From assembly GCF_000027125.1 (NCBI RefSeq), contig NC_017626.1: a stretch of 64,000 nucleotides of DNA; one strand, given 5' to 3'. Below are positions 1 to 64,000 of the stretch, one piece after another. Positions within the stretch are counted from its first letter, which is position 1. Each line of letters starts with the position of its first letter. The notes below the pieces were generated by a model. It saw only the letters and a program-made list of their open reading frames with translations. It was not told where the DNA came from and did not search any database. The translations under genes and the position numbers were made by a program. Source of the stretch: Escherichia coli 042. GTDB lineage: Bacteria > Pseudomonadota > Gammaproteobacteria > Enterobacterales > Enterobacteriaceae.

Positions 1-248
1 TCACGCTCAATGGCGTTGACCTGGTCGCATTTTTCCTTCGACAGTTTCATATTGGGAAAAACGGTTTTTCCATCCACCACTGTGGCACCCCGACAGATGG
101 TCCATATGCCAGAACCATCGCGGTATGCCATTGTGTGGTTACCTTCTTTTTCGTCCAGAAACTGGTCAAGTATCTGAGGAGCAGATGCGCCAGCACCAAT
201 CAGCGCCAGAACGGCAGCCGACAGGCCGTATCTGATTTTTGTGTTCAT
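1..248 (-). CDS. rrrQ: Prophage lysozyme (SAR-type endolysin), 5' part only; gene runs off the window
   Basis: Own translation of the minus strand from ATG 248..246 gives MNTKIRYGLSAAVLALIGAGASAPQILDQFLDEKEGNHTMAYRDGSGIWTICRGAT..., recognised as RrrQ. ATGA overlap with the ydfR stop. Confidence 0.8.
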   Translation of the reverse strand, partial: MNTKIRYGLSAAVLALIGAGASAPQILDQFLDEKEGNHTMAYRDGSGIWTICRGATVVDGKTVFPNMKLSKEKCDQVNAIER

Positions 249-556
249 AGATATTTATGATGAGGACGCTCGTGCTTATTGGCAGGATTTTCAATCTTAA
301 AGGAGTACTGATGCTGCAGATAAGACTCAACTTTTTCTGACAATTTTTCTGCTACTTCCAGGAAGACTTGCCGGACGCTCCTTCTGGCTGCTGCCTCATA
401 AAACTCCAGCGCAGCTCCTTCAACACGGTCCATGGCGACATCTAGGTCAAAAATTTCACCGTCAAAGCGTTCTTTGTCCTGTAAGGCTACAGTTACCGTA
501 ACTTTATTCTCAAAATTACGGACTCCTTTCACAACCAGTTCATAGTCTTGAGTCAT
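245..556 (-). CDS. ydfR: Qin prophage protein YdfR (103 aa)
   Basis: ORF-track protein MTQDYELVVKGVRNF... recognised; sits between holin and lysozyme. Confidence 0.8.
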   Translation of the reverse strand: MTQDYELVVKGVRNFENKVTVTVALQDKERFDGEIFDLDVAMDRVEGAALEFYEAAARRSVRQVFLEVAEKLSEKVESYLQHQYSFKIENPANKHERPHHKYL

Positions 557-560
557 TGGA

Positions 561-776
561 TTACTCTCCTCTCGCAGCCTTACGCCTGTCTTCTTTAATC
601 TTGAAATAAAGATTTGTCAGATACGTCAGCAGGCCAAAAACCAGGCTACCCAGCACACCGATTGCAGCCCACTGTGACGGAGTTACTTTATCGAGTAACT
701 GCAATGCCCAGAAACCAGCATTACCCGCCGATGTGCCATAGGCAACACCTGTTGTTAACTTATCCATTGATTTCAT
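561..776 (-). CDS. essQ: Phage 21 S-type holin homologue (71 aa from MKSMDKL)
   Basis: ORF 561..851 trimmed to ATG 776..774. Two hydrophobic segments and a charged C-terminus; lies upstream of ydfR/lysozyme. Confidence 0.8.
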
Positions 777-995
777 ATCCTCACCCCGATGTACACGGAT
801 GGTGCAATATGTTTGAAAAGATCGGAGTCTACGGGGTAGTTTTGACAGCACACGTTGTTCTCAACGGCGCTAAAAAAACATACACATTAAAAATGTGGGT
901 AATTATTTTGAAAGAAAGTCATATATAAAATAATAATACGAGAAATGTTTTCATATTTAGTGTACTGTATACGGCCATTTATACAGGAAAAGCCT

Positions 996-1166
996 ATGTC
1001 AGAACGTAAAAACTCAAAATCACGCCGTAATTATCTCGTTAAATGTTCCTGCCCAAACTGCACCCAAGAGTCAGAACACAGTTTTTCAAGAGTACAAAAA
1101 GGTGCCCTTTTGATCTGCCCTCATTGCAACAAAGTATTCCAGACAAATCTTAAAGCTGTAGCCTGA
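996..1166 (+). CDS. Small zinc-ribbon protein (56 aa, CxxC...CxxC); possibly the K-12 Qin small protein ynfU
   Basis: ORF 945..1166 trimmed to ATG 996 behind AGGAA. Sequence MSERKNSKSRRNYLVKCSCPNCTQ...ICPHCNKVF has two CxxC pairs. Confidence 0.55.
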   Translation: MSERKNSKSRRNYLVKCSCPNCTQESEHSFSRVQKGALLICPHCNKVFQTNLKAVA

Positions 1167-1529
1167 TTGATTTTATTAGTAACAAGTATTTTTTATATTT
1201 TAATAATATATTTAAAGCAGATAATAAAAAACCCGCCTGAGCGGGTTTGAGATTGTGGTGCTTTTTGTGGGAGTCATCCACTTACGCACTTTGTTTTGCC
1301 ATGCCAGCAGTTAGCTTCTGCTGTAAAACTATTCATGCAGCAAACCTGCACTTCACCACAATGGTTAGCATACTTTTCCTGATTAAGATTTTGCCAAATA
1401 TGCTAGCCATTGTTTCATGTATTGGACCTCCTTACTTTTTATTAAAGAGATCCAATATTCACTACTCTGTCCGTATCTCTACTCAGGCATCAGCCTTCTT
1501 CGTTATCGTATACAGACGAGCGATGAATT

Positions 1530-1745
1530 TTAATCAGTAATGATGACATTTGCTGCTGCAGGACCTTTAGCACCACTCTCTATAGAGAAGGTAACCTTTT
1601 GACCTTCAAATAAGGTTCGATAATTATCATTCTGAATCGCAGAAAAATGCACAAACACATCTTTACTACCATCAACAGGAGAAATAAAGCCGAAACCTTT
1701 ATCAGCGTTAAACCATTTTACTAAACCAGTCATTTTATTTGACAT
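1530..1745 (-). CDS. cspB: Cold-shock protein CspB
   Basis: [23 protein letters not shown]... is a full-length CSD protein with the RNP1 motif KGFGFI. Confidence 0.9.
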
Positions 1746-2045
1746 TCTACATTCCTTAACTTGAGCCTTTCGGCATAAATGGTTTGCATAACAGAAACGA
1801 CTTCGTACTTAATTGGAGAGACTCAAAGAAGGAATAAGTGAATAACACCTGAAATGAGAACTGCTTTAGTAAACTACTTCGTATATCGTCTGTTCTTCAA
1901 ACCGACGCAATCATTAACGCATAGTTGAACATATGAAGCAATGTTTATTTTAGACATCCAGCCATCTTCAACCCCATCAAAAAACTATAGCTTTCTTCAG
2001 GAACGTGTGTATAGTGCGCCAAGTTATCAGTATTAAGGAATTTTT

Positions 2046-2258
2046 TTGTCCCGTAAAATGACAGGAATTGTCAAAACCTTTGACGGCAAAAGCGGCAAGG
2101 GTCTTATCACCCCATCCGATGGTCGTATCGATGTCCAGCTTCATGTTTCAGCGCTCAATCTCCGCGATGCAGAAGAAATTACCACCGGATTACGCGTGGA
2201 ATTTTGCCGGATAAATGGTCTGCGTGGCCCTTCAGCTGCCAATGTTTACCTTTCATGA
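2046..2258 (+). CDS. cspF: Cold-shock-like protein (CspF by synteny)
   Basis: [23 protein letters not shown]... is a CSD family member, divergent from cspB as in Qin. Confidence 0.75.
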
Positions 2259-2312
2259 GCTATATTAAAGCTTTAATTTCAGGCCCCATCGGATCACACA
2301 TGGAGAGTTTTT

Positions 2313-2402
2313 ATGAATAACCCCGTCTGTCTTGATGACTGGTTGATTGGCTTTAAAAGCTTATGCTGTACTTTGGCCGTAATAGCTCTGCTAATAATAT
2401 AA
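2313..2402 (+). CDS. Candidate 29-aa hydrophobic peptide
   Basis: GGAGAG RBS 6 nt before ATG 2313. [29 protein letters not shown], stop TAA 2400-2402. Too short for the ORF track. Confidence 0.25.
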
Positions 2403-2679
2403 TAAGCAGACTCATTGTGTTTAGGGACATTGTACTGGAAGAAAACATTTTAAACATCAGGCAAATAACCAAGTCACCAGCTAAATAATAAGTTAACAGA
2501 CATGAGTCCCGGGATGAGATTCAACATTACCATTGCCCCATTTAAAGCACAAAACCCGCTCATCAGCGGGTTTTCTACTTTTTCTTAACGTCGGGTATAC
2601 AAAGCCCATCGTTGAAAAAATTTTATCCATATTTTTTGAAAAATGCAAACATCATGTCGCCATCTTCAGCAAAAATCAT

Positions 2680-3432
2680 TTATCTCGTCACCTTCCTCAA
2701 TTGCGCTTCCGCGTATGCTTCTTCCTGCCAGCACTTTGTTACCAGTTTACCAATGACGTCCGCATACCCCTTATACCACTGATAATCGGTCAGGTCTGGT
2801 ACCAGCTTCTGGACATGACGTCGTGCCAGCGTGGTCGGTAAACGACTAAACCGGTTTCCATTACAACGCCCACAAATCTTATATACCGGTACGCCATGAA
2901 ACCGGGTTCTTTTTTCATCCAGAACAATCCCTTTACCCTTACACCCTCTGCACGCTGTGCTGGCTTCGCCCTTACCATGGCAATGCTGACATAGTTCCTT
3001 CACCCATTCTTCCTTGATTACAGATTCCCCGCGTCTGTAGTGTTTCACCACTTCGCGCAATACATTATAAAATCCCGTACCTGAACAATGCTCACAGCGA
3101 GCCTTACTTGCCGCAGACCTGGAGTAATCAGCAAAGGCAAAACTCACGAGGTAAGGAATAATCTGTAACCGGATTTCTTCACTCAATTTGTTCAATGTCG
3201 GGTTATCCAGTGCCATCGCGTAATTTAGCAGGCCTTCAATCGCAAACTGAGGGTCCTGAACACCAACTTTTGCCAGAAATAAGGCCAACCCAAGTGGTGC
3301 TTTCGACTGCACCATCCCCTGCGCTGCCATTACATCCGTAATTGTTAAACAACCGGTGCCTGTCGCTGGAGCGTCATCGCTCAATTTTGGAGATTTTGGG
3401 GAGTAATATTTTGGTAAGGCTTCAAGGTTCAT
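2680..3432 (-). CDS. quuQ: Late-gene antiterminator Q homologue (250 aa from MNLEALPKYY)
   Basis: ORF 2680..3462 trimmed. Multiple CxxC zinc motifs (CEHCSGTG, CQHCHGKG, CRGCKGKG, CGRCNG) typical of this Q family. Confidence 0.85.
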   Translation of the reverse strand: MNLEALPKYYSPKSPKLSDDAPATGTGCLTITDVMAAQGMVQSKAPLGLALFLAKVGVQDPQFAIEGLLNYAMALDNPTLNKLSEEIRLQIIPYLVSFAFADYSRSAASKARCEHCSGTGFYNVLREVVKHYRRGESVIKEEWVKELCQHCHGKGEASTACRGCKGKGIVLDEKRTRFHGVPVYKICGRCNGNRFSRLPTTLARRHVQKLVPDLTDYQWYKGYADVIGKLVTKCWQEEAYAEAQLRKVTR

Positions 3433-3445
3433 GCTCGTTCTCCAC

Positions 3446-4534
3446 TTACGCCAGTACGCCAATTGCCAGCGCGCGATCGATAAAACGAAATATCAGCTCC
3501 AGTTGGGAGCCATACTTATCTTCAAATGCCACTGTATCCGTATGCAGCTCGTTGTGATGCTTTCTGCACAAAGGCAACACAAAGAGATCATGTGCTTTTG
3601 TTCCCATTCCGCCCTGCCCGTGACCAATCAGATGATGCGGATCGTCGGCTGGCATACCGCAGCAAGCACACGGCTGTGTCTTAACCCAACGTGTGTATTT
3701 CTCCTTAACCCAGCGGCGACGTTTAGGCAGCTTCATGAAAGATTCCGGAGACTCTGGATCAACGGTGATGCTTACCACCGTCTTTTCCTGTGGTGATTTT
3801 TGTTGCTGGTGGGCGTAAGGCAACGGTGCAAGATTTTTTGTGCGTTGTTTCAATATGCTGGTGGCGGTCTGCTCTCCCGGTACGATGTCGCTTTCGCGGT
3901 ACACCGAGCAGATTTTTTCCGCTGGTAATCCCAGCGAACGACGCGATACAGCCTCAGGTAGTGCATCCACCACCTGATTGCAGACCGCCCACCAGGATAA
4001 TTCAGCCAAAGATAATTCCCGCTCCTGCGTACCGCTTATTGCGTGACGGATGACGTCAATCACCCATGCTGTCAGATTTTGTTGAGCAAGCAGCTCCAGT
4101 GATTCCGATGTCTGGTCACGCAGTTGGTTGTCGCAGTGCCAGCACAACACCATTGCGCCGGTACCATAACGGTGAATGACTGTTTCAGTGTGATGGTAAT
4201 CGCCATTAGGCCACTGGCAGGATGTAACATGACGTAATAGCCAGTCGGACAATGCGCCAACGCCGCCAGCAGCACGAATCACCCGTTCGTTACTAAAAAA
4301 CGGCAGCAATGTTTTGTCTTCCGCCAGCGGCTGGCGAACGGCAGGAACGACTCCGGATGGCAGATTACGCATGCTTTTTGGTTCCGGTTCCACCAGCACT
4401 CGAGGATTATGAAATATCTGTATGGATTCACGGCCCGGCTTAAGGACCACCAGCCCAAGCTCAGGCACCAGAACAGGTCTAAGTAATACCCGCACGTTAC
4501 CTCCAGATCCGTTGCTGGAAAGTGCGGGACGCAC
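3446..4534 (-). CDS. ydfU: Qin prophage protein YdfU (DUF968-type, C-terminal HNH-like H..H..C motif); start uncertain
   Basis: ORF-track protein recognised (..LLRPVLVPELGLVVLKPGRESIQIF..). C-terminus CACCGMPADDPHHLIGHG...LCRKHHNELH. Confidence 0.8.
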   Translation of the reverse strand: MRPALSSNGSGGNVRVLLRPVLVPELGLVVLKPGRESIQIFHNPRVLVEPEPKSMRNLPSGVVPAVRQPLAEDKTLLPFFSNERVIRAAGGVGALSDWLLRHVTSCQWPNGDYHHTETVIHRYGTGAMVLCWHCDNQLRDQTSESLELLAQQNLTAWVIDVIRHAISGTQERELSLAELSWWAVCNQVVDALPEAVSRRSLGLPAEKICSVYRESDIVPGEQTATSILKQRTKNLAPLPYAHQQQKSPQEKTVVSITVDPESPESFMKLPKRRRWVKEKYTRWVKTQPCACCGMPADDPHHLIGHGQGGMGTKAHDLFVLPLCRKHHNELHTDTVAFEDKYGSQLELIFRFIDRALAIGVLA

Positions 4535-4775
4535 GTGGTGGGCGTTCGGAATAAGGCAGCCTGACAGAGATTATCCAGTGCCGATAGTCGAGACTGAGAG
4601 CTTTCTTAACCTCGAACCCGCGCCTGCGGTAAGAATGAATCAGCCATTCGGCCTGTTCTGCAGTGCATGGAGGGTGCTGGAACCATTCAGACTTGAATGC
4701 GTGAGAATACCGCCCGTGCGTGCAGGCAAGAACGGGCGAATTATCAGAATTGTAATATTTTGCGTTGCGTGCCAT
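4497..4775 (-). CDS. Hypothetical prophage protein (92-aa ORF, 3' end overlaps the ydfU start region)
   Basis: The N-terminal two thirds (MARNAKYYNSDNSPVLACTHGRYSHAFKSEWFQHPPCTAEQAEWLIHSYRRRGFEVKK) look protein-like. The C-terminal part is out-of-frame overlap. Confidence 0.35.
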   Translation of the reverse strand: MARNAKYYNSDNSPVLACTHGRYSHAFKSEWFQHPPCTAEQAEWLIHSYRRRGFEVKKALSLDYRHWIISVRLPYSERPPRASRTFQQRIWR

Positions 4776-4841
4776 CGGTTTTCTCCGGTGGCACGGTGTT
4801 ACTCAGCGGGAGTTCAGCCCCGCGCAAGATTGTAGATGAGT

Positions 4842-5093
4842 TTATTCTCCTGAAAAAGCAGAAAAGCCAGCTTTTATTCCGATCTCTTTCAATGCCTGTA
4901 ATGAAGTGACAAACTCACCTTCGCGCAAGATAAATCCGTCCGTGACCCGAGCATCCACAAAATTAATTAACGCAGCCCCATTCTTTCGCAAACACATAAT
5001 GCGGTAATGACTAACAAGATTTCCATTTTCAACGCACACAGCATAGAGGCCATCTTCACAAAAAATTTTACGCAGTTCTTCGATGTTCATCAT
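4842..5093 (-). CDS. rem: Qin prophage protein Rem (83 aa)
   Basis: MMNIEELRKIFCEDGLYAVCVENGNLVSHYRIM... recognised; synteny next to hokD. Confidence 0.8.
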   Translation of the reverse strand: MMNIEELRKIFCEDGLYAVCVENGNLVSHYRIMCLRKNGAALINFVDARVTDGFILREGEFVTSLQALKEIGIKAGFSAFSGE

Positions 5094-5309
5094 CAGAATC
5101 CTTCCGGATAATTAGCTCTCCCCTTTAAGGGACCATCCCTCTTATCCCTGCGCGCTACTTAAGTATTTTTGATTCTATTCCGGCACCGTCCAGAACTTCA
5201 AACGCGTTGAAAATAAAAACAAAAACCCGCCGAAGCGGGTTAAGTGCGGGTGCGTTGAGGATGCCTGCCACATCAGAGGTGGCGAGGGATTTCTCCCCCG
5301 CCGGGTCTC

Positions 5310-5465
5310 TTACTCCTCAGGTTCGTAAGCTGTGAAGACAGCGACCTCCGTCTGGCCGGTTCGGATTCGTACCTCGCAGAGGTCTTTCCTCGTTACCAGT
5401 GCCGTCACTATGACGGTTAAACAGATGACGATCAGGGCGATTAACATCGCCTTTTGCTGCTTCAT
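5310..5465 (-). CDS. hokD: Hok-family membrane toxin HokD/RelF (51 aa)
   Basis: Own translation: MKQQKAMLIALIVICLTVIVTALVTRKDLCEVRIRTGQTEVAVFTAYEPEE. Below the ORF-track size cutoff; directly downstream of relE. Confidence 0.9.
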   Translation of the reverse strand: MKQQKAMLIALIVICLTVIVTALVTRKDLCEVRIRTGQTEVAVFTAYEPEE

Positions 5466-5536
5466 AGCCTGCTTCTCCTGTCAACGCAAAGCAGAAGTGT
5501 CACCTTCGGTGCGAAACAGAGATGTCATGCTTTGGT

Positions 5537-5824
5537 TCAGAGAATGCGTTTGACCGCCTCGCTATATACTTCCGAGCGTTCTCTTTTCCCAACAGAAATC
5601 ACGAAAACGACAACTTTCTCGTCTATAACCTGGTATACAAGGCGATAGCCTGAAGACCGGAGCTTAATCTTGTAACAATCAGGCATACCACGGAGCTTGT
5701 TTGCTTCAATCCGGGGTGACTCAAGTACTTCAACCAGCTTCTTTTTCAACTGTTCACGTACCGTCGAGCCCAGCTTTCGCCATTCCTTTAGTGCCCGCTC
5801 GTCAAAATCCAGAAAATACGCCAT
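5537..5824 (-). CDS. relE: mRNA interferase toxin RelE
   Basis: MAYFLDFDERALKEWRKLGSTVREQLKKKL..., 95 aa. Its start overlaps the relB stop. Confidence 0.95.
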   Translation of the reverse strand: MAYFLDFDERALKEWRKLGSTVREQLKKKLVEVLESPRIEANKLRGMPDCYKIKLRSSGYRLVYQVIDEKVVVFVISVGKRERSEVYSEAVKRIL

Positions 5825-6063
5825 CAGAGTTCATCCAGCGTCACACGTACTGGCTTAGGATTACGAAGCCGTTCTTTCACTATCTCCACAAGTTCAGCAT
5901 CTTCATCACTCAGGAGTGTCTGTTTGAACGGCAAGCGTTCATTGTCAGCGATATACTCGAGCATGAGACGAAGCGCTTCAGAAGGAGTTACACCCATTTT
6001 TTCAAGCGCGGCGTAAGAACGCGCTTTAAGTTCATCGTCAATACGCAGGTTAATGCTACCCAT
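5824..6063 (-). CDS. relB: Antitoxin RelB
   Basis: MGSINLRIDDELKARSYAALEKMGVTPSEALRLML..., 79 aa, RHH antitoxin. Confidence 0.95.
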   Translation of the reverse strand: MGSINLRIDDELKARSYAALEKMGVTPSEALRLMLEYIADNERLPFKQTLLSDEDAELVEIVKERLRNPKPVRVTLDEL

Positions 6064-6087
6064 GTCTTACACCTCTTGTAATTACAA

Positions 6088-6393
6088 ATGTCATTACAAG
6101 TATCGCACTACAACATGCTTAGGGCAAGTCACGAAGGAAGTCAGAAAGTAGTCGTAAGAACGGTGATCACTGTCCGCTTTGTGCCAGGAGCAGCCATTGC
6201 TAAGTCCATCCTGTATTGTGCAGGTCAGCTCGTTTTTAAAGAGTCCGGCCATCATCTTACTGGTACAGACACCATATACTTTGTGACGGTCAGGCTACAT
6301 ATGCACAACTCAACTTATTCATCTATTTTTTGCTTTAGCATGTCAGTGTTGCTTTCTCGTCGGCGGGTGAGCGGTGACCTGACCTGTCGATAA
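6088..6393 (+). CDS. ydfV: Qin prophage protein YdfV (101 aa)
   Basis: MSLQVSHYNMLRASHEGSQKVVVRTVITVRF... recognised; position between relB and flxA. Confidence 0.65.
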   Translation: MSLQVSHYNMLRASHEGSQKVVVRTVITVRFVPGAAIAKSILYCAGQLVFKESGHHLTGTDTIYFVTVRLHMHNSTYSSIFCFSMSVLLSRRRVSGDLTCR

Positions 6394-6595
6394 AGGAACG
6401 TAACACGTTTTATGCAACACCCGCATGCGGCAGAAAATTATTGCCGAACGTTTACCCCTGTCAACAAGCTTTACTTTCTGAGGCGCGCCAGCCCGCGAGG
6501 AAAACAATCTGAACATCAAACAATTAATGACACAAGAAATACGATTAAAGATTTTTTTGTGCATGCCGATAGTGCTTTTTTAAAAGGAGAAATCT

Positions 6596-6928
6596 ATGTC
6601 TGTCACAATTCAGGGAAATACCTCAACCGTTATTTCAAACAACTCCGCCCCGGAAGGAACATCAGAAATAGCCAAAATCACAAGACAAATTCAGGTGCTG
6701 ACTGAAAAGCTTGGGAAAATCTCATCGTAAGAGGGGATGACGACACAGCAGAAAAAAGAAATGGCTGCATTGGTACAGAAGCAAATTGAAAGCCTCTGGG
6801 CTCAACTGGAGCAGTTGTTAAGGCAGCAGGCAGAGAAAAAGAATGAAGACGCGACAGTTCAGCCTGATAAAAAAGAAGAGAAAAAAGACGATACAAATAC
6901 CGCTGGCACCATTGATATTTACGTCTAA
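6596..6928 (+). pseudogene. flxA: flxA interrupted by an in-frame TAA at codon 45
   Basis: AAGGAG RBS, ATG 6596, MSVTIQGNTSTVISNNSAPEGTSEIAKITRQIQVLTEKLGKISS, TAA 6728-6730. The same frame then continues EGMTTQQKKEMAAL... to 6928. Confidence 0.8.
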
Positions 6929-6942
6929 GTGACAGCCGTATT

Positions 6943-6965
6943 GTGGCCCTCATCGGGCCACTTTT
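6943..6965 (+). terminator. Rho-independent terminator after flxA
   Basis: GTGGCCC-TCAT-CGGGCCAC followed by TTTT. Confidence 0.6.
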
Positions 6966-7015
6966 CGCCATCAGCCTTTTCTTTAAAGACATATTATCTT
7001 TGTATCATTTCTGAT

Positions 7016-8864
7016 AGTTAACATTACAAGATATAAGTAATGGACGCACTCCCAATTAGTCTATTTAAATCGCCACGAGTTTAACTGACAACCCATGATC
7101 AATTATGAATTGCAACTATTTCTGTAGTCACTTTTGTGGGGACAGTCCACAAAACTGCCAACTTCCGCTTCTTGCTCTTAGCGGACATTAGCATAGGCTA
7201 TTTACCATAACGCCTCATTACGCGCACCGCCCAGACTGACTCAGCGCGTTTCTGGCATATCCCCGGTAAAACAAGTAACAAACCACCCGAAAATGAACAC
7301 CAGAAACGCGACTTAAGAATCTACCCTATGAATGGATATGCACTCAACCGAATCGATCTTGGTTTCAATCTTTTTTATCGGGATCAGGCTTCTTTTTAGG
7401 TAACTTCGGGGGCTTAACTTGCTGATGACTTTGCGTTCGGCGCGTAAGCCAGGGATGGTCAGCTTTAGGTTTAACATAGTATTTTGAGCGTAAATCAATA
7501 CGGGCATTATCCACTCGTTCATGGACACTCTTTTCATCATCCAGTGGTATAGGCTCCGGGCCATCAACATACTTTTCCCAGCCCAGCGCTTTCCCGTCAT
7601 ACAGAACGTTAATTTCACCGTCAAAGTTCTCGCATACAGTAACAACCGAATGCCTAAGTCGATATCCCCGGCCCTCACTGCGTACCTGAAACGCACTGCT
7701 TTTGTACTGGAAAGTGAGATTTTTAGACAGAACGCGCTTCGCCTGTAGGCTGAAGATATAACCCAGTTCCTCTTCAGAATGGTGCACATCAAGATGAGCA
7801 TTATCAGTAGTACGAGGCGACGTAGCGAACCGGTTGTTATAGGCTTCAATAAAGGTCGGCAACCATGCATTTGCTGTTTCAATATCACTGATATTCTGAA
7901 GCCGCATTTCTTTGACCAGCCTGTCCTGTAGTGTCTGATTGGCGCGCTCTACCCGCCCTTTTGCCTGCGGGCTGTTGGCATGGATTGGCTCGATGCCCAG
8001 TGTCTTTATCGCACGAGTGAACTGGGTCAGCTCACCTTCCCGCTCTGGGTTATTTACCCTGAATATACTGTGTCTATCAGAGTAGAGAGCGAGCGGTACG
8101 CCATGATCATTAAGGTAACCCCGGAGGGTTTCCATGTAAGCCCGGGTTGTTTCAGCAGGCACAAAACGCAACGCCATCAACGCACTGGTGGCATCATCAA
8201 TGAAAACGATCAGTGTACATCTGGGGCCTCGATTTTCAAACCAGTCATGAGGTGAGCCATCAATCTGGATCAGTTCACCGTAAGATGGTCGTCGCATGCG
8301 GCGTTGATATATACGGGCAATTTTACGACGGCGTTCACGCCATAACCCCTCTTCTACCATCCACTTTCTGAGAGTTTCAACGGATAAAGATAAACCGTGT
8401 ATCTCGCGCAATTTTTCGCACGCAAACGTAGGTCCAAAATCAGCGTAACGGCCTTTGAGGAGTGAAATTACTGTTGCTCTGAATTCAGTAGAAAAGGAAT
8501 TATTAGGACGCTTTCCACGTCGGTGGGAAACCAGACCAGAAGGCCCTTCATTTCTATACCGTTGCACCAGACGTTTAACCTGCCGAATAGAAATGCCAAT
8601 GCGTGCCGCAGCTTGTTCCTGAATAATCTGAAGTCGGTGGAGTTCCTTATGACTCATCGTAACAGTCTCTTTGATCATGAAAAATCCCCCAGAGAATTGT
8701 CTGGGGACATTTTAGAATGGTTCAAAGGGGACATTACAGCTTGGTGTTAACAATAGCCTGCTTCTCCGTGCCTTTCGGCACGTAAGAGGCTAACCTACAT
8801 GTGTCTAGCATGAAATTGGCCTCAGATTAATGTTAAGCGTCTTGCAGGACGCGTAATGTTAACT
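7016..8864. mobile_element. Insertion sequence (ISNCY/IS481-like); boundaries tentative
   Basis: Single rve-type transposase gene. The only candidate terminal inverted repeat I could find is AGTTAACATTAC (7016-7027) / GTAATGTTAACT (8853-8864). No target-site duplication seen. Confidence 0.35.
7365..8678 (-). CDS. DDE (integrase-core, rve) transposase, 437 aa, ISNCY-like N-terminal HTH
   Basis: N-terminus MSHKELHRLQIIQE..ISIRQVKRLVQRYRNEGPSGLVSHRRGKRPNN. Central D..D..E core region (IQIDGSPHDW..., LYSDRHSIF..., ...KGRVERANQTLQDRL). Confidence 0.85.
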   Translation of the reverse strand: MIKETVTMSHKELHRLQIIQEQAAARIGISIRQVKRLVQRYRNEGPSGLVSHRRGKRPNNSFSTEFRATVISLLKGRYADFGPTFACEKLREIHGLSLSVETLRKWMVEEGLWRERRRKIARIYQRRMRRPSYGELIQIDGSPHDWFENRGPRCTLIVFIDDATSALMALRFVPAETTRAYMETLRGYLNDHGVPLALYSDRHSIFRVNNPEREGELTQFTRAIKTLGIEPIHANSPQAKGRVERANQTLQDRLVKEMRLQNISDIETANAWLPTFIEAYNNRFATSPRTTDNAHLDVHHSEEELGYIFSLQAKRVLSKNLTFQYKSSAFQVRSEGRGYRLRHSVVTVCENFDGEINVLYDGKALGWEKYVDGPEPIPLDDEKSVHERVDNARIDLRSKYYVKPKADHPWLTRRTQSHQQVKPPKLPKKKPDPDKKD

Positions 8865-9012
8865 GGGGCTTTTCTCTATCTGCCGTTGGTGTCCATGCCC
8901 GAGGCAGATAGCCTCAAGCACCCGCAGTCATTCTACTTAACTAAGATTTCCCCGCAAACCGTTTTTGTCCAGCACAGTAAATATCCAACTAAACCAATGG
9001 AGTTCGCTGTAT

Positions 9013-9192
9013 TTACCGCCAGTATTCAATGCACATGACCGCCATGAACACCCCTAAAAAAAGGGCATTTATATATCCAAATATTAATATCAAAACATCA
9101 ACTTTTTCCATATACCTTGCTGTGAAGATGATGGGCATACATGATGCGAACAACCAGAACGCAACAAACAAAAACTGCAATGCGTTTTTCAT
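9013..9192 (-). CDS. Small two-TM membrane protein (59 aa)
   Basis: ORF 9013..9231 trimmed to ATG 9192 behind a strong AGGAGG RBS. MKNALQFLFVAFWLFASCMPIIFTARYMEKVDVLILIFGYINALFLGVFMAVMCIEYWR. Confidence 0.5.
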   Translation of the reverse strand: MKNALQFLFVAFWLFASCMPIIFTARYMEKVDVLILIFGYINALFLGVFMAVMCIEYWR

Positions 9193-9446
9193 TATTCCTC
9201 CTACAATCAATGTGCAATTACATTTAAACACACCTCAATTTGGCCGGACATATAAATATCTAAACCAGAAAAAATCACTTACATAGCGTTACAAACTCTT
9301 TAGTCTAAAGGTTCATCGTAAAACATTCCCCATACTTATCAGTCCGTTCCGCGCCAGGTAGCTCATTGCCTTATCTGGCAACCTGTAATCAGGTTTCCGC
9401 TTTTTCAGTTGGCTGGTCGTTTAACCGACATAGTTAATCCATTAAT

Positions 9447-9737
9447 CTAGTTGCCGGATGTTGGTGGATTTTCGCGTTTTAGTTGTTCATAAAAGTGCAC
9501 AGCTTTAACCAGTTCTTCTGATGTAACTGGGACTGGTGAGGCAGTGAATAAGGCCTGAATTTGATAGTTCGGCCTGTCGTTACAATCCTCTTTTTTCGGT
9601 ACATATTTCCAGTCACCAGACCACTACTTCCCCTGAAAGTCCGTAACGCCTTTTTTCACGTAGCGATATCGCCATGCCACTGGTTTTGCTTGCCCCGCCG
9701 TTTCATGCCCTTCCTGATAATTAATCTCGCTCATTCA
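9447..9737 (-). pseudogene. Small prophage ORF interrupted by in-frame TAG
   Basis: Own translation: MNERDYYQEGHETAGQAKPVAWRYRYVKKGVTDFQGK, TAG at 9626..9624, then WSGDWKYVPKKEDCNDRPNYQIQALFTASPVPVTSEELVKAVHFYEQLKRENPPTSGN, stop 9449..9447. Confidence 0.35.
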
Positions 9738-9748
9738 TCGCCCCACTC

Positions 9749-9922
9749 ATCACAATATGCTTCGACCGGAGTTTTTCCCGCTTCATAGTCATCACGCTAG
9801 GATTCGACATCAGCAGCACTTCCACCGCGTAACTCACCATAGTCCATTAATAGTTCATCCCGCTCTTCAAAACTGATGTTATATTTAGCTGAACAAAAAT
9901 CAGCCACTTTGTTCTTCCTCAT
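9749..9922 (-). pseudogene. Small prophage ORF interrupted by in-frame TAG
   Basis: Own translation from ATG 9922: MRKNKVADFCSAKYNISFEERDELLMDYGELRGGSAADVES, TAG at 9799..9797. The frame then stays open for 15 more codons. Confidence 0.3.
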
Positions 9923-9971
9923 CGTCTTTTATTTCGTGGTATGAGTAATTGCAGTAGTTAAAGAAAATTTC

Positions 9972-10082
9972 TTATGCTCCGTCATGAATTTCCTCAGGTG
10001 TTGCGTCATCGTCCACTTCGAATACATCCTCAAAATCTCCACCAGCTATTCCCGTTTCAATAATAATTTTGAACTTTCGCAT
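9972..10082 (-). CDS. Candidate 36-aa acidic prophage peptide
   Basis: ATG 10082 after a GC hairpin. MRKFKIIIETGIAGGDFEDVFEVDDDATPEEIHDGA, TAA 9974..9972. Confidence 0.25.
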   Translation of the reverse strand: MRKFKIIIETGIAGGDFEDVFEVDDDATPEEIHDGA

Positions 10083-10254
10083 TTCACTACCGCCCTTTCG
10101 GGCGGCCTCCTGATGTTCTGAGGGTGCAGAAATCCATCCGGTTAAGGATTAAATTTTATTTACAGAACTGAATTTAATTATTCAGATATACGTATCTGTA
10201 GCCTTACGAATCTACTCACTGGATGCCTCTTTCATAAAAATAATCCAGTGGGTT

Positions 10255-10701
10255 TTATCGTTTTTTCCCTGTTCGTTGACAGATAACAGGTTTTCTGTCT
10301 GTCAGTGCCAGAATCTGGCTTACCGGTATTTGCGTTTCATTCCATTAAAAAATCAGAACGCCGTGCGGCCTCAACACCCGAAAGGCTTCTTTAAATCTCT
10401 GTCGCGAATCATCACGCCAGGCATCTTTATTCAGCCGTCCATATTTCTTTCCCATCCAGGCGTTATCACCAACACTCTCAAGATGCGGAGGGTCTAATAC
10501 AACCATCGAAAAAGATGCGTCTGCAAATGATAATGCACGAAAATCTGCGATAATGTCAGGGCTGATAATCAAGCGTCTCCCATTGCGTAATGTGTATCCT
10601 TCTTTTCTGATATCGCTGAATATCGCCCGTTCGTCAGACTTATCGAACCAGAACATGCGGCTGCCACAGCACATATCAAGAATGGTTGCCGGTGCACTCA
10701 C
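10255..10701 (-). pseudogene. SAM-dependent DNA methyltransferase (DPPH motif) with in-frame TAA after residue 118
   Basis: GTG 10701; ILDMCCGSRMFWFD (SAM-binding-like), VVLDPPH (motif IV-like), ...HGVLIF, TAA 10347..10345. The same frame continues WNETQIPVSQILALTDRKPVICQRTGKKR to 10255. Confidence 0.65.
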
Positions 10702-11120
10702 TGCGCCACGTCCTGAAAATTACCCTGATAGAAAGCCAGTATGCGCTGCATAACTTCGCTCTTCCGGCACTCGCGACAGATTATGTTTAGGCGACTGTCG
10801 TAGCGACGTATTTCTCCGTCAGGTGATGACCAGATAAGGTCCGGATCAACCACAGCAGGTTTCTTCACCTTTGCCCTCGAGAGTTTTTTGCGGGCGTTTT
10901 GCCAGTCCTTACGCGCCTGTTCAGAGGGGAATAACCCGTAGCCGGAGTTGTATACATCGCCACTGGCTACCAGCTCTCTGGCAAGAACGCTCATCAGATA
11001 TCTAGTCGCACCTGTTTTAGCTTCCAGTTGCCGTAACGTCTCACGGCCGCTCTGGCGCACGAGTTCCACCACCTGCCATTTAATTTTTTCCCGCTCTTCT
11101 TGTGTAAAAACTTTTGCCAC
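10698..11120 (-). CDS. Hypothetical prophage protein (140 aa), translationally coupled to the methyltransferase gene (GTGA overlap)
   Basis: ORF-track protein MAKVFTQEEREKIKWQVVELVRQSGRETLRQLEAKTGATRYLMSVLARELV... with a possible wHTH at the N-terminus. Confidence 0.6.
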   Translation of the reverse strand: MAKVFTQEEREKIKWQVVELVRQSGRETLRQLEAKTGATRYLMSVLARELVASGDVYNSGYGLFPSEQARKDWQNARKKLSRAKVKKPAVVDPDLIWSSPDGEIRRYDSRLNIICRECRKSEVMQRILAFYQGNFQDVAQ

Positions 11121-11160
11121 AAGTCCCCCTTAAAATTACCTCATGACCTGAAATCAACAC

Positions 11161-12126
11161 TTATCCTCTGAAACCAGGCGGAATTTCTGTATCCGGTTCA
11201 GAAATATGATTAACACAACGCTGTACAGGTGAACGTCCCAGGCGGATGACCAGTTCGTCCCATTTTTCGCGGAGCTTTGACGGGCTCATGATGTTTTTGA
11301 CCCAGAATGGATCTCGCTGAACCCGACCAAACATTTCGCAAATTTGTCTGTGGCTTCTGCCATCCAGCATCCGCATTGTGCGCACGTCATTGGCCCAGGC
11401 AGTCCAGTTAGGCTCTTTTGGTCGCATGATCTCGCCATCATCACTGGCTGCCTGTTCGTAGAGACCCACGATCCGCCCCCAGATCCACTGCGCACACGCC
11501 AAATCCTCCCTGCTACCCCACTGGCGTTTTTTCGCACTAAACACAACCGCGTCGGAGTTCCGGGTTAAAAAATCCTGTTCAGTCGTCTGCGGGTCCGGTT
11601 GCGAAGCTTCCGGACGAAAAGTGTTTTTATTCTCTGTAGTAGTCTCTGTTGTATTCTCTGTAAGATCATCAGGCCATTTTGACCCGATGACATTGGGTCG
11701 TTTTGAACCAATGGAGCGTTTCATTTTGACCTCTTCCATCGTGTCATTTTGACCTGATGGAGCGGCGCATTTTGAACCGATGGATTCGCTCAATTTGCCA
11801 CCATCTAAAAGCTCGCTCCCATAGTTGATCGTGTAGAAATTGGTCATATCGCGCTTTGATTTATTGAGCTTTTCACAACGCAAAAGCCCCAGCGTTTTCA
11901 GACTTGCAAACGCGCGCTTTAACGTTGACTCTGACCAGAATGGGAACTGTTCCAGCCATTGTTCCGTTGTGTTATAAATCCAGCGAACACCATCACATTC
12001 CATGCCGGAGTTGGTATCTCTCAACCAGTAGTGCAGTTGTTGCAAAACAATGGCTTCGTTTAAGCCAATTTTCATTGCCAGCTGCGTGTTTATAACCAGT
12101 GGGCGTTCAGCAAAAAGAAGGCTCAT
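11161..12126 (-). CDS. Lambdoid replication initiator (O-like replisome organiser), 321 aa from MSLLFAERPLVIN
   Basis: ORF 11161..12180 trimmed to ATG 12126. N-terminal wHTH-like region, and an internal repeated peptide IGSK encoded by DNA iterons, as for ori-lambda inside O. Confidence 0.7.
   Translation of the reverse strand: MSLLFAERPLVINTQLAMKIGLNEAIVLQQLHYWLRDTNSGMECDGVRWIYNTTEQWLEQFPFWSESTLKRAFASLKTLGLLRCEKLNKSKRDMTNFYTINYGSELLDGGKLSESIGSKCAAPSGQNDTMEEVKMKRSIGSKRPNVIGSKWPDDLTENTTETTTENKNTFRPEASQPDPQTTEQDFLTRNSDAVVFSAKKRQWGSREDLACAQWIWGRIVGLYEQAASDDGEIMRPKEPNWTAWANDVRTMRMLDGRSHRQICEMFGRVQRDPFWVKNIMSPSKLREKWDELVIRLGRSPVQRCVNHISEPDTEIPPGFRG
11675..11787. repeat. Iteron array (4-5 copies of CATTTTGA(A/C)CnGATGGA, ~23-bp spacing) inside the O-like gene: putative prophage origin
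   Basis: Copies start at 11675, 11699, 11722 (degenerate), 11745 and 11768. Confidence 0.65.
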
Positions 12127-12628
12127 AATTCCATCCAGCTTTTTGTTGGTATTGCTGTCGATACGCAAGTTTGAAAGCAATTGCTTTTTCTATAAGTTCG
12201 TCAGTTTCACGATCCACTACGGCAGGATCAGCAAAAAGCAGTCCGGACTCCACCACATCGCCATATTCTTTGTTTAACCCGGCGATCATGCACGTGATGC
12301 TTTTTCCGTCAGTAATTTCACGATACAACCTGAAATCATTAATCCGGATAGCCTCCATAATTGCAGGCACTAGCGCCGTGAACTTTTCACGCTTATCCCT
12401 GGTGTCGATAGCCTTCCAGCGTTCAAATATCTTCACTCGATTAACGCCAAGCGCTCGCTGATCAATCGCGCCACCTTCATATGTGACACGCTGAACATCG
12501 ATGTTCGGGCGCTCTTTCAAAGCCCAGAATGCTTCAGTGATTAATATCGTCGCCTGCTCCTGTGTCATTCCTGGTCGACATATCCAGGCATCCAGAGCCT
12601 CACGAGCCTGTTCAGGAGTGATTTTCAT
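12107..12628 (-). CDS. Prophage protein, full-length form of the K-12 ydfX remnant (173 aa)
   Basis: MKITPEQAREALDAWICRPGMTQEQATILITEAFWALKERPNIDVQRVTYEGG... Its position between the cro-like dicC and the replication gene is the cII-like slot. Confidence 0.6.
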   Translation of the reverse strand: MKITPEQAREALDAWICRPGMTQEQATILITEAFWALKERPNIDVQRVTYEGGAIDQRALGVNRVKIFERWKAIDTRDKREKFTALVPAIMEAIRINDFRLYREITDGKSITCMIAGLNKEYGDVVESGLLFADPAVVDRETDELIEKAIAFKLAYRQQYQQKAGWNYEPSFC

Positions 12629-12842
12629 TGTTCAACCGCCCCGCCCGCTTCGTCTTACGATATTCATCATAAACTTTGGGATCATACTGAAGCTCCCCGC
12701 CAGATGCCTCCTGTAGACGCATCGCGCGACCTTCGGGAACTAAATCCCCTTTCCAGCTATAAAGCGAAGCCAAACGAATACCTGCTGCTTGTGCAAGTTT
12801 TGTTTTTGAACCGAAATACAAAAGAGCGTCAGTTTTAAGCAT
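12612..12842 (-). CDS. dicC: Cro-like repressor DicC
   Basis: MLKTDALLYFGSKTKLAQAAGIRLASLYSWKGDLVPEGRAMRLQEASGGELQYDP..., 76 aa, divergent from dicA. Confidence 0.9.
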   Translation of the reverse strand: MLKTDALLYFGSKTKLAQAAGIRLASLYSWKGDLVPEGRAMRLQEASGGELQYDPKVYDEYRKTKRAGRLNNENHS

Positions 12843-12856
12843 TTAAAACACCTTTA

Positions 12857-12923
12857 TTGTTAGCCATAACTAACAAGATAGATGTTAACAAAAACATAGT
12901 CAATACGATTTAGCATTAGCTAA
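12857..12923. promoter_or_regulatory. dicC-dicA divergent control region with palindromic operators
   Basis: TTGTTAG-ccataa-CTAACAA (12857-12876) and TTAGC-atta-GCTAA (12910-12923). Related TGTTAGC half-sites recur at 13368-13420. Confidence 0.55.
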
Positions 12924-12925
12924 CT

Positions 12926-13333
12926 ATGGAAACAAAAAATTTAACTATCGGCGAACGCATCAGGTATCGTCGGAAAAACCTCAAACACACCCAAAGGTCT
13001 CTTGCTAAAGCCCTGAAAATCTCCCATGTGTCTGTATCACAATGGGAACGGGGTGATAGTGAACCTACAGGGAAGAACCTTTTTGCCCTCAGCAAAGTAT
13101 TGCAATGCTCACCAACATGGATTCTATTTGGCGATGAAGACAAGCAACCAACACCACCTGTTGAGAAGCCAGTTGCCTTATCCCCCAAAGAACTAGAGCT
13201 CCTTGAGCTGTTTAATGCACTGCCAGAATCAGAACAGGATACCCAGCTCGCCGAAATGCGAGCTCGAGTAAAAAACTTCAATAAACTCTTTGAAGAATTA
13301 CTAAAAGCCCGTCAGCGGACAAATAAAAGATAA
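12926..13333 (+). CDS. dicA: CI-like repressor DicA (HTH_XRE)
   Basis: METKNLTIGERIRYRRKNLKHTQRSLAKALKISHVSVSQWERGDSEP..., 135 aa. Confidence 0.95.
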   Translation: METKNLTIGERIRYRRKNLKHTQRSLAKALKISHVSVSQWERGDSEPTGKNLFALSKVLQCSPTWILFGDEDKQPTPPVEKPVALSPKELELLELFNALPESEQDTQLAEMRARVKNFNKLFEELLKARQRTNKR

Positions 13334-13499
13334 CATCATCAATGAGTTATCTTTTACCACATCAATTATGTTAGCTATAGCATACAAAATCACTTGACCG
13401 ATATGTTAGTCATGGCTAATCTTGTTTGCATCAACACACCGCACGGTGTTCTCAGCAAACAGTTCCGCTACCCCAGCGTTAAGGGGAAATGAGGTCAGC

Positions 13500-13655
13500 A
13501 TGGATACTATCGATCTTGGCAACAACGAATCTCTGGTGTACGGCGTGTTTCCAAACCAGGACGGCACGTTCACCGCAATGACGTATACCAAAAGCAAAAC
13601 GTTTAAAACCGAAAATGGTGCCCGTCGCTGGCTGGAAAGAAACTCAGGTGAGTGA
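13500..13655 (+). CDS. ydfA: Qin prophage protein YdfA (51 aa)
   Basis: ORF 13422..13655 trimmed to ATG 13500 behind GAGG. MDTIDLGNNESLVYGVFPNQDGTFTAMTYTKSKTFKTENGARRWLERNSGE. Confidence 0.75.
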   Translation: MDTIDLGNNESLVYGVFPNQDGTFTAMTYTKSKTFKTENGARRWLERNSGE

Positions 13656-13656
13656 T

Positions 13657-13785
13657 ATGGATTTCGACACAATCATGGAAAAGGCTTACGAAGAATACTT
13701 CGAAGGCCTTGCCGAAGGCGAAGAAGCTCTCAGCTTCAGTGAGTTTAAACAGGCGCTTTCCAGTTCGGCAAAATCTAACGGCTGA
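13657..13785 (+). CDS. ydfB: Qin prophage protein YdfB (42 aa)
   Basis: Own translation: MDFDTIMEKAYEEYFEGLAEGEEALSFSEFKQALSSSAKSNG. Starts 1 nt after the ydfA stop. Confidence 0.7.
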   Translation: MDFDTIMEKAYEEYFEGLAEGEEALSFSEFKQALSSSAKSNG

Positions 13786-13814
13786 TAAGCGAAACAGCAC
13801 CGCGAGGAATCAGT

Positions 13815-14033
13815 ATGCAGAAACGAGAACCCGTCATCATCGCGCCAGACTATACCGATGATGAACTTTATGAGTGGATGCGCCAGAAAATTAATGCAGC
13901 GCAGGATCTGAAATGGGCTAATGAAGCCAGGGCTAAGCAGGCTGAAAATCTGTCCGCTCTGGAGCAGGATATCACCAATCTGGAAAAAGCAGCGGCATTA
14001 AGCATTGCCAGAATGATTACATACCCGCGTTAG
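13815..14033 (+). CDS. ydfC: Qin prophage protein YdfC (72 aa)
   Basis: MQKREPVIIAPDYTDDELYEWMRQKINAAQDLKWANEARAKQ... Confidence 0.8.
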   Translation: MQKREPVIIAPDYTDDELYEWMRQKINAAQDLKWANEARAKQAENLSALEQDITNLEKAAALSIARMITYPR

Positions 14034-14373
14034 TAGCTAATCAACAAAGCTAAGGTTAGTAATTAAGGAGTTCTCCACGGGTGAGGTGGAGTGCGTGCGC
14101 CGGACACGGGTGCGCATCCGGAACTGACAGTTTACTGAAAGGATATTTCCCTGAAAAGTCAGACCATAACGCGAAAGCGCACGGCGAGGTAGCTGGTTCA
14201 TAGATAGCCTGTCGTTAAATTTTCGTCGACCGTGCGCTTCCGGTTGTGGCAACCCGCGAAATGGCGCGGCGGTAAGTATGGCGGGGTTATTCCTTCCCCG
14301 TTGAGGACACCGGGTTGTCAGGTTGACCATACGCTTAAGTGACAACCCCGCTGCAACGCCCTCTGTTATCAAT

Positions 14374-14431
14374 TTTCTGGTGACGTTTGGCGGTATCAGT
14401 TTTACTCCGTGACTGCTCTGCCGCCCTTTTT
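14374..14431 (+). ncRNA. dicF: DicF small RNA (ftsZ-targeting), with its terminator
   Basis: TTTCTGGTGACGTTTGGCGGTATCAGTTTTACTCCGTGACTGCTCTGCCGCCCTTTTT matches the DicF sequence as I recall it. Lies between ydfC and dicB. Confidence 0.85.
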
Positions 14432-14600
14432 AAAGTGAATTTTGTGATGTGGTGAATGCGGCTGAGCGCACGCGGAACAGTTAAAACCAAAAACAGTGTT
14501 ATGGGTGGATTCTCTGTATCCGGCGTTAATTGTTAACTGGTTAACGTCACCTGGAGGCACCAGGCACTGCATCACAAAATTCATTGTTGAGGACGCGATA

Positions 14601-14789
14601 ATGAAAACGTTATTACCAAACGTTAATACGTCTGAAGGTTGTTTTGAAATTGGTGTCACTATCAGTAACCCAGTATTTACTGAAGATGCCATTAACAAGA
14701 GAAAACAAGAACGGGAGCTATTAAATAAAATATGCATTGTTTCAATGCTGGCTCGTTTACGTCTGATGCCAAAAGGATGTGCACAATGA
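14601..14789 (+). CDS. dicB: Cell-division inhibitor DicB (62 aa)
   Basis: ORF 14496..14789 trimmed to ATG 14601. MKTLLPNVNTSEGCFEIGVTISNPVFTEDAINKRKQERELLNKICIVSMLARLRLMPKGCAQ. Confidence 0.9.
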   Translation: MKTLLPNVNTSEGCFEIGVTISNPVFTEDAINKRKQERELLNKICIVSMLARLRLMPKGCAQ

Positions 14790-14977
14790 ATTCAGCATTT
14801 GTGCTTGTTCTGACAGTTTTTCTTGTTTCCGGAGAGCCAGTTGATATTGCAGTCAGTGTTCACAGGACAATGCAGGAGTGTATGACTGCAGCAACCGAAC
14901 AGAAAATTCCCGGTAACTGTTACCCGGTCGATAAAGTTATTCACCAGGATAATATCGAAATCCCGGCAGGTCTTTAA
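14786..14977 (+). CDS. ydfD: Qin prophage lysis-type protein YdfD (63 aa)
   Basis: ORF 14732..14977 trimmed to ATG 14786 (ATGA overlap with dicB). MNSAFVLVLTVFLVSGEPVDIAVSVHRTMQECMTAATEQKIPGNCYPVDKVIHQDNIEIPAGL. Confidence 0.8.
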   Translation: MNSAFVLVLTVFLVSGEPVDIAVSVHRTMQECMTAATEQKIPGNCYPVDKVIHQDNIEIPAGL

Positions 14978-15069
14978 AACAGTTCCGTAATAAATATCCG
15001 GTTTCATTCTTATATGCCAGCAATGGCAGGGATTTGTTCATCCTTAAATCTGTCATGAGGTTAAAACAA

Positions 15070-17541
15070 ATGAGTAAAGTCTTTATTTGCGCCGCTATTC
15101 CTGACGAACTGGCAACAAGGGAAGAAGGCGCTGTGGCTGTAGCCACAGCCATTGAAGCTGGCGACGAACGCCGTGCTCGAGCAAAATTTCACTGGCAATT
15201 CCTGGAACATTATCCGGCTGCTCAGGACTGCGCTTATAAATTTATTGTCTGCGAGGATAAACCTGGCATACCCCGCCCTGCCCTCGATTCATGGGATGCT
15301 GAATATATGCAGGAAAACCGCTGGGATGAGGAGTCTGCTTCTTTTGTCCCGGTTGAGACTGAATCCGATCCGATGAACGTCACTTTTGACAAGCTGGCCC
15401 CTGAAGTACAGAACGCTGTCATGGTTAAGTTCGACACATGTGAAAACATCACCGTTGATATGGTTATTAGCGCACAGGAATTGTTGCAGGAAGACATGGC
15501 AACATTCGACGGACATATCGTTGAAGCGTTGATGAAAATGCCAGAAGTTAACGCCATGTATCCGGAGCTTAAGTTGCACGCCATTGGGTGGGTTAAGCAT
15601 AAATGTATTCCTGGTGCTAAATGGCCCGAAATTCAGGCAGAGATGCGCATCTGGAAAAAACGTCGCGAAGGTGAACGCAAGGAAACCGGAAAATACACGT
15701 CTGTTGTTGATCTCGCCCGCGCCAGAGCCAATCAACAGTACACTGAAAATTCAACAGGAAAAATCAGCCCGGTCATTGCTGCCATTCATCGCGAATACAA
15801 GCAGACATGGAAAACACTGGATGACGAACTGGCCTACGCTCTCTGGCCTAGTGATGTGGATGCCGGAAACATTGACGGCAGCATCCATCGCTGGGCAAAA
15901 AAAGAAGTTATCGACAACGACCGCGAAGACTGGAAGCGTATCTCGGCATCAATGCGCAAACAGCCTGATGCCCTTCGCTACGACCGCCAAACTATTTTTG
16001 GCCTTGTCCGTGAGCGTCCGATCGACATTCACAAAGATCCCGTAGCACTGAACAAATATATCTGCGAATACCTGACGACAAAGGGCGTGTTTGAGAATGA
16101 AGAAACAGACCTGGGCACTGTTGATGTTCTCCAGTCATCAGAAACACAAACTGATGCAGTGGAAACTGAGGTATCTGATATCCCAAAAAATGAAACCGCG
16201 CCGGAAGCTGAACCATCTGTAGAGCGTGAGGGGCCGTTCTATTTCCTCTTCGCAGATAAGGACGGAGAAAAATACGGTCGCGCAAACAAACTCTCTGGTC
16301 TGGATAAGGCACTGGCTGCTGGCGCCACTGAAATCACAAAAGAAGAATATTTTGCCCGAAAAAATGGCACATACACGGGCTTACCGCAAAATGTAGATAC
16401 CGCTGAAGATTCAGAACAACCAGAGCCGATAAAAGTTACCGCTGACGAAGTAAACAAAATTATGCAGGCAGCCAATATCAGCCAGCCTGACGCCGATAAG
16501 TTGCTTGCTGCATCACGTGGTGAATTTGTTGAAGGGATTAGTGACCCGAATGATCCGAAATGGGTTAAGGGGCTCCAGACCCGCGATTCTGTGAACCAGA
16601 ACCAGCATGAATCGGAACGGAACTACCAAAAAGCGGAACAAAACAGTCCAAATGCGTTACAAAACGAGCCAGAAACGAAACAGCCTGAACCAGTAGCGCA
16701 ACAGGAAGTGGAAAAAGTCTGCACCGCCTGCGGTCAGACCGGCGGCGGCAACTGCCCTGATTGTGGCGCGGTGATGGGCGACGCAACATACCAAGAAACA
16801 TTCGATGAAGAGTATCAGGTTGAAGTTCAGGAAGATGATCCGGAGGAAATGGAAGGCGCTGAACATCCACACAAGGAGAACACTGGCGGCAATCAGCATC
16901 ACAATAGCGATAATGAAACTGGCGAGACGGCAGATCACCCAATTAAGGTGAACGGTCATCACGAAATCACATCCACCAGCAGGACGTGTGACCATCTAAT
17001 GATCGACCTTGAAACCATGGGAAAAAATCCTGATGCCCCGATCATCTCAATAGGTGCAATATTTTTCGATCCGCAAACCGGAGATATGGGACCGGAATTT
17101 AGTAAGACTATCGATCTGGAAACTGCTGGCGGAGTCATTGATCGGGACACCATTAAATGGTGGCTTAAGCAATTACGCGAAGCGCAATCTGCCATTATGA
17201 CCGATGAAATCCCGTTAGATGATGCACTGTTACAATTGCGAGAATTTATCGACGAAAACTCCGGTGAATTTTTTGTTCAGGTTTGGGGAAATGGAGCCAA
17301 CTTCGACAACACGATTTTGCGCCGTTCATACGAACGGCAGGGGATCCCCTGCCCGTGGCGTTACTACAACGATCGCGATGTACGCACAATCGTTGAGCTG
17401 GGGAAAGCCATAGACTTCGATGCCAGAACGGCTATTCCATTCGAAGGTGAGCGCCATAATGCACTTGATGACGCCCGTTACCAGGCAAAATACGTTTCAG
17501 TTATCTGGCAAAAACTGATCCCGAGTCAGGCTGATTCTTAA
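15070..17541 (+). CDS. ydfE: Intact YdfE-like protein (~823 aa) with C-terminal DEDD-type 3'-5' exonuclease domain
   Basis: ORF 15034..17541 trimmed to MSKVFICAAIPDE (GAGG RBS). Acidic low-complexity middle, CTACGQTGGGNCPDCG zinc-ribbon-like motif. C-terminal LMIDLETMG...GNGANFDNTIL...HNALDDARYQA resembles exonuclease motifs I-III. Confidence 0.75.
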   Translation: MSKVFICAAIPDELATREEGAVAVATAIEAGDERRARAKFHWQFLEHYPAAQDCAYKFIVCEDKPGIPRPALDSWDAEYMQENRWDEESASFVPVETESDPMNVTFDKLAPEVQNAVMVKFDTCENITVDMVISAQELLQEDMATFDGHIVEALMKMPEVNAMYPELKLHAIGWVKHKCIPGAKWPEIQAEMRIWKKRREGERKETGKYTSVVDLARARANQQYTENSTGKISPVIAAIHREYKQTWKTLDDELAYALWPSDVDAGNIDGSIHRWAKKEVIDNDREDWKRISASMRKQPDALRYDRQTIFGLVRERPIDIHKDPVALNKYICEYLTTKGVFENEETDLGTVDVLQSSETQTDAVETEVSDIPKNETAPEAEPSVEREGPFYFLFADKDGEKYGRANKLSGLDKALAAGATEITKEEYFARKNGTYTGLPQNVDTAEDSEQPEPIKVTADEVNKIMQAANISQPDADKLLAASRGEFVEGISDPNDPKWVKGLQTRDSVNQNQHESERNYQKAEQNSPNALQNEPETKQPEPVAQQEVEKVCTACGQTGGGNCPDCGAVMGDATYQETFDEEYQVEVQEDDPEEMEGAEHPHKENTGGNQHHNSDNETGETADHPIKVNGHHEITSTSRTCDHLMIDLETMGKNPDAPIISIGAIFFDPQTGDMGPEFSKTIDLETAGGVIDRDTIKWWLKQLREAQSAIMTDEIPLDDALLQLREFIDENSGEFFVQVWGNGANFDNTILRRSYERQGIPCPWRYYNDRDVRTIVELGKAIDFDARTAIPFEGERHNALDDARYQAKYVSVIWQKLIPSQADS

Positions 17542-17613
17542 TGTTCAACTGTCGCCGGTTGTGACTGGTATTCTGCAACCGGCGCTCGTCTGATGTAAGA
17601 GATAAAGAAATCG

Positions 17614-17865
17614 ATGAGCGAAGTAATCATGATTGTCTCTCCCGGCAAATGGGTATCCGAAGAGCAGTTAATTGCGCTGAAAGGAATAAAAAAAGGTACG
17701 TTAAAAAAGGCCCGAGAAAAATCGTTTATGGAAGGAAGGGAATATAAGTATGTCGCTCATGACGGTATGCCATGGGATAACAGTCCATGCTTTTACAACC
17801 TGGAAGAAATTGATCGCTGGATTGAGCGCCAGGCATCAGCGAGACCAAGACGTCATCTTACTTGA
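17614..17865 (+). CDS. Excisionase-like protein (83 aa)
   Basis: Small basic protein immediately upstream of the integrase. Sequence ..GKWVSEEQLIALKGIKKGTLKKAREKSFMEGREYKYV.. resembles lambda-type Xis. Confidence 0.55.
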   Translation: MSEVIMIVSPGKWVSEEQLIALKGIKKGTLKKAREKSFMEGREYKYVAHDGMPWDNSPCFYNLEEIDRWIERQASARPRRHLT

Positions 17866-17899
17866 CTAAAAGCCACACTAACTAATGAGAGAAGTTGAA

Positions 17900-19180
17900 A
17901 TGAAATATCCGACAGGCGTGGAAAACCATGGAGGGAAATTACGTATCTGGTTTGTTTATAAAGACGTAAGAGTCAGGGAAAATCTGGGGGTTCCTGACAC
18001 AGCAAAAAACAGGCGCGTTGCAGGTGAACTACGCTCCTCTGTTTGTTACGCAATAAAAACTGGTGTTTTCGACTATGCAAAACAGTTTCCCTCCTCACGC
18101 AATCTGGAAAAATTTGGTGAGGCCCGACAAGATTTAACCATAAAAGAACTGGCTGAAAAATTTCTGGCACTGAAAGAAACTGAAGTCGCCAAAACATCAC
18201 TCAACACATACCGTGCCGTCATCAAAAATATCCTGAGCATAATCGGTGAAAAAAATCTTGCCTCATCGATTAATAAAGAAAAATTACTGGAGGTTCGTAA
18301 AGAGTTACTGACTGGATACCAGATCCCCAAAAGTAACTATATTGTTACACAACCAGGGAGATCGGCTGTAACTGTAAATAATTACATGACAAATCTTAAC
18401 GCCGTGTTCCAGTTTGGTGTTGATAACGGTTACCTGGCAGATAATCCGTTTAAGGGGATCTCGCCATTAAAGGAATCAAGAACCATTCCGGATCCTCTTT
18501 CGCGGGAAGAATTTATCCGTCTTATCGATGCGTGCAGAAATCAGCAAGCAAAAAATTTATGGTGTGTTTCTGTTTATACTGGAGTTCGCCCTGGTGAGCT
18601 GTGTGCACTTGGATGGGAGGACATAGATCTGAAAAATGGAACAATGATGATCAGGAGAAATTTAGCAAAAGACCGTTTCACGGTACCAAAAACACAGGCG
18701 GGAACCAATCGGGTCATTCATCTTATTAAGCCAGCAATCGACGCTCTCCGGAGTCAGATGACATTAACGAGACTGAGCAAAGAGCATATCATTGATGTTC
18801 ACCTCAGAGAGTATGGCAGAACAGAAAAACAAAAATGCACCTTTGTTTTTCAACCTGAAGTGTCAGCGAGAGTAAAAAATTATGGTGACCATTTTACCGT
18901 TGACTCAATAAGGCAGATGTGGGACGCAGCGATAAAACGTGCCGGACTCCGCCATCGAAAATCATATCAGTCGAGACATACTTATGCCTGCTGGTCGCTG
19001 ACAGCTGGTGCTAACCCGGCATTTATAGCAAACCAGATGGGCCATGCAGATGCGCAAATGGTATTTCAGGTATACGGAAAATGGATGTCTGAAAACAATA
19101 ATGCACAGGTAGCTTTGTTAAATACACAGTTAAGCGAGTTTGCCCCAACCATGCCCCATAACGAAGCAATGAAAAATTAA
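17900..19180 (+). CDS. intQ: Lambda-family tyrosine integrase, apparently intact (426 aa from MKYPTGVENHGGKLRIWF)
   Basis: ORF 17885..19180 trimmed. Catalytic-region motifs GVRPGELCAL (R), HRKSYQSRHTYAC (H..R), GHADAQMVFQVYGKW (H..Y). Confidence 0.85.
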   Translation: MKYPTGVENHGGKLRIWFVYKDVRVRENLGVPDTAKNRRVAGELRSSVCYAIKTGVFDYAKQFPSSRNLEKFGEARQDLTIKELAEKFLALKETEVAKTSLNTYRAVIKNILSIIGEKNLASSINKEKLLEVRKELLTGYQIPKSNYIVTQPGRSAVTVNNYMTNLNAVFQFGVDNGYLADNPFKGISPLKESRTIPDPLSREEFIRLIDACRNQQAKNLWCVSVYTGVRPGELCALGWEDIDLKNGTMMIRRNLAKDRFTVPKTQAGTNRVIHLIKPAIDALRSQMTLTRLSKEHIIDVHLREYGRTEKQKCTFVFQPEVSARVKNYGDHFTVDSIRQMWDAAIKRAGLRHRKSYQSRHTYACWSLTAGANPAFIANQMGHADAQMVFQVYGKWMSENNNAQVALLNTQLSEFAPTMPHNEAMKN

Positions 19181-19217
19181 TTTAATATTTATCAAATAGT
19201 TAACACGCATGACTCTT

Positions 19218-19310
19218 GAAATCCATAAATTCAAGCGCAGTGCCCAGCCATCCCGATACTGCTGCTTTCACCAAATCCTTAGTGCTTCTTTCGTGTTTTT
19301 CTATTGTCAT
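19218..19310 (-). pseudogene. ydfJ: 5' fragment (31 codons) of the MFS transporter gene ydfJ, severed by the prophage
   Basis: Own translation from ATG 19310: MTIEKHERSTKDLVKAAVSGWLGTALEFMDF then KSHAC-stop. The LEFMDF motif is the typical MHS/MFS N-terminal signature. Homology ends at the prophage junction. Confidence 0.6.
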
Positions 19311-19367
19311 AATGGTTATCTCTAAAAAAGAGGTAAGATGCGTACTACTTACTCGCCGTTATTGGTA

Positions 19368-20387
19368 TTATTCAGAAAAAGTGAGTAAGACTTTGCAGCA
19401 ATGCTTTTGATCCTGTTCAAATAAACTAATGGCATCAGCAACATGCTGGAAATCAAACGTATGGGTAATTAGTTTTTCTGGTTTAATTAACCCTTTACTT
19501 AACCAGTCGATAACGACCGGGAATTTATTTGCATTTAAGCGTGAAGAGAAAATAGAGAGTTCTTTTCCGGTAATTCCTTGCTGAATCACTTCAGACGGTT
19601 CACTGGAGAAGCCCATCAATACAATACGTGCCGCTGGAGAAGCCAGCGTTACGGCTTCTTTCAGGATTGAAGGATGACAAGCCGCATCGATAATTAATGT
19701 CGGCTTTATGCCTTTTTCAGCGAAAATCTCGCCAAGCGGTGTCTGGCTGTTATTAATCGCCCAGTCTGCCCCGCTCTCTTTCGCTTTTTCCAGTCGTTCA
19801 TCAATGCGATCGGCAACAATCACATTCTTAACGTTATAGACGCCTTTTAATACCTGAACGATCGTCAGGCCGATTGGACCTGCACCGTAAACCAGAACGG
19901 TATCATTTTCAGTCGGTTGCCCATGACCGGTAACGTTAGCCGCAATGGTAAAAGGTTCGATCATCACCGCATATTGATCGGCCACTGCTTCAGGAATTTT
20001 CCACGCATTTTTTGCCGGCACCATGGCATATTCACTGAAACCACCGTCAGCGTGCACACCTAATACAGCCAGTGTCGTACAAACGTTCGGCTTACCTATA
20101 GAGCACGGATAGCAATGCCCACAGCTGACCACCGGATCGACAGCAACGCGTTCACCGACTCTGGCGCTTTCCACGCCTTCACCCACTGCATCAATGACGC
20201 CAAAGAATTCATGACCAATGACGCGCGGATATTTCGCAAAAGGATTATGCCCACGATAAATATGGCTATCTGAACCACAAATTCCGGCAAGTTTCACTTT
20301 TACTCGTACTTCACCCGCTGACGGGGTGGGTATTTCACGTTCGATAATTGCCAGTTGATTCGGTTTTTCAATTAAAATGCTTTTCAT
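19368..20387 (-). CDS. rspB: Zn-dependent dehydrogenase RspB (starvation-sensing protein B)
   Basis: ORF 19368..20411 trimmed to MKSILIEKPNQLAIIEREIP; GHE and GxGxxG motifs. Confidence 0.9.
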   Translation of the reverse strand: MKSILIEKPNQLAIIEREIPTPSAGEVRVKVKLAGICGSDSHIYRGHNPFAKYPRVIGHEFFGVIDAVGEGVESARVGERVAVDPVVSCGHCYPCSIGKPNVCTTLAVLGVHADGGFSEYAMVPAKNAWKIPEAVADQYAVMIEPFTIAANVTGHGQPTENDTVLVYGAGPIGLTIVQVLKGVYNVKNVIVADRIDERLEKAKESGADWAINNSQTPLGEIFAEKGIKPTLIIDAACHPSILKEAVTLASPAARIVLMGFSSEPSEVIQQGITGKELSIFSSRLNANKFPVVIDWLSKGLIKPEKLITHTFDFQHVADAISLFEQDQKHCCKVLLTFSE

Positions 20388-20398
20388 TATCTTACTCC

Positions 20399-21613
20399 TT
20401 ACCAGTTCCACAGCGTGCCATCTTCCAGACGTGCGACTGGCAGATAAGCAGGTTCATAGGGATATTTCGCCGCCAGCTTTTCATCGAATTCGATGCCAAG
20501 ACCCGGTTTGTCTCCCGGATGCATATAGCCGTTATCGAAAGTCCAGTTGTGCGGGAAGACTTCGAGCATTTGTTCGGAATAACCCATGTATTCCTGGACA
20601 CCGAAATTGGGGACCCACAGATCAAAGTGCAGCGCCGCAGCCATGCAGACTGGTGACAAATCGGAAGGACCGTGTGAGCCAGTACGTACCTGATACAACG
20701 AAGCAAAATCGGCAATCCGGCGCATACCGGTAATTCCGCCTGCATGGGTCAGCGTGGTGCGGATATAATCGATAAGTTGCTCTTCAATCAGTTGCTTGCA
20801 GTCCCAGATGCTGTTGAAGACTTCACCCACCGCGATGGGTGTGACGGTATGTTGGCGAATGAGACGGAAGCATTCCTGGTTTTCCGCAGGCGTCGGGTCT
20901 TCCATCCAGAACATGCGATAATCTTCAATGCTTTTACCAAAGCGCGCCGCTTCAATAGGCGTTAAGCGATGGTGCATGTCATGCAGCAAATGTTCATTAA
21001 AACCAAACTTGTTACGTACCGCGTCAAACAATTTCGGCATGAAATCGAGGTATTTCTCCGTCGACCACAGCTGCTCTTCCGGCCACTGTCCTTTGGTTGC
21101 GGGTTCATAAGCCAGACCTTTACCTTTCGACATGCCGTAGGTGGTTTTCATACCAGGGATTCCGCACTGCACGCGGATGGCTTTGAATCCCAGCTCCTGA
21201 TGACGGGCATAATCATCCAGAGCTTCATCAATACTGTGACCGGTGGTATGGCAATAAACCATCACCCCTTCACGAGACGCGCCGCCGAGTAACTGGTAAA
21301 GCGGCATGTTGGCAGCTTTGGCTTTAATATCCCACAGCGCCATATCAACCGCTGAAATGGCCGACATCGTCACCGGGCCGCGACGCCAGTAAGCTCCTTT
21401 ATAGAAAAACTGCCAGATATCTTCGATACGGTGTGCATCGCGACCAATAAGCTGCGGACAAAGGTGATCCTGCAAATAAGAGGCCACGGAAAGCTCACGT
21501 CCATTGAGGGTGGCATCCCCAAGGCCCGTAATACCGTCCTCAGTGGTGATTTTTAATGTGACGAAATTACGCCCCGGACAGGTAACAAAAACTTCAGCCT
21601 TTACGATCTTCAT
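20399..21613 (-). CDS. rspA: Mannonate dehydratase-family enolase-superfamily protein RspA
   Basis: ORF 20399..21646 trimmed to [38 protein letters not shown]. Confidence 0.9.
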
Positions 21614-21818
21614 GTTCGATTCCTTGCATCGCTTGTCGTGATGCATGAAATCTACGCAACTGAGCTACTACCATACAAGTATGAAAATCGAAAAAAGCCG
21701 GAGTGATCACAAAAAAAGGCGTATATTTGCGCCGTGAATGGTTGACAAAAGATGAAATAGAATACCTTTTGTCAGCTGACACTTCCTTGTATCTTATTGA
21801 TAAAATGGATTTATGTCC

Positions 21819-22145
21819 TTACGCGCGCCCCCAGCCCGCAACAATGATCAACATGCCGCAAAGCGCAATCAACGCCCCCGTCCAGTCATAAAGACTCAGT
21901 TTCACGCCATCCACAACGCGCAGCCAAATCAATGCCGTGCAGACATAAACGCCACCATAAGCCGCGTAAACACGCCCACTCGCCGCAGGATGCAACGTTA
22001 ACAACCAGACAAACAGTGCCAGAGAAATCCCCGCCGGAAGCAACAGCCAGATACTGGCGTTTCGTTTTAACCACAACCAGGGCAGAAAGCATCCAATAAT
22101 TTCACACAGCGCAGTAGCAAAAAATAGTAACGTTGTTTTAATCAT
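21819..22145 (-). CDS. ynfA: UPF0060 inner-membrane protein YnfA
   Basis: [33 protein letters not shown]..., 108 aa from ATG 22145. Confidence 0.85.
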
Positions 22146-22279
22146 CTTTGTCACTTATTGACATCATGTATAGTTATAGGACGACATAATATCATCAATA
22201 TAAACATCCTCCTGGTACGTTTTGCGTTCGCAGTGGATGGTGTAGAATCACCTTTAATCATTCATACAGGGAATGAATT

Positions 22280-22621
22280 ATGAAAATTACTCTCAGCAAA
22301 CGAATTGGCCTGCTCGCTTTTCTGCTGCCTTGCGCAATGGCATTGAGCACAACTGTTCATGCCGAAACTAACAAACTGGTGATTGAGTCTGGCGACAGTG
22401 CACAAAGCCGCCAGCACGCCGCTATGGAAAAAGAGCAATGGAATGAAACGCGCAATCTGCGCCAGAAAGTGAATAAACGCACTGAAAAAGAGTGGGATAA
22501 AGCCGACGCCGCTTTTGATAACCGCGATAAATGTGAGCAAAGCGCCAACATCAATGCCTACTGGGAGCCAAATACTTTGCGCTGCCTGGACCGTCGAACT
22601 GGCCGCGTTATTACCCCCTAA
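22280..22621 (+). CDS. ynfB: UPF0482 secreted protein YnfB
   Basis: [45 protein letters not shown]... with a signal peptide. Confidence 0.85.
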
Positions 22622-22655
22622 CCTGTTATTGATTTAAGGAATGTAAGGACACGTT

Positions 22656-23216
22656 ATGCCAAGCGCCCACAGTGTTAAGCTACGCCCGCTGGAGCGTGAA
22701 GATTTACGCTATGTACATCAACTCGACAATAACGCCAGTGTGATGCGTTACTGGTTTGAGGAACCCTACGAAGCCTTTGTTGAACTCTCTGATCTGTATG
22801 ATAAGCATATTCACGATCAGAGCGAACGGCGCTTTGTGGTGGAATGTGACGGCGAAAAAGCCGGTCTGGTGGAGCTGGTGGAAATTAACCATGTTCATCG
22901 CCGCGCAGAATTTCAGATAATTATCTCCCCGGAGTATCAAGGGAAAGGTCTGGCAACCCGTGCCGCCAAATTAGCAATGGACTATGGCTTCACCGTTCTC
23001 AATCTCTATAAGCTGTATCTGATCGTTGATAAAGAGAATGAAAAAGCGATTCACATTTACCGCAAGCTTGGCTTTACGGTTGAAGGTGAATTGATGCATG
23101 AGTTTTTTATTAATGGTCAATATCGTAATGCTATTCGCATGTGTATATTCCAGCATCAGTATCTGGCAGAGCACAAAACACCGGGTCAGACTCTCCTGAA
23201 GCCGACCGCACAATAG
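22656..23216 (+). CDS. speG: Spermidine N1-acetyltransferase
   Basis: [41 protein letters not shown]..., 186 aa GNAT. Confidence 0.95.
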
Positions 23217-23218
23217 CA

Positions 23219-23929
23219 TTAATAATAATCGATAGTATTTTTGATGGTGTAAACCCGTTCGACGGCGGGTTTTACTCCTTCATCAACAATGATTAGCTGA
23301 CAGTCCACCGGATTGGCGTGACTGTCATATTCACAGCTCTGTTTTACATTACCAACCCTTTGATTATTCAGTAAAGTAACCGCTGTGTAATCTAATTTTT
23401 TGATCGGATCCGTTGATGGCGTGGCGCTGACAGATAATGTTTTGTCGTTACTTTTCGTGGTTTTACCCAGCGGATACCCCTGATCATCATAGCGATATTC
23501 CATCTGCATCTGTTTGCTGCTGGCTTTAATCACAAAGCCATTATCATCGGTTTCCCAACTCACCCCGGCAGAAGGTAATTCTGCTAGCTGGCATTTTCCC
23601 TGCAAACGAACTCTTTTCTCCAGTGTCTGGGCATCACGGTAATAATTGGCGTCCAGTACCAGGGCAACCACGGTATTATTTTCCAGATCCAGTAATTCGA
23701 GTGAATCAAAACAGCCTTCTTCCGACAAAGTCCCCGAAACACGTTTCGTCACTTCACCTTGCTCATCCATTAATGTCTGAGTGAAATCTTTTACCGGACC
23801 ACGCAGCGGATCAAAATCGAATTCATTAGAGAAACTGGCCATCTCAGGGGTAAAGGAAAGTGTTACCTCTGTGCGGTCACATCCTGTGAGGAATATCGCG
23901 AGTAAGCATGGCAGTAATTTGTATTTCAC
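23219..23929 (-). CDS. ynfC: Lipoprotein YnfC (GTG start, lipobox LTGC)
   Basis: ORF 23219..23965 trimmed to GTG 23929: (M)KYKLLPCLLAIFLTGCDRTEVTLSF..., 236 aa. Confidence 0.8.
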   Translation of the reverse strand: MKYKLLPCLLAIFLTGCDRTEVTLSFTPEMASFSNEFDFDPLRGPVKDFTQTLMDEQGEVTKRVSGTLSEEGCFDSLELLDLENNTVVALVLDANYYRDAQTLEKRVRLQGKCQLAELPSAGVSWETDDNGFVIKASSKQMQMEYRYDDQGYPLGKTTKSNDKTLSVSATPSTDPIKKLDYTAVTLLNNQRVGNVKQSCEYDSHANPVDCQLIIVDEGVKPAVERVYTIKNTIDYY

Positions 23930-24033
23930 AACAGTCACCAGAGAGTAGAGATGATTCTCAATCATAGTAGCAAATACAGTACTTTACACGTTAAATGCTA
24001 TGCTTAAAGAAGTTATCTTCGCGTAAGGAGCTT

Positions 24034-24342
24034 ATGATGAAACTCTCAACCTGCTGTGCCGCGCTTCTGCTCGCCCTCGCCTCACCCGCGGTACTCGCCG
24101 CGCCGGGATCCTGTGAGCGCATACAGAGCGATATATCACAGCGCATTATCAATAATGGCGTACCCGAAAGCAGCTTCACGTTAAGTATTGTACCCAATGA
24201 CCAGGTTGATCAGCCTGATTCCCAGGTCGTCGGGCATTGCGCTAATGATACGCATAAAATTCTCTACACCCGCACCACCAGCGGTAACGTCTCTGCTCCC
24301 GCGCAGTCTACCCAGGATGGCGCGCCTGCCGAACCGCAGTAA
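24034..24342 (+). CDS. ynfD: Secreted DUF1161 protein YnfD
   Basis: ORF 23995..24342 trimmed to MMKLSTCCAALLLALASPAVLAAPGSCERIQ.. behind an AAGGAG RBS. Confidence 0.85.
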   Translation: MMKLSTCCAALLLALASPAVLAAPGSCERIQSDISQRIINNGVPESSFTLSIVPNDQVDQPDSQVVGHCANDTHKILYTRTTSGNVSAPAQSTQDGAPAEPQ

Positions 24343-24540
24343 CACATTATCGACTGAACGCCGGATACGACACATCCGGCGATTTGAACATACAACATAA
24401 TCCCACCTTATTACTCATACCCTTCTATTGATATGGATTAATAATTCTTAACCCAAAATAGGTAGACTTCCTCTATTGTTAGCGCGCTAAATATTCAATA
24501 TATAAACTTTTATATAACGATAAAGAACAGGGAGTGAGTT

Positions 24541-26967
24541 ATGTCCAAAAATGAACAAATGGTGGGCATCAGCCGCAGAACACTCGTTAAATCTACCGCG
24601 ATAGGTTCTCTGGCGCTGGCTGCAGGCGGTTTTTCTTTACCGTTCACCCTGCGCAGTGCAGCGGCAGCGGTACAACAGGCCAGCGAGAAAGTGGTCTGGG
24701 GTGCCTGTTCCGTCAACTGTGGTAGCCGCTGTGCACTTCGTCTGCATGTTAAAGATAATGAAGTGACCTGGGTGGAAACTGACAACACCGGCAGCGATGA
24801 GTATGGCAATCATCAAGTACGTGCCTGTTTGCGCGGTCGCTCCATCCGTCGGCGTATTAATCATCCCGATCGCTTGAATTACCCAATGAAACGCGTGGGC
24901 AAACGCGGCGAAGGCAAATTCGAACGGATTAGCTGGGATGAAGCCCTGGATACTATCGCCAGTAGCCTGAAAAAAACCGTCGAACAATATGGCAATGAGG
25001 CTGTATATATTCAGTACTCTTCGGGGATTGTTGGCGGCAATATGACCCGCTCTTCACCATCAGCCTCGGCGGTCAAACGCCTGATGAACTGCTACGGCGG
25101 TTCACTCAATCAGTATGGCTCCTACAGCACCGCGCAAATTTCCTGTGCCATGCCCTACACCTACGGCAGTAATGATGGCAACAGCACCACGGATATTGAA
25201 AACAGCAAGCTGGTCGTGATGTTTGGTAACAACCCGGCAGAAACCCGCATGAGCGGCGGTGGCATCACTTATCTTCTTGAAAAAGCGCGCGAGAAATCGA
25301 ACGCCAAAATGATTGTTATCGATCCGCGATATACCGATACAGCTGCTGGTCGTGAAGACGAATGGCTACCTATTCGCCCGGGCACCGATGCCGCGCTGGT
25401 TGCGGGTATTGCCTGGGTATTGATTAACGAAAATCTCGTTGATCAACCTTTTCTCGATAAATACTGCGTCGGCTATGACGAAAAAACCTTACCCGCAGAT
25501 GCACCAAAAAATGGTCACTATGAAGCCTATATTCTTGGTGAAGGTGACGATAAAACAGCGAAAACGCCGCAGTGGGCTTCGCAAATTACCGGTATCCCGG
25601 TGGAGCGTATCATCAAACTGGCGCGTGAAATTGGCACAGCAAAACCCGCTTATATCTGCCAGGGCTGGGGACCGCAACGCCAGGCAAACGGCGAGCTGAC
25701 TGCACGTGCTATTGCGATGTTGCCTATTCTGACGGGCAATGTCGGCATCAGCGGCGGGAGTAGTGGCGCGCGTGAATCGACCTATACCATTACCATAGAA
25801 CGCCTGCCGGTGCTGGATAATCCGGTCAAAACGTCAATCTCCTGCTTCAGCTGGACGGATGCTATCGATCATGGCCCGCAAATGACGGCAATCCGCGACG
25901 GTGTCCGGGGCAAAGATAAACTGGATGTGCCCATTAAGTTCATCTGGAACTACGCGGGAAATACCCTGGTTAATCAGCATTCTGACATCAACAAAACGCA
26001 TGAAATTCTGCAGGACGAATCGAAATGCGAAATGATTGTGGTCATCGAAAACTTTATGACCTCATCGGCAAAATATGCCGACATTCTGCTGCCAGACCTG
26101 ATGACCGTTGAGCAGGAAGATATTATTCCTAACGACTACGCCGGTAACATGGGATATCTCATTTTCCTTCAGCCAGTCACCAGCGAAAAATTCGAACGCA
26201 AACCGATTTACTGGATCCTGAGTGAGGTCGCGAAACGTCTTGGACCTGACGTCTATCAAAAGTTCACAGAAGGTCGCACGCAGGAACAATGGTTGCAACA
26301 TCTGTACGCCAAAATGCTTGCCAAAGATCCGGCGTTACCGTCTTACGACGAACTGAAAAAAATGGGTATCTATAAGCGTAAAGATCCTAATGGTCATTTT
26401 GTCGCCTACAAAGCATTTCGTGACGACCCCGAGGCAAATCCACTTAAAACGCCTTCCGGTAAGATTGAAATTTATTCCAGCAAGCTGGCGGAAATTGCCC
26501 GTACCTGGGAACTGGAAAAAGATGAAGTGATAAGCCCACTGCCGGTTTATGCCTCAACCTTTGAAGGCTGGGACTCCCCTGAACGTAGTACCTTTCCACT
26601 GCAACTGTTTGGTTTCCATTACAAATCCCGTACTCACTCGACCTACGGCAACATTGATGTCCTGAAGGCTGCCTGCCGTCAGGAGGTGTGGATCAACCCT
26701 ATAGACGCACAGAAACGTGGGATTGCCAACGGCGATATGGTGCGGGTGTATAACCATCGTGGCGAAGTTCGGCTACCAGCCAAAGTGACACCACGCATTC
26801 TCCCTGGGGTTAGCGCTATGGGCCAGGGAGCCTGGCACGAGGCCAATATGTCTGGCGATAAAATCGACCATGGCGGCTGTGTGAATACGCTAACCACTCT
26901 GCGCCCTTCACCACTGGCGAAGGGAAACCCGCAGCACACTAATCTGGTCGAGATCGAAAAAATATAA
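24541..26967 (+). CDS. ynfE: Tat-exported molybdopterin oxidoreductase, DmsA paralogue YnfE (selenate reductase subunit)
   Basis: 808 aa. Twin-arginine leader ISRRTLVKSTAIGSLALAA; CSVNCGSRC 4Fe-4S motif. Confidence 0.95.
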   Translation: MSKNEQMVGISRRTLVKSTAIGSLALAAGGFSLPFTLRSAAAAVQQASEKVVWGACSVNCGSRCALRLHVKDNEVTWVETDNTGSDEYGNHQVRACLRGRSIRRRINHPDRLNYPMKRVGKRGEGKFERISWDEALDTIASSLKKTVEQYGNEAVYIQYSSGIVGGNMTRSSPSASAVKRLMNCYGGSLNQYGSYSTAQISCAMPYTYGSNDGNSTTDIENSKLVVMFGNNPAETRMSGGGITYLLEKAREKSNAKMIVIDPRYTDTAAGREDEWLPIRPGTDAALVAGIAWVLINENLVDQPFLDKYCVGYDEKTLPADAPKNGHYEAYILGEGDDKTAKTPQWASQITGIPVERIIKLAREIGTAKPAYICQGWGPQRQANGELTARAIAMLPILTGNVGISGGSSGARESTYTITIERLPVLDNPVKTSISCFSWTDAIDHGPQMTAIRDGVRGKDKLDVPIKFIWNYAGNTLVNQHSDINKTHEILQDESKCEMIVVIENFMTSSAKYADILLPDLMTVEQEDIIPNDYAGNMGYLIFLQPVTSEKFERKPIYWILSEVAKRLGPDVYQKFTEGRTQEQWLQHLYAKMLAKDPALPSYDELKKMGIYKRKDPNGHFVAYKAFRDDPEANPLKTPSGKIEIYSSKLAEIARTWELEKDEVISPLPVYASTFEGWDSPERSTFPLQLFGFHYKSRTHSTYGNIDVLKAACRQEVWINPIDAQKRGIANGDMVRVYNHRGEVRLPAKVTPRILPGVSAMGQGAWHEANMSGDKIDHGGCVNTLTTLRPSPLAKGNPQHTNLVEIEKI

Positions 26968-27024
26968 CCCACTACAACCATAAATTCTGGCATGACATTT
27001 TGTTTGAAAAGCAATAAGTGAGTA

Positions 27025-29451
27025 ATGATGAAAATCCATACCACAGAGGCGCTCATGAAGGCTGAAATCAGCCGTAGAAGTCTGATGAAAACCTCCGCAC
27101 TTGGCAGTCTCGCGCTGGCAAGCAGTGCTTTCACTCTGCCATTTTCCCAAATGGTCCGAGCGGCAGAGACACCGGTAGAAGAGAAAGCGGTCTGGAGTTC
27201 CTGCACCGTTAACTGCGGGAGCCGCTGTCTGTTACGTTTGCATGTGAAAGATGACACCGTGTACTGGGTGGAGTCTGATACGACAGGAGACGACGTCTAC
27301 GGTAATCATCAGGTTCGAGCGTGTTTACGCGGGCGCTCTATCCGTCGACGGATGAATCATCCTGATAGGTTGAAATATCCCATGAAGCGCGTCGGCAAGC
27401 GCGGTGAAGGTAAATTTGAACGGATAAGTTGGGATGAAGCCCTGGATACCATCAGTGATAATCTTCGGCGGATCCTTAAAGATTACGGCAATGAGGCTGT
27501 ACATGTTCTCTATGGAACAGGCGTAGATGGCGGAAACATCACCAACTCAAACGTCCCGTACCGTCTGATGAACTCTTGCGGTGGTTTTCTCAGTCGCTAT
27601 GGCAGCTACAGTACCGCTCAAATCAGTGCCGCAATGAGTTATATGTTCGGTGCCAATGATGGCAACAGCCCGGATGATATCGCCAATACGAAACTGGTCG
27701 TTATGTTCGGAAATAACCCGGCAGAAACGCGGATGAGCGGCGGTGGTGTCACTTACTACGTCGAGCAAGCCCGAGAACGTTCAAACGCACGCATGATCGT
27801 CATCGATCCACGTTATAACGACACTGCTGCCGGGCGTGAAGATGAATGGCTGCCAATTCGCCCAGGCACCGATGGCGCACTGGCCTGTGCGATTGCCTGG
27901 GTACTGATTACTGAAAACATGGTCGATCAGCCATTTCTCGACAAATATTGTGTTGGTTACGATGAAAAAACGCTGCCCGCCAACGCACCACGTAACGCGC
28001 ATTATAAAGCCTATATTCTGGGCGAAGGGCCTGACGGCATAGCTAAAACGCCGGAATGGGCAGCAAAAATCACCAGCATCCCGGCAGAAAAAATTATCCA
28101 GTTGGCACGAGAGATCGGTTCAGCAAAACCTGCTTATATTTGTCAGGGTTGGGGGCCACAACGACACTCCAACGGCGAGCAAACGTCCCGCGCTATTGCC
28201 ATGCTTTCCGTTCTCACCGGTAACGTCGGCATAAACGGCGGCAACTCAGGTGTACGCGAAGGTAGCTGGGATCTGGGGGTAGAATGGTTCCCGATGCTCG
28301 AGAATCCTGTTAAAACGCAGATTTCCGTCTTTACATGGACAGATGCCATCGACCATGGTACGGAAATGACCGCGACCCGTGATGGTGTTCGTGGAAAAGA
28401 AAAACTGGATGTCCCCATCAAGTTTTTATGGTGCTACGCCAGTAACACATTGATCAATCAACATGGCGACATCAATCACACCCATGAGGTGCTTCAGGAT
28501 GACAGCAAGTGCGAGATGATTGTTGGCATTGACCACTTCATGACGGCCTCGGCTAAGTATTGCGATATCCTGTTGCCCGACCTGATGCCAACAGAGCAAG
28601 AAGACCTTATCTCTCATGAATCTGCAGGGAATATGGGCTATGTGATCCTCGCCCAACCCGCAACCTCAGCAAAATTTGAACGCAAACCCATCTACTGGAT
28701 GCTGAGTGAAGTCGCCAAACGCTTAGGACCGGACGTTTATCAAACCTTTACTGAAGGTCGCAGTCAGCATGAATGGATCAAATATCTCCATGCGAAAACG
28801 AAGGAACGTAACCCTGAGATGCCCGACTACGAGGAGATGAAAACGACCGGGATCTTTAAGAAAAAATGCCCGGAAGAACACTACGTCGCTTTCCGCGCAT
28901 TCCGTGAAGATCCACAGGCAAACCCGTTGAAAACACCTTCGGGGAAAATCGAAATTTATTCTGAACGACTGGCGACGATTGCGGATACCTGGGAATTGAA
29001 AAAAGATGAAATTATTCATCCCCTTCCTGCGTATACCCCAGGTTTTGATGGCTGGGACGATCCCCTGCGGAAAACCTATCCACTGCAGTTAACGGGCTTC
29101 CACTACAAAGCGCGTACCCACTCCAGCTACGGCAATATTGATGTGTTACAGCAGGCCTGCCCACAAGAGGTGTGGATCAACCCTATTGATGCTCAGGCAC
29201 GCGGTATCCGTCATGGCGATACCGTGCGGGTATTTAACAATAATGGAGAAATGCTGATTGCCGCAAAAGTGACTCCGCGTATTCTGCCTGGCGTTACCGC
29301 CATCGGGCAAGGTGCGTGGCTTAAAGCGGATATGTTTGGTGACCGGGTCGATCACGGCGGCAGTATCAATATTCTGACCTCTCACCGCCCTTCACCGCTG
29401 GCAAAGGGAAACCCGTCGCACAGCAATCTTGTCCAGATCGAAAAGGTTTAA
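27025..29451 (+). CDS. ynfF: Tat-exported molybdopterin oxidoreductase, DmsA paralogue YnfF
   Basis: 808 aa. ISRRSLMKTSALGSLALAS leader; CTVNCGSRC motif. Tandem paralogue of ynfE. Confidence 0.95.
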   Translation: MMKIHTTEALMKAEISRRSLMKTSALGSLALASSAFTLPFSQMVRAAETPVEEKAVWSSCTVNCGSRCLLRLHVKDDTVYWVESDTTGDDVYGNHQVRACLRGRSIRRRMNHPDRLKYPMKRVGKRGEGKFERISWDEALDTISDNLRRILKDYGNEAVHVLYGTGVDGGNITNSNVPYRLMNSCGGFLSRYGSYSTAQISAAMSYMFGANDGNSPDDIANTKLVVMFGNNPAETRMSGGGVTYYVEQARERSNARMIVIDPRYNDTAAGREDEWLPIRPGTDGALACAIAWVLITENMVDQPFLDKYCVGYDEKTLPANAPRNAHYKAYILGEGPDGIAKTPEWAAKITSIPAEKIIQLAREIGSAKPAYICQGWGPQRHSNGEQTSRAIAMLSVLTGNVGINGGNSGVREGSWDLGVEWFPMLENPVKTQISVFTWTDAIDHGTEMTATRDGVRGKEKLDVPIKFLWCYASNTLINQHGDINHTHEVLQDDSKCEMIVGIDHFMTASAKYCDILLPDLMPTEQEDLISHESAGNMGYVILAQPATSAKFERKPIYWMLSEVAKRLGPDVYQTFTEGRSQHEWIKYLHAKTKERNPEMPDYEEMKTTGIFKKKCPEEHYVAFRAFREDPQANPLKTPSGKIEIYSERLATIADTWELKKDEIIHPLPAYTPGFDGWDDPLRKTYPLQLTGFHYKARTHSSYGNIDVLQQACPQEVWINPIDAQARGIRHGDTVRVFNNNGEMLIAAKVTPRILPGVTAIGQGAWLKADMFGDRVDHGGSINILTSHRPSPLAKGNPSHSNLVQIEKV

Positions 29452-29461
29452 GGAGTAGCCC

Positions 29462-30079
29462 ATGACCACACAATATGGATTTTTTATCGATTCCAGCCGC
29501 TGTACTGGCTGTAAAACCTGCGAACTGGCGTGCAAAGATTTTAAAGATCTTGGCCCGGAAGTCAGTTTCCGCCGTATTTATGAATATGCTGGCGGCGACT
29601 GGCAGGAAGATAATGGCGTCTGGCACCAGAACGTGTTCGCTTATTATCTCTCCATCTCCTGTAACCATTGCGATGACCCCGCATGTACAAAAGTCTGCCC
29701 CAGCGGCGCAATGCATAAGCGTGAAGATGGCTTTGTGGTGGTTGATGAAAATGTTTGTATCGGCTGCCGCTACTGCCACATGGCTTGTCCGTACGGCGCG
29801 CCACAGTACAATGCTGAAAAAGGGCACATGACGAAGTGCGATGGTTGTTATTCGCGCGTCGCCGAGGGGAAACAACCCATATGTGTCGAATCCTGCCCGC
29901 TGCGTACACTTGAGTTCGGTCCAATTGAAGAGCTGCGCCAGAAGCACGGCACTCTTGCTGCCGTCGCGCCACTGCCGCGCGCGCATTTCACAAAACCCAA
30001 TATCGTTATCAAACCTAACGCCAACAGCCGCCCGACCGGCGATACCACTGGTTATCTGGCTAATCCGGAGGAAGTGTAA
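29462..30079 (+). CDS. ynfG: 4Fe-4S ferredoxin subunit, DmsB paralogue YnfG
   Basis: MTTQYGFFIDSSRCTGCKTCELACKDFKDLG..., four Cys clusters, 205 aa. Confidence 0.95.
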   Translation: MTTQYGFFIDSSRCTGCKTCELACKDFKDLGPEVSFRRIYEYAGGDWQEDNGVWHQNVFAYYLSISCNHCDDPACTKVCPSGAMHKREDGFVVVDENVCIGCRYCHMACPYGAPQYNAEKGHMTKCDGCYSRVAEGKQPICVESCPLRTLEFGPIEELRQKHGTLAAVAPLPRAHFTKPNIVIKPNANSRPTGDTTGYLANPEEV

Positions 30080-30080
30080 A

Positions 30081-30935
30081 ATGGGAAATGGATGGCATGA
30101 ATGGCCACTGGTTATCTTTACCGTATTGGGTCAATGCGTAGTAGGCGCGCTGATTGTTAGCGGAATTGGCTGGTTCGCCGCCAAAAATGACGCAGACCGT
30201 CAGCACATTGTTCGTGGCATGTTTTTCCTCTGGCTGTTGATGGGCATCGGGTTTATTGCCTCTGTCATGCACCTGGGATCGCCACTGCGGGCGTTTAACT
30301 CGCTGAATCGAATCGGAGCTTCTGGTCTGAGTAACGAGATTGCTGCCGGTTCAATATTTTTTGCCGTAGGCGGATTATGGTGGCTGGTGGCGGTCATCGG
30401 TAAAATGCCGCAAGCGTTGGGGAAACTCTGGTTACTTGTCAGCATGGCGCTCGGCGTCATTTTCGTCTGGATGATGACCTGCGTGTATCAAATCGACACA
30501 GTGCCAACCTGGCATAACGGTTACACTACGCTGGCTTTCTTCCTGACAGTATTGTTGAGCGGTCCAATACTTGCTGCCGCAATTCTGCGGGCAGCCCGCG
30601 TTACATTTAATACCACACCATTTGCCATCATTAGCGTTCTGGCGCTGATCGCTTGTGCCGGGGTGATTGTGCTGCAAGGTTTGTCTCTGGCGTCTATTCA
30701 CTCATCCGTACAACAAGCCAGCGCACTGGTACCAGATTACGCCTCCTTACAGGTCTGGCGTGTGGTATTGTTATGCACAGGTCTAGGATGCTGGCTTTGT
30801 CCGCTCATTCGTCGCCGTGAACCTCACGTTGCCGGACTTATTCTGGGGCTAATCCTCATACTTGGCGGTGAGATGATCGGGCGTGTGCTCTTTTATGGCC
30901 TGCACATGACGGTAGGAATGGCCATTGCAGGTTAA
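30081..30935 (+). CDS. ynfH: Membrane anchor subunit, DmsC paralogue YnfH
   Basis: ORF 29841..30935 trimmed to ATG 30081 (MGNGWHEWPLVIFTVLGQCVVGALIV), 284 aa polytopic. Confidence 0.9.
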   Translation: MGNGWHEWPLVIFTVLGQCVVGALIVSGIGWFAAKNDADRQHIVRGMFFLWLLMGIGFIASVMHLGSPLRAFNSLNRIGASGLSNEIAAGSIFFAVGGLWWLVAVIGKMPQALGKLWLLVSMALGVIFVWMMTCVYQIDTVPTWHNGYTTLAFFLTVLLSGPILAAAILRAARVTFNTTPFAIISVLALIACAGVIVLQGLSLASIHSSVQQASALVPDYASLQVWRVVLLCTGLGCWLCPLIRRREPHVAGLILGLILILGGEMIGRVLFYGLHMTVGMAIAG

Positions 30936-30977
30936 CAAATTGGTGCGGGGCAACCCGCACATTTCAGGATGTTAGGA

Positions 30978-31592
30978 ATGACCCATTTTTCACAGCAAGA
31001 TAATTTTTCTGTCGCGGCGCGCGTGTTGGGCGCGCTGTTTTATTACGCTCCAGAGAGTGCGGAAGCCGCACCACTGGTTGCGGTACTCACCAGTGACGGC
31101 TGGGAAACTCAGTGGCCTCTACCAGAAGCGTCATTAGCGCCGCTGGTGACGGCTTTTCAGGCACAGAGTGAAGAGACTCGCGCCCAGGCCTGGCAACGTT
31201 TGTTTGTCGGTCCGTGGGCTCTGCCATCACCGCCGTGGGGGTCGGTCTGGCTGGATCGCGAATCTGTGCTGTTTGGCGATTCAACATTGGCACTTCGTCA
31301 GTGGATGCGCGAGAAAGGCATTCAGTTTGAAATGCAGCAAAACGAACCGGAAGATCATTTTGGTTCACTGCTGTTGATGGCTGCGTGGTTGGCGGAGAAT
31401 GGTCGCCAGACAGAATGCGAAGAATTGCTGGCATGGCACCTTTTTCCGTGGTCAACACGTTTTCTTGACGTTTTTATCGAAAAAGCAGAACACCCTTTCT
31501 ACCGTGCACTGGGTGAACTGGCTCGCTTAACGCTGGCGCAATGGCAATCACAACTGTTAATTCCTGTCGCGGTTAAACCACTCTTTCGATAG
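30978..31592 (+). CDS. dmsD: Tat proofreading chaperone DmsD
   Basis: ORF 30969..31592 trimmed to MTHFSQQDNFSVAARVLGALFYYAPES, 204 aa. Confidence 0.9.
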   Translation: MTHFSQQDNFSVAARVLGALFYYAPESAEAAPLVAVLTSDGWETQWPLPEASLAPLVTAFQAQSEETRAQAWQRLFVGPWALPSPPWGSVWLDRESVLFGDSTLALRQWMREKGIQFEMQQNEPEDHFGSLLLMAAWLAENGRQTECEELLAWHLFPWSTRFLDVFIEKAEHPFYRALGELARLTLAQWQSQLLIPVAVKPLFR

Positions 31593-31785
31593 GATCACCG
31601 TAATATTGCCGGATGGTGGCGATTACGCGCAATTCGGCAATAATAGGTTACAGTGTCACGTTTTTTATCTCTTAAAGCACGCACTGCTTTTGCGTCTGGC
31701 TTCTTTTGCCGCAAAATAGTCGCCCGTGTTTCATTGCCCATTTCTGCTCATGCATCATCTACACATCTATCCGGATCTGCGCACT

Positions 31786-33042
31786 ATGTTCCGCCGTCTG
31801 CTTATCGCAACAGCTGTCGGTATTCTCGCGGCCTTTGCCGTTGCCGGGTTTCGTCATGCGATGCTGCTACTGGAGTGGTTGTTCCTCAATAATGACTCGG
31901 GCAGTCTGGTCAATGCAGCGACAAATCTTTCCCCGTGGCGACGGCTTCTAACTCCGGCGCTCGGCGGACTGGCGGCGGGTTTGTTGTTGATGGGCTGGCA
32001 GAAATTTACCCAGCAACGCCCTCATGCGCCGACCGATTACATGGAAGCGTTGCAAACCGATGGGCAGTTTGATTACGCAGCAAGCCTGGTTAAATCCCTT
32101 GCCTCTCTGCTGGTAGTAACCAGCGGCAGTGCAATTGGTCGCGAAGGTGCGATGATTCTTTTAGCTGCCCTTGCTGCCTCCTATTTTGCGCAACGTTTTA
32201 CGCCACGCCAGGAGTGGAAATTTTGGATCGCCTGTGGAGCTGCGGCGGGAATGGCTGCGGCCTATCGTGCCCCGCTTGCTGGCAGTTTATTTATAGCCGA
32301 AGTGCTGTTTGGCACTATGATGTTGGCCTCTCTCGGCCCGGTGATTATTTCCGCCGTCGTGGCGTTGCTGGTTAGCAATCTGATTAATCATAGCGACGCG
32401 TTACTCTACAGCGTACAACTCTCAGTGACGGTTCAGGCTCGTGACTATGCGCTGATTATCAGTACAGGTGTGCTGGCAGGTCTGTGCGGACCACTGTTGT
32501 TAACGTTGATGAACGCCTGTCATCGTGGATTTGTAAGTCTCAAGCTTGCGCCGCCCTGGCAACTGGCACTGGGCGGGTTGATCGTGGGTCTGCTTTCCCT
32601 GTTCACACCTGCAGTGTGGGGCAACGGCTATAGCACCGTACAATCCTTTTTAACCGCTCCGCCACTGTTAATGATCATTGCCGGGATCTTCCTCTGTAAA
32701 CTGTTTGCCGTGCTGGCGAGTAGTGGTTCTGGCGCGCCCGGTGGTGTCTTTACACCGACGCTATTTATCGGTCTTGCCATTGGCATGTTGTATGGTCGTA
32801 GCCTGGGATTATGGTTCCCTGATGGCGAAGAAATGACGCTTTTACTCGGATTGACCGGGATGGCGACACTGTTGGCGGCAACCACGCACGCGCCGATTAT
32901 GTCGACGTTGATGATATGTGAAATGACCGGGGAATATCAGCTACTCCCCGGTTTATTGATTGCCTGCGTAATTGCGTCGGTAATTTCGCGGACGTTACAC
33001 CGTGACTCTATCTACCGCCAGCACACTGCGCAGCATAGCTAA
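31786..33042 (+). CDS. clcB: Voltage-gated ClC-type chloride channel ClcB
   Basis: ORF 31726..33042 trimmed to [40 protein letters not shown] and GxFxP motifs, 418 aa. Confidence 0.9.
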
Positions 33043-33690
33043 GCGGATGTATTGCCCCAGTTCACGCTGTTCGGCGCGCGGCAGATAAGGCAGTTCACCA
33101 ATGAGCGGTGCCGGAAGTTTTTTACCCAGCACATCAATGATTTCCGCATAATGCGCCAGTCCTGGATTGATTCGGTTAGCCACCCAGCCAATGAGCGGCA
33201 GCCCGTCGTTGGCAATCGCCTGAGCTGTTAGTAGTGCATGGTTAATGCAACCTTCCTGAATACCGACAACCATCAATACCGGCAGTTGTTCCTGCACCAC
33301 CCATTCAGAGAGTGGACGCAAATCATTCATCAGACTGCGCCAGCCGCCAGTCCCTTCTACCACGACATGATCGACTTTTTCGGTCAGGTTTGCCAGGCCG
33401 TTTGAAATGAGGGTGTAATTGATTGGGCAACTGTGCGCCACGCTACTTTCTTCTTCGCTTAACGCGATAGGATTAACTGCTTCATAAGGCAGTTCGATGG
33501 TTGAAACACTCTGCAACACCAGGGCATCTTTATTACGCAGCCCTTCGGGTGTCTCTTTGCTCCCCTTCGCTACGGGTTTATATCCCGCAACCGTTTTTCC
33601 CTGGGAGGCTAACGCTTGTAGCAATGCGCGGGAAACCACCGTTTTCCCTACAGAAGTGTCTGTACCGGTAATAAAGAAACGCTTCAGCAT
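32995..33690 (-). CDS. ynfK: Dethiobiotin synthetase paralogue YnfK (BioD2)
   Basis: ORF trimmed to [28 protein letters not shown] (P-loop GTDTSVGKT). Its 3' end overlaps clcB convergently. Confidence 0.9.
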
Positions 33691-33814
33691 CACTAACTCC
33701 ACCGTTATGCTTCACAAATATAAACTAGGAAAATAATTAACTTTGAAAGTCTAAGTTATGCTTTCCTGGCCCAAATTGAGATAGCGCAAATTTTGGTAGA
33801 ACAGTTAAAAAATG

Positions 33815-35035
33815 TTAACCCTGCAACAGACGAATCAACAAAGAACCGTTATACATCGCGTCTTTTACCAGCGCAGCCCCTGCCATCGTACCCTGGTTAG
33901 AAAACTGAGTACTCTCAACGCTAATGTGCTGACTATACGCAGGAAGGGCCTGCTGACGGATGCTGTCCGAGATGACCGGGAAGAGGATATCTGCCGCTTT
34001 ACTTAACGGTGAGCCAATCAGTATTTTTTGTGGGTTAAATAAATTCACCATGATGGCAAGAATGCGCCCGACATGCGCGCCCACCCCGGTAATGATGTCT
34101 TTTGCCAGCAGATCGCCGCGCAATGCCGCCTGACACAATGAGTCCACGGTTAACGGCTGTCCATGTAACATCGAGCTCATGGATTGATTGAGACGCAGCT
34201 GTGCCAGCTCAAGAATACTGTCCACACTGGCGATGGTTTCGAGGCAGCCGTGATTCCCGCAATAACAACGTTTCCCATACGGGTCGACCTGTGTGTGGCC
34301 TATTTCCACGAGACTACTGCTGCCTGCGTGTAGCAGATGACCATCGGTAATGACGCCCGCCCCCACGTTGTGATCGATAACCACCTGAATCACATCGCGC
34401 GCCCCGCGTGAGGCACCAAACAAGGCCTCAGCCATCGTCCATGCGCTGATATCATGCTGAATATAAACCGGTACGCCGGTATGCTGCTCCAGCGCCTCGC
34501 CGAGCGGCATCTCTTTTACATCCTCGTAGAACGGCATGCGATGTACAATACCATTTTCCGTATCAATAATTCCCGGCAAGGTAATGGCAATCGAAGTCAG
34601 ACGCTCAAGTTTTTTCTGATGGCGGATAAAAAACTGATCGATATGGGAAATAATACGATCCAGCAATGGCAAGTCATCTTTTAACGCCAGTTCCTGCGAC
34701 TCTTCCACCACCAGTTTGCTGCTCAGATCGCGCAGAGCAAGGAAAATCTCCCCGCGACTAATGCGCAGAGAAAGATAGTGCCAGGCTTCAGTTTCAACCA
34801 CCAGCCCCACCGCCGGACGGCCACGGTTCCCCGCTTCTTTGATTTCCAGCTCTTGCACCAGGTGTGCTTCGAGCATCTCACGGACAATTTTAGTGATACT
34901 GGCAGGAGCCAGTTGCGCCAGACGGGAAAGATCGATACGCGAGACTGGACCAAGCTGATCAATCAGGCGATAAACCGCGCCCGCGTTGGTCTGCTTTATT
35001 TGATCAATGTGCCCAGGCTGGTTTTCAGCAACCAC
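33815..35035 (-). CDS. mlc: ROK-family global repressor Mlc (DgsA), GTG start
   Basis: (M)VAENQPGHIDQIKQTNAGAVYRLIDQLGPVSRIDLSRLAQL..., 406 aa. Confidence 0.95.
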   Translation of the reverse strand: MVAENQPGHIDQIKQTNAGAVYRLIDQLGPVSRIDLSRLAQLAPASITKIVREMLEAHLVQELEIKEAGNRGRPAVGLVVETEAWHYLSLRISRGEIFLALRDLSSKLVVEESQELALKDDLPLLDRIISHIDQFFIRHQKKLERLTSIAITLPGIIDTENGIVHRMPFYEDVKEMPLGEALEQHTGVPVYIQHDISAWTMAEALFGASRGARDVIQVVIDHNVGAGVITDGHLLHAGSSSLVEIGHTQVDPYGKRCYCGNHGCLETIASVDSILELAQLRLNQSMSSMLHGQPLTVDSLCQAALRGDLLAKDIITGVGAHVGRILAIMVNLFNPQKILIGSPLSKAADILFPVISDSIRQQALPAYSQHISVESTQFSNQGTMAGAALVKDAMYNGSLLIRLLQG

Positions 35036-35169
35036 CGCATACTCCCTATATTTTCGCGCTCCGAAATAATCTGTAGGCTATGGTGAAGCACTTCAATACG
35101 TGTCGTCAAATTTTTACTTAGGCATGTGATTAACAGCACATTTTTCGGGCTTTTTCGCTGAAATTTCCC

Positions 35170-36063
35170 TCACCTGAGAGCATTCAGCAGATGAATACGA
35201 AAGTTACGCGCAGCTGGACTTTGTTCATGATGTTTCGGCCAGACCAACCACATTTCAGAAACTGCATCCTCTTCAGCAATCGGCACCCAGCGCATTTCGT
35301 TGAGCTGAACACGTTTAAATGACGCAGGCAAAATTGAAACACCCAGACCGGCGGAAACCAGACCGATGATGGTCATTGCCTCGCCCACCTCCTGAGTGAT
35401 GACGGGCGTCAAATGGTAACGTCGCATCAGTCCGAGAATATCGTCATACAGCCCTGTCCCTACATGCGGATCAAAAAAGACAAAGGGTTCTTTCGCCAGT
35501 TCAGCCAGCGTTACATTCGGGTTATTTGCCAGGGGATGATCGTGCGGGATCATCGCCATAAGCGGTTCATGGACGATGACTGCGTGTTCAAGCGTCTCCG
35601 GTAACGCTGTGTTACGCAGCAATCCCATATCCAGCGTTCCTTCAATGAGCGGGGCGATTTGCTCGCGAGTGTTCATTTCGCGGGTTTGTAAATGGACATC
35701 AGGATAATCACGGCGAAACAGCGATAACGTATCGGACACCGCCCGAATAAAAGGAGCGGACGAAGTAAAACCAATGCGCAACTCCCCCGCTTCGCCCTGA
35801 TGCAGCCTTTCAGCGCGAGCGGCAGCGTCATCCACCATAGACAGGATTTGCCGACTATCTGCAAGAAACTGTTTTCCTGCTGCCGTCAGCAATACACTGC
35901 GATTGGTCCGTGCCAGCAGTCGGGCACCGATTTGTTGCTCCAGTGCCTGAATCTGCTGACTTAGCGGCGGTTGCGAAATATTCAGGCGGGCAGCCGCGCG
36001 CCCAAAATGCAGCTCTTCCGCAACAGCAACAAAGTAACGCAGATGACGAAGTTCAATATTCAT
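35170..36063 (-). CDS. ynfL: LysR-type transcriptional regulator YnfL
   Basis: MNIELRHLRYFVAVAEELHFGRAAARLNISQPPLSQQIQALE..., 297 aa, divergent from ynfM. Confidence 0.9.
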   Translation of the reverse strand: MNIELRHLRYFVAVAEELHFGRAAARLNISQPPLSQQIQALEQQIGARLLARTNRSVLLTAAGKQFLADSRQILSMVDDAAARAERLHQGEAGELRIGFTSSAPFIRAVSDTLSLFRRDYPDVHLQTREMNTREQIAPLIEGTLDMGLLRNTALPETLEHAVIVHEPLMAMIPHDHPLANNPNVTLAELAKEPFVFFDPHVGTGLYDDILGLMRRYHLTPVITQEVGEAMTIIGLVSAGLGVSILPASFKRVQLNEMRWVPIAEEDAVSEMWLVWPKHHEQSPAARNFRIHLLNALR

Positions 36064-36169
36064 ATTTAAAACATCTTATTTGAGATTATTAATATATTAG
36101 ACAGAACAATTCCATTTTCCTACCCTATGTATAAACCTGATCCACAGGCATACTTAGCAAGGATTTCAA

Positions 36170-37423
36170 GTGAGCCGTACTACAACTGTTGATGGCGCTC
36201 CGGCAAGCGACACTGACAAGCAAAGCATTTCTCAGCCAAATCAATTTATTAAACGCGGTACGCCGCAATTTATGCGCGTCACCCTGGCGCTGTTCTCTGC
36301 CGGACTGGCAACCTTCGCACTTCTCTATTGTGTGCAACCTATCCTTCCGGTGCTTTCACAAGAGTTTGGCTTAACGCCTGCTAACAGTAGTATTTCACTG
36401 TCCATTTCAACGGCGATGTTGGCTATCGGTTTGCTGTTTACTGGCCCGCTATCCGATGCCATTGGTCGCAAACCAGTGATGGTCACGGCGCTACTGTTGG
36501 CCTCCATTTGTACGTTACTTTCGACAATGATGACCAGCTGGCACGGCATTTTGATTATGCGCGCCTTGATTGGGCTTTCGTTAAGTGGCGTGGCAGCTGT
36601 TGGCATGACTTATCTTAGCGAGGAAATCCACCCCAGTTTCGTGGCCTTTTCGATGGGGTTGTATATCAGCGGCAACTCAATTGGCGGTATGAGCGGACGC
36701 TTAATTAGCGGTGTCTTCACGGACTTTTTCAACTGGCGAATTGCTTTGGCGGCAATCGGTTGTTTCGCGCTGGCCTCGGCGTTGATGTTCTGGAAAATCC
36801 TCCCGGAATCACGCCATTTTCGCCCGACTTCACTGCGCCCTAAGACGTTATTCATCAACTTTCGTCTGCACTGGCGTGACCGGGGATTACCGTTATTGTT
36901 CGCAGAAGGCTTTTTGCTGATGGGGTCGTTCGTCACGCTGTTTAATTACATCGGCTATCGGTTGATGCTCTCTCCCTGGCATGTCAGCCAGGCCGTGGTT
37001 GGCTTATTATCGCTGGCCTATTTGACCGGTACATGGAGCTCCCCCAAAGCCGGAACCATGACCACCCGCTATGGGCGCGGTCCGGTGATGTTGTTTTCGA
37101 CGGGGGTTATGCTGTTTGGTTTACTGATGACCTTATTTAGCTCGCTGTGGCTGATCTTTGCCGGAATGTTACTCTTCTCAGCCGGATTCTTCGCAGCCCA
37201 CTCAGTAGCCAGCAGCTGGATCGGCCCCCGCGCAAAACGCGCTAAAGGCCAGGCCTCCTCGCTGTATCTGTTCAGTTACTATCTGGGGTCGAGTATTGCC
37301 GGGACGCTGGGTGGTGTTTTCTGGCATAACTATGGCTGGAACGGCGTCGGCGCATTTATTGCTCTGATGCTGGTCATTGCTCTGCTGGTCGGGACGAGTT
37401 TGCATCGTCGTCTGCACGCCTGA
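36170..37423 (+). CDS. ynfM: MFS transporter YnfM (GTG start)
   Basis: (M)SRTTTVDGAPASDTDKQSISQPNQFIKRGTPQFMRVTLALF..., 417 aa, 12-TM pattern. Confidence 0.9.
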   Translation: MSRTTTVDGAPASDTDKQSISQPNQFIKRGTPQFMRVTLALFSAGLATFALLYCVQPILPVLSQEFGLTPANSSISLSISTAMLAIGLLFTGPLSDAIGRKPVMVTALLLASICTLLSTMMTSWHGILIMRALIGLSLSGVAAVGMTYLSEEIHPSFVAFSMGLYISGNSIGGMSGRLISGVFTDFFNWRIALAAIGCFALASALMFWKILPESRHFRPTSLRPKTLFINFRLHWRDRGLPLLFAEGFLLMGSFVTLFNYIGYRLMLSPWHVSQAVVGLLSLAYLTGTWSSPKAGTMTTRYGRGPVMLFSTGVMLFGLLMTLFSSLWLIFAGMLLFSAGFFAAHSVASSWIGPRAKRAKGQASSLYLFSYYLGSSIAGTLGGVFWHNYGWNGVGAFIALMLVIALLVGTSLHRRLHA

Positions 37424-37846
37424 AAAATAAGTCCGGACTGCGGTAAATACCCATCCGGACTTATTGCCTGCTCAAACCAACGTTAATAGCCATCCTAAAA
37501 TAGACGAAGCGCCAGCCAATTCCCGCAGCGCATCTAGCGTCATCAGGATTATAAGTACCCAAATAAACGGATTCATTTTGCTGTGTGTCATTTATTACTG
37601 ATGCGCAGTTATTCTACCGCTTTGTAAGTAGTAAAATAGTTAACCTGATCAAGACTACTATTATTGGTAGCTAAATTTCCCTTAAGTCACAATACGTTAT
37701 TATCAACGCTGTAATTTATTCAGCGTTTGTACATATCGTTACACGCTGAAACCAACCACTCACGGAAGTCTGCCATTCCCAGGGATATAGTTATTTCAAC
37801 GGCCCCGCAGTGGGGTTAAATGAAAAAACAAATTGAGGGTATGACA

Positions 37847-38155
37847 ATGAAAAAAGTATTAGCTCTGGTTGTTGCCGCTGCTATGGGTCTGTCTTCTGCT
37901 GCCTTTGCTGCAGAGACTGCGACCACACCTGCTCCGACTGCGACGACCACCAAAGCAGCGCCGGCGAAAACCACACATCATAAAAAACAGCATAAAGCAG
38001 CACCTGCCCAGAAAGCGCAGGCGGCTAAAAAGCATCATAAAAATGCCAAAGCTGAACAGAAAGCTCCTGAACAAAAAGCGCAGGCAGCGAAGAAACACGC
38101 CAAGAAACACAGCCATCAGCAACCGGCAAAACCTGCTGCACAACCCGCAGCGTAA
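37847..38155 (+). CDS. asr: Acid shock protein Asr (low-complexity K/A/H/Q-rich periplasmic protein)
   Basis: ORF 37820..38155 trimmed to [23 protein letters not shown]..., 102 aa. Confidence 0.9.
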
Positions 38156-38247
38156 GTTATCAATAGTAATGCTGGCGCGCCCCCTCGCGCCTGAAAATTA
38201 CGGTGCTAAGCGGATAACGTTTAGCACCGCCTTTAGCGGAGGGTAGT

Positions 38248-38331
38248 ATGGTGGGCCGTTATCGCTTTGAGTTCATTCTTATCATCCTTATTTTATGCGC
38301 ACTGATTGCCGCCCGTTTTTATCTTTCCTGA
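38248..38331 (+). CDS. ydgU: Small membrane protein YdgU (27 aa)
   Basis: Own translation: MVGRYRFEFILIILILCALIAARFYLS, TGA 38329-38331. Confidence 0.6.
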   Translation: MVGRYRFEFILIILILCALIAARFYLS

Positions 38332-38430
38332 TCGTAGTTATCTGATTTTACTCCCACTTTCATCCCGTCCCGTCTATAGTATTTATGAGGGTTTGCTTTT
38401 AATAATCATAATTACCCACCAGAGTGTGAT

Positions 38431-39252
38431 ATGCGTACAACCATTGCTGTAGTGTTGGGTGCAATTAGTTTGACGTCTGCTTTTGTGTTTGCAGATAAAC
38501 CAGACGTTGCCAAATCGGCAAACGATGAGGTCAGCACCCTGTTTTTTGGTCATGATGATCGTGTGCCAGTGAATGACACGACCCAATCACCGTGGGATGC
38601 GGTTGGCCAACTGGAAACGGCCAGCGGCAATTTATGTACGGCGACGCTGATTGCACCCAATCTGGCATTAACGGCAGGACACTGTTTATTGACGCCGCCA
38701 AAGGGTAAAGCCGATAAAGCGGTAGCGCTGCGTTTCGTGTCAAATAAAGGTCTTTGGCGCTATGAGATCCACGACATAGAAGGCCGCGTTGATCCGACAC
38801 TGGGAAAGCGGTTAAAAGCAGATGGGGATGGCTGGATTGTACCTCCCGCAGCTGCGCCCTGGGATTTCGGTTTGATTGTGCTACGTAATCCCCCTTCTGG
38901 CATTACACCGTTGCCGTTATTTGAGGGAGATAAAGCCGCGCTTACCGCCGCATTAAAAGAGGCAGGTCGTAAAGTGACTCAGGCGGGATACCCTGAAGAT
39001 CATCTCGATACGTTGTACAGTCATCAAAACTGTGAAGTGACTGGCTGGGCGCAAACGTCGGTGATGTCGCATCAGTGCGATACCTTGCCGGGTGACAGCG
39101 GTTCGCCTCTGATGTTGCATACCGATGACGGCTGGCAATTAATTGGGGTGCAAAGTTCGGCTCCTGCCGCGAAAGATCGCTGGCGCGCCGATAACCGGGC
39201 CATTTCTGTTACCGGTTTTCGCGACAGGCTGGATCAACTGTCGCAAAAATAA
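38431..39252 (+). CDS. ydgD: Secreted trypsin-like serine protease YdgD
   Basis: Signal peptide, TAGHC (His), GDSGSPL (Ser) motifs, 273 aa. Confidence 0.9.
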
Positions 39253-39290
39253 TGTTCAAACGCTGCCCGACAGCGCGGGCAGCGTGTTCA

Positions 39291-39620
39291 TCAGGCAAGT
39301 TTCACCATGATCATTCCAGCCAACAGCAAGACCAGGCCAATCCAGCCTTTACGATTTAACCGTTGACCAAACAAGATCCAACCTGCGGCTAACGTGGCGG
39401 CAATACCAAACCCGCCCCACAATGCATAAGCGACAGACAAGTCGATCCCTTTAACGGCCTGAGAAAGCGCACTAAAGGCAGCCAGCACCGCCGACAGGGA
39501 GAGCAAGCCAAATATTTTGCGACGAAAGCCGTCAGAAAATTTCAAAAAGACGTTAGCAACGATTTCCAGCACGATTGCCAATGCCAGCCAGGCGGCGTGA
39601 ACCCATTCAAACTGCGCCAT
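39291..39620 (-). CDS. mdtI: SMR-family spermidine exporter subunit MdtI
   Basis: [35 protein letters not shown]..., 109 aa. Confidence 0.95.
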
Positions 39621-39972
39621 GGTTCACCTCCAGTTCAGGTTTACGCGCTTTACGGGTACCTGATTTGATCAATACAATCCCGGCCACCAGGGTGGTTAAC
39701 CCGGCAATTTTCATCAGCGATAAACTTTCGTCGAATAACAAAACGCTAAACAAGGTAATAAATAAAATACCGATACCTTCCCACAGCGCATAAGCCACGC
39801 CTAAGGCGATTTTTTTAACGGCGAAAGAGAGAAATATATACGACAGAGAAATCATCACCAGCATTAAAATAAAGCCGCCATTTCCCTCACTGACGCTCGC
39901 CCATTTCATGGACAGCGTACCGGTAATTTCTGTAGCAATAGCCAGGCCTAATAAAATCCAATAAATATACAT
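39607..39972 (-). CDS. mdtJ: SMR-family spermidine exporter subunit MdtJ
   Basis: [38 protein letters not shown]..., 121 aa, overlaps the mdtI start. Confidence 0.95.
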
Positions 39973-40383
39973 TGTCCTTCTCCTGCAAGAGAATTATTTT
40001 AATTTTCGCTTAATTCAGCGAAACCAAAGTAAAGTGGTCAAGCCCCGCGCTTAGCGCAAGCTTTGGCAGAAGAAAGGACTAAAGCGCGTTGCGCCAGTGC
40101 TGCTCACCTACGAGCAAGATAGTGGATGAGGTACGAAGATGGGTAAATGTAGAAAATAACGTCCTGAACAAATTGTCCATAATATTACAATTATCCGCAG
40201 TGTTGCTTCTCGTCATCGCGGATGATAATTGTCCTCGGTAGTTGAACACGCCTGATTTGTATCATAGCTTAAGAATTAACTCAAAATATTTTCACTTCTT
40301 TACCTGAGCGGTTTGATTTTCGTTATGATGACGGAGCGAAAAAGACATTATTATTAGCAAAGGAAGAAAAAACGGGGACAAGC

Positions 40384-40530
40384 ATGGCAAAGCCGATCAT
40401 CACGCTCAATGGCCTAAAAATCGTCATTATGTTGGGAATGCTGGTCATTATTCTCTGCGGTATCCGTTTTGCCGCCGAGATCATCGTGCCGTTTATTCTC
40501 GCATTATTTATTGCTGTTATATATAACTAA
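40384..40530 (+). pseudogene. tqsA: tqsA (AI-2 exporter, ydgG) 5' fragment: 46 native codons then 2 element-derived codons and TAA
   Basis: ATG 40384. [46 protein letters not shown] then YN-stop. The reading frame resumes at 51547. Confidence 0.9.
40512..40520 (+). repeat. attL core (TGCTGTTAT; flanking similarity ...TAAC)
   Basis: ATTGCTGTTATaTaTAAC at the left junction versus AATGCTGTTATtCtTAAC at the right junction. Confidence 0.8.
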
Positions 40531-40594
40531 TTTCACTTAACGCATTGATTTAATTAAATGATTTGCACTACAAAAAGTGCCATAAATCGCAAAA

Positions 40595-40616
40595 TGACTA
40601 CACCAGTGACTACACC
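40595..40616 (+). repeat. Tandem TGACTACACC x2 (arm-type integrase site candidate), left arm
   Basis: TGACTACACCAGTGACTACACC is identical to 51396-51417. Similarity continues for ~35 more bp (..TCGgTGCAC.., ..ACAACGTGgAACA..). Confidence 0.6.
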
Positions 40617-40934
40617 GTTCGGTGCACTGTATGAAACAACGTGGAACAAATAGACACAAGAAATATACAGGCGGGTCATCTTTCCAGGGGGAAGCGCGCT
40701 AATTCATGAGGGGCGTTAATGTTGATATGGGGATCCCCATAACGGGGCTACCGGATTTTTTTTCCGGTTAACTGTTAATCAGGCTGGTGGGCTTTACCTG
40801 TTTTGTAGGAGTGGTCATTATGACCATTCAGACAATGACCTTAATCAGAACTTTTCGCTAAAAAATGACGTTGGTCACGTCGTCCGGAAAGCACAAAATC
40901 CCGTCAATTTTTAATTAACGGTTAAACCGTCTTT

Positions 40935-40980
40935 TGTCACGGCGTGTCACTGGTTGTCACTCTCCGTCACGGTATGTCGC
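40935..40980 (+). repeat. Five TGTCAC-type hexamers at exact 10-bp phasing
   Basis: TGTCAC 40935, TGTCAC 40945, TGTCAC 40955, CGTCAC 40965, TGTCGC 40975. Lies directly 3' of the 93-aa gene. Confidence 0.7.
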
Positions 40981-40986
40981 TACTCG

Positions 40987-41268
40987 TTAACGCCGTAACC
41001 GCTCCGGCTTCTTCCAGTGGTACGTAATTTTCTCCGTTTCCCGATACAGTGCCACGCGGCGATTGTAGGCCAGCATTTCAAGAACGCGGATCCGTATGTT
41101 GCGCATATCCACATCATTAAGCTGGATACCATCACGGCGCATCACCTCAGCAACCACACGCGCGTAATTTTCGGCGGTCACGCTGTCCGGCTGCGTGGCC
41201 TGTTCGTCATGCTGCTGGCTGATTCCGGTAACGCGGCGGATTAATCCCAGTAGTTCGGCTTCTGTCAT
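40987..41268 (-). CDS. Hypothetical island protein (93 aa)
   Basis: ORF 40987..41466 trimmed to ATG 41268 behind a GGGGG RBS. The upstream part of the long ORF is just translation of the cos repeat. MTEAELLGLIRRVTGISQQHDEQATQPDSVTAENYARVVAEVMRRDGIQLNDVDMRNIRIRVLEMLAYNRRVALYRETEKITYHWKKPERLRR. Confidence 0.55.
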   Translation of the reverse strand: MTEAELLGLIRRVTGISQQHDEQATQPDSVTAENYARVVAEVMRRDGIQLNDVDMRNIRIRVLEMLAYNRRVALYRETEKITYHWKKPERLRR

Positions 41269-41301
41269 TGTGCCCCCATCGCTCTGATAGTCTGGTGTCG
41301 T

Positions 41302-41365
41302 CGGGTCCTTCCTGGAATTATGGCCCGTTACGGGGCGGCGACCTCGCGCGTTTTCACTATTTATG
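41302..41365 (+). other. Lambda-type cos site, copy 1 (cosN GGGCGGCGACCT at 41333-41344)
   Basis: CGGGTCCTTCCTGGAATTATGGCCCGTTACG|GGGCGGCGACCT|CGCGCGTTTTCACTATTTATG. This closely matches the recalled lambda right end ..GTTACG, the 12-nt cohesive end, and left-end nt 13-33. Confidence 0.8.
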
Positions 41366-41382
41366 AAAATTTTTCGGGATCC

Positions 41383-41479
41383 ATGTCCGGTTTCTCTGCA
41401 AGTTAACCATATGAAAAATATAAAAACATGCTTTCCATGAACCGGACATGCGCAAAAAACAGACACTAAAACCGGACAT
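41383..41479. promoter_or_regulatory. cosB-like array: three copies of ATGTCCGGTT (one forward, two inverted) around an AT-rich spacer
   Basis: ATGTCCGGTT 41383-41392; AACCGGACAT 41440-41449 and 41470-41479. AT-rich 41397-41430 sits between the first and second. Confidence 0.6.
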
Positions 41480-41547
41480 CGAACCAGTTAACCGAAAGTG
41501 TGCACAAATCACATGCATTGCTGCGAGTGATTAACAAGTTATCGGCT

Positions 41548-41982
41548 TTACTGTTCTGTATCGGCTGATTGCTCCATGCTGGCACGGCGAACGCTTATGG
41601 CATGACGCCACCCAGCCAGAAAGCCAGCCATTTTATTTCGTGCCTTGCTCACATCTTCCGGTGAATAGCCGTAAATCTGCAAACCTTCATCAAATCGATG
41701 TTCTGTTTCTTCACTGGAGTACTCGTCACGCTCAGATGAAAGCAGCCTGGCAAACATAATTTTTTCCAGCGCACTGGTTTCTACGTGATATCTGATGGTC
41801 TCAAGACGGCTTTTACCTGAAGACCAAAGCAATGTATGCCCGATGTGATAACCGCCAGACTTTCCGCGATCCGCATTAAGATACGGCATCCCCTGTTTGG
41901 TCCATGCGCGAATAGTGGTTCTGTTAACCTTGAAATGTTCAGCTATTTCCTGCTGACTTACAAAACAAGCTTTATCAATCAT
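41548..41982 (-). CDS. Nu1-like small-terminase-type DNA-binding protein (144 aa): N-terminal winged HTH, unrelated C-terminus
   Basis: FVSQQEIAEHFKVNRTTIRAWTKQGMPYL aligns by eye with lambda Nu1 VNKKQLADIFGASIRTIQNWQEQGMPVL. The gene starts ~70 bp from cos copy 2, as Nu1 follows cos in lambda. Confidence 0.7.
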   Translation of the reverse strand: MIDKACFVSQQEIAEHFKVNRTTIRAWTKQGMPYLNADRGKSGGYHIGHTLLWSSGKSRLETIRYHVETSALEKIMFARLLSSERDEYSSEETEHRFDEGLQIYGYSPEDVSKARNKMAGFLAGWRHAISVRRASMEQSADTEQ

Positions 41983-42050
41983 AATGTTACCTTAACTGCA
42001 TGGTTAAATATTAATCAAGTGGTGGTGGTGTCACCTTCACGGAAAAACGT

Positions 42051-42114
42051 CATAAATAGCGAAAACCCGCGAGGTCGCCGCCCCGTAACGGGCCATAATT
42101 CCAGGAAGGACCCG
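42051..42114 (-). other. Lambda-type cos site, copy 2, inverted (cosN complement AGGTCGCCGCCC at 42072-42083)
   Basis: The reverse complement is identical to copy 1 except 2 positions. Its CGCGGGTTTTCGCTATTTATGA matches the recalled lambda left end exactly. Confidence 0.8.
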
Positions 42115-42115
42115 T

Positions 42116-42138
42116 AAAAAAGCCGGATTTCTCCGGCC
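42116..42138 (-). terminator. Rho-independent terminator of the capsid operon
   Basis: Minus strand GCCGGA-GAAA-TCCGGC followed by TTTTTT. Same module at 44389-44410 and 44751-44773. Confidence 0.7.
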
Positions 42139-42143
42139 TTGTC

Positions 42144-42557
42144 TCAGATGTTTTTCAGTATGCGATCGATGTCGCCGTCATCGCCCTGGTTTCTGCCATC
42201 GTATGCCATGCCAGCTGATACGGCTTGCGGGCTGTGCATGTCCATAAAGTTTTCAAAGGCTGCGGTAAGTTCCGGCGCAACCTTCGGACGTTCCTGCTCT
42301 ATGGTCATGCTAAGGATGCTTTTAGCCGTACCAACATCGATACAAGGCACGTTTGCCATTGCACGCAACAGCGGCTGATAGTCTTTATGCTCATGAAGCG
42401 CCATAATCGCATCAGCGCGCGGCTTGTCCTGCTCTTCCAGTTTGTTTAGTTGATGTACGGCCTCATAGGTTGATAAACCTCTGTCAGCCATTGCCCGCGC
42501 TTCGACTTTAAATTTACTCGCCAGCGGTAGCGTCATGATGCTTTCATTCGTTGCCAT
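42144..42557 (-). CDS. Hypothetical island morphogenesis-operon protein (137 aa)
   Basis: Last gene of the capsid operon. MATNESIMTLPLASKFKVEARAMADRGLSTYEAVHQLNKLEEQDKPRADAIMALHEHKDY... No family recognised. Confidence 0.6.
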   Translation of the reverse strand: MATNESIMTLPLASKFKVEARAMADRGLSTYEAVHQLNKLEEQDKPRADAIMALHEHKDYQPLLRAMANVPCIDVGTAKSILSMTIEQERPKVAPELTAAFENFMDMHSPQAVSAGMAYDGRNQGDDGDIDRILKNI

Positions 42558-42569
42558 CGTTCCCCCTGC

Positions 42570-42905
42570 TTATCGGGCCAGCGGCTGAACGGATACGCCG
42601 GAACCCGCAAAGGCGGCGCATTTTTTCGCATCGGTGTCGACGCTCTCAGGCCAGTTAACGGCGGCAATATTGAATATCCCCGTCTTGTAACACTGTGCTG
42701 ATTTCTGCTTTGACGTGTCCACAGGGTACGAGGTCAGATAAACAGCCTTGCCAGATTCCTGACCATCCCACGGCTTAAACTCGCCATTGTCTGCCAGCAT
42801 CAGCGGGGTAAATTCCTGAATAACGCCAGCATCAGCGGCAAAATGTACCAACGTCGTGGATACCTGCTGACTGCCTGCAAATAACTCAATGTATGGAGTG
42901 TCCAT
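42570..42905 (-). CDS. Head decoration protein, lambda gpD family (111 aa)
   Basis: TPLMLADNGEFKPWDG..., YKTGIFNIAAVNWPE..., KKCAAFAGSGVSVQP parallel lambda gpD TPLMLDTSSRKLVAWDG, YKSGTFRYEDVLWPE, KKRTAFAGTAISIV (recalled). Confidence 0.8.
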   Translation of the reverse strand: MDTPYIELFAGSQQVSTTLVHFAADAGVIQEFTPLMLADNGEFKPWDGQESGKAVYLTSYPVDTSKQKSAQCYKTGIFNIAAVNWPESVDTDAKKCAAFAGSGVSVQPLAR

Positions 42906-42917
42906 AGAATCCCCCCG

Positions 42918-43973
42918 TTAACCAATTTTGACGGTAACAAATTTGCGAATATCTGCCGGTACCGGCTGCGGTGCACTGTGTGTCTGCACGTACTCAATCG
43001 CCGGATCGCCGTCCTCAATCCAGTTTTTCGGGTAAAACATGTTTTGTGTTGCGCCCGTTCTTACCGCTTCCTGATCCATTATCGCACCATAGGCCACCAG
43101 CCCTTTATTGTTGGTGTTACCCAGGACCAGCAAATCAGGCTCAAGGAAATATTTTTCGGTACCATCGCTGTCAGTGTATTTGCCGGAATAGACGATAAGG
43201 GCCAGATCACCAAGATAGCCTTTAAAGCTCACCACTTCGCCCAGGTTTTTACAGGCCAGTTCGGCGGCGGATTCTGAACCACGGGAAAGATCGTACAGCT
43301 CACGGAATTTTTTAAAGCTGCGTAATGTGCGCCATACCTCAGCGCCCATAATCATGACGTTTGCGGGGCAACCAGCCTGATCAGCATAAAGCTCGATGTC
43401 ATAGATTGGGTCGTGCATGTCTTTATCCTGCTCGGACCATTTTTTACCCTTGGCCTGCTCTATGATGCAGTTTTCCGGTATTTTCCAGTCGATTTCATAG
43501 CGTTCTATGCCTTCGCCCTCAATGATGTTTTTTCCGGTCGTTACCGCATTCACCGCCAGCCATTCCACGCGTGCCTTAATGGCGTTTATCTGGCGGCGCA
43601 TGTTGCCAGTAATCAGGCGCATACGGCGATAGGTAGGGTCGTTAAGCTGTGCCGGATCTTCTCCAGCCATGCGCATGATGGTTTTCGTTGGATCGATTTC
43701 GTGCTTTGGCTTCATGTAGCCAGGTTTGATTGTGCTGGTTTCGTACCCTTTATCGCGCTGAACCTGGCTACCCACCATAGGCGAACAAAACGCCGACATG
43801 GTGACTTCTTCAATGTCCAGGGTATCCAGCATGATGTTTTGCGTGCTGAATGTCGCCACGTTCGGGAAAAACAGCGTGGTAAACAGAGGGCTGAATTTAA
43901 AATCCGCAATATCCCCGCGATTCAGGTACATGAAAAGCTGGTTAGTGTTAAGTGCCGTTGCTTTGCCTGCCAT
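42918..43973 (-). CDS. Major capsid protein, lambda gpE family (351 aa)
   Basis: Blocks PGYMKPKHEIDP, DPTYRRMRLI, YSGKYTDSDG..KYFL, LVLGNTNNKGL.AYG, YPKNWIEDGDPA, SAP align with lambda gpE PGYVKPKHEVNP, DPAYRRRRII, YSGQYVENGVKKNFL, MVLGNTQARGLRTYG, YPKNWVTTGDPA, SAP (recalled). Confidence 0.9.
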   Translation of the reverse strand: MAGKATALNTNQLFMYLNRGDIADFKFSPLFTTLFFPNVATFSTQNIMLDTLDIEEVTMSAFCSPMVGSQVQRDKGYETSTIKPGYMKPKHEIDPTKTIMRMAGEDPAQLNDPTYRRMRLITGNMRRQINAIKARVEWLAVNAVTTGKNIIEGEGIERYEIDWKIPENCIIEQAKGKKWSEQDKDMHDPIYDIELYADQAGCPANVMIMGAEVWRTLRSFKKFRELYDLSRGSESAAELACKNLGEVVSFKGYLGDLALIVYSGKYTDSDGTEKYFLEPDLLVLGNTNNKGLVAYGAIMDQEAVRTGATQNMFYPKNWIEDGDPAIEYVQTHSAPQPVPADIRKFVTVKIG

Positions 43974-44179
43974 TATTCACCCCCATAATTTTTATGCATC
44001 CCAAGCGCCGCAAGTAAATAAGAGCGTACAAGTGAACCTATCGACGGCTCCGGCGTCATCAGCGGATCCAGTCCAGCCGCAACGCCAGCTTCATAGTTTT
44101 TTTTGTGGCGCTGCTTGAGCACCTCCACGATTTCGGGGCTTATGTACACCGAAACACCGCCTTTTTTCTCTTCAGCCAT
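43973..44179 (-). CDS. Hypothetical protein, first gene of the capsid operon (68 aa)
   Basis: ORF 43973..44212 trimmed to ATG 44179 (AGGAA RBS); TAATG overlap with the capsid gene. MAEEKKGGVSVYISPEIVEVLKQRHKKNYEAGVAAGLDPLMTPEPSIGSLVRSYLLAALGMHKNYGGE. Confidence 0.55.
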   Translation of the reverse strand: MAEEKKGGVSVYISPEIVEVLKQRHKKNYEAGVAAGLDPLMTPEPSIGSLVRSYLLAALGMHKNYGGE

Positions 44180-44235
44180 AGTAAGAAATTCCTCTTCGAC
44201 TAAAAAAATCATAACTGGATGTTTATCCAGTTATG

Positions 44236-44263
44236 ATTATAATCAGAATTGCATTTTATGCAA
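44236..44263 (-). promoter_or_regulatory. Sigma70-type promoter of the capsid operon (TTGCAT-16 nt-TATAAT)
   Basis: -35 at 44263..44258, -10 at 44241..44236 on the minus strand. The -35 lies inside the palindrome ATTGCAT-TTT-ATGCAAT (44248-44264). Confidence 0.5.
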
Positions 44264-44340
44264 TGATATTGAGTTATGTTGCAAATTATGAAATGATTAT
44301 CCCGATCACGAACGCCAGTGCATCCAAAAACCTCATATGC

Positions 44341-44382
44341 AAAAGCCCGATAAGAACCCTCTGACCTTATCGGGCTTTTTTT
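44341..44382. terminator. Bidirectional terminator hairpin
   Basis: AAAA-GCCCGATAAG-(11 nt)-CTTATCGGGC-TTTTTTT. Confidence 0.6.
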
Positions 44383-44388
44383 GGGCGC

Positions 44389-44410
44389 AAAAAAGCCGGA
44401 TTGCTCCGGC
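44389..44410 (-). terminator. Rho-independent terminator (copy of the GCCGGA..TCCGGC module) after the 74-aa gene
   Basis: Minus strand GCCGGAGCAATCCGGC + TTTTTT. Confidence 0.65.
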
Positions 44411-44430
44411 TATGTGTGCTGTGTGCTGGC

Positions 44431-44655
44431 TCAGTCTCTGATCTCTTTCAGAAATTCTATCAATGCATCTATCTGTTCAGGATTTACCGCCAGCATTTCA
44501 CCGGATAGAGCACATCTCACAAAACCATGCTGATCCTTTTCAATCAGTGCGCCCGTCTCCAGGAATGCGCGGTAATCATTGATGCTCATCGTCTCCATGT
44601 TGTCAGCATGGTATTTATCACGCTGTTTTAATATCTCATCAAATTTCATCGGCAT
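44431..44655 (-). CDS. Hypothetical island protein (74 aa), stand-alone cassette between two terminators
   Basis: GAGGA RBS. MPMKFDEILKQRDKYHADNMETMSINDYRAFLETGALIEKDQHGFVRCALSGEMLAVNPEQIDALIEFLKEIRD. Confidence 0.55.
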   Translation of the reverse strand: MPMKFDEILKQRDKYHADNMETMSINDYRAFLETGALIEKDQHGFVRCALSGEMLAVNPEQIDALIEFLKEIRD

Positions 44656-44750
44656 TGTTTTTTTCCTCTGTTGTGTCTGTTTGTTTCAGATAGTAACTAT
44701 GCCTGACCGTGACGAAAACCCGGTAATGCGCCATACCGTTTCAACTGGTG

Positions 44751-44773
44751 CAAAAAAAGCCGGATTTCTCCGG
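44751..44773 (-). terminator. Rho-independent terminator after the PerC-like gene
   Basis: Minus strand GCCGGAGAAATCCGGC + TTTTTTT. Confidence 0.7.
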
Positions 44774-44781
44774 CTGTTTGA

Positions 44782-45054
44782 TTAGCTGTCCTGGTAATTG
44801 CGCCATATTTCATCACCAGCACCATCTATACCCATTTCGGCATAAGTGCGATCGACTGCCTTTTTCAGGTCTCCGAAATTATCCGGCGGCTCCGGTGCCC
44901 TCTGTGCCTTCCTTGAACATTCCAGCCGTCGCATCGTGATGTGATGCCGTTCCTTGTCTGTCTCCACCAGCTGCATGACTTCACCCCATCGCGCCGCCGC
45001 CCTCCGGTAAAAGCCTTTCGCCTCCAGTTCCTCCGCTATGCGGTCATGTACCAT
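44782..45054 (-). CDS. PerC/Pch-family transcriptional activator (90 aa)
   Basis: ORF 44782..45174 trimmed to ATG 45054 behind GAGGGGG. MVHDRIAEELEAKGFYRRAAARWGEVMQLVETDKERHHITMRRLEC... parallels the PerC/Pch core ..LEEAGLWRRAATRWL.V....TDEERDWI.RRR..C (recalled). Confidence 0.7.
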   Translation of the reverse strand: MVHDRIAEELEAKGFYRRAAARWGEVMQLVETDKERHHITMRRLECSRKAQRAPEPPDNFGDLKKAVDRTYAEMGIDGAGDEIWRNYQDS

Positions 45055-45064
45055 CGTCACCCCC

Positions 45065-45475
45065 TCAGAACGAAATATCATCACCGTAAGGGTCATCGCC
45101 TCCCGCTGGTGGCTGATTACCCTGTGTGCCTGTGGTTTTGCGTCTGTTCCCGCCTGGACGTGCCGCGCGGGCACTGATTACGCTGTCTGCGATAACCTGC
45201 CAGCCCTGCCGCGTTTCTCCGTTCTGTCCGGTCCACTGGCTTACCTGCATCGTGCCGGATACGCTGGCAACATCGCCTTTTTGATGTTTAGCCAGGAAGT
45301 CGGCCTGTTTGCCAAATGCGATGACCGATAACCATAACGTCGCCTGTCCGTCCTGTGCCTGGCTGCATGGCAAAGATACCGCCATACGCGCCAGCGTCAT
45401 CGGTGTGCCCTTGCTGGTCTGTTTTACCTGCGGGTCGTCCACCAGCCGCCCGTAAGCGGCTATCTGTGCCGTCAT
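45065..45475 (-). CDS. ssb: Single-stranded DNA-binding protein (OB fold, Gly/Pro-rich linker, acidic tip DDISF)
   Basis: MTAQIAAYGRLVDDPQVKQTSKGTPMTLARMAV...GNQPPAGGDDPYGDDISF. The C-terminal tip resembles the SSB DDDIPF client-binding tail. Confidence 0.75.
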   Translation of the reverse strand: MTAQIAAYGRLVDDPQVKQTSKGTPMTLARMAVSLPCSQAQDGQATLWLSVIAFGKQADFLAKHQKGDVASVSGTMQVSQWTGQNGETRQGWQVIADSVISARAARPGGNRRKTTGTQGNQPPAGGDDPYGDDISF

Positions 45476-45723
45476 AATTCCACCTCTCCGGTTTTAACGT
45501 TGATGGTTGTTACCTGTTCCGCTTCGGCAATCTCCCGTTCTGTCAGCGTGGCAAAGTTTGCCGCCGCCGTGGTCATGAATGCGCTTATCAGGTCGGGATG
45601 TTCCTTCGCGTATCCTTCCCGCGTGTGGCGGTCTATCGTTCTGATTGCCACCTTTAAGGTGTGCTCAGTCATGTCTAACGCTTTATATTTTGGCTCTGTT
45701 CTGTCTCTGCGTTTTTGGGTCAT
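45472..45723 (-). CDS. Hypothetical island protein (83 aa; start uncertain)
   Basis: ORF 45472..45753 trimmed to ATG 45723 (GAGAGG RBS). ATGA-type overlap with the ssb start. Confidence 0.45.
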   Translation of the reverse strand: MTQKRRDRTEPKYKALDMTEHTLKVAIRTIDRHTREGYAKEHPDLISAFMTTAAANFATLTEREIAEAEQVTTINVKTGEVEL

Positions 45724-45734
45724 TTCTCGCAACC

Positions 45735-45925
45735 TCTCACTTTTTCGCCTCACTTTTTCAAGCGTCTCACTTCGTCGCAGTTGGGATTTTCGGTTTTTCT
45801 ATGTGTGTGTTTCATAAGTATTTTTTTACCCCTCACTTTTGAGGATGTATACAGGTCGAAAAGTGAGGGAGAGCGGGCTAATTTTGGCCCTCTTTCTATC
45901 CCCCTCGCTTTTGCTCCTCACTTTT
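45735..45925. repeat. Iteron cluster CTCACTTTT (6 direct or near-direct copies plus 1 inverted): putative island replication origin
   Basis: Direct copies at 45736, 45749, 45766 (CTCACTTCG), 45832, 45904 (CTCGCTTTT), 45917. Inverted copy at 45858-45869. AT-rich stretch 45781-45830. Directly 3' of the rep gene. Confidence 0.65.
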
Positions 45926-47324
45926 ATAGCGGCGCTACATCATCCCCATCGATACGAATAACCCCATCTTTTTCCAGCTTGTACAGCCAGCGCCGGAAGT
46001 TTTTCATTTCATACCCCAGCTTTTTCATGTCATCACGTAACAGCGGGATCGTGCACTTGTCGCCGTTCTGTGTGCGTGAACGGATGCACCCCCATAGCGC
46101 GGTATGGTTTTCCGTCTTGTTCCCTGCCTCCTCGATGCGCTCCAGTTCAACAGGAGGGCGCGGATCATCCACCACCACCAGCGACGTGATTAATTCACCG
46201 TCAGCGTCGGTAAAAAGCTCCACCACGCGTAAGTCATATGCGGCTTCTTTGAGTTCCTCCGCGTCCTTCATTTTGGTGCATGAGATAACCAGCGCTTCGC
46301 TTCCTGCGTCCTCCCTGCGTATCCGGTATTCAGCATCCAGCGAAGCACGAAATGCACTGGAACCGCGCGCGCCTTTCGTCTCATCCTTGCCGGAATGGTG
46401 AACCACCAGCACCGTGGCCCCTGTGCGTCGTTTCAGTTCGTCACAACCACGGATAAACGCCCCCATATCACGGGAATCATTTTCATCATTCCCACCAAAG
46501 CAACGCGCCAGCGTATCCAGAATAATCATGCGTACAGGTTTACCCGTTTCCCGCTCCACCTGACGGGCAGCGATAACCATTTCATCAACATCAAGCGGGG
46601 CAGCCGGAAAGATGGGGCGGTTTACCAGATACAGATTTTTCACCTGCTCATCGTGCACAACCTCCCAGGCTTTTACACGACGCGGAACACCTATACCGCC
46701 TTCACCAACCACATAGAGAACCGCACCATGTGCAACCCTGCGGCCTCCCCACTGGCGACCAGTGGCAACATGGCACGCCCACGATCCAGCAAGGAATGAT
46801 TTATAGGACCCGCTAGCCCCGTATATGCTGCATAGCGATACCGCCGGAATAATCCCCTTAACCACGTAATCCAGTTGCGTGTCGTATCCGGTAGATCCAA
46901 CGCTCATCGGTAGCGTGGTTTTTCGCTGGTGTTTTTTTTCTTCCGCCGGCTCTTTCCCGCGCACCCGTTCCAGGTATTCGCGCCAGTTCTCCCGCATATG
47001 GCTGTGCATCCCTTCGGGGTAATAATTCGCATCAGTTACACCCGCCGCCGCCAGCTTGTGCGCAATGGCATTAATATTTGATGGCCTGATGTGGCCTGCC
47101 TTGTACAGCCGGACACAATAGCGCCCCTCGTCGATGATTCTCAGGTCTGCCAGTTCATCCAGTTGATCATCAGCCAGCACAACGGGAGGCACATTATCGC
47201 CAGCCAGTCGCCCGTCCTGTTCCTGCCACTGTTTCGCATGTGCCCAGGCATCACTACCCGCAAAAATAATGACTTCGGTCATCTTGTCGTAAGGCTGTTT
47301 TTTTAAGTTCGGTGCGCTTTTCAT
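45924..47324 (-). CDS. Replication initiator ATPase (RecA/RepA-like AAA_25-type core, C-terminal wHTH), 466 aa
   Basis: Walker A GASGSYKS, Walker B MIILDTLARCFGG, VLVVHHSGKDETKGARGSSA sensor region. C-terminal basic wHTH-like tail. Confidence 0.8.
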   Translation of the reverse strand: MKSAPNLKKQPYDKMTEVIIFAGSDAWAHAKQWQEQDGRLAGDNVPPVVLADDQLDELADLRIIDEGRYCVRLYKAGHIRPSNINAIAHKLAAAGVTDANYYPEGMHSHMRENWREYLERVRGKEPAEEKKHQRKTTLPMSVGSTGYDTQLDYVVKGIIPAVSLCSIYGASGSYKSFLAGSWACHVATGRQWGGRRVAHGAVLYVVGEGGIGVPRRVKAWEVVHDEQVKNLYLVNRPIFPAAPLDVDEMVIAARQVERETGKPVRMIILDTLARCFGGNDENDSRDMGAFIRGCDELKRRTGATVLVVHHSGKDETKGARGSSAFRASLDAEYRIRREDAGSEALVISCTKMKDAEELKEAAYDLRVVELFTDADGELITSLVVVDDPRPPVELERIEEAGNKTENHTALWGCIRSRTQNGDKCTIPLLRDDMKKLGYEMKNFRRWLYKLEKDGVIRIDGDDVAPL

Positions 47325-47620
47325 TTCTTGCCCCTGAATCCGTTAACCATGGTTTTCAGCTTCTGGATGTTTGCCCGTGCCCTGGCGTTGCTGGTGGGCA
47401 CGTTATGCGGCGCGGTCTGTACCAGAGAAAAATCACGCCGGAACTGATAAACAGGCATCACGCAATCATATTCGTAACCTTCACGGCGGTAGGTTACGCG
47501 CCGTTCTTCCACGTCCTTAATCATTACCGTGCCGCCGTACTGGTCGCGGTAAATATCACCGCGCGTAAATTTAGGGTGAGTGTTGCCACTGGCAGTTAAG
47601 CCAGAATATTTAAGTTTCAT
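47321..47620 (-). CDS. DUF4222-like small protein (99 aa)
   Basis: ..GDIYRDQYGGTVMIKDVEERRVTYRREGYEYDCVMPVYQFRRDFSLV resembles the DUF4222 pattern as I recall it. ATGA overlap with rep. Confidence 0.5.
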   Translation of the reverse strand: MKLKYSGLTASGNTHPKFTRGDIYRDQYGGTVMIKDVEERRVTYRREGYEYDCVMPVYQFRRDFSLVQTAPHNVPTSNARARANIQKLKTMVNGFRGKK

Positions 47621-47625
47621 TATTT

Positions 47626-47859
47626 TTATTCTCCGGTGTGCTGTTCTTTATATCTGTCGTGCAATAGATCTATTTCTTGCAGTTCCATTATTACAGGCTC
47701 AAGAAGCGTTATTAATGCTGTGGCAATTCTTGATTTTTGTTTGTCGCGTTCATTGTCGCCAAGTGTTTCAAGCCATATGCGCAATATTTCCATCATGTTT
47801 TCACTGTGAGAAAGTGCAAGAAATGCGCGGTCTATTGTTTGGTGGTAAATATCACGCAT
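47626..47859 (-). CDS. Hypothetical island protein (77 aa)
   Basis: MRDIYHQTIDRAFLALSHSENMMEILRIWLETLGDNERDKQKSRIATALITLLEPVIMELQEIDLLHDRYKEQHTGE; helical, overlaps the upstream gene by 8 nt. Confidence 0.5.
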   Translation of the reverse strand: MRDIYHQTIDRAFLALSHSENMMEILRIWLETLGDNERDKQKSRIATALITLLEPVIMELQEIDLLHDRYKEQHTGE

Positions 47860-48319
47860 GGCTTACATCCTCAGGAAATTTTCTTCTATAACGCGCCTCT
47901 GCCACATATTCCGCATAATCGGCGGCGATATTCAGTACATCAAGCCCCGTTGATTTATATTCTCTCGTGGAAAGTAAGAAAAAAGCCGCTCTAATAAGTT
48001 CTGGCATTGACGAAAGCGCATCAGCCGCATCATCAGGAACGCCGGAAAATTCCTGTTTCAGGGAATTAAAACGATCATCACGCATAACCCCCCCCCCATT
48101 TTCACAATCAGCAATCAGGATAGCTTTGGCCTCATTCAGCGCCGTATCAGCACTAAATTGCATGACAGCCAGTGAGTGAGGAACGAAAGCACCGGCATAT
48201 TCTGTTTCGCTGGTGGCGTGCTTATGTGCCCTGTCCGCGATAACAGAAATATCAATCAGCGCGTGCATCAGCGTTTTGATGGCTTCGGCGGCTGCGTCCG
48301 GTGTGGTTTTATTGTGCAT
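47852..48319 (-). CDS. Hypothetical island protein (155 aa)
   Basis: MHNKTTPDAAAEAIKTLMHALIDISVIADRAHKHATSETEYAGAFVPHSLAVMQF... No family recognised; part of the tightly packed early operon. Confidence 0.55.
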   Translation of the reverse strand: MHNKTTPDAAAEAIKTLMHALIDISVIADRAHKHATSETEYAGAFVPHSLAVMQFSADTALNEAKAILIADCENGGGVMRDDRFNSLKQEFSGVPDDAADALSSMPELIRAAFFLLSTREYKSTGLDVLNIAADYAEYVAEARYRRKFPEDVSHA

Positions 48320-48521
48320 AAAGCATCCCCTGAATATTCGTGTTAATCATTCCGGCACGTTTTGTGATTTCCTGTAATGATTCCCTTGTGGCGACAATTG
48401 CTTCATCTGGTAAGTGGTAATTACACACCACGCGACCTTTATCCACATTGACCAGTAGCTGCCCTGTGAATTTCTCACGAAACTGAATGCGGTTAAGGTC
48501 AGTAAGTGACAGATTAATCAT
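48309..48521 (-). CDS. Hypothetical island protein (70 aa)
   Basis: ORF 48309..48563 trimmed to ATG 48521 behind AGGAGG. MINLSLTDLNRIQFREKFTGQLLVNVDKGRVVCNYHLPDEAIVATRESLQEITKRAGMINTNIQGMLYAQ. Confidence 0.5.
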   Translation of the reverse strand: MINLSLTDLNRIQFREKFTGQLLVNVDKGRVVCNYHLPDEAIVATRESLQEITKRAGMINTNIQGMLYAQ

Positions 48522-48711
48522 GGCGCACCTCCTGACGAATACGGGCGGCAAATACAGCAACACAACCGGACGGGCAACGGTTACGCGCTTCGCGTTCCGT
48601 CCAGGCGGTTACGTGGATGATTTGAGATTCTCCGGCACTCAGTGCCAGAAAACGCCACACAAAGGCCGTTTGTGTGTGTACAAGGTGTGGTATATGATTT
48701 ACAGCAACCAT
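48514..48711 (-). CDS. Small protein resembling Icd-like host cell-division inhibitors of P4-type elements (65 aa); tentative
   Basis: ORF 48514..48786 trimmed to ATG 48711 behind AGGAG. ..FVWRFLALSAGESQIIHVTAWTEREARNRCPSGCVAVFAARI fits my recollection of the F.W.F.A....V.A..E.EAR......FAAR pattern. Confidence 0.4.
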   Translation of the reverse strand: MVAVNHIPHLVHTQTAFVWRFLALSAGESQIIHVTAWTEREARNRCPSGCVAVFAARIRQEVRHD

Positions 48712-48784
48712 AACGGCTCCTAGTTTACGTTGTTGGTTAGAAGCCCTGCGAGTGGTAACGACACTTGCGGGGCTTTGTCTTTTC
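48703..48784 (+). ncRNA. Candidate ~80-nt antisense RNA across the RBS/start of the first early gene
   Basis: Extended -10 TGgTATATG (48688-48696) upstream. Then a 14-bp stem (48741-48754 / 48762-48775, two G-U pairs only on the plus-strand RNA) followed by TGTCTTTTC. Confidence 0.3.
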
Positions 48785-48802
48785 ATCGATTACCTTGATA
48801 AA

Positions 48803-48884
48803 GGTGTCAGCCACTATATTAGTAACGGGTGTCAGCCACGTCAATAGTGTTTTTCCGTTTTCTTGTGTGTATACTGTCAGCCAC
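48803..48884. promoter_or_regulatory. Divergent switch region: three GTCAGCCAC operators interleaved with face-to-face promoters
   Basis: GGTGTCAGCCAC at 48803-48814 and 48828-48839; CTGTCAGCCAC at 48874-48884. Minus-strand promoter TTGACG (48844..48839)-17 nt-TAATAT (48821..48816). Plus-strand TATACT at 48870-48875. Confidence 0.6.
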
Positions 48885-48905
48885 CTAATAACGAGGAAAT
48901 CAGAT

Positions 48906-49085
48906 ATGGCAACAAAAGCAGTTAATGCAAAATCCAAAAAGCTTGAGGCTCGAGTACCACACGCAATAGCTGATGCTGTAGAAAATTTAAAGGAAGATGG
49001 CGAAAGTACAGGGCAATTTATCGTTTCGGCACTTGAAGGCGAGATCAAACGCCGCCAGCGCCGCAAGGCCAAAGAATCAGAATAA
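48906..49085 (+). CDS. Ribbon-helix-helix-like small DNA-binding protein (59 aa): candidate island repressor
   Basis: ORF 48765..49085 trimmed to ATG 48906 behind AGGAA. MATKAVNAKSKKLEARVPHAIADAVENLKEDGESTGQFIVSALEGEIKRRQRRKAKESE has a beta-strand/helix/helix pattern typical of Arc/CopG proteins. Confidence 0.55.
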   Translation: MATKAVNAKSKKLEARVPHAIADAVENLKEDGESTGQFIVSALEGEIKRRQRRKAKESE

Positions 49086-49127
49086 TCACTATCAGCGCCG
49101 TGGTGTGAGGTATTACGGCGCATTGCT

Positions 49128-49316
49128 ATGCAGGACAACACAATGACCGATAAAGAATTGACCAAAACATTATCACCGGCACGGAAAAGACGGCGCAGAA
49201 AGATAGAGCATGAATCAGAAAGATTCGCACCATGTGCTTTTGCCCTTGAGCAATTCCTTAAAGAGTACAGGGAAAAGCGCTCATTGCAGGTATGGCAACG
49301 AACTGAACCAGACTGA
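49128..49316 (+). CDS. Possible second small gene of the plus-strand unit (62 aa, basic)
   Basis: ORF-track MQDNTMTDKELTKTLSPARKRRRRKIEHESERFAPCAFALEQFLKEYREKRSLQVWQRTEPD. Weak RBS, so may instead be non-coding. Confidence 0.3.
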   Translation: MQDNTMTDKELTKTLSPARKRRRRKIEHESERFAPCAFALEQFLKEYREKRSLQVWQRTEPD

Positions 49317-49411
49317 TTGCATTGCCCACCAGCCTGATAGCGGCTATCATCCCCGTGCTTATGTTTGGGATCACACACACAAACGGCGCAGCGGGTTATC
49401 TGTTCAGAAAG

Positions 49412-49439
49412 GCGGCTCCATTTCGGGGCCGCTTTTTTT
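49412..49439 (+). terminator. Rho-independent terminator of the plus-strand unit
   Basis: GCGGCTCC-ATTTC-GGGGCCGC followed by TTTTTTT. Confidence 0.65.
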
Positions 49440-49585
49440 ATACCTGAAAAACCCCAATTTTGTTGTTTTTCAGTTTCACCAGGGCGAACGAATCCCCGCC
49501 CACGTTCTGGCGTATATTCAATCTTCATGGTTATAGCTCTGTGTTCAGATGATTGATGTGTGGCGGCTGCGTGCCGCCAGCGTGA

Positions 49586-49774
49586 TTAATGAACTGCCTT
49601 GCAGCTATCCTTCCAGGCCAGAACCTCGGATAAAGACCAGCCAACGGAACGACCGCCAAGTTTACGACGTGATGGGAATTGTCCGGCCTTTTCCAGGCGG
49701 TAGCGACACGTACGGCTAAGGCCGGTTAGTTTTTCGCATTCTTTTTCACGTATAAACCGATCAGTGCTTAACAC
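49586..49774 (-). CDS. alpA: AlpA-family HTH regulator/excisionase (62 aa, GTG start)
   Basis: Strong GGGGGGG RBS. ..DRFIREKECEKLTGLSRTCRYRLEKAGQFPSRRKLGGRSVGWSLSEVLAWKD is the AlpA/MerR-like HTH signature. Confidence 0.85.
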   Translation of the reverse strand: MLSTDRFIREKECEKLTGLSRTCRYRLEKAGQFPSRRKLGGRSVGWSLSEVLAWKDSCKAVH

Positions 49775-50107
49775 TATTGCCCCCCCTTTCGTTTCTTAAA
49801 GAGTCATCAGGTGTCTTATTGTGTCGTATTGTTCCCGCTAGAGTGATGAATGGCAAATATTGAGGATGTATGATTTACAGAAAATGAAACAGTAAGAATA
49901 AAATCTTTTAAATTCATGTTAATACAAAGGCATAAAATATTGTTTCATGCCTTTTTTCTCGCTCTTTAAAGAGTGATTCGCTAGTGTATAAAAAACCAGT
50001 GACACATTAAAAATCAGCCACTTATAAATCTGTATGCTTTTTCGCCTCTTGTTCGTGGTTGTTCCACATTGTTGCTCATTGTTGCACGTTGTATCTGTTC
50101 GCATATA

Positions 50108-50123
50108 CAGTATGCGCATACTG
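50108..50123. promoter_or_regulatory. Perfect 16-bp palindrome CAGTATGCGCATACTG just 3' of int
   Basis: No loop, so more likely a protein-binding site than an RNA hairpin. Adjacent ATTGTTGC direct repeats at 50068-50087. Confidence 0.4.
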
Positions 50124-50140
50124 AAAAAACACGAAAAAAA

Positions 50141-51370
50141 TTATTTTCTTCTGGCTACTGGTAGCGTGGTTACGTTTTCATGTGTTCCCGCCAGTATCCC
50201 TAACCGCTCCGTCCACATATCCAGCGCATTGCGTTTAGCATCCAGATAACGGGAATGATTATAAACTCGCTGCATTCCTGGCATCTGGTGGCCTGTAAGC
50301 TGCTCCACGACATGCGGATCAACGCCTAAATCGTTCAGCATGGTTGTAAAGGTGCGCCGGATGTCATGCAGTGACCAGTGAGGATGATTAAGCCTCCTGT
50401 GCGCTAATCTTCCATACTGCGATACGCTGGCCTCCTGTTTCACTTCCCCCAGCAATAAGCCCGTGTGCCTGTTCTGCTCCACCAGCTGCGTGACGAACGG
50501 CAGGATCGCTTCCGGTATGGGCCGGAATATTGCGACCTTCGTTTTGCTGTGCTCCTTCGGAACGGTCCATAGCATTTCCGTAAAATCCCACTCCCCGATC
50601 TCCGATAACCTCAGTTCTACCGTTCTGGCTCCGAAGACAATCAGGAGGCGGATTAACGCGACGTAGTAAGGGGAGAATATTTTTTTGTCCAGTGCCTGCA
50701 ATAATTCGCCAAGTTCTTTGTTACTTAAGACACGTTCGCTTATATCCGGTTTTTTCCCAACGTCCGCCACGTTCAGATCGTCCAGAACGTTGCTGATTGC
50801 ATAGCGCCGCCTACGGCAGAACTTAAGCGCCTGTTTGCACGCCTGTAGCACGAATCCGGCAGTAACAGGCGTTCGCTTTGCCACCTGGTCAAAACAGGCC
50901 AGCCAGTGCCGTAGCTCGCATTTATCCAGCGGCATAGCACCAATCTGCTGTATTACGTGATTATTAAGTCGCCTTTTCAGGGCGATATAATCCACGCGGT
51001 TTTCCTTTACGTAATACTCAAGCCAGTAGGTGAGCGCATCGCCAACCGTTACCGGCTTTAACGCTTCCTGTACGGTGTAATTAAGCTCATGACGTGGATT
51101 TTTCCCCTCTGCCAGCCATGCGCGACACTGGGCGGCTTTTTCCCTGGCTGATTTCAGGCTCAGATCAGGATAACTTCCCAGCTTAATGCGTTCGGGTCGT
51201 GTCTCCCTTCCCGTTCCGGCCCTGTATGTGAAATACCAGGTCAATTTCCCTGATGTTAAATATTTCACGCTCAGGTTTCCGCCATCACTATAAAACGTGT
51301 TTTTCTCCGCTGGCTTACCATGAAGTTTCCTTAGCAAGGTATCGCTCAGTTTGTTCATTGCTCTGCTCAC
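50141..51370 (-). CDS. int: P4-type tyrosine integrase (DUF4102 arm-binding N-terminus), 409 aa, GTG start behind GAGGGGG
   Basis: N-terminus ..LSDTLLRKLHGKPAEKNTFYSDGGNLSVKYLTSGKLTWYFTYR... Catalytic ARTVELRLSE (R), HDIRRTFTT (H..R), GHQMPGMQRVYNHSRY (H..Y). Confidence 0.9.
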   Translation of the reverse strand: MSRAMNKLSDTLLRKLHGKPAEKNTFYSDGGNLSVKYLTSGKLTWYFTYRAGTGRETRPERIKLGSYPDLSLKSAREKAAQCRAWLAEGKNPRHELNYTVQEALKPVTVGDALTYWLEYYVKENRVDYIALKRRLNNHVIQQIGAMPLDKCELRHWLACFDQVAKRTPVTAGFVLQACKQALKFCRRRRYAISNVLDDLNVADVGKKPDISERVLSNKELGELLQALDKKIFSPYYVALIRLLIVFGARTVELRLSEIGEWDFTEMLWTVPKEHSKTKVAIFRPIPEAILPFVTQLVEQNRHTGLLLGEVKQEASVSQYGRLAHRRLNHPHWSLHDIRRTFTTMLNDLGVDPHVVEQLTGHQMPGMQRVYNHSRYLDAKRNALDMWTERLGILAGTHENVTTLPVARRK

Positions 51371-51395
51371 GTTTTACCCCCTCTTTACGAAAAAG

Positions 51396-51417
51396 TGACT
51401 ACACCAGTGACTACACC
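51396..51417 (+). repeat. Tandem TGACTACACC x2 (arm-type site candidate), right arm, just upstream of int
   Basis: Identical to 40595-40616. Confidence 0.6.
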
Positions 51418-51545
51418 GATCGTTGCACAAAGGGCTACAACGTGAAACAAGCTGGAACAAGGAAAATCACAAATCTGTTGATAATCAAAAACATAATGCA
51501 CAGCCTGAAACATTATGAAACAGCAAAAAACACCAAATGATAAAA

Positions 51546-51554
51546 TGCTGTTAT
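51546..51554 (+). repeat. attR core (TGCTGTTAT)
   Basis: Direct repeat of 40512-40520. The tqsA reading frame resumes as [14 protein letters not shown]. Confidence 0.8.
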
Positions 51555-52452
51555 TCTTAACCCGCTGGTGCAACACATGGTCCGCTGGCGAGTGCCGCGT
51601 GTACTGGCGGTGTCGATTTTGATGACCATCATCGTGATGGCGATGGTGTTGCTGTTAGCTTATCTGGGTTCCGCGCTCAACGAGTTGACGCGGACGTTAC
51701 CGCAATATCGCAACTCTATTATGACGCCGCTGCAAGCGATTGAACCGTTGTTGCAACGCGTAGGGATTGATGTCTCAGTTGACCAACTGGCGCATTACAT
51801 TGATCCGAACGCGGCGATGACGTTGCTCACCAACTTATTGACGCAGTTATCTAATGCCATGTCATCAATATTTTTATTGCTGCTGACGGTGCTGTTTATG
51901 CTGCTCGAAGTGCCACAATTGCCCGGAAAATTTCAGCAAATGATGGCGCGTCCGGTTGAAGGGATGGCGGCGATTCAGCGTGCGATTGACAGTGTTTCTC
52001 ATTATCTGGTGCTGAAAACAGCCATCAGCATCATCACCGGCCTGGTCGCCTGGGCGATGCTCGCCGCACTCGATGTTCGCTTCGCTTTTGTCTGGGGATT
52101 GCTGGCCTTTGCGCTTAATTACATCCCTAATATTGGTTCAGTTCTCGCAGCAATTCCCCCTATCGCTCAGGTACTGGTGTTTAATGGCTTCTACGAAGCG
52201 TTGTTGGTGCTGGCGGGATATCTGCTGATTAATCTGGTCTTCGGCAATATTCTGGAGCCGCGCATCATGGGACGTGGGCTGGGGCTTTCGACATTGGTGG
52301 TATTTTTGTCGTTGATTTTTTGGGGATGGTTGTTAGGACCGGTGGGTATGCTGCTTTCCGTGCCGTTGACAATTATTGTCAAAATTGCGCTTGAACAAAC
52401 AGCGGGAGGTCAAAGCATCGCCGTTCTGTTAAGCGATCTCAATAAAGAGTGA
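51547..52452 (+). pseudogene. tqsA: tqsA 3' portion (codons ~44-344), separated from its start by the island
   Basis: Frame GCT GTT ATT CTT AAC CCG CTG GTG... = [30 protein letters not shown]... through LSDLNKE-stop. Confidence 0.9.
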
Positions 52453-52476
52453 CGGCCTCCGCAGAGGCCGTCAGGG

Positions 52477-53868
<1,392 letters not shown>

Positions 53869-53875
53869 TTACCCC

Positions 53876-55471
<1,596 letters not shown>

Positions 55472-55931
55472 TCATGTACGAGCTAAATGTTACTCCGTTA
55501 AAATAAATTAGTAACAAACGCCCTATAACGTACTGAAAATTATGCCTGTGATCTAGCGCCAAAAATCAGTATTTCGGCGTGAACTCGCAAAATATTAACG
55601 ATTCAGCCGTGATAGTGGGATAAACACCTTAGAACGCCGGATAAAGACTGATAATTGTCTTCGACGGTCGGGTAAAACGTGATATCACCCCGGCACGAAT
55701 CACTACTTAACATTAAATTAACTTATACAATTCAGTTGCTTCAGTAGTATTGATGCTGATACGGCTGTTTTTTAAGCATAGACGGTCATTTGAGCAGGAT
55801 TAAAATTGGCTTAAGGAATGTGATATGAAAAATGACGCAGACAGTTACACCGTTTAAATGCAATAATCAGCCACGTTTCTCGTTAATAACAATACCAGTA
55901 CCTGGTTTGCGCAAGGCGAAGGATTATTTTT

Positions 55932-56876
55932 ATGAAGCTTAAGAACACCCTCCTGGCGTCGGCACTGCTTTCTGCTACGGCATTCTCCGTTAACGCAGCA
56001 ACAGAACTGACACCGGAGCAAGCGGCAGCGGTTAAACCTTTTGACCGTGTAGTGGTTACCGGTCGTTTTAATGCTATTGGCGAAGCGGTGAAAGCCGTTT
56101 CTCGTCGCGCAGATAAAGAAGGTGCCGCCTCTTTTTATGTTGTCGACACTTCTGATTTTGGTAACAGCGGTAACTGGCGTGTGGTCGCTGACCTCTATAA
56201 AGCCGATGCTGAAAAAGCAGAAACTGAAAAGAATCGTGTCTTCAACGGGGTAATTGAACTGCCTAAAGACCAGGCTGTTTTGATCGAACCGTATGACACA
56301 GTTACCGTCCAGGGCTTCTTCCGCAGCCAACCGGAAGTGAACGATGCCATCACCAAAGCGGCAAAAGCGAAAGGTGCCTACTCTTACTACATCGTTCGTC
56401 AAATCGATGCCAACCAGGGCGGCAACCAGCGTATTACTGCATTCATCTATAAAAAAGATGCAAAGAAACGTATCGTCCAGAGCCCGGATGTAATCCCGGC
56501 AGATTCCGAAGCAGGACGTGCAGCTCTGGCTGCCGGTGGCGAAGCCGCGAAGAAAGTTGAGATTCCGGGTGTTGCGACTACCGCATCACCAAGCTCTGAA
56601 GTCGGTCGCTTCTTTGAAACCCAGTCATCAAAAGGCGGGCGTTACACCGTCACGCTCCCGGATGGCACTAAAGTCGAAGAACTGAACAAAGCGACCGCAG
56701 CGATGATGGTCCCGTTCGACAGCATCAAATTCTCTGGCAACTACGGCAACATGACTGAAGTCTCCTATCAGGTTGCGAAACGTGCCGCGAAGAAAGGTGC
56801 TAAGTATTACCACATCACCCGCCAGTGGCAGGAACGTGGTAATAACCTGACCGTCAGCGCAGATCTGTATAAATAA
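55932..56876 (+). CDS. ydgH: Periplasmic DUF1471-repeat protein YdgH
   Basis: MKLKNTLLASALLSATAFSVNAATELTPEQAAAVKPFDRVVVTGRFNAIGEAV..., 314 aa. Confidence 0.9.
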   Translation: MKLKNTLLASALLSATAFSVNAATELTPEQAAAVKPFDRVVVTGRFNAIGEAVKAVSRRADKEGAASFYVVDTSDFGNSGNWRVVADLYKADAEKAETEKNRVFNGVIELPKDQAVLIEPYDTVTVQGFFRSQPEVNDAITKAAKAKGAYSYYIVRQIDANQGGNQRITAFIYKKDAKKRIVQSPDVIPADSEAGRAALAAGGEAAKKVEIPGVATTASPSSEVGRFFETQSSKGGRYTVTLPDGTKVEELNKATAAMMVPFDSIKFSGNYGNMTEVSYQVAKRAAKKGAKYYHITRQWQERGNNLTVSADLYK

Positions 56877-57061
56877 CTATTCAGTTACTCCTATAAGGCG
56901 GCTTGATGCCGCCTTTCGCATTTTTAGTCACAAATTTCCCCGCGACCATTGCATGCAGACACATCTCTTCGTAAAATCCCGCGCTTCAGTGGCAAACTCC
57001 ATTTTTATGCGTTTTGCCCTAATATTTATTCTTCTTATCACGTTTTAATCACTGGATATCG

Positions 57062-58444
57062 ATGGAAAAGAAACTGGGACTGAGCGCACTCACCGCGCTG
57101 GTATTAAGCTCAATGCTGGGCGCGGGTGTTTTCAGTCTGCCGCAAAATATGGCGGCAGTTGCCAGCCCGGCAGCACTGCTCATCGGCTGGGGCATTACTG
57201 GCGCTGGCATTTTATTGCTGGCCTTTGCCATGCTGATCCTCACGCGCATTCGTCCCGAACTTGACGGCGGTATCTTTACCTATGCCCGCGAAGGGTTTGG
57301 CGAGCTAATCGGCTTTTGTTCCGCATGGGGATACTGGCTGTGCGCAGTCATCGCCAACGTCTCCTATCTGGTGATCGTTTTTTCCGCGTTAAGCTTTTTT
57401 ACGGACACGCCGGAATTGCGCCTGTTTGGCGATGGTAATACCTGGCAATCGATCCTCGGTGCATCGGCTTTATTGTGGATTGTTCACTTTTTGATCCTGC
57501 GCGGAGTGCAAACCGCTGCCAGCATTAACCTGGTGGCGACACTGGCAAAATTGTTGCCGCTGGGTCTGTTTGTTGTGCTGGCGATGATGATGTTCAAACT
57601 GGATACCTTCAAGCTCGACTTCACCGGACTTGCACTTGGCGTACCCGTTTGGGAACAGGTGAAAAACACCATGCTGATCACCCTGTGGGTTTTCATTGGT
57701 GTGGAAGGTGCCGTGGTTGTTTCTGCGCGTGCGCGTAATAAACGTGATGTTGGCAAAGCGACACTGCTGGCGGTTCTCTCCGCTCTGGGCGTTTACTTGC
57801 TGGTAACGCTGCTTTCGCTGGGCGTGGTGGCACGTCCTGAACTGGCTGAAATTCGTAACCCGTCAATGGCCGGTCTGATGGTGGAAATGATGGGACCGTG
57901 GGGCGAAATCATCATCGCTGCCGGTTTGATCGTTTCCGTTTGCGGCGCGTACTTAAGCTGGACCATCATGGCGGCAGAAGTTCCGTTCCTGGCTGCCACT
58001 CATAAAGCATTCCCACGCATTTTTGCGCGCCAGAACGCACAAGCTGCGCCATCCGCCTCACTGTGGTTGACCAACATCTGCGTGCAAATTTGTCTGGTAC
58101 TCATCTGGCTGACCGGTTCCGATTACAACACGTTGCTGACCATCGCCTCAGAAATGATTCTGGTGCCCTATTTCCTGGTCGGCGCGTTCTTGCTGAAAAT
58201 CGCAACCCGTCCACTGCATAAAGCGGTAGGTGTCGGTGCCTGCATTTATGGCTTATGGTTATTGTACGCCTCTGGTCCAATGCACTTGCTGTTATCCGTT
58301 GTTCTGTATGCGCCGGGGCTGCTGGTTTTCCTGTATGCGCGTAAAACGCATATACATGATAACGTACTGAACCGTCAGGAAATGGTGCTAATTGGCATGC
58401 TGTTAATTGCCTCAGTTCCGGCGACCTGGATGCTGGTGGGATAA
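57062..58444 (+). CDS. ydgI: APC-family arginine:ornithine antiporter homologue YdgI (ArcD)
   Basis: MEKKLGLSALTALVLSSMLGAGVFSLPQNMAAVASPAALLIGW..., 460 aa. Confidence 0.9.
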   Translation: MEKKLGLSALTALVLSSMLGAGVFSLPQNMAAVASPAALLIGWGITGAGILLLAFAMLILTRIRPELDGGIFTYAREGFGELIGFCSAWGYWLCAVIANVSYLVIVFSALSFFTDTPELRLFGDGNTWQSILGASALLWIVHFLILRGVQTAASINLVATLAKLLPLGLFVVLAMMMFKLDTFKLDFTGLALGVPVWEQVKNTMLITLWVFIGVEGAVVVSARARNKRDVGKATLLAVLSALGVYLLVTLLSLGVVARPELAEIRNPSMAGLMVEMMGPWGEIIIAAGLIVSVCGAYLSWTIMAAEVPFLAATHKAFPRIFARQNAQAAPSASLWLTNICVQICLVLIWLTGSDYNTLLTIASEMILVPYFLVGAFLLKIATRPLHKAVGVGACIYGLWLLYASGPMHLLLSVVLYAPGLLVFLYARKTHIHDNVLNRQEMVLIGMLLIASVPATWMLVG

Positions 58445-58480
58445 CGTTCATCCCATCGTTGGATAGCAAAGGAGATAACG

Positions 58481-59203
58481 ATGGGTAAAGCCCAGCCCTT
58501 GCCAATATTAATTACTGGCGGAGGTCGTCGCATCGGCCTCGCACTCGCCTGGCATTTCATTAATCAAAAGCAACCGGTGATTGTCAGCTATCGGACGCAC
58601 TATCCAGCCATTGATGGACTGATTAAGGCAGGTGCGCAGTGTATTCAAGCTGATTTTTCGACCAACGACGGTGTGATGGCGTTTGCCGATGAAGTACTAA
58701 AAAGTACCCATGGTCTGCGTGCTATTTTGCATAACGCCAGCGCGTGGATGGCGGAAAAACCGGGTGCGCCACTGTCCGACGTGCTGGCTTGCATGATGCA
58801 GATCCACGTTAATACCCCATACCTGCTCAACCATGCGCTAGAAAGATTACTGCGTGGGCACGGACACGCCGCCAGCGATATCATTCACTTTACCGATTAT
58901 GTGGTGGAGCGCGGTAGCGACAAACATATTGCCTATGCTGCAAGCAAAGCGGCACTGGATAATATGACCCGCTCGTTTGCCCGCAAGCTGGCACCGGAAG
59001 TGAAAGTGAATTCTATTGCGCCATCGCTGATCCTGTTTAATGAACATGATGATGCCGAATATCGACAACAGGCGCTGAATAAATCACTGATGAAAACCGC
59101 GCCTGGCGAGAAAGAAGTGATCGACCTGGTCGATTACTTACTTACCAGCTGCTTTGTCACCGGACGCAGTTTCCCTCTTGATGGCGGTCGTCATCTGCGT
59201 TAA
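58481..59203 (+). CDS. folM: Dihydromonapterin/dihydrofolate reductase FolM (SDR)
   Basis: MGKAQPLPILITGGGRRIGLALAWHFINQKQPVIVSYRTHYPAIDGL..., 240 aa. Confidence 0.9.
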   Translation: MGKAQPLPILITGGGRRIGLALAWHFINQKQPVIVSYRTHYPAIDGLIKAGAQCIQADFSTNDGVMAFADEVLKSTHGLRAILHNASAWMAEKPGAPLSDVLACMMQIHVNTPYLLNHALERLLRGHGHAASDIIHFTDYVVERGSDKHIAYAASKAALDNMTRSFARKLAPEVKVNSIAPSLILFNEHDDAEYRQQALNKSLMKTAPGEKEVIDLVDYLLTSCFVTGRSFPLDGGRHLR

Positions 59204-59535
59204 TGCAGCTTAATCCAGCATATAATCAACACCCATACGCTTATCCCCCAGCATGCAACAGAACCAACAAAAGCGGCGGGCAAGCGCATCATTCCGGTGA
59301 AATACCACAGCGACGCCAGGTAAACAAAATAGGGAATAATCGACCACATGCTAAAAATGATGGTTGCGCGTAAGGCTTCAATGCCGCGTTCGCTGGCAAC
59401 AATATAATGCGCGATGAGCGCAAAGGTCGGGAAAAGTGGGATCAGCCCGGCGATATAATAATTTTTCGTTTTTGCTAAAACACCAATCAACAGCACTACC
59501 AGCGCACCGAGCGCGGCTTTGATTACCAGCCCCAT
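59200..59535 (-). CDS. ydgC: GlpM-family inner-membrane protein YdgC
   Basis: MGLVIKAALGALVVLLIGVLAKTKNYYIAGLIPLFPTFALIAHYIV..., 111 aa. Confidence 0.9.
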   Translation of the reverse strand: MGLVIKAALGALVVLLIGVLAKTKNYYIAGLIPLFPTFALIAHYIVASERGIEALRATIIFSMWSIIPYFVYLASLWYFTGMMRLPAAFVGSVACWGISVWVLIICWIKLH

Positions 59536-59663
59536 CTTTTTACCTTAACACTTCCATAACAAGTCATCAGTAGAATACCTGATGAAACCTTGTTTAGAAA
59601 CGATTGATAGTAAGTAAAAACAGCGCGGTGTATTGTGACGTTTTTATATCTACCGTGAATAAT

Positions 59664-60383
59664 ATGAACACTATCGTATTTGTGGAAGATGATGCGGAAG
59701 TCGGTTCACTGATTGCTGCGTACCTGGCAAAACATGATATGCAGGTTAACGTAGAGCCGCGCGGCGACCAGGCCGAAGAAACTATTCTGCGAGAAAATCC
59801 GGATTTGGTGTTACTCGACATCATGCTACCAGGCAAGGATGGCATGACCATTTGTCGTGATTTACGCGCAAAGTGGTCCGGACCGATTGTTCTTCTAACC
59901 TCTCTCGATAGCGATATGAACCACATCCTGGCACTGGAAATGGGTGCCTGCGACTATATTCTCAAAACGACACCCCCTGCTGTATTGTTAGCGCGCTTAC
60001 GTTTGCATTTGCGTCAAAATGAGCAAGCCACACTGAGCAAAGGTCTTCAGGAAACGTCTCTGACGCCCTACAAAGCCCTGCATTTCGGCACGTTGACCAT
60101 CGATCCCATCAACCGCGTAGTCACCCTCGCTAACACTGAAATCTCGCTCTCGACAGCTGATTTCGAATTATTGTGGGAATTAGCTACCCATGCTGGGCAA
60201 ATTATGGACCGCGATGCATTGCTGAAAAATTTACGCGGCGTCAGTTATGACGGACTGGATCGTAGCGTGGACGTGGCTATTTCGCGGTTAAGAAAAAAAC
60301 TGCTCGATAACGCCGCAGAACCTTATCGCATTAAAACTGTGCGTAACAAAGGCTATCTTTTTGCGCCTCATGCATGGGAATAA
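59664..60383 (+). CDS. rstA: OmpR-family response regulator RstA
   Basis: ORF 59604..60383 trimmed to MNTIVFVEDDAEVGSLIAAYLAKHDMQV, 239 aa. Confidence 0.9.
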   Translation: MNTIVFVEDDAEVGSLIAAYLAKHDMQVNVEPRGDQAEETILRENPDLVLLDIMLPGKDGMTICRDLRAKWSGPIVLLTSLDSDMNHILALEMGACDYILKTTPPAVLLARLRLHLRQNEQATLSKGLQETSLTPYKALHFGTLTIDPINRVVTLANTEISLSTADFELLWELATHAGQIMDRDALLKNLRGVSYDGLDRSVDVAISRLRKKLLDNAAEPYRIKTVRNKGYLFAPHAWE

Positions 60384-60386
60384 GCG

Positions 60387-61688
60387 ATGAAAAAACTGTT
60401 TATCCAGTTTTACCTGTTATTGTTTGTCTGCTTCCTTGTGATGTCTCTGCTGGTTGGGCTGGTGTACAAATTTACCGCCGAACGCGCGGGCAAACAGTCG
60501 CTGGATGATTTGATGAACAGTTCGCTGTATCTGATGCGCAGCGAATTGCGTGAGATCCCCCCACACGACTGGGGTAAGACGCTGAAAGAGATGGATTTAA
60601 ATCTCTCTTTCGATCTGCGTGTCGAGCCACTGAGTAAATATCATCTTGATGATATTTCCATGCACCGGCTGCGTGGCGGCGAAATTGTCGCCCTGGACGA
60701 TCAGTACACGTTTTTGCAACGTATCCCGCGCAGCCACTACGTGCTGGCAGTTGGTCCTGTTCCTTATCTTTATTACCTCCATCAGATGCGATTACTGGAT
60801 ATCGCCCTGATCGCTTTTATTGCCATTTCCCTCGCCTTTCCGGTGTTTATCTGGATGCGTCCGCACTGGCAGGATATGTTAAAACTGGAAGCAGCGGCGC
60901 AACGATTTGGCGATGGGCATCTCAATGAGCGTATCCACTTTGATGAGGGTTCGAGCTTTGAACGACTTGGCGTCGCATTTAACCAGATGGCGGACAATAT
61001 CAACGCCTTGATTGCCAGCAAAAAACAGCTTATTGACGGTATCGCTCATGAACTGCGAACACCGTTAGTGCGCCTGCGTTATCGACTGGAGATGAGCGAT
61101 AACCTGAGCGCCGCCGAATCCCAGGCGTTGAATCGCGATATCAGTCAACTTGAAGCTTTAATTGAAGAGCTGCTGACTTATGCCCGACTCGATCGCCCAC
61201 AAAACGAGCTTCATCTTAGCGAACCAGACCTGCCGTTGTGGCTGTCAACGCATCTGGCAGACATTCAGGCAGTAACGCCCGATAAAACGGTACGGATTAA
61301 AACGCTCGCGCAAGGCCATTATGCGGCGTTGGATATGCGCTTAATGGAGCGCGTGCTGGATAATTTGCTCAATAACGCCCTGCGCTACTGTCACTCAACG
61401 GTTGAAACCAGCCTGCTACTGTCGGGGAATAGAGCGACATTAATTGTTGAGGATGATGGCCCAGGGATTGCCCCAGAAAACCGCGAACATATCTTTGAAC
61501 CTTTTGTTCGCCTCGATCCCAGCCGGGATCGCTCAACCGGCGGCTGCGGGCTGGGGCTGGCAATTGTCCACTCTATAGCACTGGCAATGGGCGGTACGGT
61601 TAATTGTGACACCAGCGAACTGGGTGGTGCTCGCTTCTCGTTTAGCTGGCCGTTATGGCATAACATCCCGCAATTTACCTCTGCCTGA
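60387..61688 (+). CDS. rstB: Sensor histidine kinase RstB
   Basis: Two TM segments, HAMP, H-box IAHELRTPL, and N/G boxes; 433 aa. Confidence 0.95.
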   Translation: MKKLFIQFYLLLFVCFLVMSLLVGLVYKFTAERAGKQSLDDLMNSSLYLMRSELREIPPHDWGKTLKEMDLNLSFDLRVEPLSKYHLDDISMHRLRGGEIVALDDQYTFLQRIPRSHYVLAVGPVPYLYYLHQMRLLDIALIAFIAISLAFPVFIWMRPHWQDMLKLEAAAQRFGDGHLNERIHFDEGSSFERLGVAFNQMADNINALIASKKQLIDGIAHELRTPLVRLRYRLEMSDNLSAAESQALNRDISQLEALIEELLTYARLDRPQNELHLSEPDLPLWLSTHLADIQAVTPDKTVRIKTLAQGHYAALDMRLMERVLDNLLNNALRYCHSTVETSLLLSGNRATLIVEDDGPGIAPENREHIFEPFVRLDPSRDRSTGGCGLGLAIVHSIALAMGGTVNCDTSELGGARFSFSWPLWHNIPQFTSA

Positions 61689-61730
61689 CACTACGCGCAC
61701 GATGGTCAAGTCACCACCATTGTGCTATAA

Positions 61731-64000
<2,270 letters not shown>

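Follow-up and report, generated by a model that had tools for sequence, protein, structure and literature searches.

An 11,034-bp island that splits tqsA in Escherichia coli 042 is very probably EcCI042, a classical phage-inducible chromosomal island of the EcCICFT073 type

The question raised by this locus is what kind of element separates the two parts of tqsA in a 64,000-nucleotide stretch of Escherichia coli 042 DNA (GCF_000027125.1, NC_017626.1; hereafter the window, from whose first letter all positions are counted). The original prediction read the element as a phage satellite, possibly of an undescribed lineage, that depends on lambda-type cos helper phages. Gene order and family membership support the satellite reading, with the architecture of a phage-inducible chromosomal island (PICI), and the element is indeed built for packaging by phages with lambda-type cos; the undescribed lineage did not stand. 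The island is already known and is not a new satellite lineage. It is very probably EcCI042, a classical Gram-negative PICI of the EcCICFT073 type, inserted in codons 44-46 of tqsA by its own integrase.

The boundaries of the island are marked by a 9-bp repeat, TGCTGTTAT, whose two copies lie 11,034 bp apart (repeat analysis and sequence reading), which bears out the length predicted for the insert. The left copy, the attL core (40512-40520), falls within tqsA codons 44-46 and is the reverse complement of ATAACAGCA, the att core published for EcCI042 (PMC6092414 Table S1); at the right copy, the attR core (51546-51554), the tqsA frame is picked up again. The 5' fragment of tqsA (40384-40530, plus strand) keeps 46 native codons followed by YN and a stop, and its equivalent in other occupied genomes is an incomplete pseudogene according to PGAP. 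The 3' fragment (51555-52452, plus strand) lacks an in-frame start codon of its own at the junction and is annotated in related genomes as "missing N-terminus." With the repeat at both junctions, joining 40520 to 51555 in silico yields an intact TqsA of 344 aa, confirming that the gene is cut after codon 46 and resumes in frame. Because this in silico empty site shows no difference over 547 nt from the uninterrupted tqsA of other genomes (100% identity), precise excision of the island is plausible. In the comparison with complete E. coli genomes that had been proposed as a check, the site was empty in 5171 of 5426, the two tqsA-island junctions were found in 241 and 246, respectively, and some element occupied the site in ~4.5%. 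Inside the left boundary, a tandem pair of TGACTACACC (40595-40616, plus strand) is part of a 76-nt repeat (40591-40666) that has a 76%-identical copy at 51392-51467, and a second tandem pair in that opposite arm (51396-51417, plus strand; repeat analysis and sequence reading) adjoins the start of int. These pairs are candidate arm-type sites for the integrase; EcCICFT073 has the same tandem layout near its end, with the variant TTAACTACACC in place of TGACTACACC.

Pfam matches confirmed both the gene content and the predicted order (int, alpA, rep and origin, ssb, a PerC-like gene, capsid and decoration genes, a cos-flanked gene, and one last small gene), with these main genes all on the minus strand. 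The P4-type integrase predicted at one end is present as a tyrosine integrase (50141-51370; PF13356 and PF00589) of 409 aa if read from a GTG, or 405 aa from the ATG at 51358 used in the E. coli 042 annotation; the 405-aa form matches CBG34596.1 of that strain exactly. The activator of the PICI cycle, alpA (49586-49774; PF05930, E = 5e-17), encodes a protein 91.9% identical to EcCICFT073 AlpA. It is followed by a divergent plus-strand pair (48906-49316), a YlcI/YnfO-family gene and a 62-aa gene (NF041551, E = 1.1e-16; phrog_949 and phrog_21027), and by a minus-strand set of small early-operon genes (47626-48786; PHROG matches), with an Icd-like protein at the promoter-proximal end of the operon (NF033153, E = 1e-17). 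The accessory regulator rgdR (47321-47620, minus strand, 99 aa; DUF4222, PF13973) has its RGD motif at residues 20-22, shares length, motif, and position with ECs1581/C1493 (PMC3378721), and is 99% identical to the copy in the E. coli O157 element discussed below.

The replication initiator (45924-47324, minus strand) is a RepA-family helicase (AAA_25; PF13481, E = 2.3e-43) in which a search found no primase domain. It matches CBG34588.1 of E. coli 042 exactly, is 99.6% identical to the O157 copy, and resembles the Pri-Rep of EcCICFT073 only over its first 122 aa. The rep gene of E. coli PICIs comes in alternative alleles, and this RepA type, known also from OI-51 and EcCIRM12579, is among them. 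Directly downstream of rep lies the replication origin (45741-45925, minus strand; repeat analysis and sequence reading), an AT-rich stretch flanked by two sets of AAAGTGAGG-type iterons, and this layout agrees with PICI origins as described in PMC6092414 (Fig. 2 legend). Next come ssb (45065-45475; PF00436), whose single-stranded DNA-binding product is 97.8% identical to that of EcCICFT073, and an accessory PerC-family regulator (44782-45054; PF06069, E = 1.2e-42) that is 100% identical to the O157 copy, both on the minus strand.

The remaining minus-strand genes begin with a 74-aa gene (44431-44655; phrog_1957) that is present in the O157 OI-51 element and 100% identical in L001; a search of CFT073 returned no match. 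From there on, the packaging module (40986-44423) shares 95.5% DNA identity with EcCICFT073. The capsid operon opens with a small gene (43973-44212; phrog_3255, E = 1.6e-54) that annotations place ahead of the capsid gene in every related element. It is followed by a lambda E-type major capsid protein (42918-43973; PF03864, Phage_cap_E, E = 5.5e-50), a lambda D-type head decoration protein (42570-42905; PF02924, E = 5e-18), and a weakly Nu3/scaffold-like 137-aa gene (42144-42557; phrog_1999, E = 1.3e-65) that also matches the C-terminal part of the phrog_53 head maturation protease (E = 5.8e-9). These three are homologues of c1499, c1500, and c1501 of EcCICFT073, with identities of 96.6%, 98.2%, and 95.6%, and the last small gene (40987-41268, 93 aa; phrog_1561, E = 1.4e-56) shares 91.8% identity with the final gene of that element. 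As predicted, the scanned island genes gave no Pfam, PHROG, or NCBIfam match to portal, protease, TerL, sid/psu/delta, or P4 alpha.

The gene predicted to be Nu1-like and to lie between cos sites has that position and a weak similarity to HTH and Nu1 DNA-binding domains, but its identity is a different one. It is rppA (41548-41982, minus strand), assigned by homology to EcCICFT073 RppA as a redirecting phage packaging protein of 144 aa, 98.6% identical to c1503/RppA and matching the solved structure of RppC (PDB 6HLK/6HN7) with E = 4.5e-31. Rpp proteins have a solved structure and a known mechanism, the Rpp-TerS heterocomplex (PMC6739421). The duplication of cos was also confirmed: rppA is flanked by two inverted lambda-like sites, 41302-41379 (plus strand) and 42037-42114 (minus strand), which pair over 78 nt with 91% complementarity. 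The 12-nt cosN of both is identical to that of lambda, and the similarity to lambda ends after ~45 nt. The cosQ and cosN of cos1 (42037-42114, minus strand; AGGTCGCCGCCC, in plus-strand notation, at 42072-42083) read into rppA, with a PICI-specific cosB between cosN and the rppA 5' end. Over 50 nt, this site shares 94% identity with the cos of lambda-like phages, and 151 of its 158 nt agree with EcCICFT073 cos1, every difference being on the cosQ side, so that cosN, cosB, and the start of rppA are identical; in EcCICFT073, cos1 is the site required for transfer by lambda and phi80 (PMC6092414, PMC6739421). On the other side of rppA, cos2 (41302-41479, plus strand) comprises cosQ, cosN with the 12-nt end GGGCGGCGACCT at 41333-41344, and a cosB-like region with three CCGGACAT elements (41383-41390, inverted; 41442-41449; 41472-41479), and the region is identical to EcCICFT073 cos2 at 261 of 261 positions. 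A minor new point concerns a few lambdoid phages of the PhiR12 type: their true cos, upstream of Nu1, agrees with cos2 on its cosB side (97.3% identity over 149 nt).

The class of the element was examined with the five-component PICI definition of SatelliteFinder (PMC10085698), applied here through Pfam, PHROG, and NCBIfam matches. The island has an integrase at one end, an AlpA-type regulator beside int, a primase-replicase followed by an iteron origin (here the AAA_25 RepA and its downstream iterons), a capsid morphogenesis gene (Phage_cap_E), and a small-terminase-like packaging redirector (the Rpp homologue, with its TerS-like DNA-binding domain); the components that the definition forbids (tail, holin, portal, head-tail connectors) had no match among the island genes. 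It also has the sequence features of Rpp-dependent cos PICIs (PMC6739421), namely, an rpp gene and two cos sites around it with lambda-like cosQ/cosN and a non-lambda cosB. EcCI042 itself was catalogued by Fillol-Salom et al. (2018, ISME J) as an element of E. coli 042 of 11,034 bp, with core ATAACAGCA, target tqsA, and accessory genes rgdR and perC (PMC6092414 Table S1), at FN554766.1 1832521-1843554 (Tables S1/S3). In length, att core (ATAACAGCA/TGCTGTTAT), site, accessory genes, Int, and RepA, we found no difference between that record and the island.

The cargo had been thought to lie outside the classical PICI set, which is wrong: it equals that of EcCICFT073 in every gene and in their order, and all genes fall in this defined satellite family. 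EcCICFT073, the prototype classical Gram-negative PICI, whose helpers are lambda, phi80, and a resident CFT073 prophage, likewise runs from int and alpA through the Icd-like and small early genes, rgdR, rep, the origin, ssb, and perC to a packaging block of E-type capsid, D-type decoration protein, c1501 homologue, cos1, rppA, cos2, and last small gene. It differs in its site, the ycfD(roxA)-phoQ intergenic region with core GGACATATTT; in its rep, a primase-type Pri-Rep rather than a RepA-type helicase with AAAGTGAGG iterons; in its Int (91.4% identical) and PerC allele (75% identical); and in lacking the 74-aa gene, the one extra that the island carries. Elements of the O-island 51/CP-933C/EcCIRM12579 type in E. 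coli O157:H7 and O55:H7 share a 99.5%-identical core (42042-48783) that extends from the capsid operon to the early genes and includes RepA, rgdR, perC, and ssb, but the O157 element occupies the phoQ-roxA interval, has an Int with 92% identity, and encodes a 180-aa "terminase small subunit" allele where the island has its 144-aa RppA. The int-alpA-rep backbone is also common to cfPICIs of the EcCIEDL933 type, and in strain 14EC001 a 98%-identical int/alpA/RepA backbone in tqsA is fused to a cfPICI packaging module. However, none of the cfPICI set (HK97-type capsid, prohead protease, portal, head-tail adaptor/connectors, HNH, TerS, TerL) was detected in the island, whose capsid is of lambda E type. 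P4-like satellites share a P4-family integrase, an AlpA/Vis-like regulator, an Icd-like gene, a size of ~11 kb, and a presumed packaging via a helper cos, yet a psu-delta-sid operon, epsilon, the alpha primase-helicase, and a P2-type cos were not detected, the island cos being of lambda type.

How EcCI042 would move can be inferred, at every step, by homology to EcCICFT073, for which helper-dependent alpA induction, excision, replication, and TerS-dependent transfer have been shown; experiments established that alpA, int, pri, and cos1 are required, with lambda and phi80 as helpers (PMC6092414), and that Rpp forms a heterocomplex with TerS (PMC6739421). A lytic lambdoid helper would turn on alpA, AlpA would activate the leftward operon, and Int would excise the island, restoring tqsA. 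The RepA-type initiator would then replicate the circle from the iteron origin into concatemers; at this point the model departs from the tested system, since the rep and iterons of the island differ from the primase-type Pri-Rep of EcCICFT073. RppA would pair with the small terminase (Nu1) of the helper, and the hybrid would ignore the phage cosB and recognise cos1, after which the helper TerL would cut the lambda-identical cosN, and island DNA would enter helper capsids of full size, with the packaging of the helper itself blocked; rgdR and perC would act as accessory regulators.

Three other explanations have to be weighed against EcCI042. The least probable, to which we give practically no weight, is the undescribed lineage with novel cargo (lambda E/D head genes, a Nu1-like gene, and duplicated cos): although the gene set does differ from cfPICI (EcCIEDL933) and from P4, and the rep gene is unlike that of EcCICFT073, EcCICFT073 carries all the cargo genes in this order at 92-99% identity, RepA-type rep had already been seen in OI-51 and EcCIRM12579, and Table S1 of PMC6092414 names the island with its site, core, and size. 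These identities, the Table S1 entry, and the exact E. coli 042 protein matches refute it. Scarcely better are the chances of a decayed lambdoid prophage that retains only E, D, cos, and Nu1 fragments. The island does carry capsid, decoration, and cos sequences of lambda type, and OI-51 was first annotated as a 14.93-kb cryptic prophage, CP-933C (PMC3378721). However, hundreds of genomes preserve the compact unidirectional int-alpA-rep-ori-packaging order at dedicated att sites, only the cos sites resemble phages at the DNA level, the Nu1-like gene is Rpp and not a truncated Nu1, and helper mobilisation has been demonstrated for the family (PMC6092414).

More serious, although still unlikely, is an immobile, domesticated remnant that is no working satellite in its host and is kept for regulation by rgdR/perC or for the inactivation of tqsA. 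In the only published experiment, cat-marked EcCI042 in strain 042 gave <1 transductant after mitomycin C induction of the resident prophages alone (PMC6092414 Table 1), a result that also weighs against the main reading, and the related resident OI-51 affects LEE expression and colonisation (PMC3378721). The missing transfer is, however, equally explained by the lack of a suitable helper in strain 042, and the core genes of the element are all intact open reading frames. Both of its att cores are perfect, its RppA shares 98.6% identity with an active RppA, and neither cos2 nor the functional side of cos1 differs from sites whose activity has been shown by experiment. Moreover, elements at the tqsA site are mosaic and present in ~4.5% of genomes, which indicates ongoing mobility.

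The 11,034-bp element that splits tqsA is an already described phage-inducible chromosomal island (PICI), EcCI042. Reading of the sequence and a repeat scan placed a 9-bp repeat, TGCTGTTAT, at 40512-40520 and 51546-51554, a spacing of 11,034 bp. From its start at 40384, tqsA keeps 46 native codons, followed by two foreign codons and a stop, and the reading frame is taken up again, in frame, at the right repeat. In-silico removal of one repeat copy and the DNA between the two restores the whole 344-aa TqsA, and the 547 nt of joined tqsA are 100% identical to the unsplit gene of other strains, confirming the original prediction that an 11-kb element interrupts tqsA. The search for the same element in tqsA elsewhere, which that prediction had proposed, found the site empty in 5171 of 5426 complete E. 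coli genomes and the two occupied junctions in 241 and 246 genomes, respectively. Exact island boundaries and recurrent use of the site follow from the perfect rejoining together with these counts. In the TIGER study, an independent source, tqsA also appears as a gene split by integrative elements (PMC7192596).

Table S1 of Fillol-Salom et al. (2018) places EcCI042 in E. coli 042 at 1832521-1843554 of FN554766.1, which is again 11,034 bp, with tqsA as the attachment gene, ATAACAGCA as the att core, and rgdR and perC as accessory genes (PMC6092414); ATAACAGCA is the reverse complement of TGCTGTTAT. The 405-aa integrase (ATG at 51358) exactly matches CBG34596.1, “prophage integrase [Escherichia coli 042],” and RepA exactly matches CBG34588.1 from the same strain; the published EC042_1767 integrase also has 405 aa. 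It is by these exact protein matches that the island was identified as that of strain 042. EcCI042 was one of three representative Gram-negative PICIs used in that work, which catalogued a second element, EcCIK1516, at the same site, and in which EcCI042 and EcCICFT073, the prototype classical Gram-negative PICI from strain CFT073, are said to correspond to O-island 51 (OI-51) of O157:H7 (PMC6092414). Consistent with this correspondence, the O157:H7 element, located between phoQ and roxA, is 99.5% identical to the island core (42042-48783). Published work already covers the island, the family to which it belongs, how it is packaged, and its insertion in tqsA (PMC6092414, PMC6739421, PMC7192596). 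The proposal of a new satellite lineage with non-classical cargo is refuted on the terms it set for itself. [quoted passage not shown]

On the minus strand, Pfam identified a tyrosine integrase (50141-51370), AlpA (49586-49774), the DUF4222 protein RgdR (47321-47620), a RepA-family ATPase of the AAA_25 type (45924-47324), SSB (45065-45475), PerC (44782-45054), a lambda E-type major capsid protein (42918-43973), and a lambda D-type decoration protein (42570-42905). The leftward early operon begins with an Icd-like gene, and a short divergent gene pair occupies the plus strand at 48906-49316, its first member belonging to the YlcI/YnfO family (NCBIfam). Iterons of the AAAGTGAGG type lie 3' of rep in two sets that flank an AT-rich stretch. 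Hairpin terminators of the form AGCCGGAG(A/C)AATCCGGCT with a T run end the perC unit and a 74-aa gene, and a third copy of this repeat is found 3' of the capsid operon. The DUF4222 protein, encoded directly upstream of rep, has 99 aa with RGD at residues 20-22 and matches the O157 copy at 99% identity; judged against the published description (PMC3378721), it is RgdR. NCBIfam has models neither for RgdR and Rpp nor for the homologue of the EcCICFT073 gene c1501, and PADLOC detected no defence genes in the island.

A 144-aa HTH gene sits between the two lambda-like cos sites, which are in inverted orientation. Its product, originally called Nu1-like, matches lambda Nu1 weakly and the structure of RppC, the “redirecting phage packaging” protein (PDB 6HLK/6HN7), with an E-value of 4.5e-31. 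The view that the cargo lies outside the classical PICI set is overturned by EcCICFT073, found between roxA and phoQ in CFT073, in which the genes follow one another as they do here: int, alpA, small early genes, DUF4222, rep, a hypothetical gene, ssb, perC, a small gene, major capsid, head decoration, the 137-aa gene, the 144-aa gene, and a last small gene. Named genes are 91.4-98.6% identical between the two islands (RppA [c1503], 98.6%; decoration protein [c1500], 98.2%; SSB, 97.8%; capsid [c1499], 96.6%; c1501 homologue, 95.6%; AlpA, 91.9%; last small gene, 91.8%; Int, 91.4%), and the DNA block 40986-44423 is 95.5% identical. The replication modules differ: EcCICFT073 has a primase-type Pri-Rep, and the island here a helicase of the RepA type that has iterons of its own; the RepA-type allele also occurs in OI-51 and other elements. 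The lambda E/D capsid genes, the Nu1-like gene, and the twin cos sites are the hallmark of the E. coli PICI subfamily rather than foreign to it.

The satellite reading itself is upheld, in that the island shows every feature of a classical Rpp-type PICI that can be tested in sequence. As originally noted, scans of the island genes with Pfam, PHROG, and NCBIfam found neither a portal, a protease, or TerL nor any gene of the P4 type. Three other identities were considered and rejected: a capsid-forming PICI (cfPICI) and a P4-like satellite, both of whose membership tests place the island outside the group, and a decayed prophage.

For EcCICFT073, the helper phage, and not the SOS response, turns on alpA; AlpA then activates the operon of the island and, when overexpressed, is by itself enough to cause excision and replication (PMC6092414). 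Transfer needs int, alpA, and pri, deletion of the capsid or decoration gene leaves both transfer and interference unaltered, and the packaged DNA is phage-sized; transfer mediated by lambda or phi80 needs cos1 as well as the phage TerS (PMC6092414). The hybrid of RppA and phage TerS loses affinity for the phage cosB and gains it for that of cos1, so that helper packaging is blocked and island packaging promoted (PMC6739421). By homology, an RppA-TerS hybrid would redirect packaging to cos1 in EcCI042, and the same route is very likely used because RppA, cos1, and cos2 have hardly changed. Published cos sequences assign cos1 to 42037-42114 on the minus strand, reading into rppA, and cos2 to 41302-41379 on the plus strand. 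The cos2 region is identical to that of EcCICFT073 at 261 of 261 positions and cos1 at 151 of 158, with every difference on the cosQ side, so that no change touches cosN, the PICI-specific cosB, or the start of rppA. These results support the predicted link to lambda-type cos helpers. Mitomycin C induction of strain 042, with its resident prophages, gave <1 transductant of cat-marked EcCI042, and lambda and phi80 are not among the helpers reported for this island (PMC6092414). Part of a lambdoid (Rac/Qin-like) prophage occupies 1-19180; the prophage continues beyond the left edge of the window, and its terminase and cos fall outside. The genes inside include, on the minus strand, a Q antiterminator (2680-3462) and a DUF968 protein (3446-4534) and, on the plus strand, a RecE-like exonuclease VIII (15034-17541) and an integrase (17885-19180) adjoining rspB/rspA.

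Megablast of the island against phages gave matches at the cos sites only. The stretch 41331-41479 of cos2, which begins in cosN and takes in three CCGGACAT elements on the cosB side, aligns over 149 nt, at 97.3% identity, with the cos (L007 3001-3179) that lies immediately upstream of Nu1 in five PhiR12-type lambdoid phages. No other phage among the 50,697 records searched shares this match, other lambdoid phages matching cos2 over the ~47-nt cosN core only. That the two cos sites serve two different helper groups is a tentative reading, which we consider somewhat improbable: cos1, needing the RppA-TerS hybrid, may serve lambda and phi80, and cos2, with a complete phage-type cosN and cosB and so close a match, could let PhiR12-type phages package the island directly without Rpp. 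The site may have been borrowed to serve such phages in packaging that is independent of Rpp. The match suggests, in a testable way, why such islands keep two cos sites, and provides a small lead on helper range; a literature search on PhiR12 phages returned nothing relevant. A second and weaker reading concerns the integration site, where helper-triggered excision may act as a switch that gives back the AI-2 exporter TqsA; tqsA has been named as a candidate for excision-type regulation (PMC7192596).

Elements at tqsA are, by sequence comparison, mosaics. In the CFSAN067215 element the packaging end is shared and rep is of the primase type. In 14EC001 (L006 1-5240), an int/alpA/RepA/ssb/perC backbone 98% identical to that of the island is combined with the packaging module of a cfPICI, made up of HK97 capsid, protease, portal, connectors, HNH, and P27-type TerS and interrupted by IS1, which shows that classical and capsid-forming PICIs swap modules at one att site. 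The exact mosaic of EcCI042 was found end to end in no complete genome of the collection, as expected since strain 042 is absent from it; the best whole-island match covers 89% at 97.9%, and the best matches to the right and left ends are 98.0% and 99.8%, respectively. The tqsA-type integrase (50141-51370) differs from the phoQ/roxA-type integrase of O157 (L001 12280-13509) at 33 of 409 positions; 18 of these differences fall in residues 1-66, the arm-binding domain. The tandem 10-mers near both ends (40595-40616 and 51396-51417) also differ, reading TGACTACACC in the island versus TTAACTACACC in EcCICFT073. The two integrases form a compact natural case of integrase retargeting.

Further observations concern individual island genes. 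The 137-aa c1501 homologue (42144-42557, minus strand), 3' of the decoration gene, weakly matches PHROG 53, “head maturation protease,” at positions 496-567 of 583 (E 5.8e-9), the C-terminal part, which in lambda gpC is the one resembling Nu3/scaffold; the island therefore has genes like E, D, and Nu3. A 263-aa mechanical ORF (48737-49528, minus strand) lies opposite the plus-strand YlcI/YnfO pair and is labeled in related genomes either as a hypothetical protein or as an Icd-like pseudogene, so that the coding strand is inconsistently annotated here. Inverted ACAACGTGGAACAA-like motifs in the int-alpA intergenic region (50047-50093) and near both ends (40635-40661 and 51436-51460) may be binding sites for Int or AlpA.

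Follow-up and report, generated by a model that had tools for sequence, protein, structure and literature searches.

In this work, we analysed a window of 64,000 nucleotides of Escherichia coli 042 DNA (NC_017626.1) and found that an island splits the gene tqsA, and that recombination within the 9-bp core repeated at the two island ends regenerates the gene exactly. Judged from its sequence, the island is an ordinary enterobacterial PICI with a P4-type integrase. Our best explanation, to which we give a probability of about 80%, is that a PICI matching the published EcCI042 uses tqsA as a landing site and that the repair of the gene is a by-product; what we infer in it is the loss of TqsA function, the arm-site role of the repeats, the dependence on a helper phage and the lack of any regulatory role. 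The first-pass annotation of this DNA had proposed an inactivating insertion with precise restoration, and also a coupling of satellite induction to quorum-signal export. Its structural claims are right, and the regulatory part is a speculation already published by others; the case is real, ordinary and already known.

Both junctions, read directly in the window, are as that annotation had given them. In the tqsA frame the left junction is GCT GTT ATA TAT AAC TAA, and the open reading frame 40384-40530 encodes 48 aa, made up of 46 native tqsA codons followed by Tyr-Asn and a stop from island DNA. The right junction is TGA TAA AAT GCT GTT ATT CTT AAC CCG, from which the tqsA frame continues to its normal stop at 52452; with TGA TAA ahead of the 3' fragment, the gene is split without an in-frame fusion, also as claimed. 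The core TGCTGTTAT occupies tqsA codons 44-46, and the spacing from core to core is 11,034 bp, which is the island length. A third copy of TGCTGTTAT at 58287 was rejected as a chance match, the occurrence being at chance level for a 9-mer in 64 kb. The case for split and repair rests on the exactness of the rebuilt gene, the 9-mer repeat alone not being the evidence. When 40384-40520 was joined to 51555-52452 in silico, a check that the annotation had recommended, an intact tqsA of 1,035 nt was obtained, comprising an open reading frame of 344 aa and a stop. The rebuilt TqsA is identical to the E. coli TqsA of PDB 7NB6 chain A at 343 of 344 residues (aligned over 1-344; I108 vs L108), and strain 7/2 has an uninterrupted tqsA that matches the 600-nt reconstructed attB at 100% identity. 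The features of the locus are collected in Table 1.

Table 1 Features of the tqsA island and its junctions (window coordinates).
Feature	Position	Strand	Basis
tqsA 5' piece, truncated	40384..40530	+	junction reading; PGAP labels the equivalent in related genomes a pseudogene missing the C-terminus
att core TGCTGTTAT, left copy, 9 bp	40512..40520	.	equals EcCI042 core ATAACAGCA reverse-complemented
76-nt direct repeat, left, tandem TGACTACACC x2	40591..40666	+	probable arm-type integrase sites (inferred)
Lambda-type cos site (cosQ-cosN GGGCGGCGACCT), then CCGGACAT repeats	41302..41379	+	lambda cos match
Rpp-type small-terminase homologue, 144 aa, N-terminal HTH, R21-T22	41548..41982	-	phrog_57 TerS; HTH families
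Second cos site, opposite in orientation to the left one	42037..42114	-	lambda cos match
Scaffold-like ORF	42144-42557	-	PHROG match
Lambda gpD-like head decoration protein	42570..42905	-	Pfam HDPD E = 5e-18; phrog_49
Lambda gpE-like major capsid protein, 351 aa	42918..43973	-	Pfam Phage_cap_E E = 5.5e-50; phrog_29
PerC-family activator, accessory gene	44782..45174	-	Pfam PerC E = 1.2e-42
Single-stranded DNA-binding protein	45065..45475	-	Pfam SSB E = 1.7e-16
Three 17-nt iterons TTTTnCnCCTCACTTTT, 83-85 bp spacing, candidate origin	45741..45925	.	directly 3' of helicase gene
RepA-like replicative helicase, 466 aa	45924..47324	-	Pfam AAA_25 E = 2.3e-43; phrog_2850
DUF4222 protein	47321-47620	-	Pfam
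AlpA-family regulator	49586..49774	-	Pfam Phage_AlpA E = 5.4e-17
Tyrosine integrase, 409 aa, intact, Arm-DNA-bind_3 + Phage_integrase	50141..51370	-	domain matches
76-nt direct repeat, right, tandem TGACTACACC x2	51392..51467	+	probable arm-type integrase sites (inferred)
att core TGCTGTTAT, right copy, 9 bp	51546..51554	.	direct repeat of left core
tqsA 3' piece, codons 44-344	51547..52452	+	TGA TAA in frame before it; without promoter (simple scan) or start codon

Excision at this core occurs, because the predicted attP junction (right end, core, left end) is present in two independent metagenome contigs. The IMG/VR contig IMGVR_UViG_3300045988_152974 has 11,098 nt with a terminal direct repeat of 119 nt, which indicates that it assembled circularly with a unit of 10,979 nt. 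In the second, ENA contig CYGL01000683.1 (11,271 nt), attP is bordered by island sequence left and right, and a chromosomal flank is absent. These contigs are read more simply as a free circle or replicative concatemer than as a tandem island array.

The island is assigned to the PICIs because it combines an integrase, AlpA, a helicase, an SSB, capsid and decoration proteins, an Rpp homologue and two cos sites with the lack of portal, TerL, tail and lysis genes. Its size falls in the range of about 8-12 kb typical of PICIs, with a short repeat at the ends and int adjoining the right junction; alpA lies next to int, and the assigned genes are all on the minus strand, which gives the unidirectional order of the class. 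The initiator is the island's own, and the iterons 3' of its gene make a candidate replication origin by their position, PICI origins having been described 3' of the initiator gene. In the Pfam and PHROG scans of the island ORFs, no portal, large terminase, tail or lysis family was matched, and the biggest ORFs are the helicase, Int, the capsid protein and one of 263 aa without a family. This last ORF (48737-49528) lies between alpA and an Icd-like gene; PGAP annotates the equivalent stretch in relatives as an 'icd-like' pseudogene, which is tied to the 263-aa ORF by position only.

The packaging signals are of the lambdoid type and accompany a putative TerS-derived Rpp. Two cosN matches were observed against 0.02 expected by chance, and the inverted cos pair, 657 bp apart, brackets the Rpp-like gene, an arrangement that recurs in related loci L001 and L002. 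Two functional cos sites have also been described in EcCICFT073. The Rpp homologue is 97% identical to the allele of L001, and its R21-T22 is conserved in RppA/B/C. The CCGGACAT repeats after the left cos resemble a distinct cosB. At the island ends, the copies of the 76-nt repeat are 76% identical to each other and lie 70-150 bp inside the ends. The motif TGACTACACC has four exact copies, all within these two repeats, a count reached by no shuffle, and it probably represents arm-type integrase-binding sites; since one 76-nt repeat lies inside each island end, the repeats flank the core on both sides in attP.

Other assignments were considered and rejected. For a P4-like satellite, psu-delta-sid, alpha primase and cnr/eps are absent from the Pfam and PHROG scans, and the island has its att site within a protein gene, where P4-like elements usually use tRNA genes; the integrase fold Arm-DNA-bind_3 alone is shared. 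For a cf-PICI, the island has only the capsid, the decoration protein and the scaffold-like ORF, with no portal or TerL and no unassigned ORF large enough. The 78-nt inverted repeat 41302-41379/42037-42114, which matches thousands of E. coli genomes, could be taken for an IS or REP element interrupting a packaging gene. That reading was dropped because the sequence is lambda-type cosQ-cosN, the pair is kept in related islands, and it has already been described for EcCICFT073.

Compared with its relatives, the island is a mosaic, in which the cargo is mostly of the ycfD-phoQ type and the int-attP segment and the Rpp allele are of the tqsA type. The closest cargo is that of EcCIRM12579 (O55:H7/O157:H7, intergenic ycfD(roxA)-phoQ site), with 97.9% identity over about 89% of the island, and the best tqsA-sited match in the E. 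coli collection reaches 91.7% over 87%; in the E. coli collection searched, none of the complete genomes carries the exact combination. It shares with EcCICFT073 and EcCIRM12579 the pair of cos sites, homologues of capsid and decoration proteins, AlpA and a gene order running in one direction. However, those two have the core ATATGTCC at the intergenic ycfD(roxA)-phoQ site and arm repeats of the form ACTACACC-ATTA-ACTACACC, whereas the tqsA island has TGCTGTTAT at an intragenic site and ACTACACC-AGTG-ACTACACC. The integrase of the EcCIRM12579 type (L002 12282-13511) is 92% identical to the one at 50141-51370, and all of its 32 aa differences fall in residues 5-294, residues 295-409 being identical. 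The gene between the cos sites also differs, the EcCIRM12579-type allele being unrelated to the Rpp allele of the tqsA island, which matches instead that of another tqsA-sited island; in the latter, the integrase is 99% identical and a primase replaces the helicase. On the basis of these cargo, integrase, core, arm and Rpp comparisons with tqsA-sited and ycfD-phoQ islands, the int-attP module acts as a cohesive unit that sets the targeting to tqsA, and the cargo recombines freely. Two integrases that are 92% identical and use different sites offer a compact natural pair for the mapping of site specificity.

The first-pass annotation had asked for a survey of occupied versus empty tqsA sites, and we carried it out in 5,426 complete E. 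coli genomes, scoring a site as empty when the 600-nt attB was found at ≥80% coverage. Empty attB was present in 5,166 of the 5,426 genomes (~95%). Occupied sites were counted by the left junction (242 genomes), the right junction (246) and the whole locus (249), and amount to about 245 genomes or ~4.5%. A probe for the int-attP module, made up of the attP arm and core plus the 5' portion of int, hit 241 genomes at ≥95% identity, and 18 of 19 hits sampled evenly down the ranking sit at tqsA, in O157:H7, atypical EPEC, UPEC, and water and animal isolates. At least 9 integrase accessions were found at tqsA, and different replication modules accompany 99%-identical integrases there. When integrases were scanned in one genome per species, the only match was a Shigella flexneri integrase (92% identical), and that scan gave no evidence for use of the tqsA site across genera. 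According to Table S1 of Fillol-Salom et al. 2018 (PMC6092414), the att sites of other E. coli PICIs are intergenic, with one exception in an IS110 transposase gene, which bears out the earlier remark that tqsA is an unusual target among E. coli PICIs. The remaining one of the 19 sampled hits is in strain 94-3024 (locus L009, NZ_CP009106.2, ~1890-1905), where a tqsA-type int-attP module with 95% DNA identity is inserted in caiT at the core TGTTTTTAT, a 7/9 match to the tqsA core, and caiT is left as a pseudogene; here the integrase either missed its usual target or has changed its specificity.

This island, with its site and core, has been on record since 2018. Fillol-Salom et al. (ISME J, Table S1, PMC6092414) list EcCI042 of E. 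coli 042 at FN554766.1 1832521-1843554 with 11,034 bp, the core ATAACAGCA, tqsA as att gene, and rdgR and perC as accessory genes, together with EcCIK1516, a second PICI at the same tqsA site. Compared through this published table, the island in the window lies in the same gene and has the same length, perC, and a core of which ATAACAGCA is the reverse complement, so that by site, core, length and shared perC it matches EcCI042. tqsA already appears in Bobay et al. 2013 among the core genes that integration disrupts. The idea that tqsA loses its function on integration and regains it on excision was published in 2020 by Mageeney et al. (NAR, PMC7192596), where tqsA is among 19 candidates newly proposed for "regulated gene integrity". 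The supplement entries concerned give Eco33.11.tqsA, Eco282.16.tqsA and Eco557.15.tqsA as disrupting the UPF0118/AI-2E domain, and an 11-kb E. coli island is among the tqsA cases. As far as the passages on tqsA go, their argument is the same as the one made here, namely that the element disrupts tqsA without restoring it and that excision would reactivate the gene; it is likewise purely computational, and the tqsA element is not named as a PICI in those passages. None of the literature searched reports experimental work on EcCI042 or on what the tqsA interruption does to the phenotype.

Taken together, our preferred explanation can be stated as follows. The PICI's own P4-type tyrosine integrase would insert the island into the 9-bp core at tqsA codons 44-46, cutting the promoter and the first 46 codons off from the other 298. 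Excision mediated by Int at the same core would yield an intact tqsA and a circular island with attP. By analogy with EcCICFT073, a lambdoid helper phage would prompt AlpA to induce the island, which would then replicate from its own helicase and origin; its cos sites would serve for packaging, aided by the Rpp protein. The most likely reason for the choice of tqsA is that it offers a highly conserved yet dispensable, hence safe, landing site, and the rebuilding of the gene would be a by-product of site-specific recombination with no regulatory device behind it.

The split tqsA is most probably a null allele. In the cryo-EM structure of TqsA, the pentamer is held mainly by H1 (Thr7-Phe29), which makes its contacts on the cytoplasmic face and dips only partly into the membrane, and H2 (Ala31-Trp57) runs in-plane; with the split falling after residue 46, the 3' piece lacks H1 and about 60% of H2. 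The first-pass annotation was right that the N-terminus is lost, but its "first transmembrane segment" does not describe H1, and the remainder that it gave as 300 codons without a promoter counts 298, the loss of the promoter agreeing with our scan. The loss of function is argued from these helices, the stops at the junctions, the signals looked for at the 3' fragment, the direction of int and the PGAP labels. According to the opposite reading, the gene is still functional, with the 3' fragment transcribed from the island, translated from GTG 51568 or ATG 51577, and yielding a shortened working transporter. These two starts do lie in frame, 14 and 23 nt beyond the core, and the frame of 294 codons from them is open. 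However, inspection by eye showed no Shine-Dalgarno sequence before either of them, a simple, crude scan of both strands of 51200-51700 gave no sigma-70-like promoter, and crude scans for promoters of either orientation at the left and right junctions, weak as negatives, were also empty. Moreover, int, the nearest island gene, is transcribed away from the fragment, H1 is the chief contact that keeps the pentamer together, and PGAP calls both tqsA halves pseudogenes in every related genome fetched, the 3' piece being labelled as missing its N-terminus. A working fragment is therefore extremely improbable. It is also very unlikely that the copy in strain 042 is a fixed, decayed remnant unable to excise, with tqsA a permanent pseudogene in this strain. 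The 263-aa ORF without a family, the icd-like pseudogene that relatives have at the corresponding place and the mosaic make-up of the island would suit such a remnant, but Int, AlpA, the helicase, Rpp, the two cos sites, the two cores and the four arm-type repeats are all intact, and near-identical int-attP modules are seen excised in metagenomes.

The reading that goes furthest beyond a landing site is regulated gene integrity or active lysogeny, in which the island would excise non-lethally under some condition, TqsA would be made, and the island would re-integrate or be lost, so that AI-2 export, biofilm and motility are toggled at the level of the cell or the population. The interruption is intragenic and exactly reversible: the coding sequence is split after codon 46, with inactivity as the probable result, and its exact restoration is seen in the full open reading frame given by the join, in the identical empty sites and in the attP of two contigs. 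Many independent islands use the same site, Mageeney 2020 (PMC7192596) lists tqsA as a candidate on the same grounds in its passages on the gene, and a tqsA deletion is reported (Herzberg 2006) to alter biofilm, motility and intracellular AI-2. In the host gene that is interrupted and exactly rebuilt, the case also resembles Listeria phi10403S in comK, SpyCIM1 at mutL and skin in sigK, as these are presented in the corresponding passages of PMC7192596. However, the comK, mutL and sigK switches have a defined physiological trigger and a surviving cell that uses the gene, and nothing similar is known for the tqsA island, for which no condition-dependent excision is known. In the EcCICFT073 family of PICIs, AlpA drives induction in response to the helper phage, and the outcome is packaging and lysis; because PICI induction ends in lysis, a restored tqsA in the donor cell would have no lasting effect. 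Another parallel is provided by the helper-embedded PICIs, for which Mageeney et al. 2023 (NAR Genom Bioinform, PMC10111431) describe integration that interrupts a gene, excision that restores it and a consequence for timing. There, however, integration hits one of the helper prophage's own late genes, so that excision and use of the gene fall within the same lytic programme, whereas tqsA is a housekeeping gene of the host that is not known to be linked to the phage cycle. Against a switch there are also the intact gene in about 95% of genomes and the three TqsA paralogues of E. coli, with AI-2 still called a probable substrate.

The state of the gene in other genomes bears on the same choice. 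Among 13 occupied loci including the window, examined through PGAP notes and two translations and too few for a rate, the 3' fragment is open in 11, a result that the switch reading can claim and that is expected equally of a maintained gene and of a recent insertion. Since open 3' fragments do not separate recent insertion from selection, a switch is possible but unsupported. The occupied genomes DETEC-P793 and UPEC-455U, which carry the same integrase accession, share a nonsense mutation S298* in the 3' fragment (L008 2502-3407 and L012 1396-2301), so excision there would not restore TqsA, and restorability is not kept everywhere; in this lineage decay of the split gene has begun. In the island-free strain CFSAN004176 (locus L007, NZ_CP014583.1, ~2780-2785), tqsA has a large internal deletion of about 630 bp (an annotation estimate), which starts about 10 bp left of the att core and leaves no island remnant visible at the joint, and this allele reads as a natural tqsA null. 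A conserved but dispensable landing site fits S298*, the CFSAN004176 deletion, the helper-phage cycle and the paralogues, and we consider regulation by gene integrity to be very unlikely. Its most specific form is highly improbable as well, namely that in the ~4.5% of E. coli with the island, loss of TqsA increases AI-2 inside the cell and alters biofilm and motility, and that rare helper-independent excision, by giving tqsA+ segregants, makes the island a phase switch for AI-2 export in the population. If a switch were nevertheless real, it would be the first in which a phage satellite, as distinct from a prophage, controls a host signalling gene by active lysogeny, and AI-2 export and biofilm would become tied to helper-phage ecology. 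Both states of the site are common (about 245 occupied, 5,166 empty) and thus provide a natural pair with which the published gene-integrity proposal for tqsA can be tested.

Two smaller observations concern the surroundings of the junctions. At the right end, an ORF on the plus strand (51253-51540) overlaps the start of int, is in the frame of the tqsA 3' piece and ends at the TGA TAA just ahead of it; PGAP annotates a 60-aa hypothetical protein at this place in relatives, and the ORF is probably spurious. At the left end (39291-41466, minus strand), the island genes read leftward toward the tqsA 5' fragment, to which they are antisense, and toward the co-oriented mdtJI spermidine-efflux genes. 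Terminator-like hairpins are present on the minus strand at 40867-40921, and transcription of the island could conceivably run on into mdtJI.

Follow-up and report, generated by a model that had tools for sequence, protein, structure and literature searches.

A TGTCAC array with a 10-bp step in the non-coding tail of an Escherichia coli phage satellite: a candidate orphan iteron cluster

In Escherichia coli 042, the coding sequence of tqsA is interrupted by an 11-kb island that carries, at its left end, five YGTCRC hexamers with a 10-bp step. This array is real and lies far above chance in the window, the whole 64,000-nucleotide stretch of DNA analysed here. We tentatively suggest that it may consist of orphan iterons to which the replication initiator of a helper phage would bind in trans, acting as a decoy or as an auxiliary origin. 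Judging from sequence comparisons, the most plausible candidate binder would be a lambda-O-like replisome organizer (phrog_3729 family) of lambdoid prophages. An earlier note on this DNA had proposed three roles for the array: an origin-like element, a packaging accessory site, and an enhancer of excision or recombination. The first fares best, since viral GTCAC arrays lie mostly in initiator genes, although the parallel drawn with P4 ori/crr fails.

Sequence and statistics of the array

The array and the elements adjoining it on the att side are as follows.

40935–40980, + strand: TGTCAC array, five 10-bp units (TGTCACggcg, TGTCACtggt, TGTCACtctc, CGTCACggta, TGTCGC)
40926–40934, + strand: left edge of the module, conserved, ACCGTCTTT, its T-run differing by 1–2 bases between islands
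40918–40930, no strand assigned: 13-bp palindrome ACGGTTAAACCGT abutting the array, found only in the tqsA/phoQ-type flank
40901–40921, - strand: terminator-like hairpin CCGTTAATTAAAAATTGACGG then GATTTTGTGC, just downstream of the array (consensus scan only)
40867–40881, - strand, that of the late operon: second terminator-like hairpin GACGTGACCAACGTC then ATTTTTT

On the + strand, the array reads TGTCACggcgTGTCACtggtTGTCACtctcCGTCACggtaTGTCGC. As the earlier note had recorded, TGTCAC stands at 40935, 40945 and 40955, CGTCAC at 40965 and TGTCGC at 40975, all on the + strand and exactly 10 bp apart; on the - strand, which is the late-operon strand, the core is GTGACA. The pattern YGTCRC-N4-YGTCRC-N4-YGTCRC had the array as its sole locus in the 64-kb window (three overlapping matches), and this three-unit pattern did not occur in any of 100 dinucleotide-preserving shuffles of the window. 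A period-10 array was also called here by Tandem Repeats Finder. Deviations from the within-array consensus were found at 2 of 30 core sites versus 8 of 16 spacer sites (Fisher p = 0.0015). Because the cores deviate less than the spacers, the units are not a fresh tandem duplication; they look like sites selected for their hexamer, a pattern expected of binding sites.

The array thus combines more than three direct repeats, a core that is conserved, spacers that vary and helical phasing, the repeat features expected of a replication-origin iteron cluster. Together with unit indels that come in 10-bp steps, the kept cores and free spacers point to an architecture for cooperative protein binding, as had been proposed. 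The accompanying statement that all hexamers lie on one face of the helix holds approximately: a DNA helical turn is about 10.5 bp, and a 10.0-bp step drifts by about 2 bp over five units. Two single motifs that had been linked to the array (42027–42035 and 44705–44712) are present but carry no weight, since TGTCAC is at chance level in the window (23 observed versus 28.9 expected).

A 6-bp gap (40981–40986) separates the array from the stop codon (40987–40989, - strand) of a 93-aa gene, and cosN (GGGCGGCGACCT) starts at 41333, placing the array 353 bp away on the cosQ side. We confirmed that the array is non-coding, is not a promoter and is itself no terminator: a terminator test found no hairpin in the array, and terminator-like hairpins lie only beyond it. 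The two hairpins beyond the array place it in the 3' untranslated tail of the late operon. An RNA element was considered and rejected; Rfam gave no match at E <= 1 across 40300–51800, and a fold z-score of -3.6 was attributed to the flanking terminator hairpins (predicted structure).

The host island

The island has the following further features.

40512–40520 (left, inside tqsA) and 51546–51554 (right), + strand: 9-bp att core TGCTGTTAT, direct repeat
40987–41268, - strand: 93-aa gene, phrog_1561, function unknown, last gene of the late operon
41302–41379 and 42037–42114: lambda-type cos copies, forming a 78-nt inverted repeat (91% complementary)
45730–45925: canonical PICI origin, 3' of rep, with AAAGTGAGG-type iterons in two sets and both orientations and an AT-rich centre
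45924–47324, - strand: rep, AAA_25/RepA-type
49586–49774, - strand: alpA
50141–51370, - strand: int
other genes on the - strand: ssb, perC, genes of a DUF4222 protein, of lambda E-like and D-like capsid proteins and of a Nu1-like 144-aa protein

The array lies inside the island, 415 bp from the left att core. By its predicted gene content, the island is an EcCICFT073-type cos PICI: int, alpA, pri-rep with a 3' origin, E-like and D-like capsid genes, Rpp and two cos copies are all present, its length is about 11 kb, and direct repeats flank it. The cos copies flank the Nu1-like 144-aa (Rpp-like) gene, in agreement with the published cos1 and cos2 of EcCICFT073. Most proteins shared with the CFT073 island are 84–99% identical; the 263-aa and 79-aa ORFs reach 63% and 70% identity, and rep there is a different allele (62% identity over 27% of its length). 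EcCICFT073 is the prototype Gram-negative PICI, with a 3' rep origin, cos1/cos2 and Rpp, AlpA-dependent induction, and lambda and phi80 as helpers (PMC6092414, PMC6739421).

Other repeats were observed in the island. Repeats of the CCGGACAT type at 41377–41393 and 41469–41485 may represent Rpp-TerS R elements of cosB. Both att arms carry (A/G)TGACTACACC twice together with a AACAACGTGGAACAA-like motif (40594–40616 and 51394–51417; 40635–40661 and 51436–51460), and the latter motif recurs inverted between int and alpA in 3.4 copies with a 10-bp period, TTGTTGCACA (50047–50093). These motifs are candidate Int arm-type and AlpA sites.

Distribution and natural variants of the array

Of 5,426 complete E. 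coli genomes, 230 contain the 52-bp array region; it occupies 258 chromosomal places in them, up to four in one genome. Neighbouring left-arm sequence occurs in about 1,000 genomes. Where viral-contig relatives of the 93-aa gene extended far enough downstream, 17 of 48 had the array and 31 of 48 had none. In the search of related islands that the earlier note had suggested, the array thus recurs as an optional module that most relatives lack. About 25 distinct variants were recovered. They contain three, four or five units and differ by whole 10-bp units, and their substitutions fall mostly in the spacers; core mutations are rare (GCCAC in L290, ATCAC in L292).

Array-bearing islands are inserted in tqsA, beside phoQ, at tRNA-Pro (L251) and at tRNA-Gly (L250). 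The integrases of the tRNA-Pro and tRNA-Gly islands share only 26–27% identity with that of the window, and the same array occurs with all three types, which are 26–27% identical to one another. Rep alleles also differ among array-bearing islands. The tRNA-Gly island L250 has the array but no capsid genes, Rpp or 93-aa gene, which shows that the 93-aa gene is not needed for the array to be present. The exact lambda cosN 12-mer is absent from L250, L251 and L002, all of which bear the array. Conversely, the island of O103:H2 12009 (L253) has alpA, rep, ssb, perC and a 74-aa gene 100% identical to those of the window and an int that is 91% identical, yet it has no array; it is an array-less but otherwise conserved relative of the kind that the earlier note had given, together with a deletion that has no phenotype, as what would speak against its reading. 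The array is likewise not present in the prototype EcCICFT073. Two candidates for the binding protein were rejected. A dedicated binder encoded by the island does not fit, since no examined island gene co-varies with the array (L253, L250), and neither does a second site for the island's own Rep, whose iterons are AAAGTGAGG and whose allele varies independently of the array. Taken together, independence from integrase and cos and absence from EcCICFT073 disfavour roles in recombination, in packaging or as a site for the island's own Rep.

Flanks and non-coding tail

In the islands, the array always occupies the att-proximal edge of the non-coding tail that follows the last late gene. Between islands with different att-side flanks (the window, L001, L002, L003 and L128), conservation starts abruptly at ACCGTCTTT; this comparison also took in 27 distinct stretches that matched, some 25 of which are island arrays. 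Beyond this edge lie three or more flanks that are unrelated to one another. The tRNA-Pro/tRNA-Gly-type flank keeps only the right half of palindrome ACGGTTAAACCGT. On the gene side, conservation stops after the fourth or fifth unit; what comes next is the 93-aa gene itself in some islands and 1 to about 6 copies of a different module in others. Among relatives, 28 to 413 nt separate the array from the stop of the 93-aa gene, and the cos distance varies likewise. These observations establish the array as a discrete, optional, stand-alone module.

In L327 and L338 (around 2770–2830), the flank AAAGACGGTTTAACC and the downstream terminators are kept and nothing of the array is found. These are natural array-less versions of the same junction.

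The different module was observed in related islands and is absent from the window. In the space that separates the 93-aa gene from the array or att arm, 1 to about 12 divergent copies of about 50–65 bp lie in tandem (L001 6520–6810; L002 6410–7060; L126 3390–3575; L127 3350–3720; L128 3080–3400; L249 3655–3880, - strand; L295–L374 downstream of position 2780). Each copy has an IHF-consensus-like site, TAACCCGTTGATAT on the gene strand, then a short palindrome with an AT-rich centre, such as CCTCAAATTGAGG, GCGCAAAATTGCGC, CTACGAAATTTTCGTAG or GTTGCAGATCTGCAAC. The stems vary in sequence yet stay palindromic, and the last module overlaps the stop codon of the gene. One module (L002 6413–6462) shares 90–94% identity over 50 bp with a stretch of roi in phage JLK-2012 (L254 2501–2550). 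This stretch is an internal part of the roi/anti-repressor (Rha-like) gene that Stx1 phages and other lambdoid phages have, and it encodes IRHPQIEDCGRINGLGL. Roi of HK022 binds DNA and is linked to IHF.

GTCAC arrays in phage replication-initiator genes

Reference genomes and viral contigs were scanned for four GTCAC cores at 10-bp spacing. Besides simple tandem repeats, the reference genomes yielded several variable-spacer arrays inside lambda-O-like genes, one of which is followed by a lambda-P-like gene. Among the 120 viral-contig loci listed, for which GTCAC was pre-selected so that the proportions are not unbiased frequencies, 102 had variable spacers. Of these listed arrays, 84 lie inside an open frame that spans 120 codons or more on the GTCAC strand, and 65 of the 84 frames form one BLAST-linked family that includes the replication initiation protein of phage Tritos (phrog_3729), the N-terminus of which is related to replisome organizers. 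Several smaller frame groups are also replisome-organizer-like. Six of the 18 listed arrays outside long frames are the island array itself.

In the initiator genes, the cores stand 10 and occasionally 11 bp apart, and the array is situated in the mid-gene linker, with GATAAAGATA or AGAGAAGAG repeats after it, an arrangement like that of the lambda origin inside gene O; AGAGAAG repeats were also recorded in that position. The base after GTCAC in these units was G in 95, A in 37 and T in 6 of 145. By analogy with lambda, we infer that the phage GTCAC arrays are origin iterons. The iterons of the lambda and phi80 origins themselves are different from the array and palindromic. We found no description of TGTCAC/GTCAC iterons or GTCAC-type origins in the literature searched. 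The initiator N-terminal and origin segment was detected in 2,077–2,185 of 5,426 complete E. coli genomes (about 40%), which places the GTCAC-type module among the commonest prophage replication modules of E. coli.

Enterobacterial replisome-organizer genes were seen to have two GTCAC clusters about 290 bp apart, one of them in the N-terminal coding part (L124 2630–2670 and 2890–2950; L129 about 3039–3100 and 3330–3380). The unit number of the N-terminal cluster differs between phages, in frame (VSASRNVTRGHIDVTT versus VSASRNVTTCHGVSLRGHIDVTT), and this repeat is thus coding sequence and a probable binding site at once. A separate occurrence concerns a 14-kb high-coverage contig of Scandinavium hiltneri (L029 1616–1650), in which five GGTCAC units with 10-bp spacing lie beside a 561-aa ORF. 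This contig looks like a small multicopy plasmid, and its units may be unrelated plasmid iterons with the same core.

A direct sequence link between island and phage arrays was sought. In blastn against 50,697 phage records, the array region gave nothing relevant, and a phage O gene remnant recognisable at the sequence level was rejected as an origin of the array, there being no similarity to any of these records. Prophage initiator genes have, in their N-terminal GTCAC cluster, 17 nt that are identical to part of the array, TGTCACGGCGTGTCACT; by a rough estimate, such an identity is obtainable by chance from about 100 unit-pair comparisons. Co-occurrence in complete E. coli genomes was assessed from union counts of chimeric queries. 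The initiator gene was present in 125 of 229 array-bearing genomes (55%) versus 40% of all (odds ratio 1.8), and in 775 of 1,046 genomes with a generic left-arm marker (74%). Because the association of the marker exceeds that of the array, co-occurrence gives no specific support; the association of array and initiator is a lineage or mobilome effect, for example of prophage-rich STEC clones.

Possible functions of the array

Several lines of evidence are consistent with orphan iterons bound in trans. The architecture is that of binding sites, as indicated by the shuffles, by the comparison of cores and spacers, and by unit steps of 10 bp. Independence from the island genes suits a binder that comes from outside the island, or an optional site. 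Viral GTCAC arrays are found mainly in the initiator genes of one family, and a partner is available, given that some 40% of E. coli genomes contain the initiator segment. The array also belongs to the transcribed part of the late operon, in its 3' tail and ahead of the terminator-like hairpins. There is also a precedent for interference: plasmids with the lambda iterons ITN3-4 and oop block phages of the lambda replication type (PMC3349717).

Other observations weigh against orphan iterons. The likeness to phages is at the motif level only, as the blastn search indicates. A T follows GTCAC in two to three of the five island units and is rare in phage units. The purine-rich or AT-rich repeat block of phage arrays is missing: the island array is followed by a gene end or by hairpin modules, and an adjacent AT-rich stretch, as expected of an unwinding element, is lacking, the nearest one (35–42% GC) lying on the other side. 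No initiator gene was found at the array, and the iterons of the island Rep are others (AAAGTGAGG); the candidate initiator of the phrog_3729 family would be supplied in trans. Rare variants have a mutated core (GCCAC in L290, ATCAC in L292). Finally, the known helpers lambda and phi80 have other iterons, so that any effect would concern another group of phages.

If the array does bind such an initiator, events might run as follows. A phage with GTCAC-type replication would grow in a cell carrying the island, and its initiator would coat the array on island DNA already amplified by the island's own Rep. The initiator could then be withheld from the phage origin, making the array a decoy with interference specific to the replication type; or the helicase-loading machinery of the phage could be brought onto island DNA, making the array an auxiliary origin.

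We consider it doubtful, though a serious alternative, that the array is a functionless relic, that is, a fragment of phage- or plasmid-origin iterons captured in the non-coding tail, a part of these islands prone to recombination, that hitch-hikes with the islands and has inherited its core–spacer pattern from the donor. Its optional nature suits such a relic: the array is missing from the functional EcCICFT073, which excises, replicates and is packaged (PMC6092414), from the near-identical L253, and from the 31 of 48 relatives mentioned above. Moreover, its surroundings are a mosaic of short modules with many breakpoints, its spacers are nearly identical among copies, as expected from recent common ancestry, and two variants have core mutations. 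A relic accounts less readily for the same 50-bp module appearing in at least three flank contexts and with three integrase types, its breakpoints exactly at the edges, or for its spread to 230 genomes and 258 places with up to four per genome. The 10-bp register has also been kept through changes in unit number, and the 50,697 phage records contain no donor sequence. It is rather unlikely, in our judgement, that the array is instead bound by a host or pan-island protein and acts as a boundary, a roadblock or insulator at the end of the AlpA-driven late operon that would keep transcription from running on into tqsA or phoQ, or would organise the end of the island. The position would be apt, since on the transcribed late-operon strand the terminator-like hairpins and the att arm always come directly after the array, and independence from the variable island genes suits a host factor. 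Winged-helix proteins binding in head-to-tail fashion typically have phased direct repeats as their sites. Against such a boundary, most relatives do without the array while having the same terminators or flanks, and we know of no E. coli regulator for TGTCAC direct repeats at 10-bp spacing. Host sites of the PhoB, CreB, ArcA and matS types were rejected for a misfit in spacing, orientation or core: sites of PhoB, CreB and ArcA recur at 11 bp and have other cores, and MatP requires the inverted matS sequence GTGACRNYGTCAC, whereas the array units are direct, and no matS-like site (<=1 mismatch) was found near the array.

The two remaining roles raised in the earlier note fit the data poorly. 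That the array comprises arm-type sites of the integrase, or the site of an excisionase filament (AlpA or a helper Xis) near attL, is very improbable and largely refuted. Xis/Cox-type proteins do bind phased direct repeats, and the array is at the island end. Cross-talk of PICI AlpA-like proteins with helper Xis has also been reported (PMC11773190). However, arm-type or RDF sites would be expected in both arms, within about 200 bp of the core, and to co-vary with the type of integrase or RDF. The array is instead found in one arm only, with three unrelated integrases, and at least 415 bp from the core (415 bp in the window, about 600 bp or more in L251). Its presence is not tied to alpA either, since it occurs without a detectable homologue of the window AlpA and is missing from islands with an identical alpA. 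The arms of the window island and of L251 carry other repeats, on both sides; in L251 these are TAGCTAYACG instead of (A/G)TGACTACACC. A packaging function, as a termination element or cosQ-side element for cos copy 1, is the hardest of all to credit. It is suggested by the 353 bp that separate the array from cosN on the cosQ side in the window, but a cos accessory site should keep a fixed distance to cosN and be present wherever cos is used. The stop-to-array distance of 28–413 nt, with the cos distance varying in parallel, and the arrays in islands without the exact cosN 12-mer do not agree with this. EcCICFT073, which has no array, is packaged efficiently via cos1 and Rpp (PMC6092414, PMC6739421), by both lambda and phi80 (PMC6092414).

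PICIs of E. coli are studied for the ways in which they sense, exploit and block helper phages. To our knowledge, all known mechanisms between PICI and helper are protein-based (AlpA, Rpp, capsid remodelling, cargo immune systems). An optional non-coding copy of origin repeats, those of the lambdoid replication type with the widest spread, would, if orphan iterons are indeed what the array is, constitute a new kind of satellite–phage interface, made of DNA decoys or of a second origin driven by the helper. An interface of this kind would also account for island tails packed with variable non-coding modules. A broader proposal, which we regard as quite unlikely, is that the non-coding 3' tail of PICIs as a whole holds a cargo of cis-acting sites at which DNA-binding proteins of lambdoid phages would be decoyed or docked. 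If so, the array would mimic the iterons of the commonest E. coli prophage initiator, the palindrome and IHF-like modules would mimic sites of other phage proteins (one being roi-like, at 90–94%), and amplification of these sites by island replication would afford protein-free, replication-type-specific interference or hijacking. Even if the array is a relic, a GTCAC-type origin signature has been defined for a large family of initiators that about 40% of E. coli genomes contain; no description of such a signature for phrog_3729-type initiators was found in the literature searched. As isogenic-like islands with and without the array exist in nature, the orphan-iteron hypothesis is cheap to test, with one protein and a 50-bp DNA.

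Comparison with known systems

No mention of the array was found in the PICI literature searched. The closest likeness is to the origin iterons of the lambda-O/Tritos type, which have direct repeats, a GTCAC core, free spacers, 10-bp phasing and polymorphism in unit number in common with the array. Phage origins have four to six repeats, with phasing that is occasionally 11 bp; unlike them, the island array lies outside coding sequence and is not enclosed by an initiator gene. For a possible decoy function, the model is the inhibition by oop-ori plasmids, in which cloned iterons without a functional origin hit matching phages (PMC3349717). That effect also needs oop transcription and was obtained with lambda iterons on plasmids, whereas the island array is only a candidate decoy (PMC3349717 for the plasmid effect).

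The PICI's own origin, 3' of pri-rep (PMC6092414), resembles the array in being made of short direct repeats that are presumed sites of a replication protein. It differs in its location (about 45730–45925, 4.8 kb apart) and its core (AAAGTGAGG), and the Rep allele does not determine whether the array is present. The comparison with P4 ori/crr offered in the earlier note is apt insofar as P4, too, is a satellite with short repeats at two loci that bind a replication protein. In P4, the type I octamer of ori and crr is TGTTCACC, bound by the alpha protein, and the octamers have no strict 10-bp tandem register. The parallel breaks down in that the array motif differs and the island Rep is a helicase of the AAA_25/RepA family, with no alpha-type protein present. 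We therefore class the array apart from PICI origin, P4 ori/crr, att arm and cos alike, as an orphan, optional iteron-like module on a phage satellite.

Follow-up and report, generated by a model that had tools for sequence, protein, structure and literature searches.

The closest described system is EcCICFT073, a phage-inducible chromosomal island (PICI, a type of phage satellite) of E. coli CFT073 whose two cos sites were described and experimentally tested by Fillol-Salom et al. (ISME J 2018, PMC6092414; Mol Cell 2019, PMC6739421). The TerL of the helper phage cuts at cosN. RppA, the TerS-derived redirecting phage packaging protein A, forms a heterodimer with the TerS of the helper, and this complex ignores the cosB of the phage and recognises that of cos1, by which phage packaging is blocked and packaging is redirected to the island (PMC6739421, PMC6092414). 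In CFT073, cos1 was shown to be recognised by RppA-TerS and to be required for transfer (PMC6739421, PMC6092414). The second site, cos2, functions as a cos on a plasmid (PMC6739421, PMC6092414) and is not stimulated by RppA (PMC6739421), and its deletion raises lambda- and phi80-mediated transfer (PMC6092414). Our literature search found no later papers on cos1 and cos2.

SaPIbov4, SaPIbov5, P4, and the helper-embedded PICI 11capE likewise carry a helper-type cos copy; in 11capE, a 258-bp cos region is shared with the helper at 90% identity. These elements involve other phage families, and none of them is described as having an Rpp-specific and a phage-cognate cos inverted around the specificity gene. 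The initial annotation of the DNA studied here regarded one cos per satellite as the rule, which is contradicted by the 2018 publication of cos1 and cos2 of EcCICFT073 and by the citation of SaPIbov4 as having two putative cos sites (PMC6092414).

Two lambda-type cos sites in an inverted repeat

In the 64-kb stretch of E. coli 042 DNA analysed here (the window), a repeat search detected an inverted repeat with 78-nt arms (41302-41379 and 42037-42114) that are 91% complementary and 657 nt apart. The 64-bp inverted copies noted initially (41302-41365, copy 1, and 42051-42114, copy 2) lie within these arms, and recomputation gave the same 62 identical bases of 64; the longest perfect run between the arms is 47 nt. 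Copy 1 corresponds to cos2 and copy 2 to cos1 of the published island, and the region comprises the following features.

41302-41332, plus strand: cosQ-side arm of published cos2, the left inverted-repeat arm, matching Fig. S1A of PMC6739421; contains GGGTCCTTCC at 41303-41312
41333-41344, plus strand: cosN of cos2, GGGCGGCGACCT, exact match
41345-41479, plus strand: cosB of cos2, phage-type by the positions of its R-like elements and its phage identity
41362-41374, plus strand: I2-like TATGAAAATTTTT in cosB of cos2
41382-41390 (forward) and 41442-41450 (reverse): R-like CATGTCCGG in cosB of cos2
41472-41479 (reverse): R-like CCGGACAT in cosB of cos2
41548-41982, minus strand: rppA, 144 aa, the ORF between the arms
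41902-42041, minus strand: cosB of published cos1; chimera primer ends CGTGAAGGTGACACC at 42027-42041 and CAGAACCACTATTCGCGCATGG at 41902-41923
42019-42031, minus strand: ACACCACCACCAC motif, +53 to +65 of cos1, the R3 position
42072-42083, minus strand: cosN of cos1, GGGCGGCGACCT, exact; the first 34 nt equal the lambda left end
42084-42114, minus strand: cosQ-side arm of cos1, identical here to the cos2 arm

The 12-nt lambda cohesive end named in the initial annotation was confirmed in both copies: GGGCGGCGACCT occurs exactly twice in the window, once on each strand, against a chance expectation of about 0.22 matches. The full cos signature GGGTCC...TTATGA was found at the same two sites and nowhere else in the window. 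When aligned with lambda (NC_001416), copy 2 read on the minus strand was identical to nt 1-34, in agreement with the exact left-end likeness first proposed for it, and copy 1 differed at two positions. The cosB-proximal sides of both copies face inward and the cosQ-like GGGTCCTTCC elements (41303-41312, plus strand; 42104-42113, minus strand) lie on the outer flanks, so the orientation originally described holds.

Compared with the lambda cos, the window sites have an identical cosN and, as in lambda, GGGTCCTTCC about 30 nt upstream, and the order of cos followed by an HTH gene in lambda (cos/Nu1) is mirrored by cos1/rppA. The R3/R2/R1 elements of lambda (core CGTTTCC) are missing from both copies; CATGTCCGG-type elements are present in cos2 and ACACCACCACCAC in cos1. 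This absence is consistent with the published statement on the lambda-type R sites (PMC6739421, PMC6092414). Both sites thus combine a lambda-type cosQ and cosN with a non-lambda cosB.

The locus is the packaging module of an EcCICFT073-family PICI

The window region was 98.7% identical to E. coli CFT073 over 921 nt, with the same gene order. The two sequences differed at only 12 positions, the cosB of cos1 and that of cos2 were identical, and both window cos sequences matched the published cos1 and cos2 of EcCICFT073 (Fig. S1A, PMC6739421). The locus is therefore the already known cos1/cos2 and rppA packaging module of an EcCICFT073-family PICI, and since this module has been published, the inverted cos pair is a rediscovery; the same inverted arrangement is implicit in the published cos sequences.

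The Nu1-like 144-aa gene noticed initially proved to encode a TerS-derived Rpp. Its product shared 142 of 144 residues with RppA of CFT073 (c1503) and matched the RppC structure 6HLK with E=4.5e-31, compared with E=0.06-0.1 for the lambda TerS DBD. The N-terminus of RppA is a TerS-like winged HTH that resembles the DNA-binding domain of lambda Nu1, and the same fold is seen in the published structure; unlike Nu1, Rpp lacks the TerL-binding C-terminal half and needs phage TerS to act. The residues with published roles in DNA contact (R21, T22, R25, and K29) and in dimerisation (F121) (PMC6739421) are present in RppA and invariant in the alignment.

The surroundings of the module contain the following features.

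40591-40666, partner 51392-51467: island-end direct repeat, att-like, 76 nt, 76% identity, spacing 10801
40987-41268, minus strand: conserved 93-aa ORF of the island, on the outer side of cos2; annotated in CFT073 and relatives as hypothetical
42117-42142, minus strand: terminator-like hairpin and T-run, GCCGGAGAAATCCGGC at 42122-42137 followed by TTTTTT, fold -18.3 kcal/mol
42144-42557, minus strand: 137-aa island ORF
42570-42905, minus strand: homologue of the lambda gpD-like head decoration protein (PF02924, E=5.1e-18)
42918-43973, minus strand: homologue of the lambda gpE-like major capsid protein (PF03864, E=5.5e-50)
50141-51370, minus strand: island tyrosine integrase, 409 aa, from the ORF list, with an integrase annotation at the equivalent position in related genomes

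The island, about 10.8 kb in length, lies within tqsA, which is split in the closest annotated genome. PICIs are islands of about 10-15 kb that carry an integrase, att repeats, regulators, and replication genes of their own but lack complete virion or lysis modules; in the window island, an integrase, direct repeats 10.8 kb apart, and the gene content of annotated relatives were found. A search for island att sites with exact 12-mers yielded none, and the imperfect 76-nt repeat was found instead, the first 27 nt or so of which are near-identical. The only head genes in the island are the gpE-like and gpD-like genes. The 93-aa and 137-aa ORFs gave no match in a Pfam search. The terminator-like element is present in three copies in the island, and the one at 42117-42142 would terminate transcription of the capsid genes immediately ahead of cos1.

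EcCICFT073 has the same neighbours (the 93-aa ORF, the 137-aa ORF, and the gpD-like and gpE-like genes). It differs in that it adjoins phoQ, whereas the window island is in tqsA, and in its replication module, which has a 584-aa primase in place of the 466-aa AAA_25-type protein of the window. The perfect repeat is 25 nt in CFT073 and 47 nt in the window, where the cosQ-side arms are identical.

cos1 has an island-specific cosB

cos1 extends from 42114 to 41902 on the minus strand, upstream of rppA and running into its 5′ end. Its 140-bp cosB segment, which includes the beginning of rppA, shows no difference from CFT073, and a phi80 chimera that received this segment became dependent on RppA (PMC6739421). 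On the basis of this identity, recognition of cos1 by RppA-TerS and helper-mediated high-frequency transfer, both demonstrated in CFT073 (PMC6739421, PMC6092414), are predicted for the window island. No phage match to the cosB of cos1 was found beyond +83, and this cosB appears to be island-specific. Promoter-like hexamers were located in the segment at 42034-42007 and 42007-41978.

The upstream cos is followed by a conserved ACACCACCACCAC motif in every rpp locus examined (RppB, Klebsiella, and Salmonella), which makes this motif a candidate Rpp-TerS recognition element. Another sequence of copy 2, CGTTTTTCCGTG, had been read as reminiscent of the lambda R3 site. This reading was dropped because CGTTTTTCCGTG is positioned outside the cosB segment that gave Rpp dependence in the chimera.

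cos2 resembles the cos of PhiR12-type phages

The R-like elements of cos2 are at +51, +110, and +140 from cosN. The R3, R2, and R1 positions are +53, +111, and +155 in lambda and +50, +107, and +150 in phage 21, respectively; the first two elements of cos2 thus occupy the R3 and R2 positions. The 178 nt at 41302-41479 were 93.3% identical to the cos of PhiR12_1, with matches in PhiR12_1-5, and the cosB part (41380-41479) was 99% identical to the PhiR12-type cos, which is located in the phage between Rz and Nu1. E. coli prophages carry the same cos, located there ahead of the gene for TerS WP_000235436/WP_000235451. Similarity between the PhiR12 TerS and lambda Nu1 is limited to the C-terminal half, and the N-terminal DNA-binding domains differ. 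A literature search for the source paper of the PhiR12 phages gave nothing relevant.

The match between cos2 and the PhiR12-type phage and prophage cos (PV340549; TerS WP_000235436) extends from the cosQ side as far as the second CCGGACAT. In the phage, the TerS gene follows the cos after 49 nt, whereas in the island the 3′ end of the oppositely oriented rppA follows. The homology ends at +147, within a palindrome, and cos2 lacks the R1-like forward element of the phage, CATGACCGGTTT; it could therefore be a slightly crippled site. By its sequence, cos2 is no orphan but a near-exact copy of a genuine, complete PhiR12-type lambdoid phage cosQ-cosN-cosB, which is an addition of this work. Of the possibilities listed initially, a difference in cosB specificity between the two sites is the one supported by the published experiments (PMC6739421, PMC6092414) and by these phage matches, with the assignment reversed: copy 1, which has the triad, is the phage-type cos2, and copy 2 is the Rpp-dependent cos1.

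Distribution of the cos-rpp-cos architecture

The cos-rppA-cos module was present in the window orientation in 82 complete E. coli genomes and in the inverted orientation in 15, together 97. Having been assembled by many laboratories, these genomes refute the reading of the pair as a strain-specific duplication, which the initial annotation had tied to single copies in related islands. An assembly artefact is equally at odds with them and with the cloning, deletion, and testing of the module in CFT073 (PMC6739421, PMC6092414), and the probability of either is practically negligible.

Rpp loci were collected by exact-protein look-ups, and a word-indexed protein search detected 17 Rpp relatives. 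A scan with the Rpp alignment, covering one genome per species, returned 154 pattern matches, none of which was confirmed by tblastn. In RppB islands, the inverted repeat measures 72 nt, and its spacing is the 657 nt seen in the window. The cosN-region sequences of RppB islands differ from that of lambda and between their own two copies, and alignment in register with lambda suggests that these differences represent different cohesive ends. The cos-rpp-cos architecture is thus conserved and recurs in RppB islands with other cosN sequences, which is a further addition of this work. The only phage counterpart of the RppB downstream cos was a weak match in the SerU-LTIIb nu1 region (80% over 70 nt). 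The rpp islands of Klebsiella and Salmonella have a single cos. Packaged island DNA, whose cut ends would be visible in a deposited sequence, was sought among phage records without success; only cos matches were returned.

Recombination between the two cos sites

In the 15 genomes with the inverted module, the 751-bp cosN-to-cosN segment was precisely inverted, with the breakpoints inside the arms. The inverted segment was identical to the reverse complement of the CFT073 segment at all 751 positions, and the same 1551-bp allele was found uninverted at 100% identity in nine genomes. This precise natural inversion is an addition of this work. The differences between the window and CFT073 cluster at 42093-42116. 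The outer arms differ from each other in CFT073 and are identical in the window, which points to a gene-conversion tract at the cosQ side of cos1. The natural inversion and the conversion tract show that the two cos sites recombine with each other.

All 15 inverted genomes gave identical match scores. The five that were fetched all keep the inverted state and represent a single clone, with 0-1 SNP over about 18 kb including the chromosomal flanks, so that a single event suffices to explain the inverted genomes. Recurrent inversion, or a fast switch, was rejected on this basis; the data are assemblies, in which mixed-orientation populations are invisible. The initially suggested inversion of the intervening gene therefore does occur, as a fixed event and not as a demonstrated switch.

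It is highly improbable that the pair forms a programmed invertible switch of the fimS or Hin/Gin type, by which rppA expression or packaging direction would be controlled. The presence of both orientations in complete genomes, as exact reverse complements and with the same allele uninverted, would fit such an element, but the clonality and uniform scores of the inverted genomes speak against it. There is no invertase gene in or adjoining the segment, the neighbouring 93-aa and 137-aa ORFs have no recombinase domains, and the island integrase is 8 kb away. Since the promoter-like sites lie inside the segment, flipping need not alter rppA expression, and none of 11 genomes with the RppB module had it inverted.

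The crossover was confined to an interval from -30 to +16 around cosN, cosN included, which fits homologous recombination by RecA or Red just as well as terminase cutting followed by religation. A double cut would, from the sequence geometry, release a 751-bp fragment with the same 5′-GGGCGGCGACCT overhang at both ends, and with identical overhangs this fragment could re-anneal and be ligated either way. We therefore also considered, as a speculation with a small chance of being correct, that the inverted cos pair is an invertible cassette that works without a recombinase, that the inversion fixed in the clone was left by terminase working as a site-specific invertase, and that Rpp islands purposely combine a cos that depends on Rpp with an exchangeable one that is cognate to a phage, which would widen the helper range.

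Two packaging origins as the probable reason for two cos sites

The locus is most probably an EcCICFT073-family module with two packaging origins for two TerS specificities, in which inversion is a by-product of recombination and no switch. Under this explanation, cos1 would serve, in an Rpp-dependent manner, helpers whose TerS is hijacked by RppA, and cos2 would be a cognate phage cos directly usable by the PhiR12-type terminase. Termination in lambda needs cosQ upstream of cosN. For a terminase that has started at one cos, the cosQ of the other would be on the wrong side, and owing to this inverted orientation the two origins should not terminate each other's packaging runs. The arms, with their 47 identical nucleotides, would recombine as a by-product, by which the cosQ sides were homogenised in the window allele and the 751-bp segment was flipped in one E. 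coli clone.

It is rather unlikely, but deserves consideration, that cos2 is a passenger, without function or slightly harmful, left over from recombination with a PhiR12-like phage and kept by linkage to rppA and cos1. The increase in lambda and phi80 transfer upon cos2 deletion (PMC6092414), the lack of stimulation by RppA (PMC6739421), the truncation of the phage homology at +147, and the existence of single-cos rpp islands are all in line with a passenger. On the other hand, the cos-rpp-cos arrangement with 657-nt spacing is kept in the RppA islands of all 97 genomes and in RppB islands despite their different cosN, and on plasmids each of the two works as a cos (PMC6739421, PMC6092414). 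The 99% identity of the cosB of cos2 to a live phage site, moreover, indicates that cos2 is not decaying.

A decoy or terminase trap would also make use of the authentic phage cosB on cos2, either by titrating unmodified phage terminase or by freeing, through the double cut described above, a dead-end 0.75-kb fragment, and would thereby add interference. We consider it improbable, because the published interference maps to rppA alone, with deletion of c1503 restoring lambda plaques, and because this cosB matches PhiR12-type phages, not the studied lambda, phi80, or CFT073 phi4.

The rise in lambda- and phi80-mediated transfer after cos2 deletion (PMC6092414), the end of the phage homology at +147, and the single cos of the Klebsiella and Salmonella rpp islands also count against the two-origin explanation, in which a benefit of cos2 is presumed. 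The effect of RppA on the PhiR12-type TerS matters as well: if RppA also neutralises that TerS, cos2 would have no use while rppA is being expressed. By means of this module, a widespread family of E. coli satellites takes over lambda-like phages; in the published mechanism, a single small protein directs the phage terminase to the cos of the island, so that the phage is blocked and the island is spread. Recombination between the cos sites is relevant to the engineering of such islands as delivery vehicles.

Two inverted cos sites flank rppA

A repeat search of the region reported one long inverted repeat, with 78-nt arms (41302-41379 and 42037-42114) that are 91% complementary, are spaced 657 nt apart and share a longest uninterrupted identity of 47 nt. 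Over the shorter 64-nt span proposed in the initial annotation, 62 of 64 positions agreed. The lambda cohesive-end 12-mer GGGCGGCGACCT occurred exactly twice in the 64-kb window, once per strand (chance expectation, ~0.2), and the looser signature GGGTCC ... TTATGA was found at the same two places and nowhere else in the window.

41333-41344, plus strand: cosN of cos2, exact match to GGGCGGCGACCT
42072-42083, minus strand: cosN of cos1, exact match to GGGCGGCGACCT
41548-41982, minus strand: rppA, sole ORF between the arms, 144 aa
50141-51370: island integrase

Copy 2 (42037-42114), taken on the minus strand, was identical to lambda genome bases 1-34, and copy 1 (41302-41379) had two mismatches to the same 34 bases. 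In both copies, the cosQ-like GGGTCCTTCC boxes faced outward and the cosB-proximal sides inward. The cohesive ends, the exact lambda left-end match of copy 2, the orientation and the single intervening gene were thus all as the initial annotation had described them.

The module is that of EcCICFT073

Window 41250-42170 (921 bases) was 98.7% identical to CFT073 1387470-1388391, and 82 complete E. coli genomes had a near-identical module. In CFT073, the module lies in a small island with an integrase, regulators, a primase, SSB, and major-capsid and head-decoration homologues; this is EcCICFT073, which serves as the model phage-inducible chromosomal island of Gram-negative bacteria. The window RppA shared 142 of 144 residues with the CFT073 protein, matched the crystal structure of "Redirecting phage packaging protein C" (6HLK/6HN7; E=4.5e-31), and weakly matched the lambda TerS DNA-binding domain (E=0.06-0.1). 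A Pfam search of RppA gave only sub-threshold HTH matches.

According to Fillol-Salom et al. 2018 (PMC6092414), EcCICFT073 has a pair of cos sites that are similar to those of lambda and phi80 in cosQ and cosN and dissimilar in cosB; a plasmid with either site was transferable by both phages, and SaPIbov4 was cited as a further satellite with a putative pair of cos sites. Island transfer was strongly decreased by deletion of cos1, increased by deletion of cos2 and abolished by the double deletion (PMC6092414). The product of c1503, RppA, binds phage TerS, and the resulting heterodimer has lost recognition of the phage cosB and targets that of cos1 instead; RppA dependence moves with exchanged cosB regions (Fillol-Salom et al. 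2019, PMC6739421). In the published scheme, cosN is nicked by the helper TerL, phage packaging is blocked, and packaging proceeds from cosN to cosB into phage-sized heads holding approximately three island units each.

The published cos1 runs ...TATTTATGACGTTTTTCCGTGAAGGTGACACCACCACCAC... into ATGATTGATAAAGC and therefore corresponds to copy 2, directly upstream of rppA, and the published cos2 runs ...TATGAAAATTTTTCGGGATCCATGTCCGG.... and therefore corresponds to copy 1 (Fig S1A, PMC6739421 supplement). The Rpp-responsive cosB maps to window 41902-42041, as delimited by the primers used for the phi80 chimera (PMC6739421 supplement). The word "inverted" is absent from the main texts of PMC6092414 and PMC6739421, the orientation being implicit in the printed sequences. 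Given the sequence identity and these experiments, the feature is the cos1-rppA-cos2 module of the EcCICFT073 family, correctly rediscovered and already dissected experimentally; the novelty implied by the initial annotation does not hold.

The window island is inserted in tqsA, and an imperfect direct repeat of 76 nt, with copies 10.8 kb apart, marks its ends. It encodes lambda gpD-like (42570-42905, minus strand; PF02924, E=5e-18) and gpE-like (42918-43973, minus strand; PF03864, E=5.5e-50) head proteins; EcCICFT073 was described as devoid of capsid morphogenesis genes and packaged in phage-sized heads (2018, PMC6092414). A 30-nt hairpin and T-run element occurs three times (42113-42142, 44386-44415 and 44750-44779; 80-87% identical), each directly 3' of a minus-strand ORF, and these copies look like repeated intrinsic terminators dividing the island late region into separate transcription units. 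Five GTCAC/GTGAC repeats (40935-40985), just past a 93-aa ORF at the island end and kept in an E. coli RppB island (L006 4985-5035), are possible binding sites of the arm or iteron type. The replication-gene ORF (45924-47324, minus strand, 466 aa) occupies the position of a 468-aa AAA_25-type protein in L006, whereas a 584-aa primase is encoded there in CFT073 and in the best match to the packaging module; the modules of the window island therefore form a mosaic.

cos2 matches the cos of PhiR12-type phages

Window 41302-41479 was 93.3% identical over 178 nt to PhiR12_1, _2, _2_star, _4 and _5, a span taking in the cosQ side, cosN and the entire repeat triad; the cosB part (41380-41479) was 99% identical to the PhiR12-type site. 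In PhiR12_1, the counterpart has the lysis gene Rz on one side and the terminase gene Nu1 on the other, and is therefore that phage's own cos. E. coli prophages carry the same site in this position, upstream of the 169-aa TerS WP_000235436 or WP_000235451. Counted from the cosN start, cos2 has a forward CATGTCCGG-type element at +51 and reverse ones at +110 and +140, compared with R3/R2 at +53/+111 in lambda and, as annotated, +50/+107 in phage 21. The homology ends at +147, inside a palindrome, and the forward R1-like CATGACCGGTTT of the phage is not kept.

PhiR12-type TerS and lambda Nu1 have only the C-terminal half in common (46% over 92 aa); the differing N-terminal DNA-binding region fits a distinct cosB specificity. 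Judged from these comparisons, cos2 is an intact copy of a cos from a different TerS specificity class, and its phage identity is a modest addition of the present work. For the cosB of cos1, no phage match was found past ~+83; at the R3 position (+53 to +65), cos1 has ACACCACCACCAC, a motif that is kept behind the upstream cos in rpp loci of Klebsiella, of Salmonella and of the RppB type. The possibility raised in the initial annotation that the two sites differ in cosB specificity thus stands with its assignment reversed, cos2 being the phage cos and cos1 the Rpp-responsive site.

Architecture in other rpp islands

An RppB-type island (protein 82% identical) had a 72-nt inverted repeat (78%), also with a spacing of 657 nt. 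Its cosN regions differ from that of lambda and from each other and, by register with lambda, would yield different cohesive ends. Identical RppB proteins occurred with different upstream cosN variants and a common downstream cos in two E. coli islands, L006 and L009, so that cos modules are apparently exchanged independently of rpp. The upstream variants are GGGTACGTGTACGCGC (L006 3871) and GGGGCGGCAGACGCGC (L009 1633). Conservation of the cos-rpp-cos architecture across cosN types is likewise a modest addition. Klebsiella and Salmonella rpp islands had one cos, upstream of rpp. A helper-embedded Salmonella enterica island beside prophage FI/tail genes (ABGJYY010000047.1; L014 3576-4429) has two rpp paralogues in tandem, RppC-like and RppA-like; the one cos ahead of them has a variant cosN, GGGGCGACGCGCT.

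Recombination between the arms

The window and CFT073 differed at 12 of 921 positions, and seven of these fall close together in the cosQ side of cos1 (42093-42116), a stretch that in the window has become identical to the cosQ side of cos2. When the inner segment was flipped in silico and the resulting sequence searched against complete genomes, 15 matched with 100% coverage in a single alignment piece. In WP4-S17-ESBL-08, the island occupies the same site as in CFT073, its gene order is unchanged and rppA is on the opposite strand; its 751-bp cosN-to-cosN segment was identical (751/751) to the reverse complement of that of CFT073, and nine other genomes matched the allele, flipped back in silico, at 100.0% over 1551 nt. 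These results indicate that the two arms recombine, leaving a natural inversion and a gene-conversion tract, a further modest addition.

The five inverted genomes examined, from Japan, China, Thailand, Australia and the USA, were identical over ~18 kb including chromosomal flanks (0-1 SNP), and the flanks of uninverted carriers were 1.8% divergent; a single inversion event in one successful clone therefore suffices. These five (WP4-S17-ESBL-08, EC21Z-144, CUVET16-394, MSB1_7A and AREA_499; L018-L022) have IS200C copies instead of a lambdoid prophage at icd, unlike CFT073 and the uninverted carriers examined. An inverted RppB module was found in 0 of 11 genomes. Promoter-like hexamers for rppA lie within the flipped segment, and the hairpin and T-run ending the upstream transcription unit lie just outside it, so inversion need not change rppA expression. 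That the inverted pair forms a programmed switch has little support.

The crossover lies somewhere within -30 to +16 of cosN. A double cut would free a fragment that has the same 5'-GGGCGGCGACCT overhang on either side and could be religated in both orientations; the crossover interval is compatible with such cut-and-religate and with homologous recombination over the 47-nt identity alike.

Two putative packaging origins

The possibility that cos2 is a passenger or relic keeps appreciable weight, because its removal helps transfer by lambda and phi80, it is without the phage's forward R1-like element, and rpp islands with a single cos exist. A role of cos2 as a decoy has little support.

Termination of lambda packaging requires cosQ upstream of cosN relative to translocation, and in the inverted orientation either origin would therefore be invisible to runs begun at the other. 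We propose that the island holds two packaging origins, of which the Rpp-dependent one would serve helpers whose TerS RppA can capture, and the second would be directly usable by a PhiR12-type terminase.

Follow-up and report, generated by a model that had tools for sequence, protein, structure and literature searches.

The three decamers beside the second cos site (cos2) of an EcCICFT073-type PICI are R3, R2 and R1 of a lambda-style cosB, i.e. predicted docking boxes for TerS. The same triad occupies the same position in PhiR12-type phages, is strictly tied to one class of TerS DNA-binding domain, and keeps its boxes conserved against variable spacers. Our results suggest that cos2 probably mimics the cos of helper phages and would be read by a PhiR12-type TerS without Rpp.

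The window (i.e. the whole 64-kb stretch of DNA that was analysed) contains an EcCICFT073-type PICI that is ∼11 kb long and splits tqsA. According to an annotated record with 99.5% identity, this island encodes an integrase, a helix-turn-helix regulator, Icd-like genes, a primase and an SSB, together with a gpE-like major capsid protein, a gpD-like decoration protein and proteins of 137, 144 and 93 aa. Three features identify it as an Rpp-type cos PICI: (i) int, the helix-turn-helix regulator, primase and SSB are located between the split tqsA halves in the same record; (ii) an Rpp protein is encoded, i.e. a protein with a TerS-like winged-helix domain and, in the class definition, without a TerL-binding tail; and (iii) a cos with helper-like cosQ and cosN immediately precedes rpp (cos1). 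RppC (PDB 6hlk; E = 4.5e-31) is matched by the 144-aa protein, which is also nearly identical to the CFT073 RppA protein printed in Table S1 of Murialdo & Feiss (2022). The 93-aa gene accompanies the cos cassette in every island variant examined. CFT073 has the same gene order (RppA, 93-aa gene, capsid genes and inverted cos1), in an island located next to phoQ as opposed to tqsA in the window. No PhiR12-type or lambda-type TerS is present elsewhere in the 64-kb window; therefore, no helper prophage is visible there.

Several other features of the island were observed. The segment 42144–43973 (minus strand) encodes the gpE-like major capsid protein (Pfam Phage_cap_E, 5.5e-50) and the gpD-like decoration protein (5.1e-18), and for the 137-aa protein the match is to phrog_53, a head maturation protease family, over the scaffold-like C-terminal part of that family. 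The capsid genes are also present in CFT073, although EcCICFT073 was said to be without capsid morphogenesis genes (Fillol-Salom et al. 2018). Just past the 93-aa gene near the island end, five GTCAC/GTCGC repeats with a spacing of ∼10–11 bp (40935–40980; ttGTCACggcgtGTCACtggttGTCACtctccGTCACggtatGTCGC) resemble iterons or the arm sites of a recombinase. A direct repeat of 76 nt (76% identical, with GTGACTACACCAGTGACTACACC) near both island ends (40591–40666 and 51392–51467) probably belongs to the att regions. The terminator-like hairpin motif AAAAAAGCCGGATTTCTCCGGC occurs three times in the island (42113–42142, 44386–44415 and 44750–44779).

The cos cassette contains the following features:

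40987–41268, minus strand: conserved 93-aa island gene beside cos2 (phrog_1561).
41302–41379, plus strand: left arm of an inverted repeat (cosQ–cosN–I2 region), 78 nt, 91% complementary to 42037–42114.
41303–41309, plus strand: cosQ-like GGGTCCT of cos2, which aligns with cosQ of lambda, phage 21 and PhiR12_1 and fits the published cos2 string.
41333–41344, plus strand: cosN cohesive end of cos2, GGGCGGCGACCT (bp 1–12), identical in lambda, phage 21 and PhiR12_1.
41362–41374, plus strand: I2-like match to the IHF consensus, TATGAAAATTTTT, with 2 mismatches, common to lambda bp 30–42.
41383–41392, plus strand: box 1, ATGTCCGGTT (read as ccATGTCCGGTTtc), R3-equivalent, bp 51–60 from the cohesive-end start.
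41393–41439, no strand: spacer between boxes 1 and 2, 47 bp, 70% A+T, at the lambda I1 position.
41404–41416 (minus strand), 41410–41422 (plus strand) and 41421–41433 (minus strand): weak matches to the IHF consensus in the spacer (2 mismatches, consensus scan).
41440–41449, minus strand: box 2, gaAACCGGACATgc, R2-equivalent, bp 108–117 (ATGTCCGGTT on the minus strand).
41470–41479, minus strand: box 3, aaAACCGGACATcg, R1-equivalent, bp 138–147 (ATGTCCGGTT on the minus strand).
41548–41982, minus strand: rppA (redirecting-phage-packaging protein, 144 aa); it converges on the triad, and the other cos serves it.
42019–42036, minus strand: R3-PICI, bp 48–65 of cos1, AGGTGACACCACCACCAC, the Rpp target proposed by Murialdo & Feiss (2022).
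42037–42114, minus strand: right arm of the inverted repeat, which is the published EcCICFT073 cos1 (cosQ–cosN) and matches the published cos1 string.

The exact decamer ATGTCCGGTT is present in three copies on the two strands of the 64-kb window, starting at 41383, 41440 and 41470 as the first-pass annotation had reported, and is found nowhere else. The expected number of exact matches for a single 10-mer is 0.12, compared with three copies that span 97 bp, and chance is therefore excluded; by a hand estimate, the chance of two extra copies within ±100 bp is ~1e-7. Boxes 2 and 3 read AACCGGACAT, the reverse complement of box 1. Box 1 is inverted relative to box 2, which is the arrangement of lambda R3/R2, and box 3 is a direct repeat of box 2 at a distance of 30 bp. 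Other parts of the earlier description also hold: the first box, placed about 40 bp beyond cosN, begins 38 bp beyond the cohesive-end sequence; the AT-rich stretch of ∼45 bp is the 47-bp spacer; the succession of one box, AT-rich spacer and two boxes does resemble lambda cosB, with the R3-equivalent at bp 51–60; and the R sequence is unrelated to the lambda CGTTTCC. Scanning the spacer for the IHF consensus (WATCAANNNNTTR) gave best matches with 2 mismatches, where lambda's own I1 scores 1–2; a convincing IHF consensus was not seen in these 47 bp. Promoter and terminator scans found no promoter-like site overlapping the triad and nothing meaningful otherwise; a weak 5-bp hairpin that overlaps R3 is at chance level.

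This layout is shared with the cosB sites of lambda and phage 21, which are bound by gpNu1 and gp1, respectively. The triad comes directly after cosN and I2 (in phage 21, an I2 site is annotated at the position corresponding to 41362–41374), and its first box lies ∼50 bp from the cohesive-end start, at bp 51–60 compared with bp 50–65 for lambda R3. As in both phages, three copies of one box are present, with R3 and R2 inverted over an AT-rich spacer. In the phages that carry the triad, the TerS gene also comes next on the same strand and the box is specific to a TerS class. By contrast, (i) the triad box is (C)ATGTCCGGTT, while the box is CGTTTCC in lambda and CATGTCGG in phage 21, the latter resembling the triad box minus one C; (ii) the triad R1 is oriented as R2, while R1 of lambda and phage 21 is oriented as R3; (iii) no clear IHF I1 consensus was found in the triad spacer; (iv) the N-terminal domain of the cognate PhiR12 TerS lies outside Pfam Phage_Nu1 coverage; and (v) the island copy has no TerS gene after cosB, and rppA converges on the site.

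The triad is not specific to the island, contrary to the first-pass annotation. A blastn search with 41300–41545 against deposited phage genomes retrieved PhiR12_1, _2, _2_star, _4 and _5, with 93% identity over 41301–41479. The match runs from cosQ to the last base of R1 and stops there; past R1, the island contains unrelated sequence and then the rppA 3′ end, where the phage contains TerS. PhiR12_1 (PV340549) contains the identical triad, identically spaced, after cosN; its annotated Nu1 gene begins 49 bp past R1 and precedes terminase A, W and portal. The cognate terS gene expected next to a cosB on the same strand is present in the phages, at this 49-bp distance from R1 in 102 of at least 120 loci with the exact pattern and in 77/77 loci sampled through TerS. 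The island copy lacks it and has the convergent rppA instead. No paper describing the PhiR12 phages was found in our literature search.

We then examined how widely the triad is distributed. An exact-pattern scan of IMG/VR found at least 120 triad loci. Among the matches listed, 102 of these at least 120 viral contigs have a PhiR12-type TerS and TerL immediately downstream, 9 are islands with a convergent rpp, 8 are island variants without rpp and 1 is too short for classification. A second sampling via the N-terminal 80 residues of TerS avoids ascertainment by the DNA pattern. Among the TerS-ascertained loci with enough upstream sequence, the R3 box is exact in 77/77, and R2 and R1, likewise in 77/77, keep the same register and either are exact or deviate by one base. 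Single-base variants in phages are AACCGGGCAT and AACCGGATAT for R2 and AGCCGGACAT, which is common, for R1. Across 34 distinct upstream sequences, 27/30 columns are invariant in the boxes versus 51/80 in the surroundings (Fisher p = 0.009), and the 3′ third of the spacer is variable among phages. Across all phage and island loci compared, the boxes keep one register to cosN. At least five different cosN sequences adjoin the triad, which comes with TerS proteins that are 82–99% identical, and therefore tracks TerS and not cosN or TerL.

A further feature of most of these phages is that R1 lies within an 18-bp near-palindrome, AACCGGACATGACCGGTT, which amounts to a fourth, overlapping box with one mismatch (PhiR12_1, L002 3169–3190). 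The near-palindrome is absent from the island copy (41470–41495), where phage homology ends.

The PhiR12-type TerS protein consists of 169 aa, and its residues 73–164 are ∼46% identical to their counterpart in lambda Nu1. The match to Pfam Phage_Nu1 is limited to residues 49–150, and phrog_57 matches the full length; the N-terminal domain is therefore a divergent member of the small-terminase winged-helix group. A PDB sequence search with this TerS gave no significant match. The recognition helices of the TerS and Rpp proteins compared are:

RppA: NRTTIRAWTK.
PhiR12 TerS: TDRQLRRLQK.
Phage 21 gp1: DPRTIERWQS.
Lambda Nu1: SIRTIQNWQE.
N15-like TerS: SVQAFDKW.

These five recognition-helix classes pair with five different R sequences. 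In a GTDB scan for TerS relatives (one genome per species), we found 4 loci, two of which are IS-disrupted and two of which are N15-like domain swaps. Prophages of E. albertii and Escherichia sp. contain a TerS with the same C-terminal half and an N15-like N-terminal domain, and the domain-swap prophages have three GGTTGTTGT-type boxes at equivalent cosB positions. That a swap of the N-terminal domain changes the boxes supports a link between domain and box. The PhiR12-type TerS is the likely reader of the triad. Separately, one inserted C distinguishes the PhiR12-type box CATGTCCGG from the phage 21 box CATGTCGG (L003 216–331), and the recognition helices differ; this likeness of the two boxes may be coincidence or common descent.

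The two cos sites of the island can be matched to published ones. The cos1 and cos2 strings of EcCICFT073 are both printed in Fig. S1A of Fillol-Salom et al. (2019). Published cos1 (cosN ... GTGAAGGTGACACCACCACCAC ... ATGATTGATAAAGC) is the copy directly upstream of rppA, while published cos2 (...GGGATCCATGTCCGGTTTCTCTGC...GAACCGGACATGCGC...AAACCGGACATCGAAC...) is the triad-bearing copy, which the earlier annotation called cos copy 1. The cos2 of Fillol-Salom et al. (2018, 2019) is thus the same element, and its published string contains the three decamers. The 78-nt repeat represents two facing cosQ–cosN copies with the triad and rppA between them; the cos1 cohesive end runs from 42083 to 42072, and the rppA ATG lies at bp 102, in agreement with Fig. 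1C of Murialdo & Feiss (2022). Like the triad, the R3-PICI of these authors is a proposed non-lambda R box at bp ∼48–65 of a PICI cos; it differs in being located at cos1 (window 42036–42019, minus strand), and their analysis covered only the cos upstream of rpp and not the cos2 triad.

Published genetics distinguish the two sites. RppA–TerS acts via the cosB of cos1 and RppA boosts the transfer of cos1 plasmids (Fillol-Salom et al. 2019). Deletion of cos1 strongly reduces lambda- and phi80-mediated transfer, while cos2 is not required and its deletion raises lambda-mediated transfer; cos2 nevertheless works as a cos in both cleavage and transfer (Fillol-Salom et al. 2018, 2019). When cosB-swap chimeras were combined with RppA, only plasmids with the cos1 cosB were transferred, and a phi80 chimera given the cos1 cosB became RppA-dependent (Fillol-Salom et al. 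2019). The PICI cosB sequences were called ‘completely divergent’, with the repeats unmarked (Fillol-Salom et al. 2018, 2019), and the reason for two cos sites in some PICIs was left explicitly open (Fillol-Salom et al. 2019). Our literature search found no paper addressing the purpose of two cos sites, the phage origin of the cos2 cosB or the decamers; a search with the decamer matched unrelated primers only.

We also compared the cassette among island variants. Window positions 41375–41500 are 100% identical to CFT073. Compared with the window, the divergent yejO islands of strains Ch1 and LH50-c have changes at several positions in the spacers and at 0 of the 30 box positions, and their spacer allele is that of another phage group, which suggests repeated exchange with this phage lineage. 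The island alleles are closely related, and box conservation within islands is therefore weak evidence of selection. In the rpp-bearing yejO island of Ch1, the cos2 cohesive end is GGGAGTCGAACC instead of GGGCGGCGACCT, with the three boxes intact (L211 1459–1470).

Two further variants have different gene contents. In the O157:H7 island next to phoQ, a 180-aa TerS with an N15-like DNA-binding domain replaces rpp between the same flanks (L209 2528–3460); its cos2 position contains three CAGATCC(T/G)TTCT boxes in lambda-like orientations, its cos1-side sequence is GGTGGTGGTGGTGG-rich, and a 72% match to its cos2 cosB lies in phage SerU-LTIIb, upstream of a Nu1-like gene. The rpp-less variants (L038 9514–10050; also L005, L010, L018, L027, L041, L077 and L122) retain only a remnant of the rpp 3′ end, and their ATGTCCGGTT triad faces a complete three-box GGTTGTTGT-type cosB, i.e. 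the type of the E. albertii prophage. All three cassette variants hold a complete three-box phage-type cosB at the cos2 position.

The segment between the inverted cosQ–cosN copies (41302–42114) is found in both orientations among natural isolates: the order is 93-aa gene, triad and 137-aa gene in L027 and Ch1, and 137-aa gene, triad and 93-aa gene in L038 and LH50-c. Recombination between the 78-nt cos repeats therefore appears to invert the cassette.

Candidate helpers are abundant, since the gene segment for the N-terminal part of the PhiR12-type TerS is present in 1166/5426 complete E. coli genomes. Among the matches listed, 9/49 island genomes contain a second triad locus, compared with a 21% background of this TerS class, i.e. 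island genomes among complete E. coli genomes show no enrichment for a second triad locus. At least three of the nine island-bearing genomes (HM670, KE51 and E5) were confirmed to carry the phage TerS. In KE51 (NZ_CP141080.1), the TerS gene is at 2446824 and the island triad at 2486208, and in E5 (NZ_CM172488.1), they are at 2682946 and 2643668; both distances are ∼39–40 kb, and the cognate prophage may therefore sit close to the island. We rejected the triad as a match to phi4, the natural helper of CFT073, because the phi4 cosB is of the phage 21 type. CFT073 contains only one triad locus among the matches listed, and these two observations indicate that the type strain has no resident cognate phage.

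These data bear on three other explanations for the triad. The first-pass annotation regarded it as the island's private cosB, read by the adjacent RppA alone or together with the helper TerS. The layout is indeed that of a cosB at the right distance from cosN, the Nu1-like neighbour is a protein with a TerS-like winged-helix domain, and the rppA gene is only 69 bp from R1. However, the string comparison places the triad at cos2, and the published cosB swaps map the response to RppA to cos1; the site of RppA recognition is therefore the other cos and not the triad. With RppA, only plasmids with the cos1 cosB were transferred, cos1 is essential and cos2 is not, and cos2 deletion raised lambda-mediated transfer. 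Moreover, the triad is mostly found in phages with their own TerS and without rpp, it is kept in island variants that lost rpp, the RppA recognition helix is unlike that of the triad-associated TerS class, and rppA is convergent with the site instead of downstream of it. For lambda and phi80 helpers, a private cosB is largely refuted, and we consider it highly improbable overall. The triad is thus a packaging-specificity determinant in the sense of being a cosB, but it is the cosB of a phage and not the island's own. Even more improbable in our view are transcription-factor operators for the operon of rppA and the 93-aa gene, or for the phage late operon. Operators typically look like this, with inverted and direct 10-bp repeats between genes, and the region lies between rppA and the 93-aa gene, both on the minus strand; yet the triad overlaps nothing that resembles a promoter, every locus keeps the boxes in one register to cosN, a different TerS DNA-binding domain comes with a different box sequence, and the annotated R3/I1/R2/R1 of phage 21 has a parallel layout.

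Alternatively, the triad could be a passive relic of recombination with a PhiR12-type phage across the shared cosQ–cosN, with boxes that play no role in the island life cycle and a cos2 that is perhaps a mildly harmful competing site. The rise of lambda-mediated transfer upon cos2 deletion, the lack of a cognate prophage in CFT073 and the lack of co-occurrence enrichment among the matches listed are consistent with this, and the islands are too alike for conservation to decide. On the other hand, phage homology ends exactly after R1, i.e. only the minimal functional unit was kept; divergent island alleles change in the spacers and never in the boxes, and match different phage alleles; the three cassette variants all retain a complete three-box phage-type cosB here; and the phage palindrome overlapping R1 was lost while the three boxes were not. 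We therefore regard a passive relic as rather unlikely, and favour mimicry of a helper cos at cos2.

Under helper mimicry, the TerS dimer of a PhiR12-type helper would bind R3 and R2 as an inverted pair on either side of the AT-rich spacer and use R1 as an additional site. By analogy with lambda, the dimer may bridge R3 and R2 over a bent spacer. Binding would place TerL on cosN, and island concatemers would be packaged rightwards from cos2, with RppA not needed. For lambda, phi80 and phage-21-type helpers, the island would use RppA and the cosB of the inverted cos1, a part of the scheme that is already published. In this way, cos2 may give the island a second range of helper phages. A similar strategy, in which a satellite carries the helper's cos and is packaged by the unmodified helper terminase, is that of SaPIbov5-type cos satellites (mentioned for SaPIs by Fillol-Salom et al. 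2018). The island differs in that cos mimicry would coexist with Rpp redirection and that two inverted cos sites are present; the helper relation here is one that we infer.

A more tentative proposal, to which we give somewhat less than even weight, is that these islands carry a two-headed invertible cos cassette, in which each of the two facing cos sites has a cosB tuned to a different class of helper TerS and the heads are swapped by recombination between island and phage. In islands of the CFT073 and window type, the head formed by cos1 and rppA would hijack lambda, phi80 and phage-21-type terminases through Rpp, while the cos2 head would mimic the PhiR12-type cosB; roughly one E. coli genome in five has a PhiR12-type prophage, whose terminase Rpp may be unable to bind.

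In brief, both the element (EcCICFT073 cos2) and the concept (lambda-style cosB) are already known, and nothing categorically new is described here. An appealing but wrong reading is corrected, because the Rpp target is at the other cos, and the cosB of cos2 is assigned as the predicted docking site of a very common TerS class. With its unusually oriented R1, the triad defines an additional cosB specificity group. The published question of why there are two cos sites becomes a testable hypothesis, with available PhiR12 phages that plate on K-12. If it is true that cos2 widens the helper range, estimates of which prophages can mobilise virulence-associated islands would gain roughly 20% more E. 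coli genomes.
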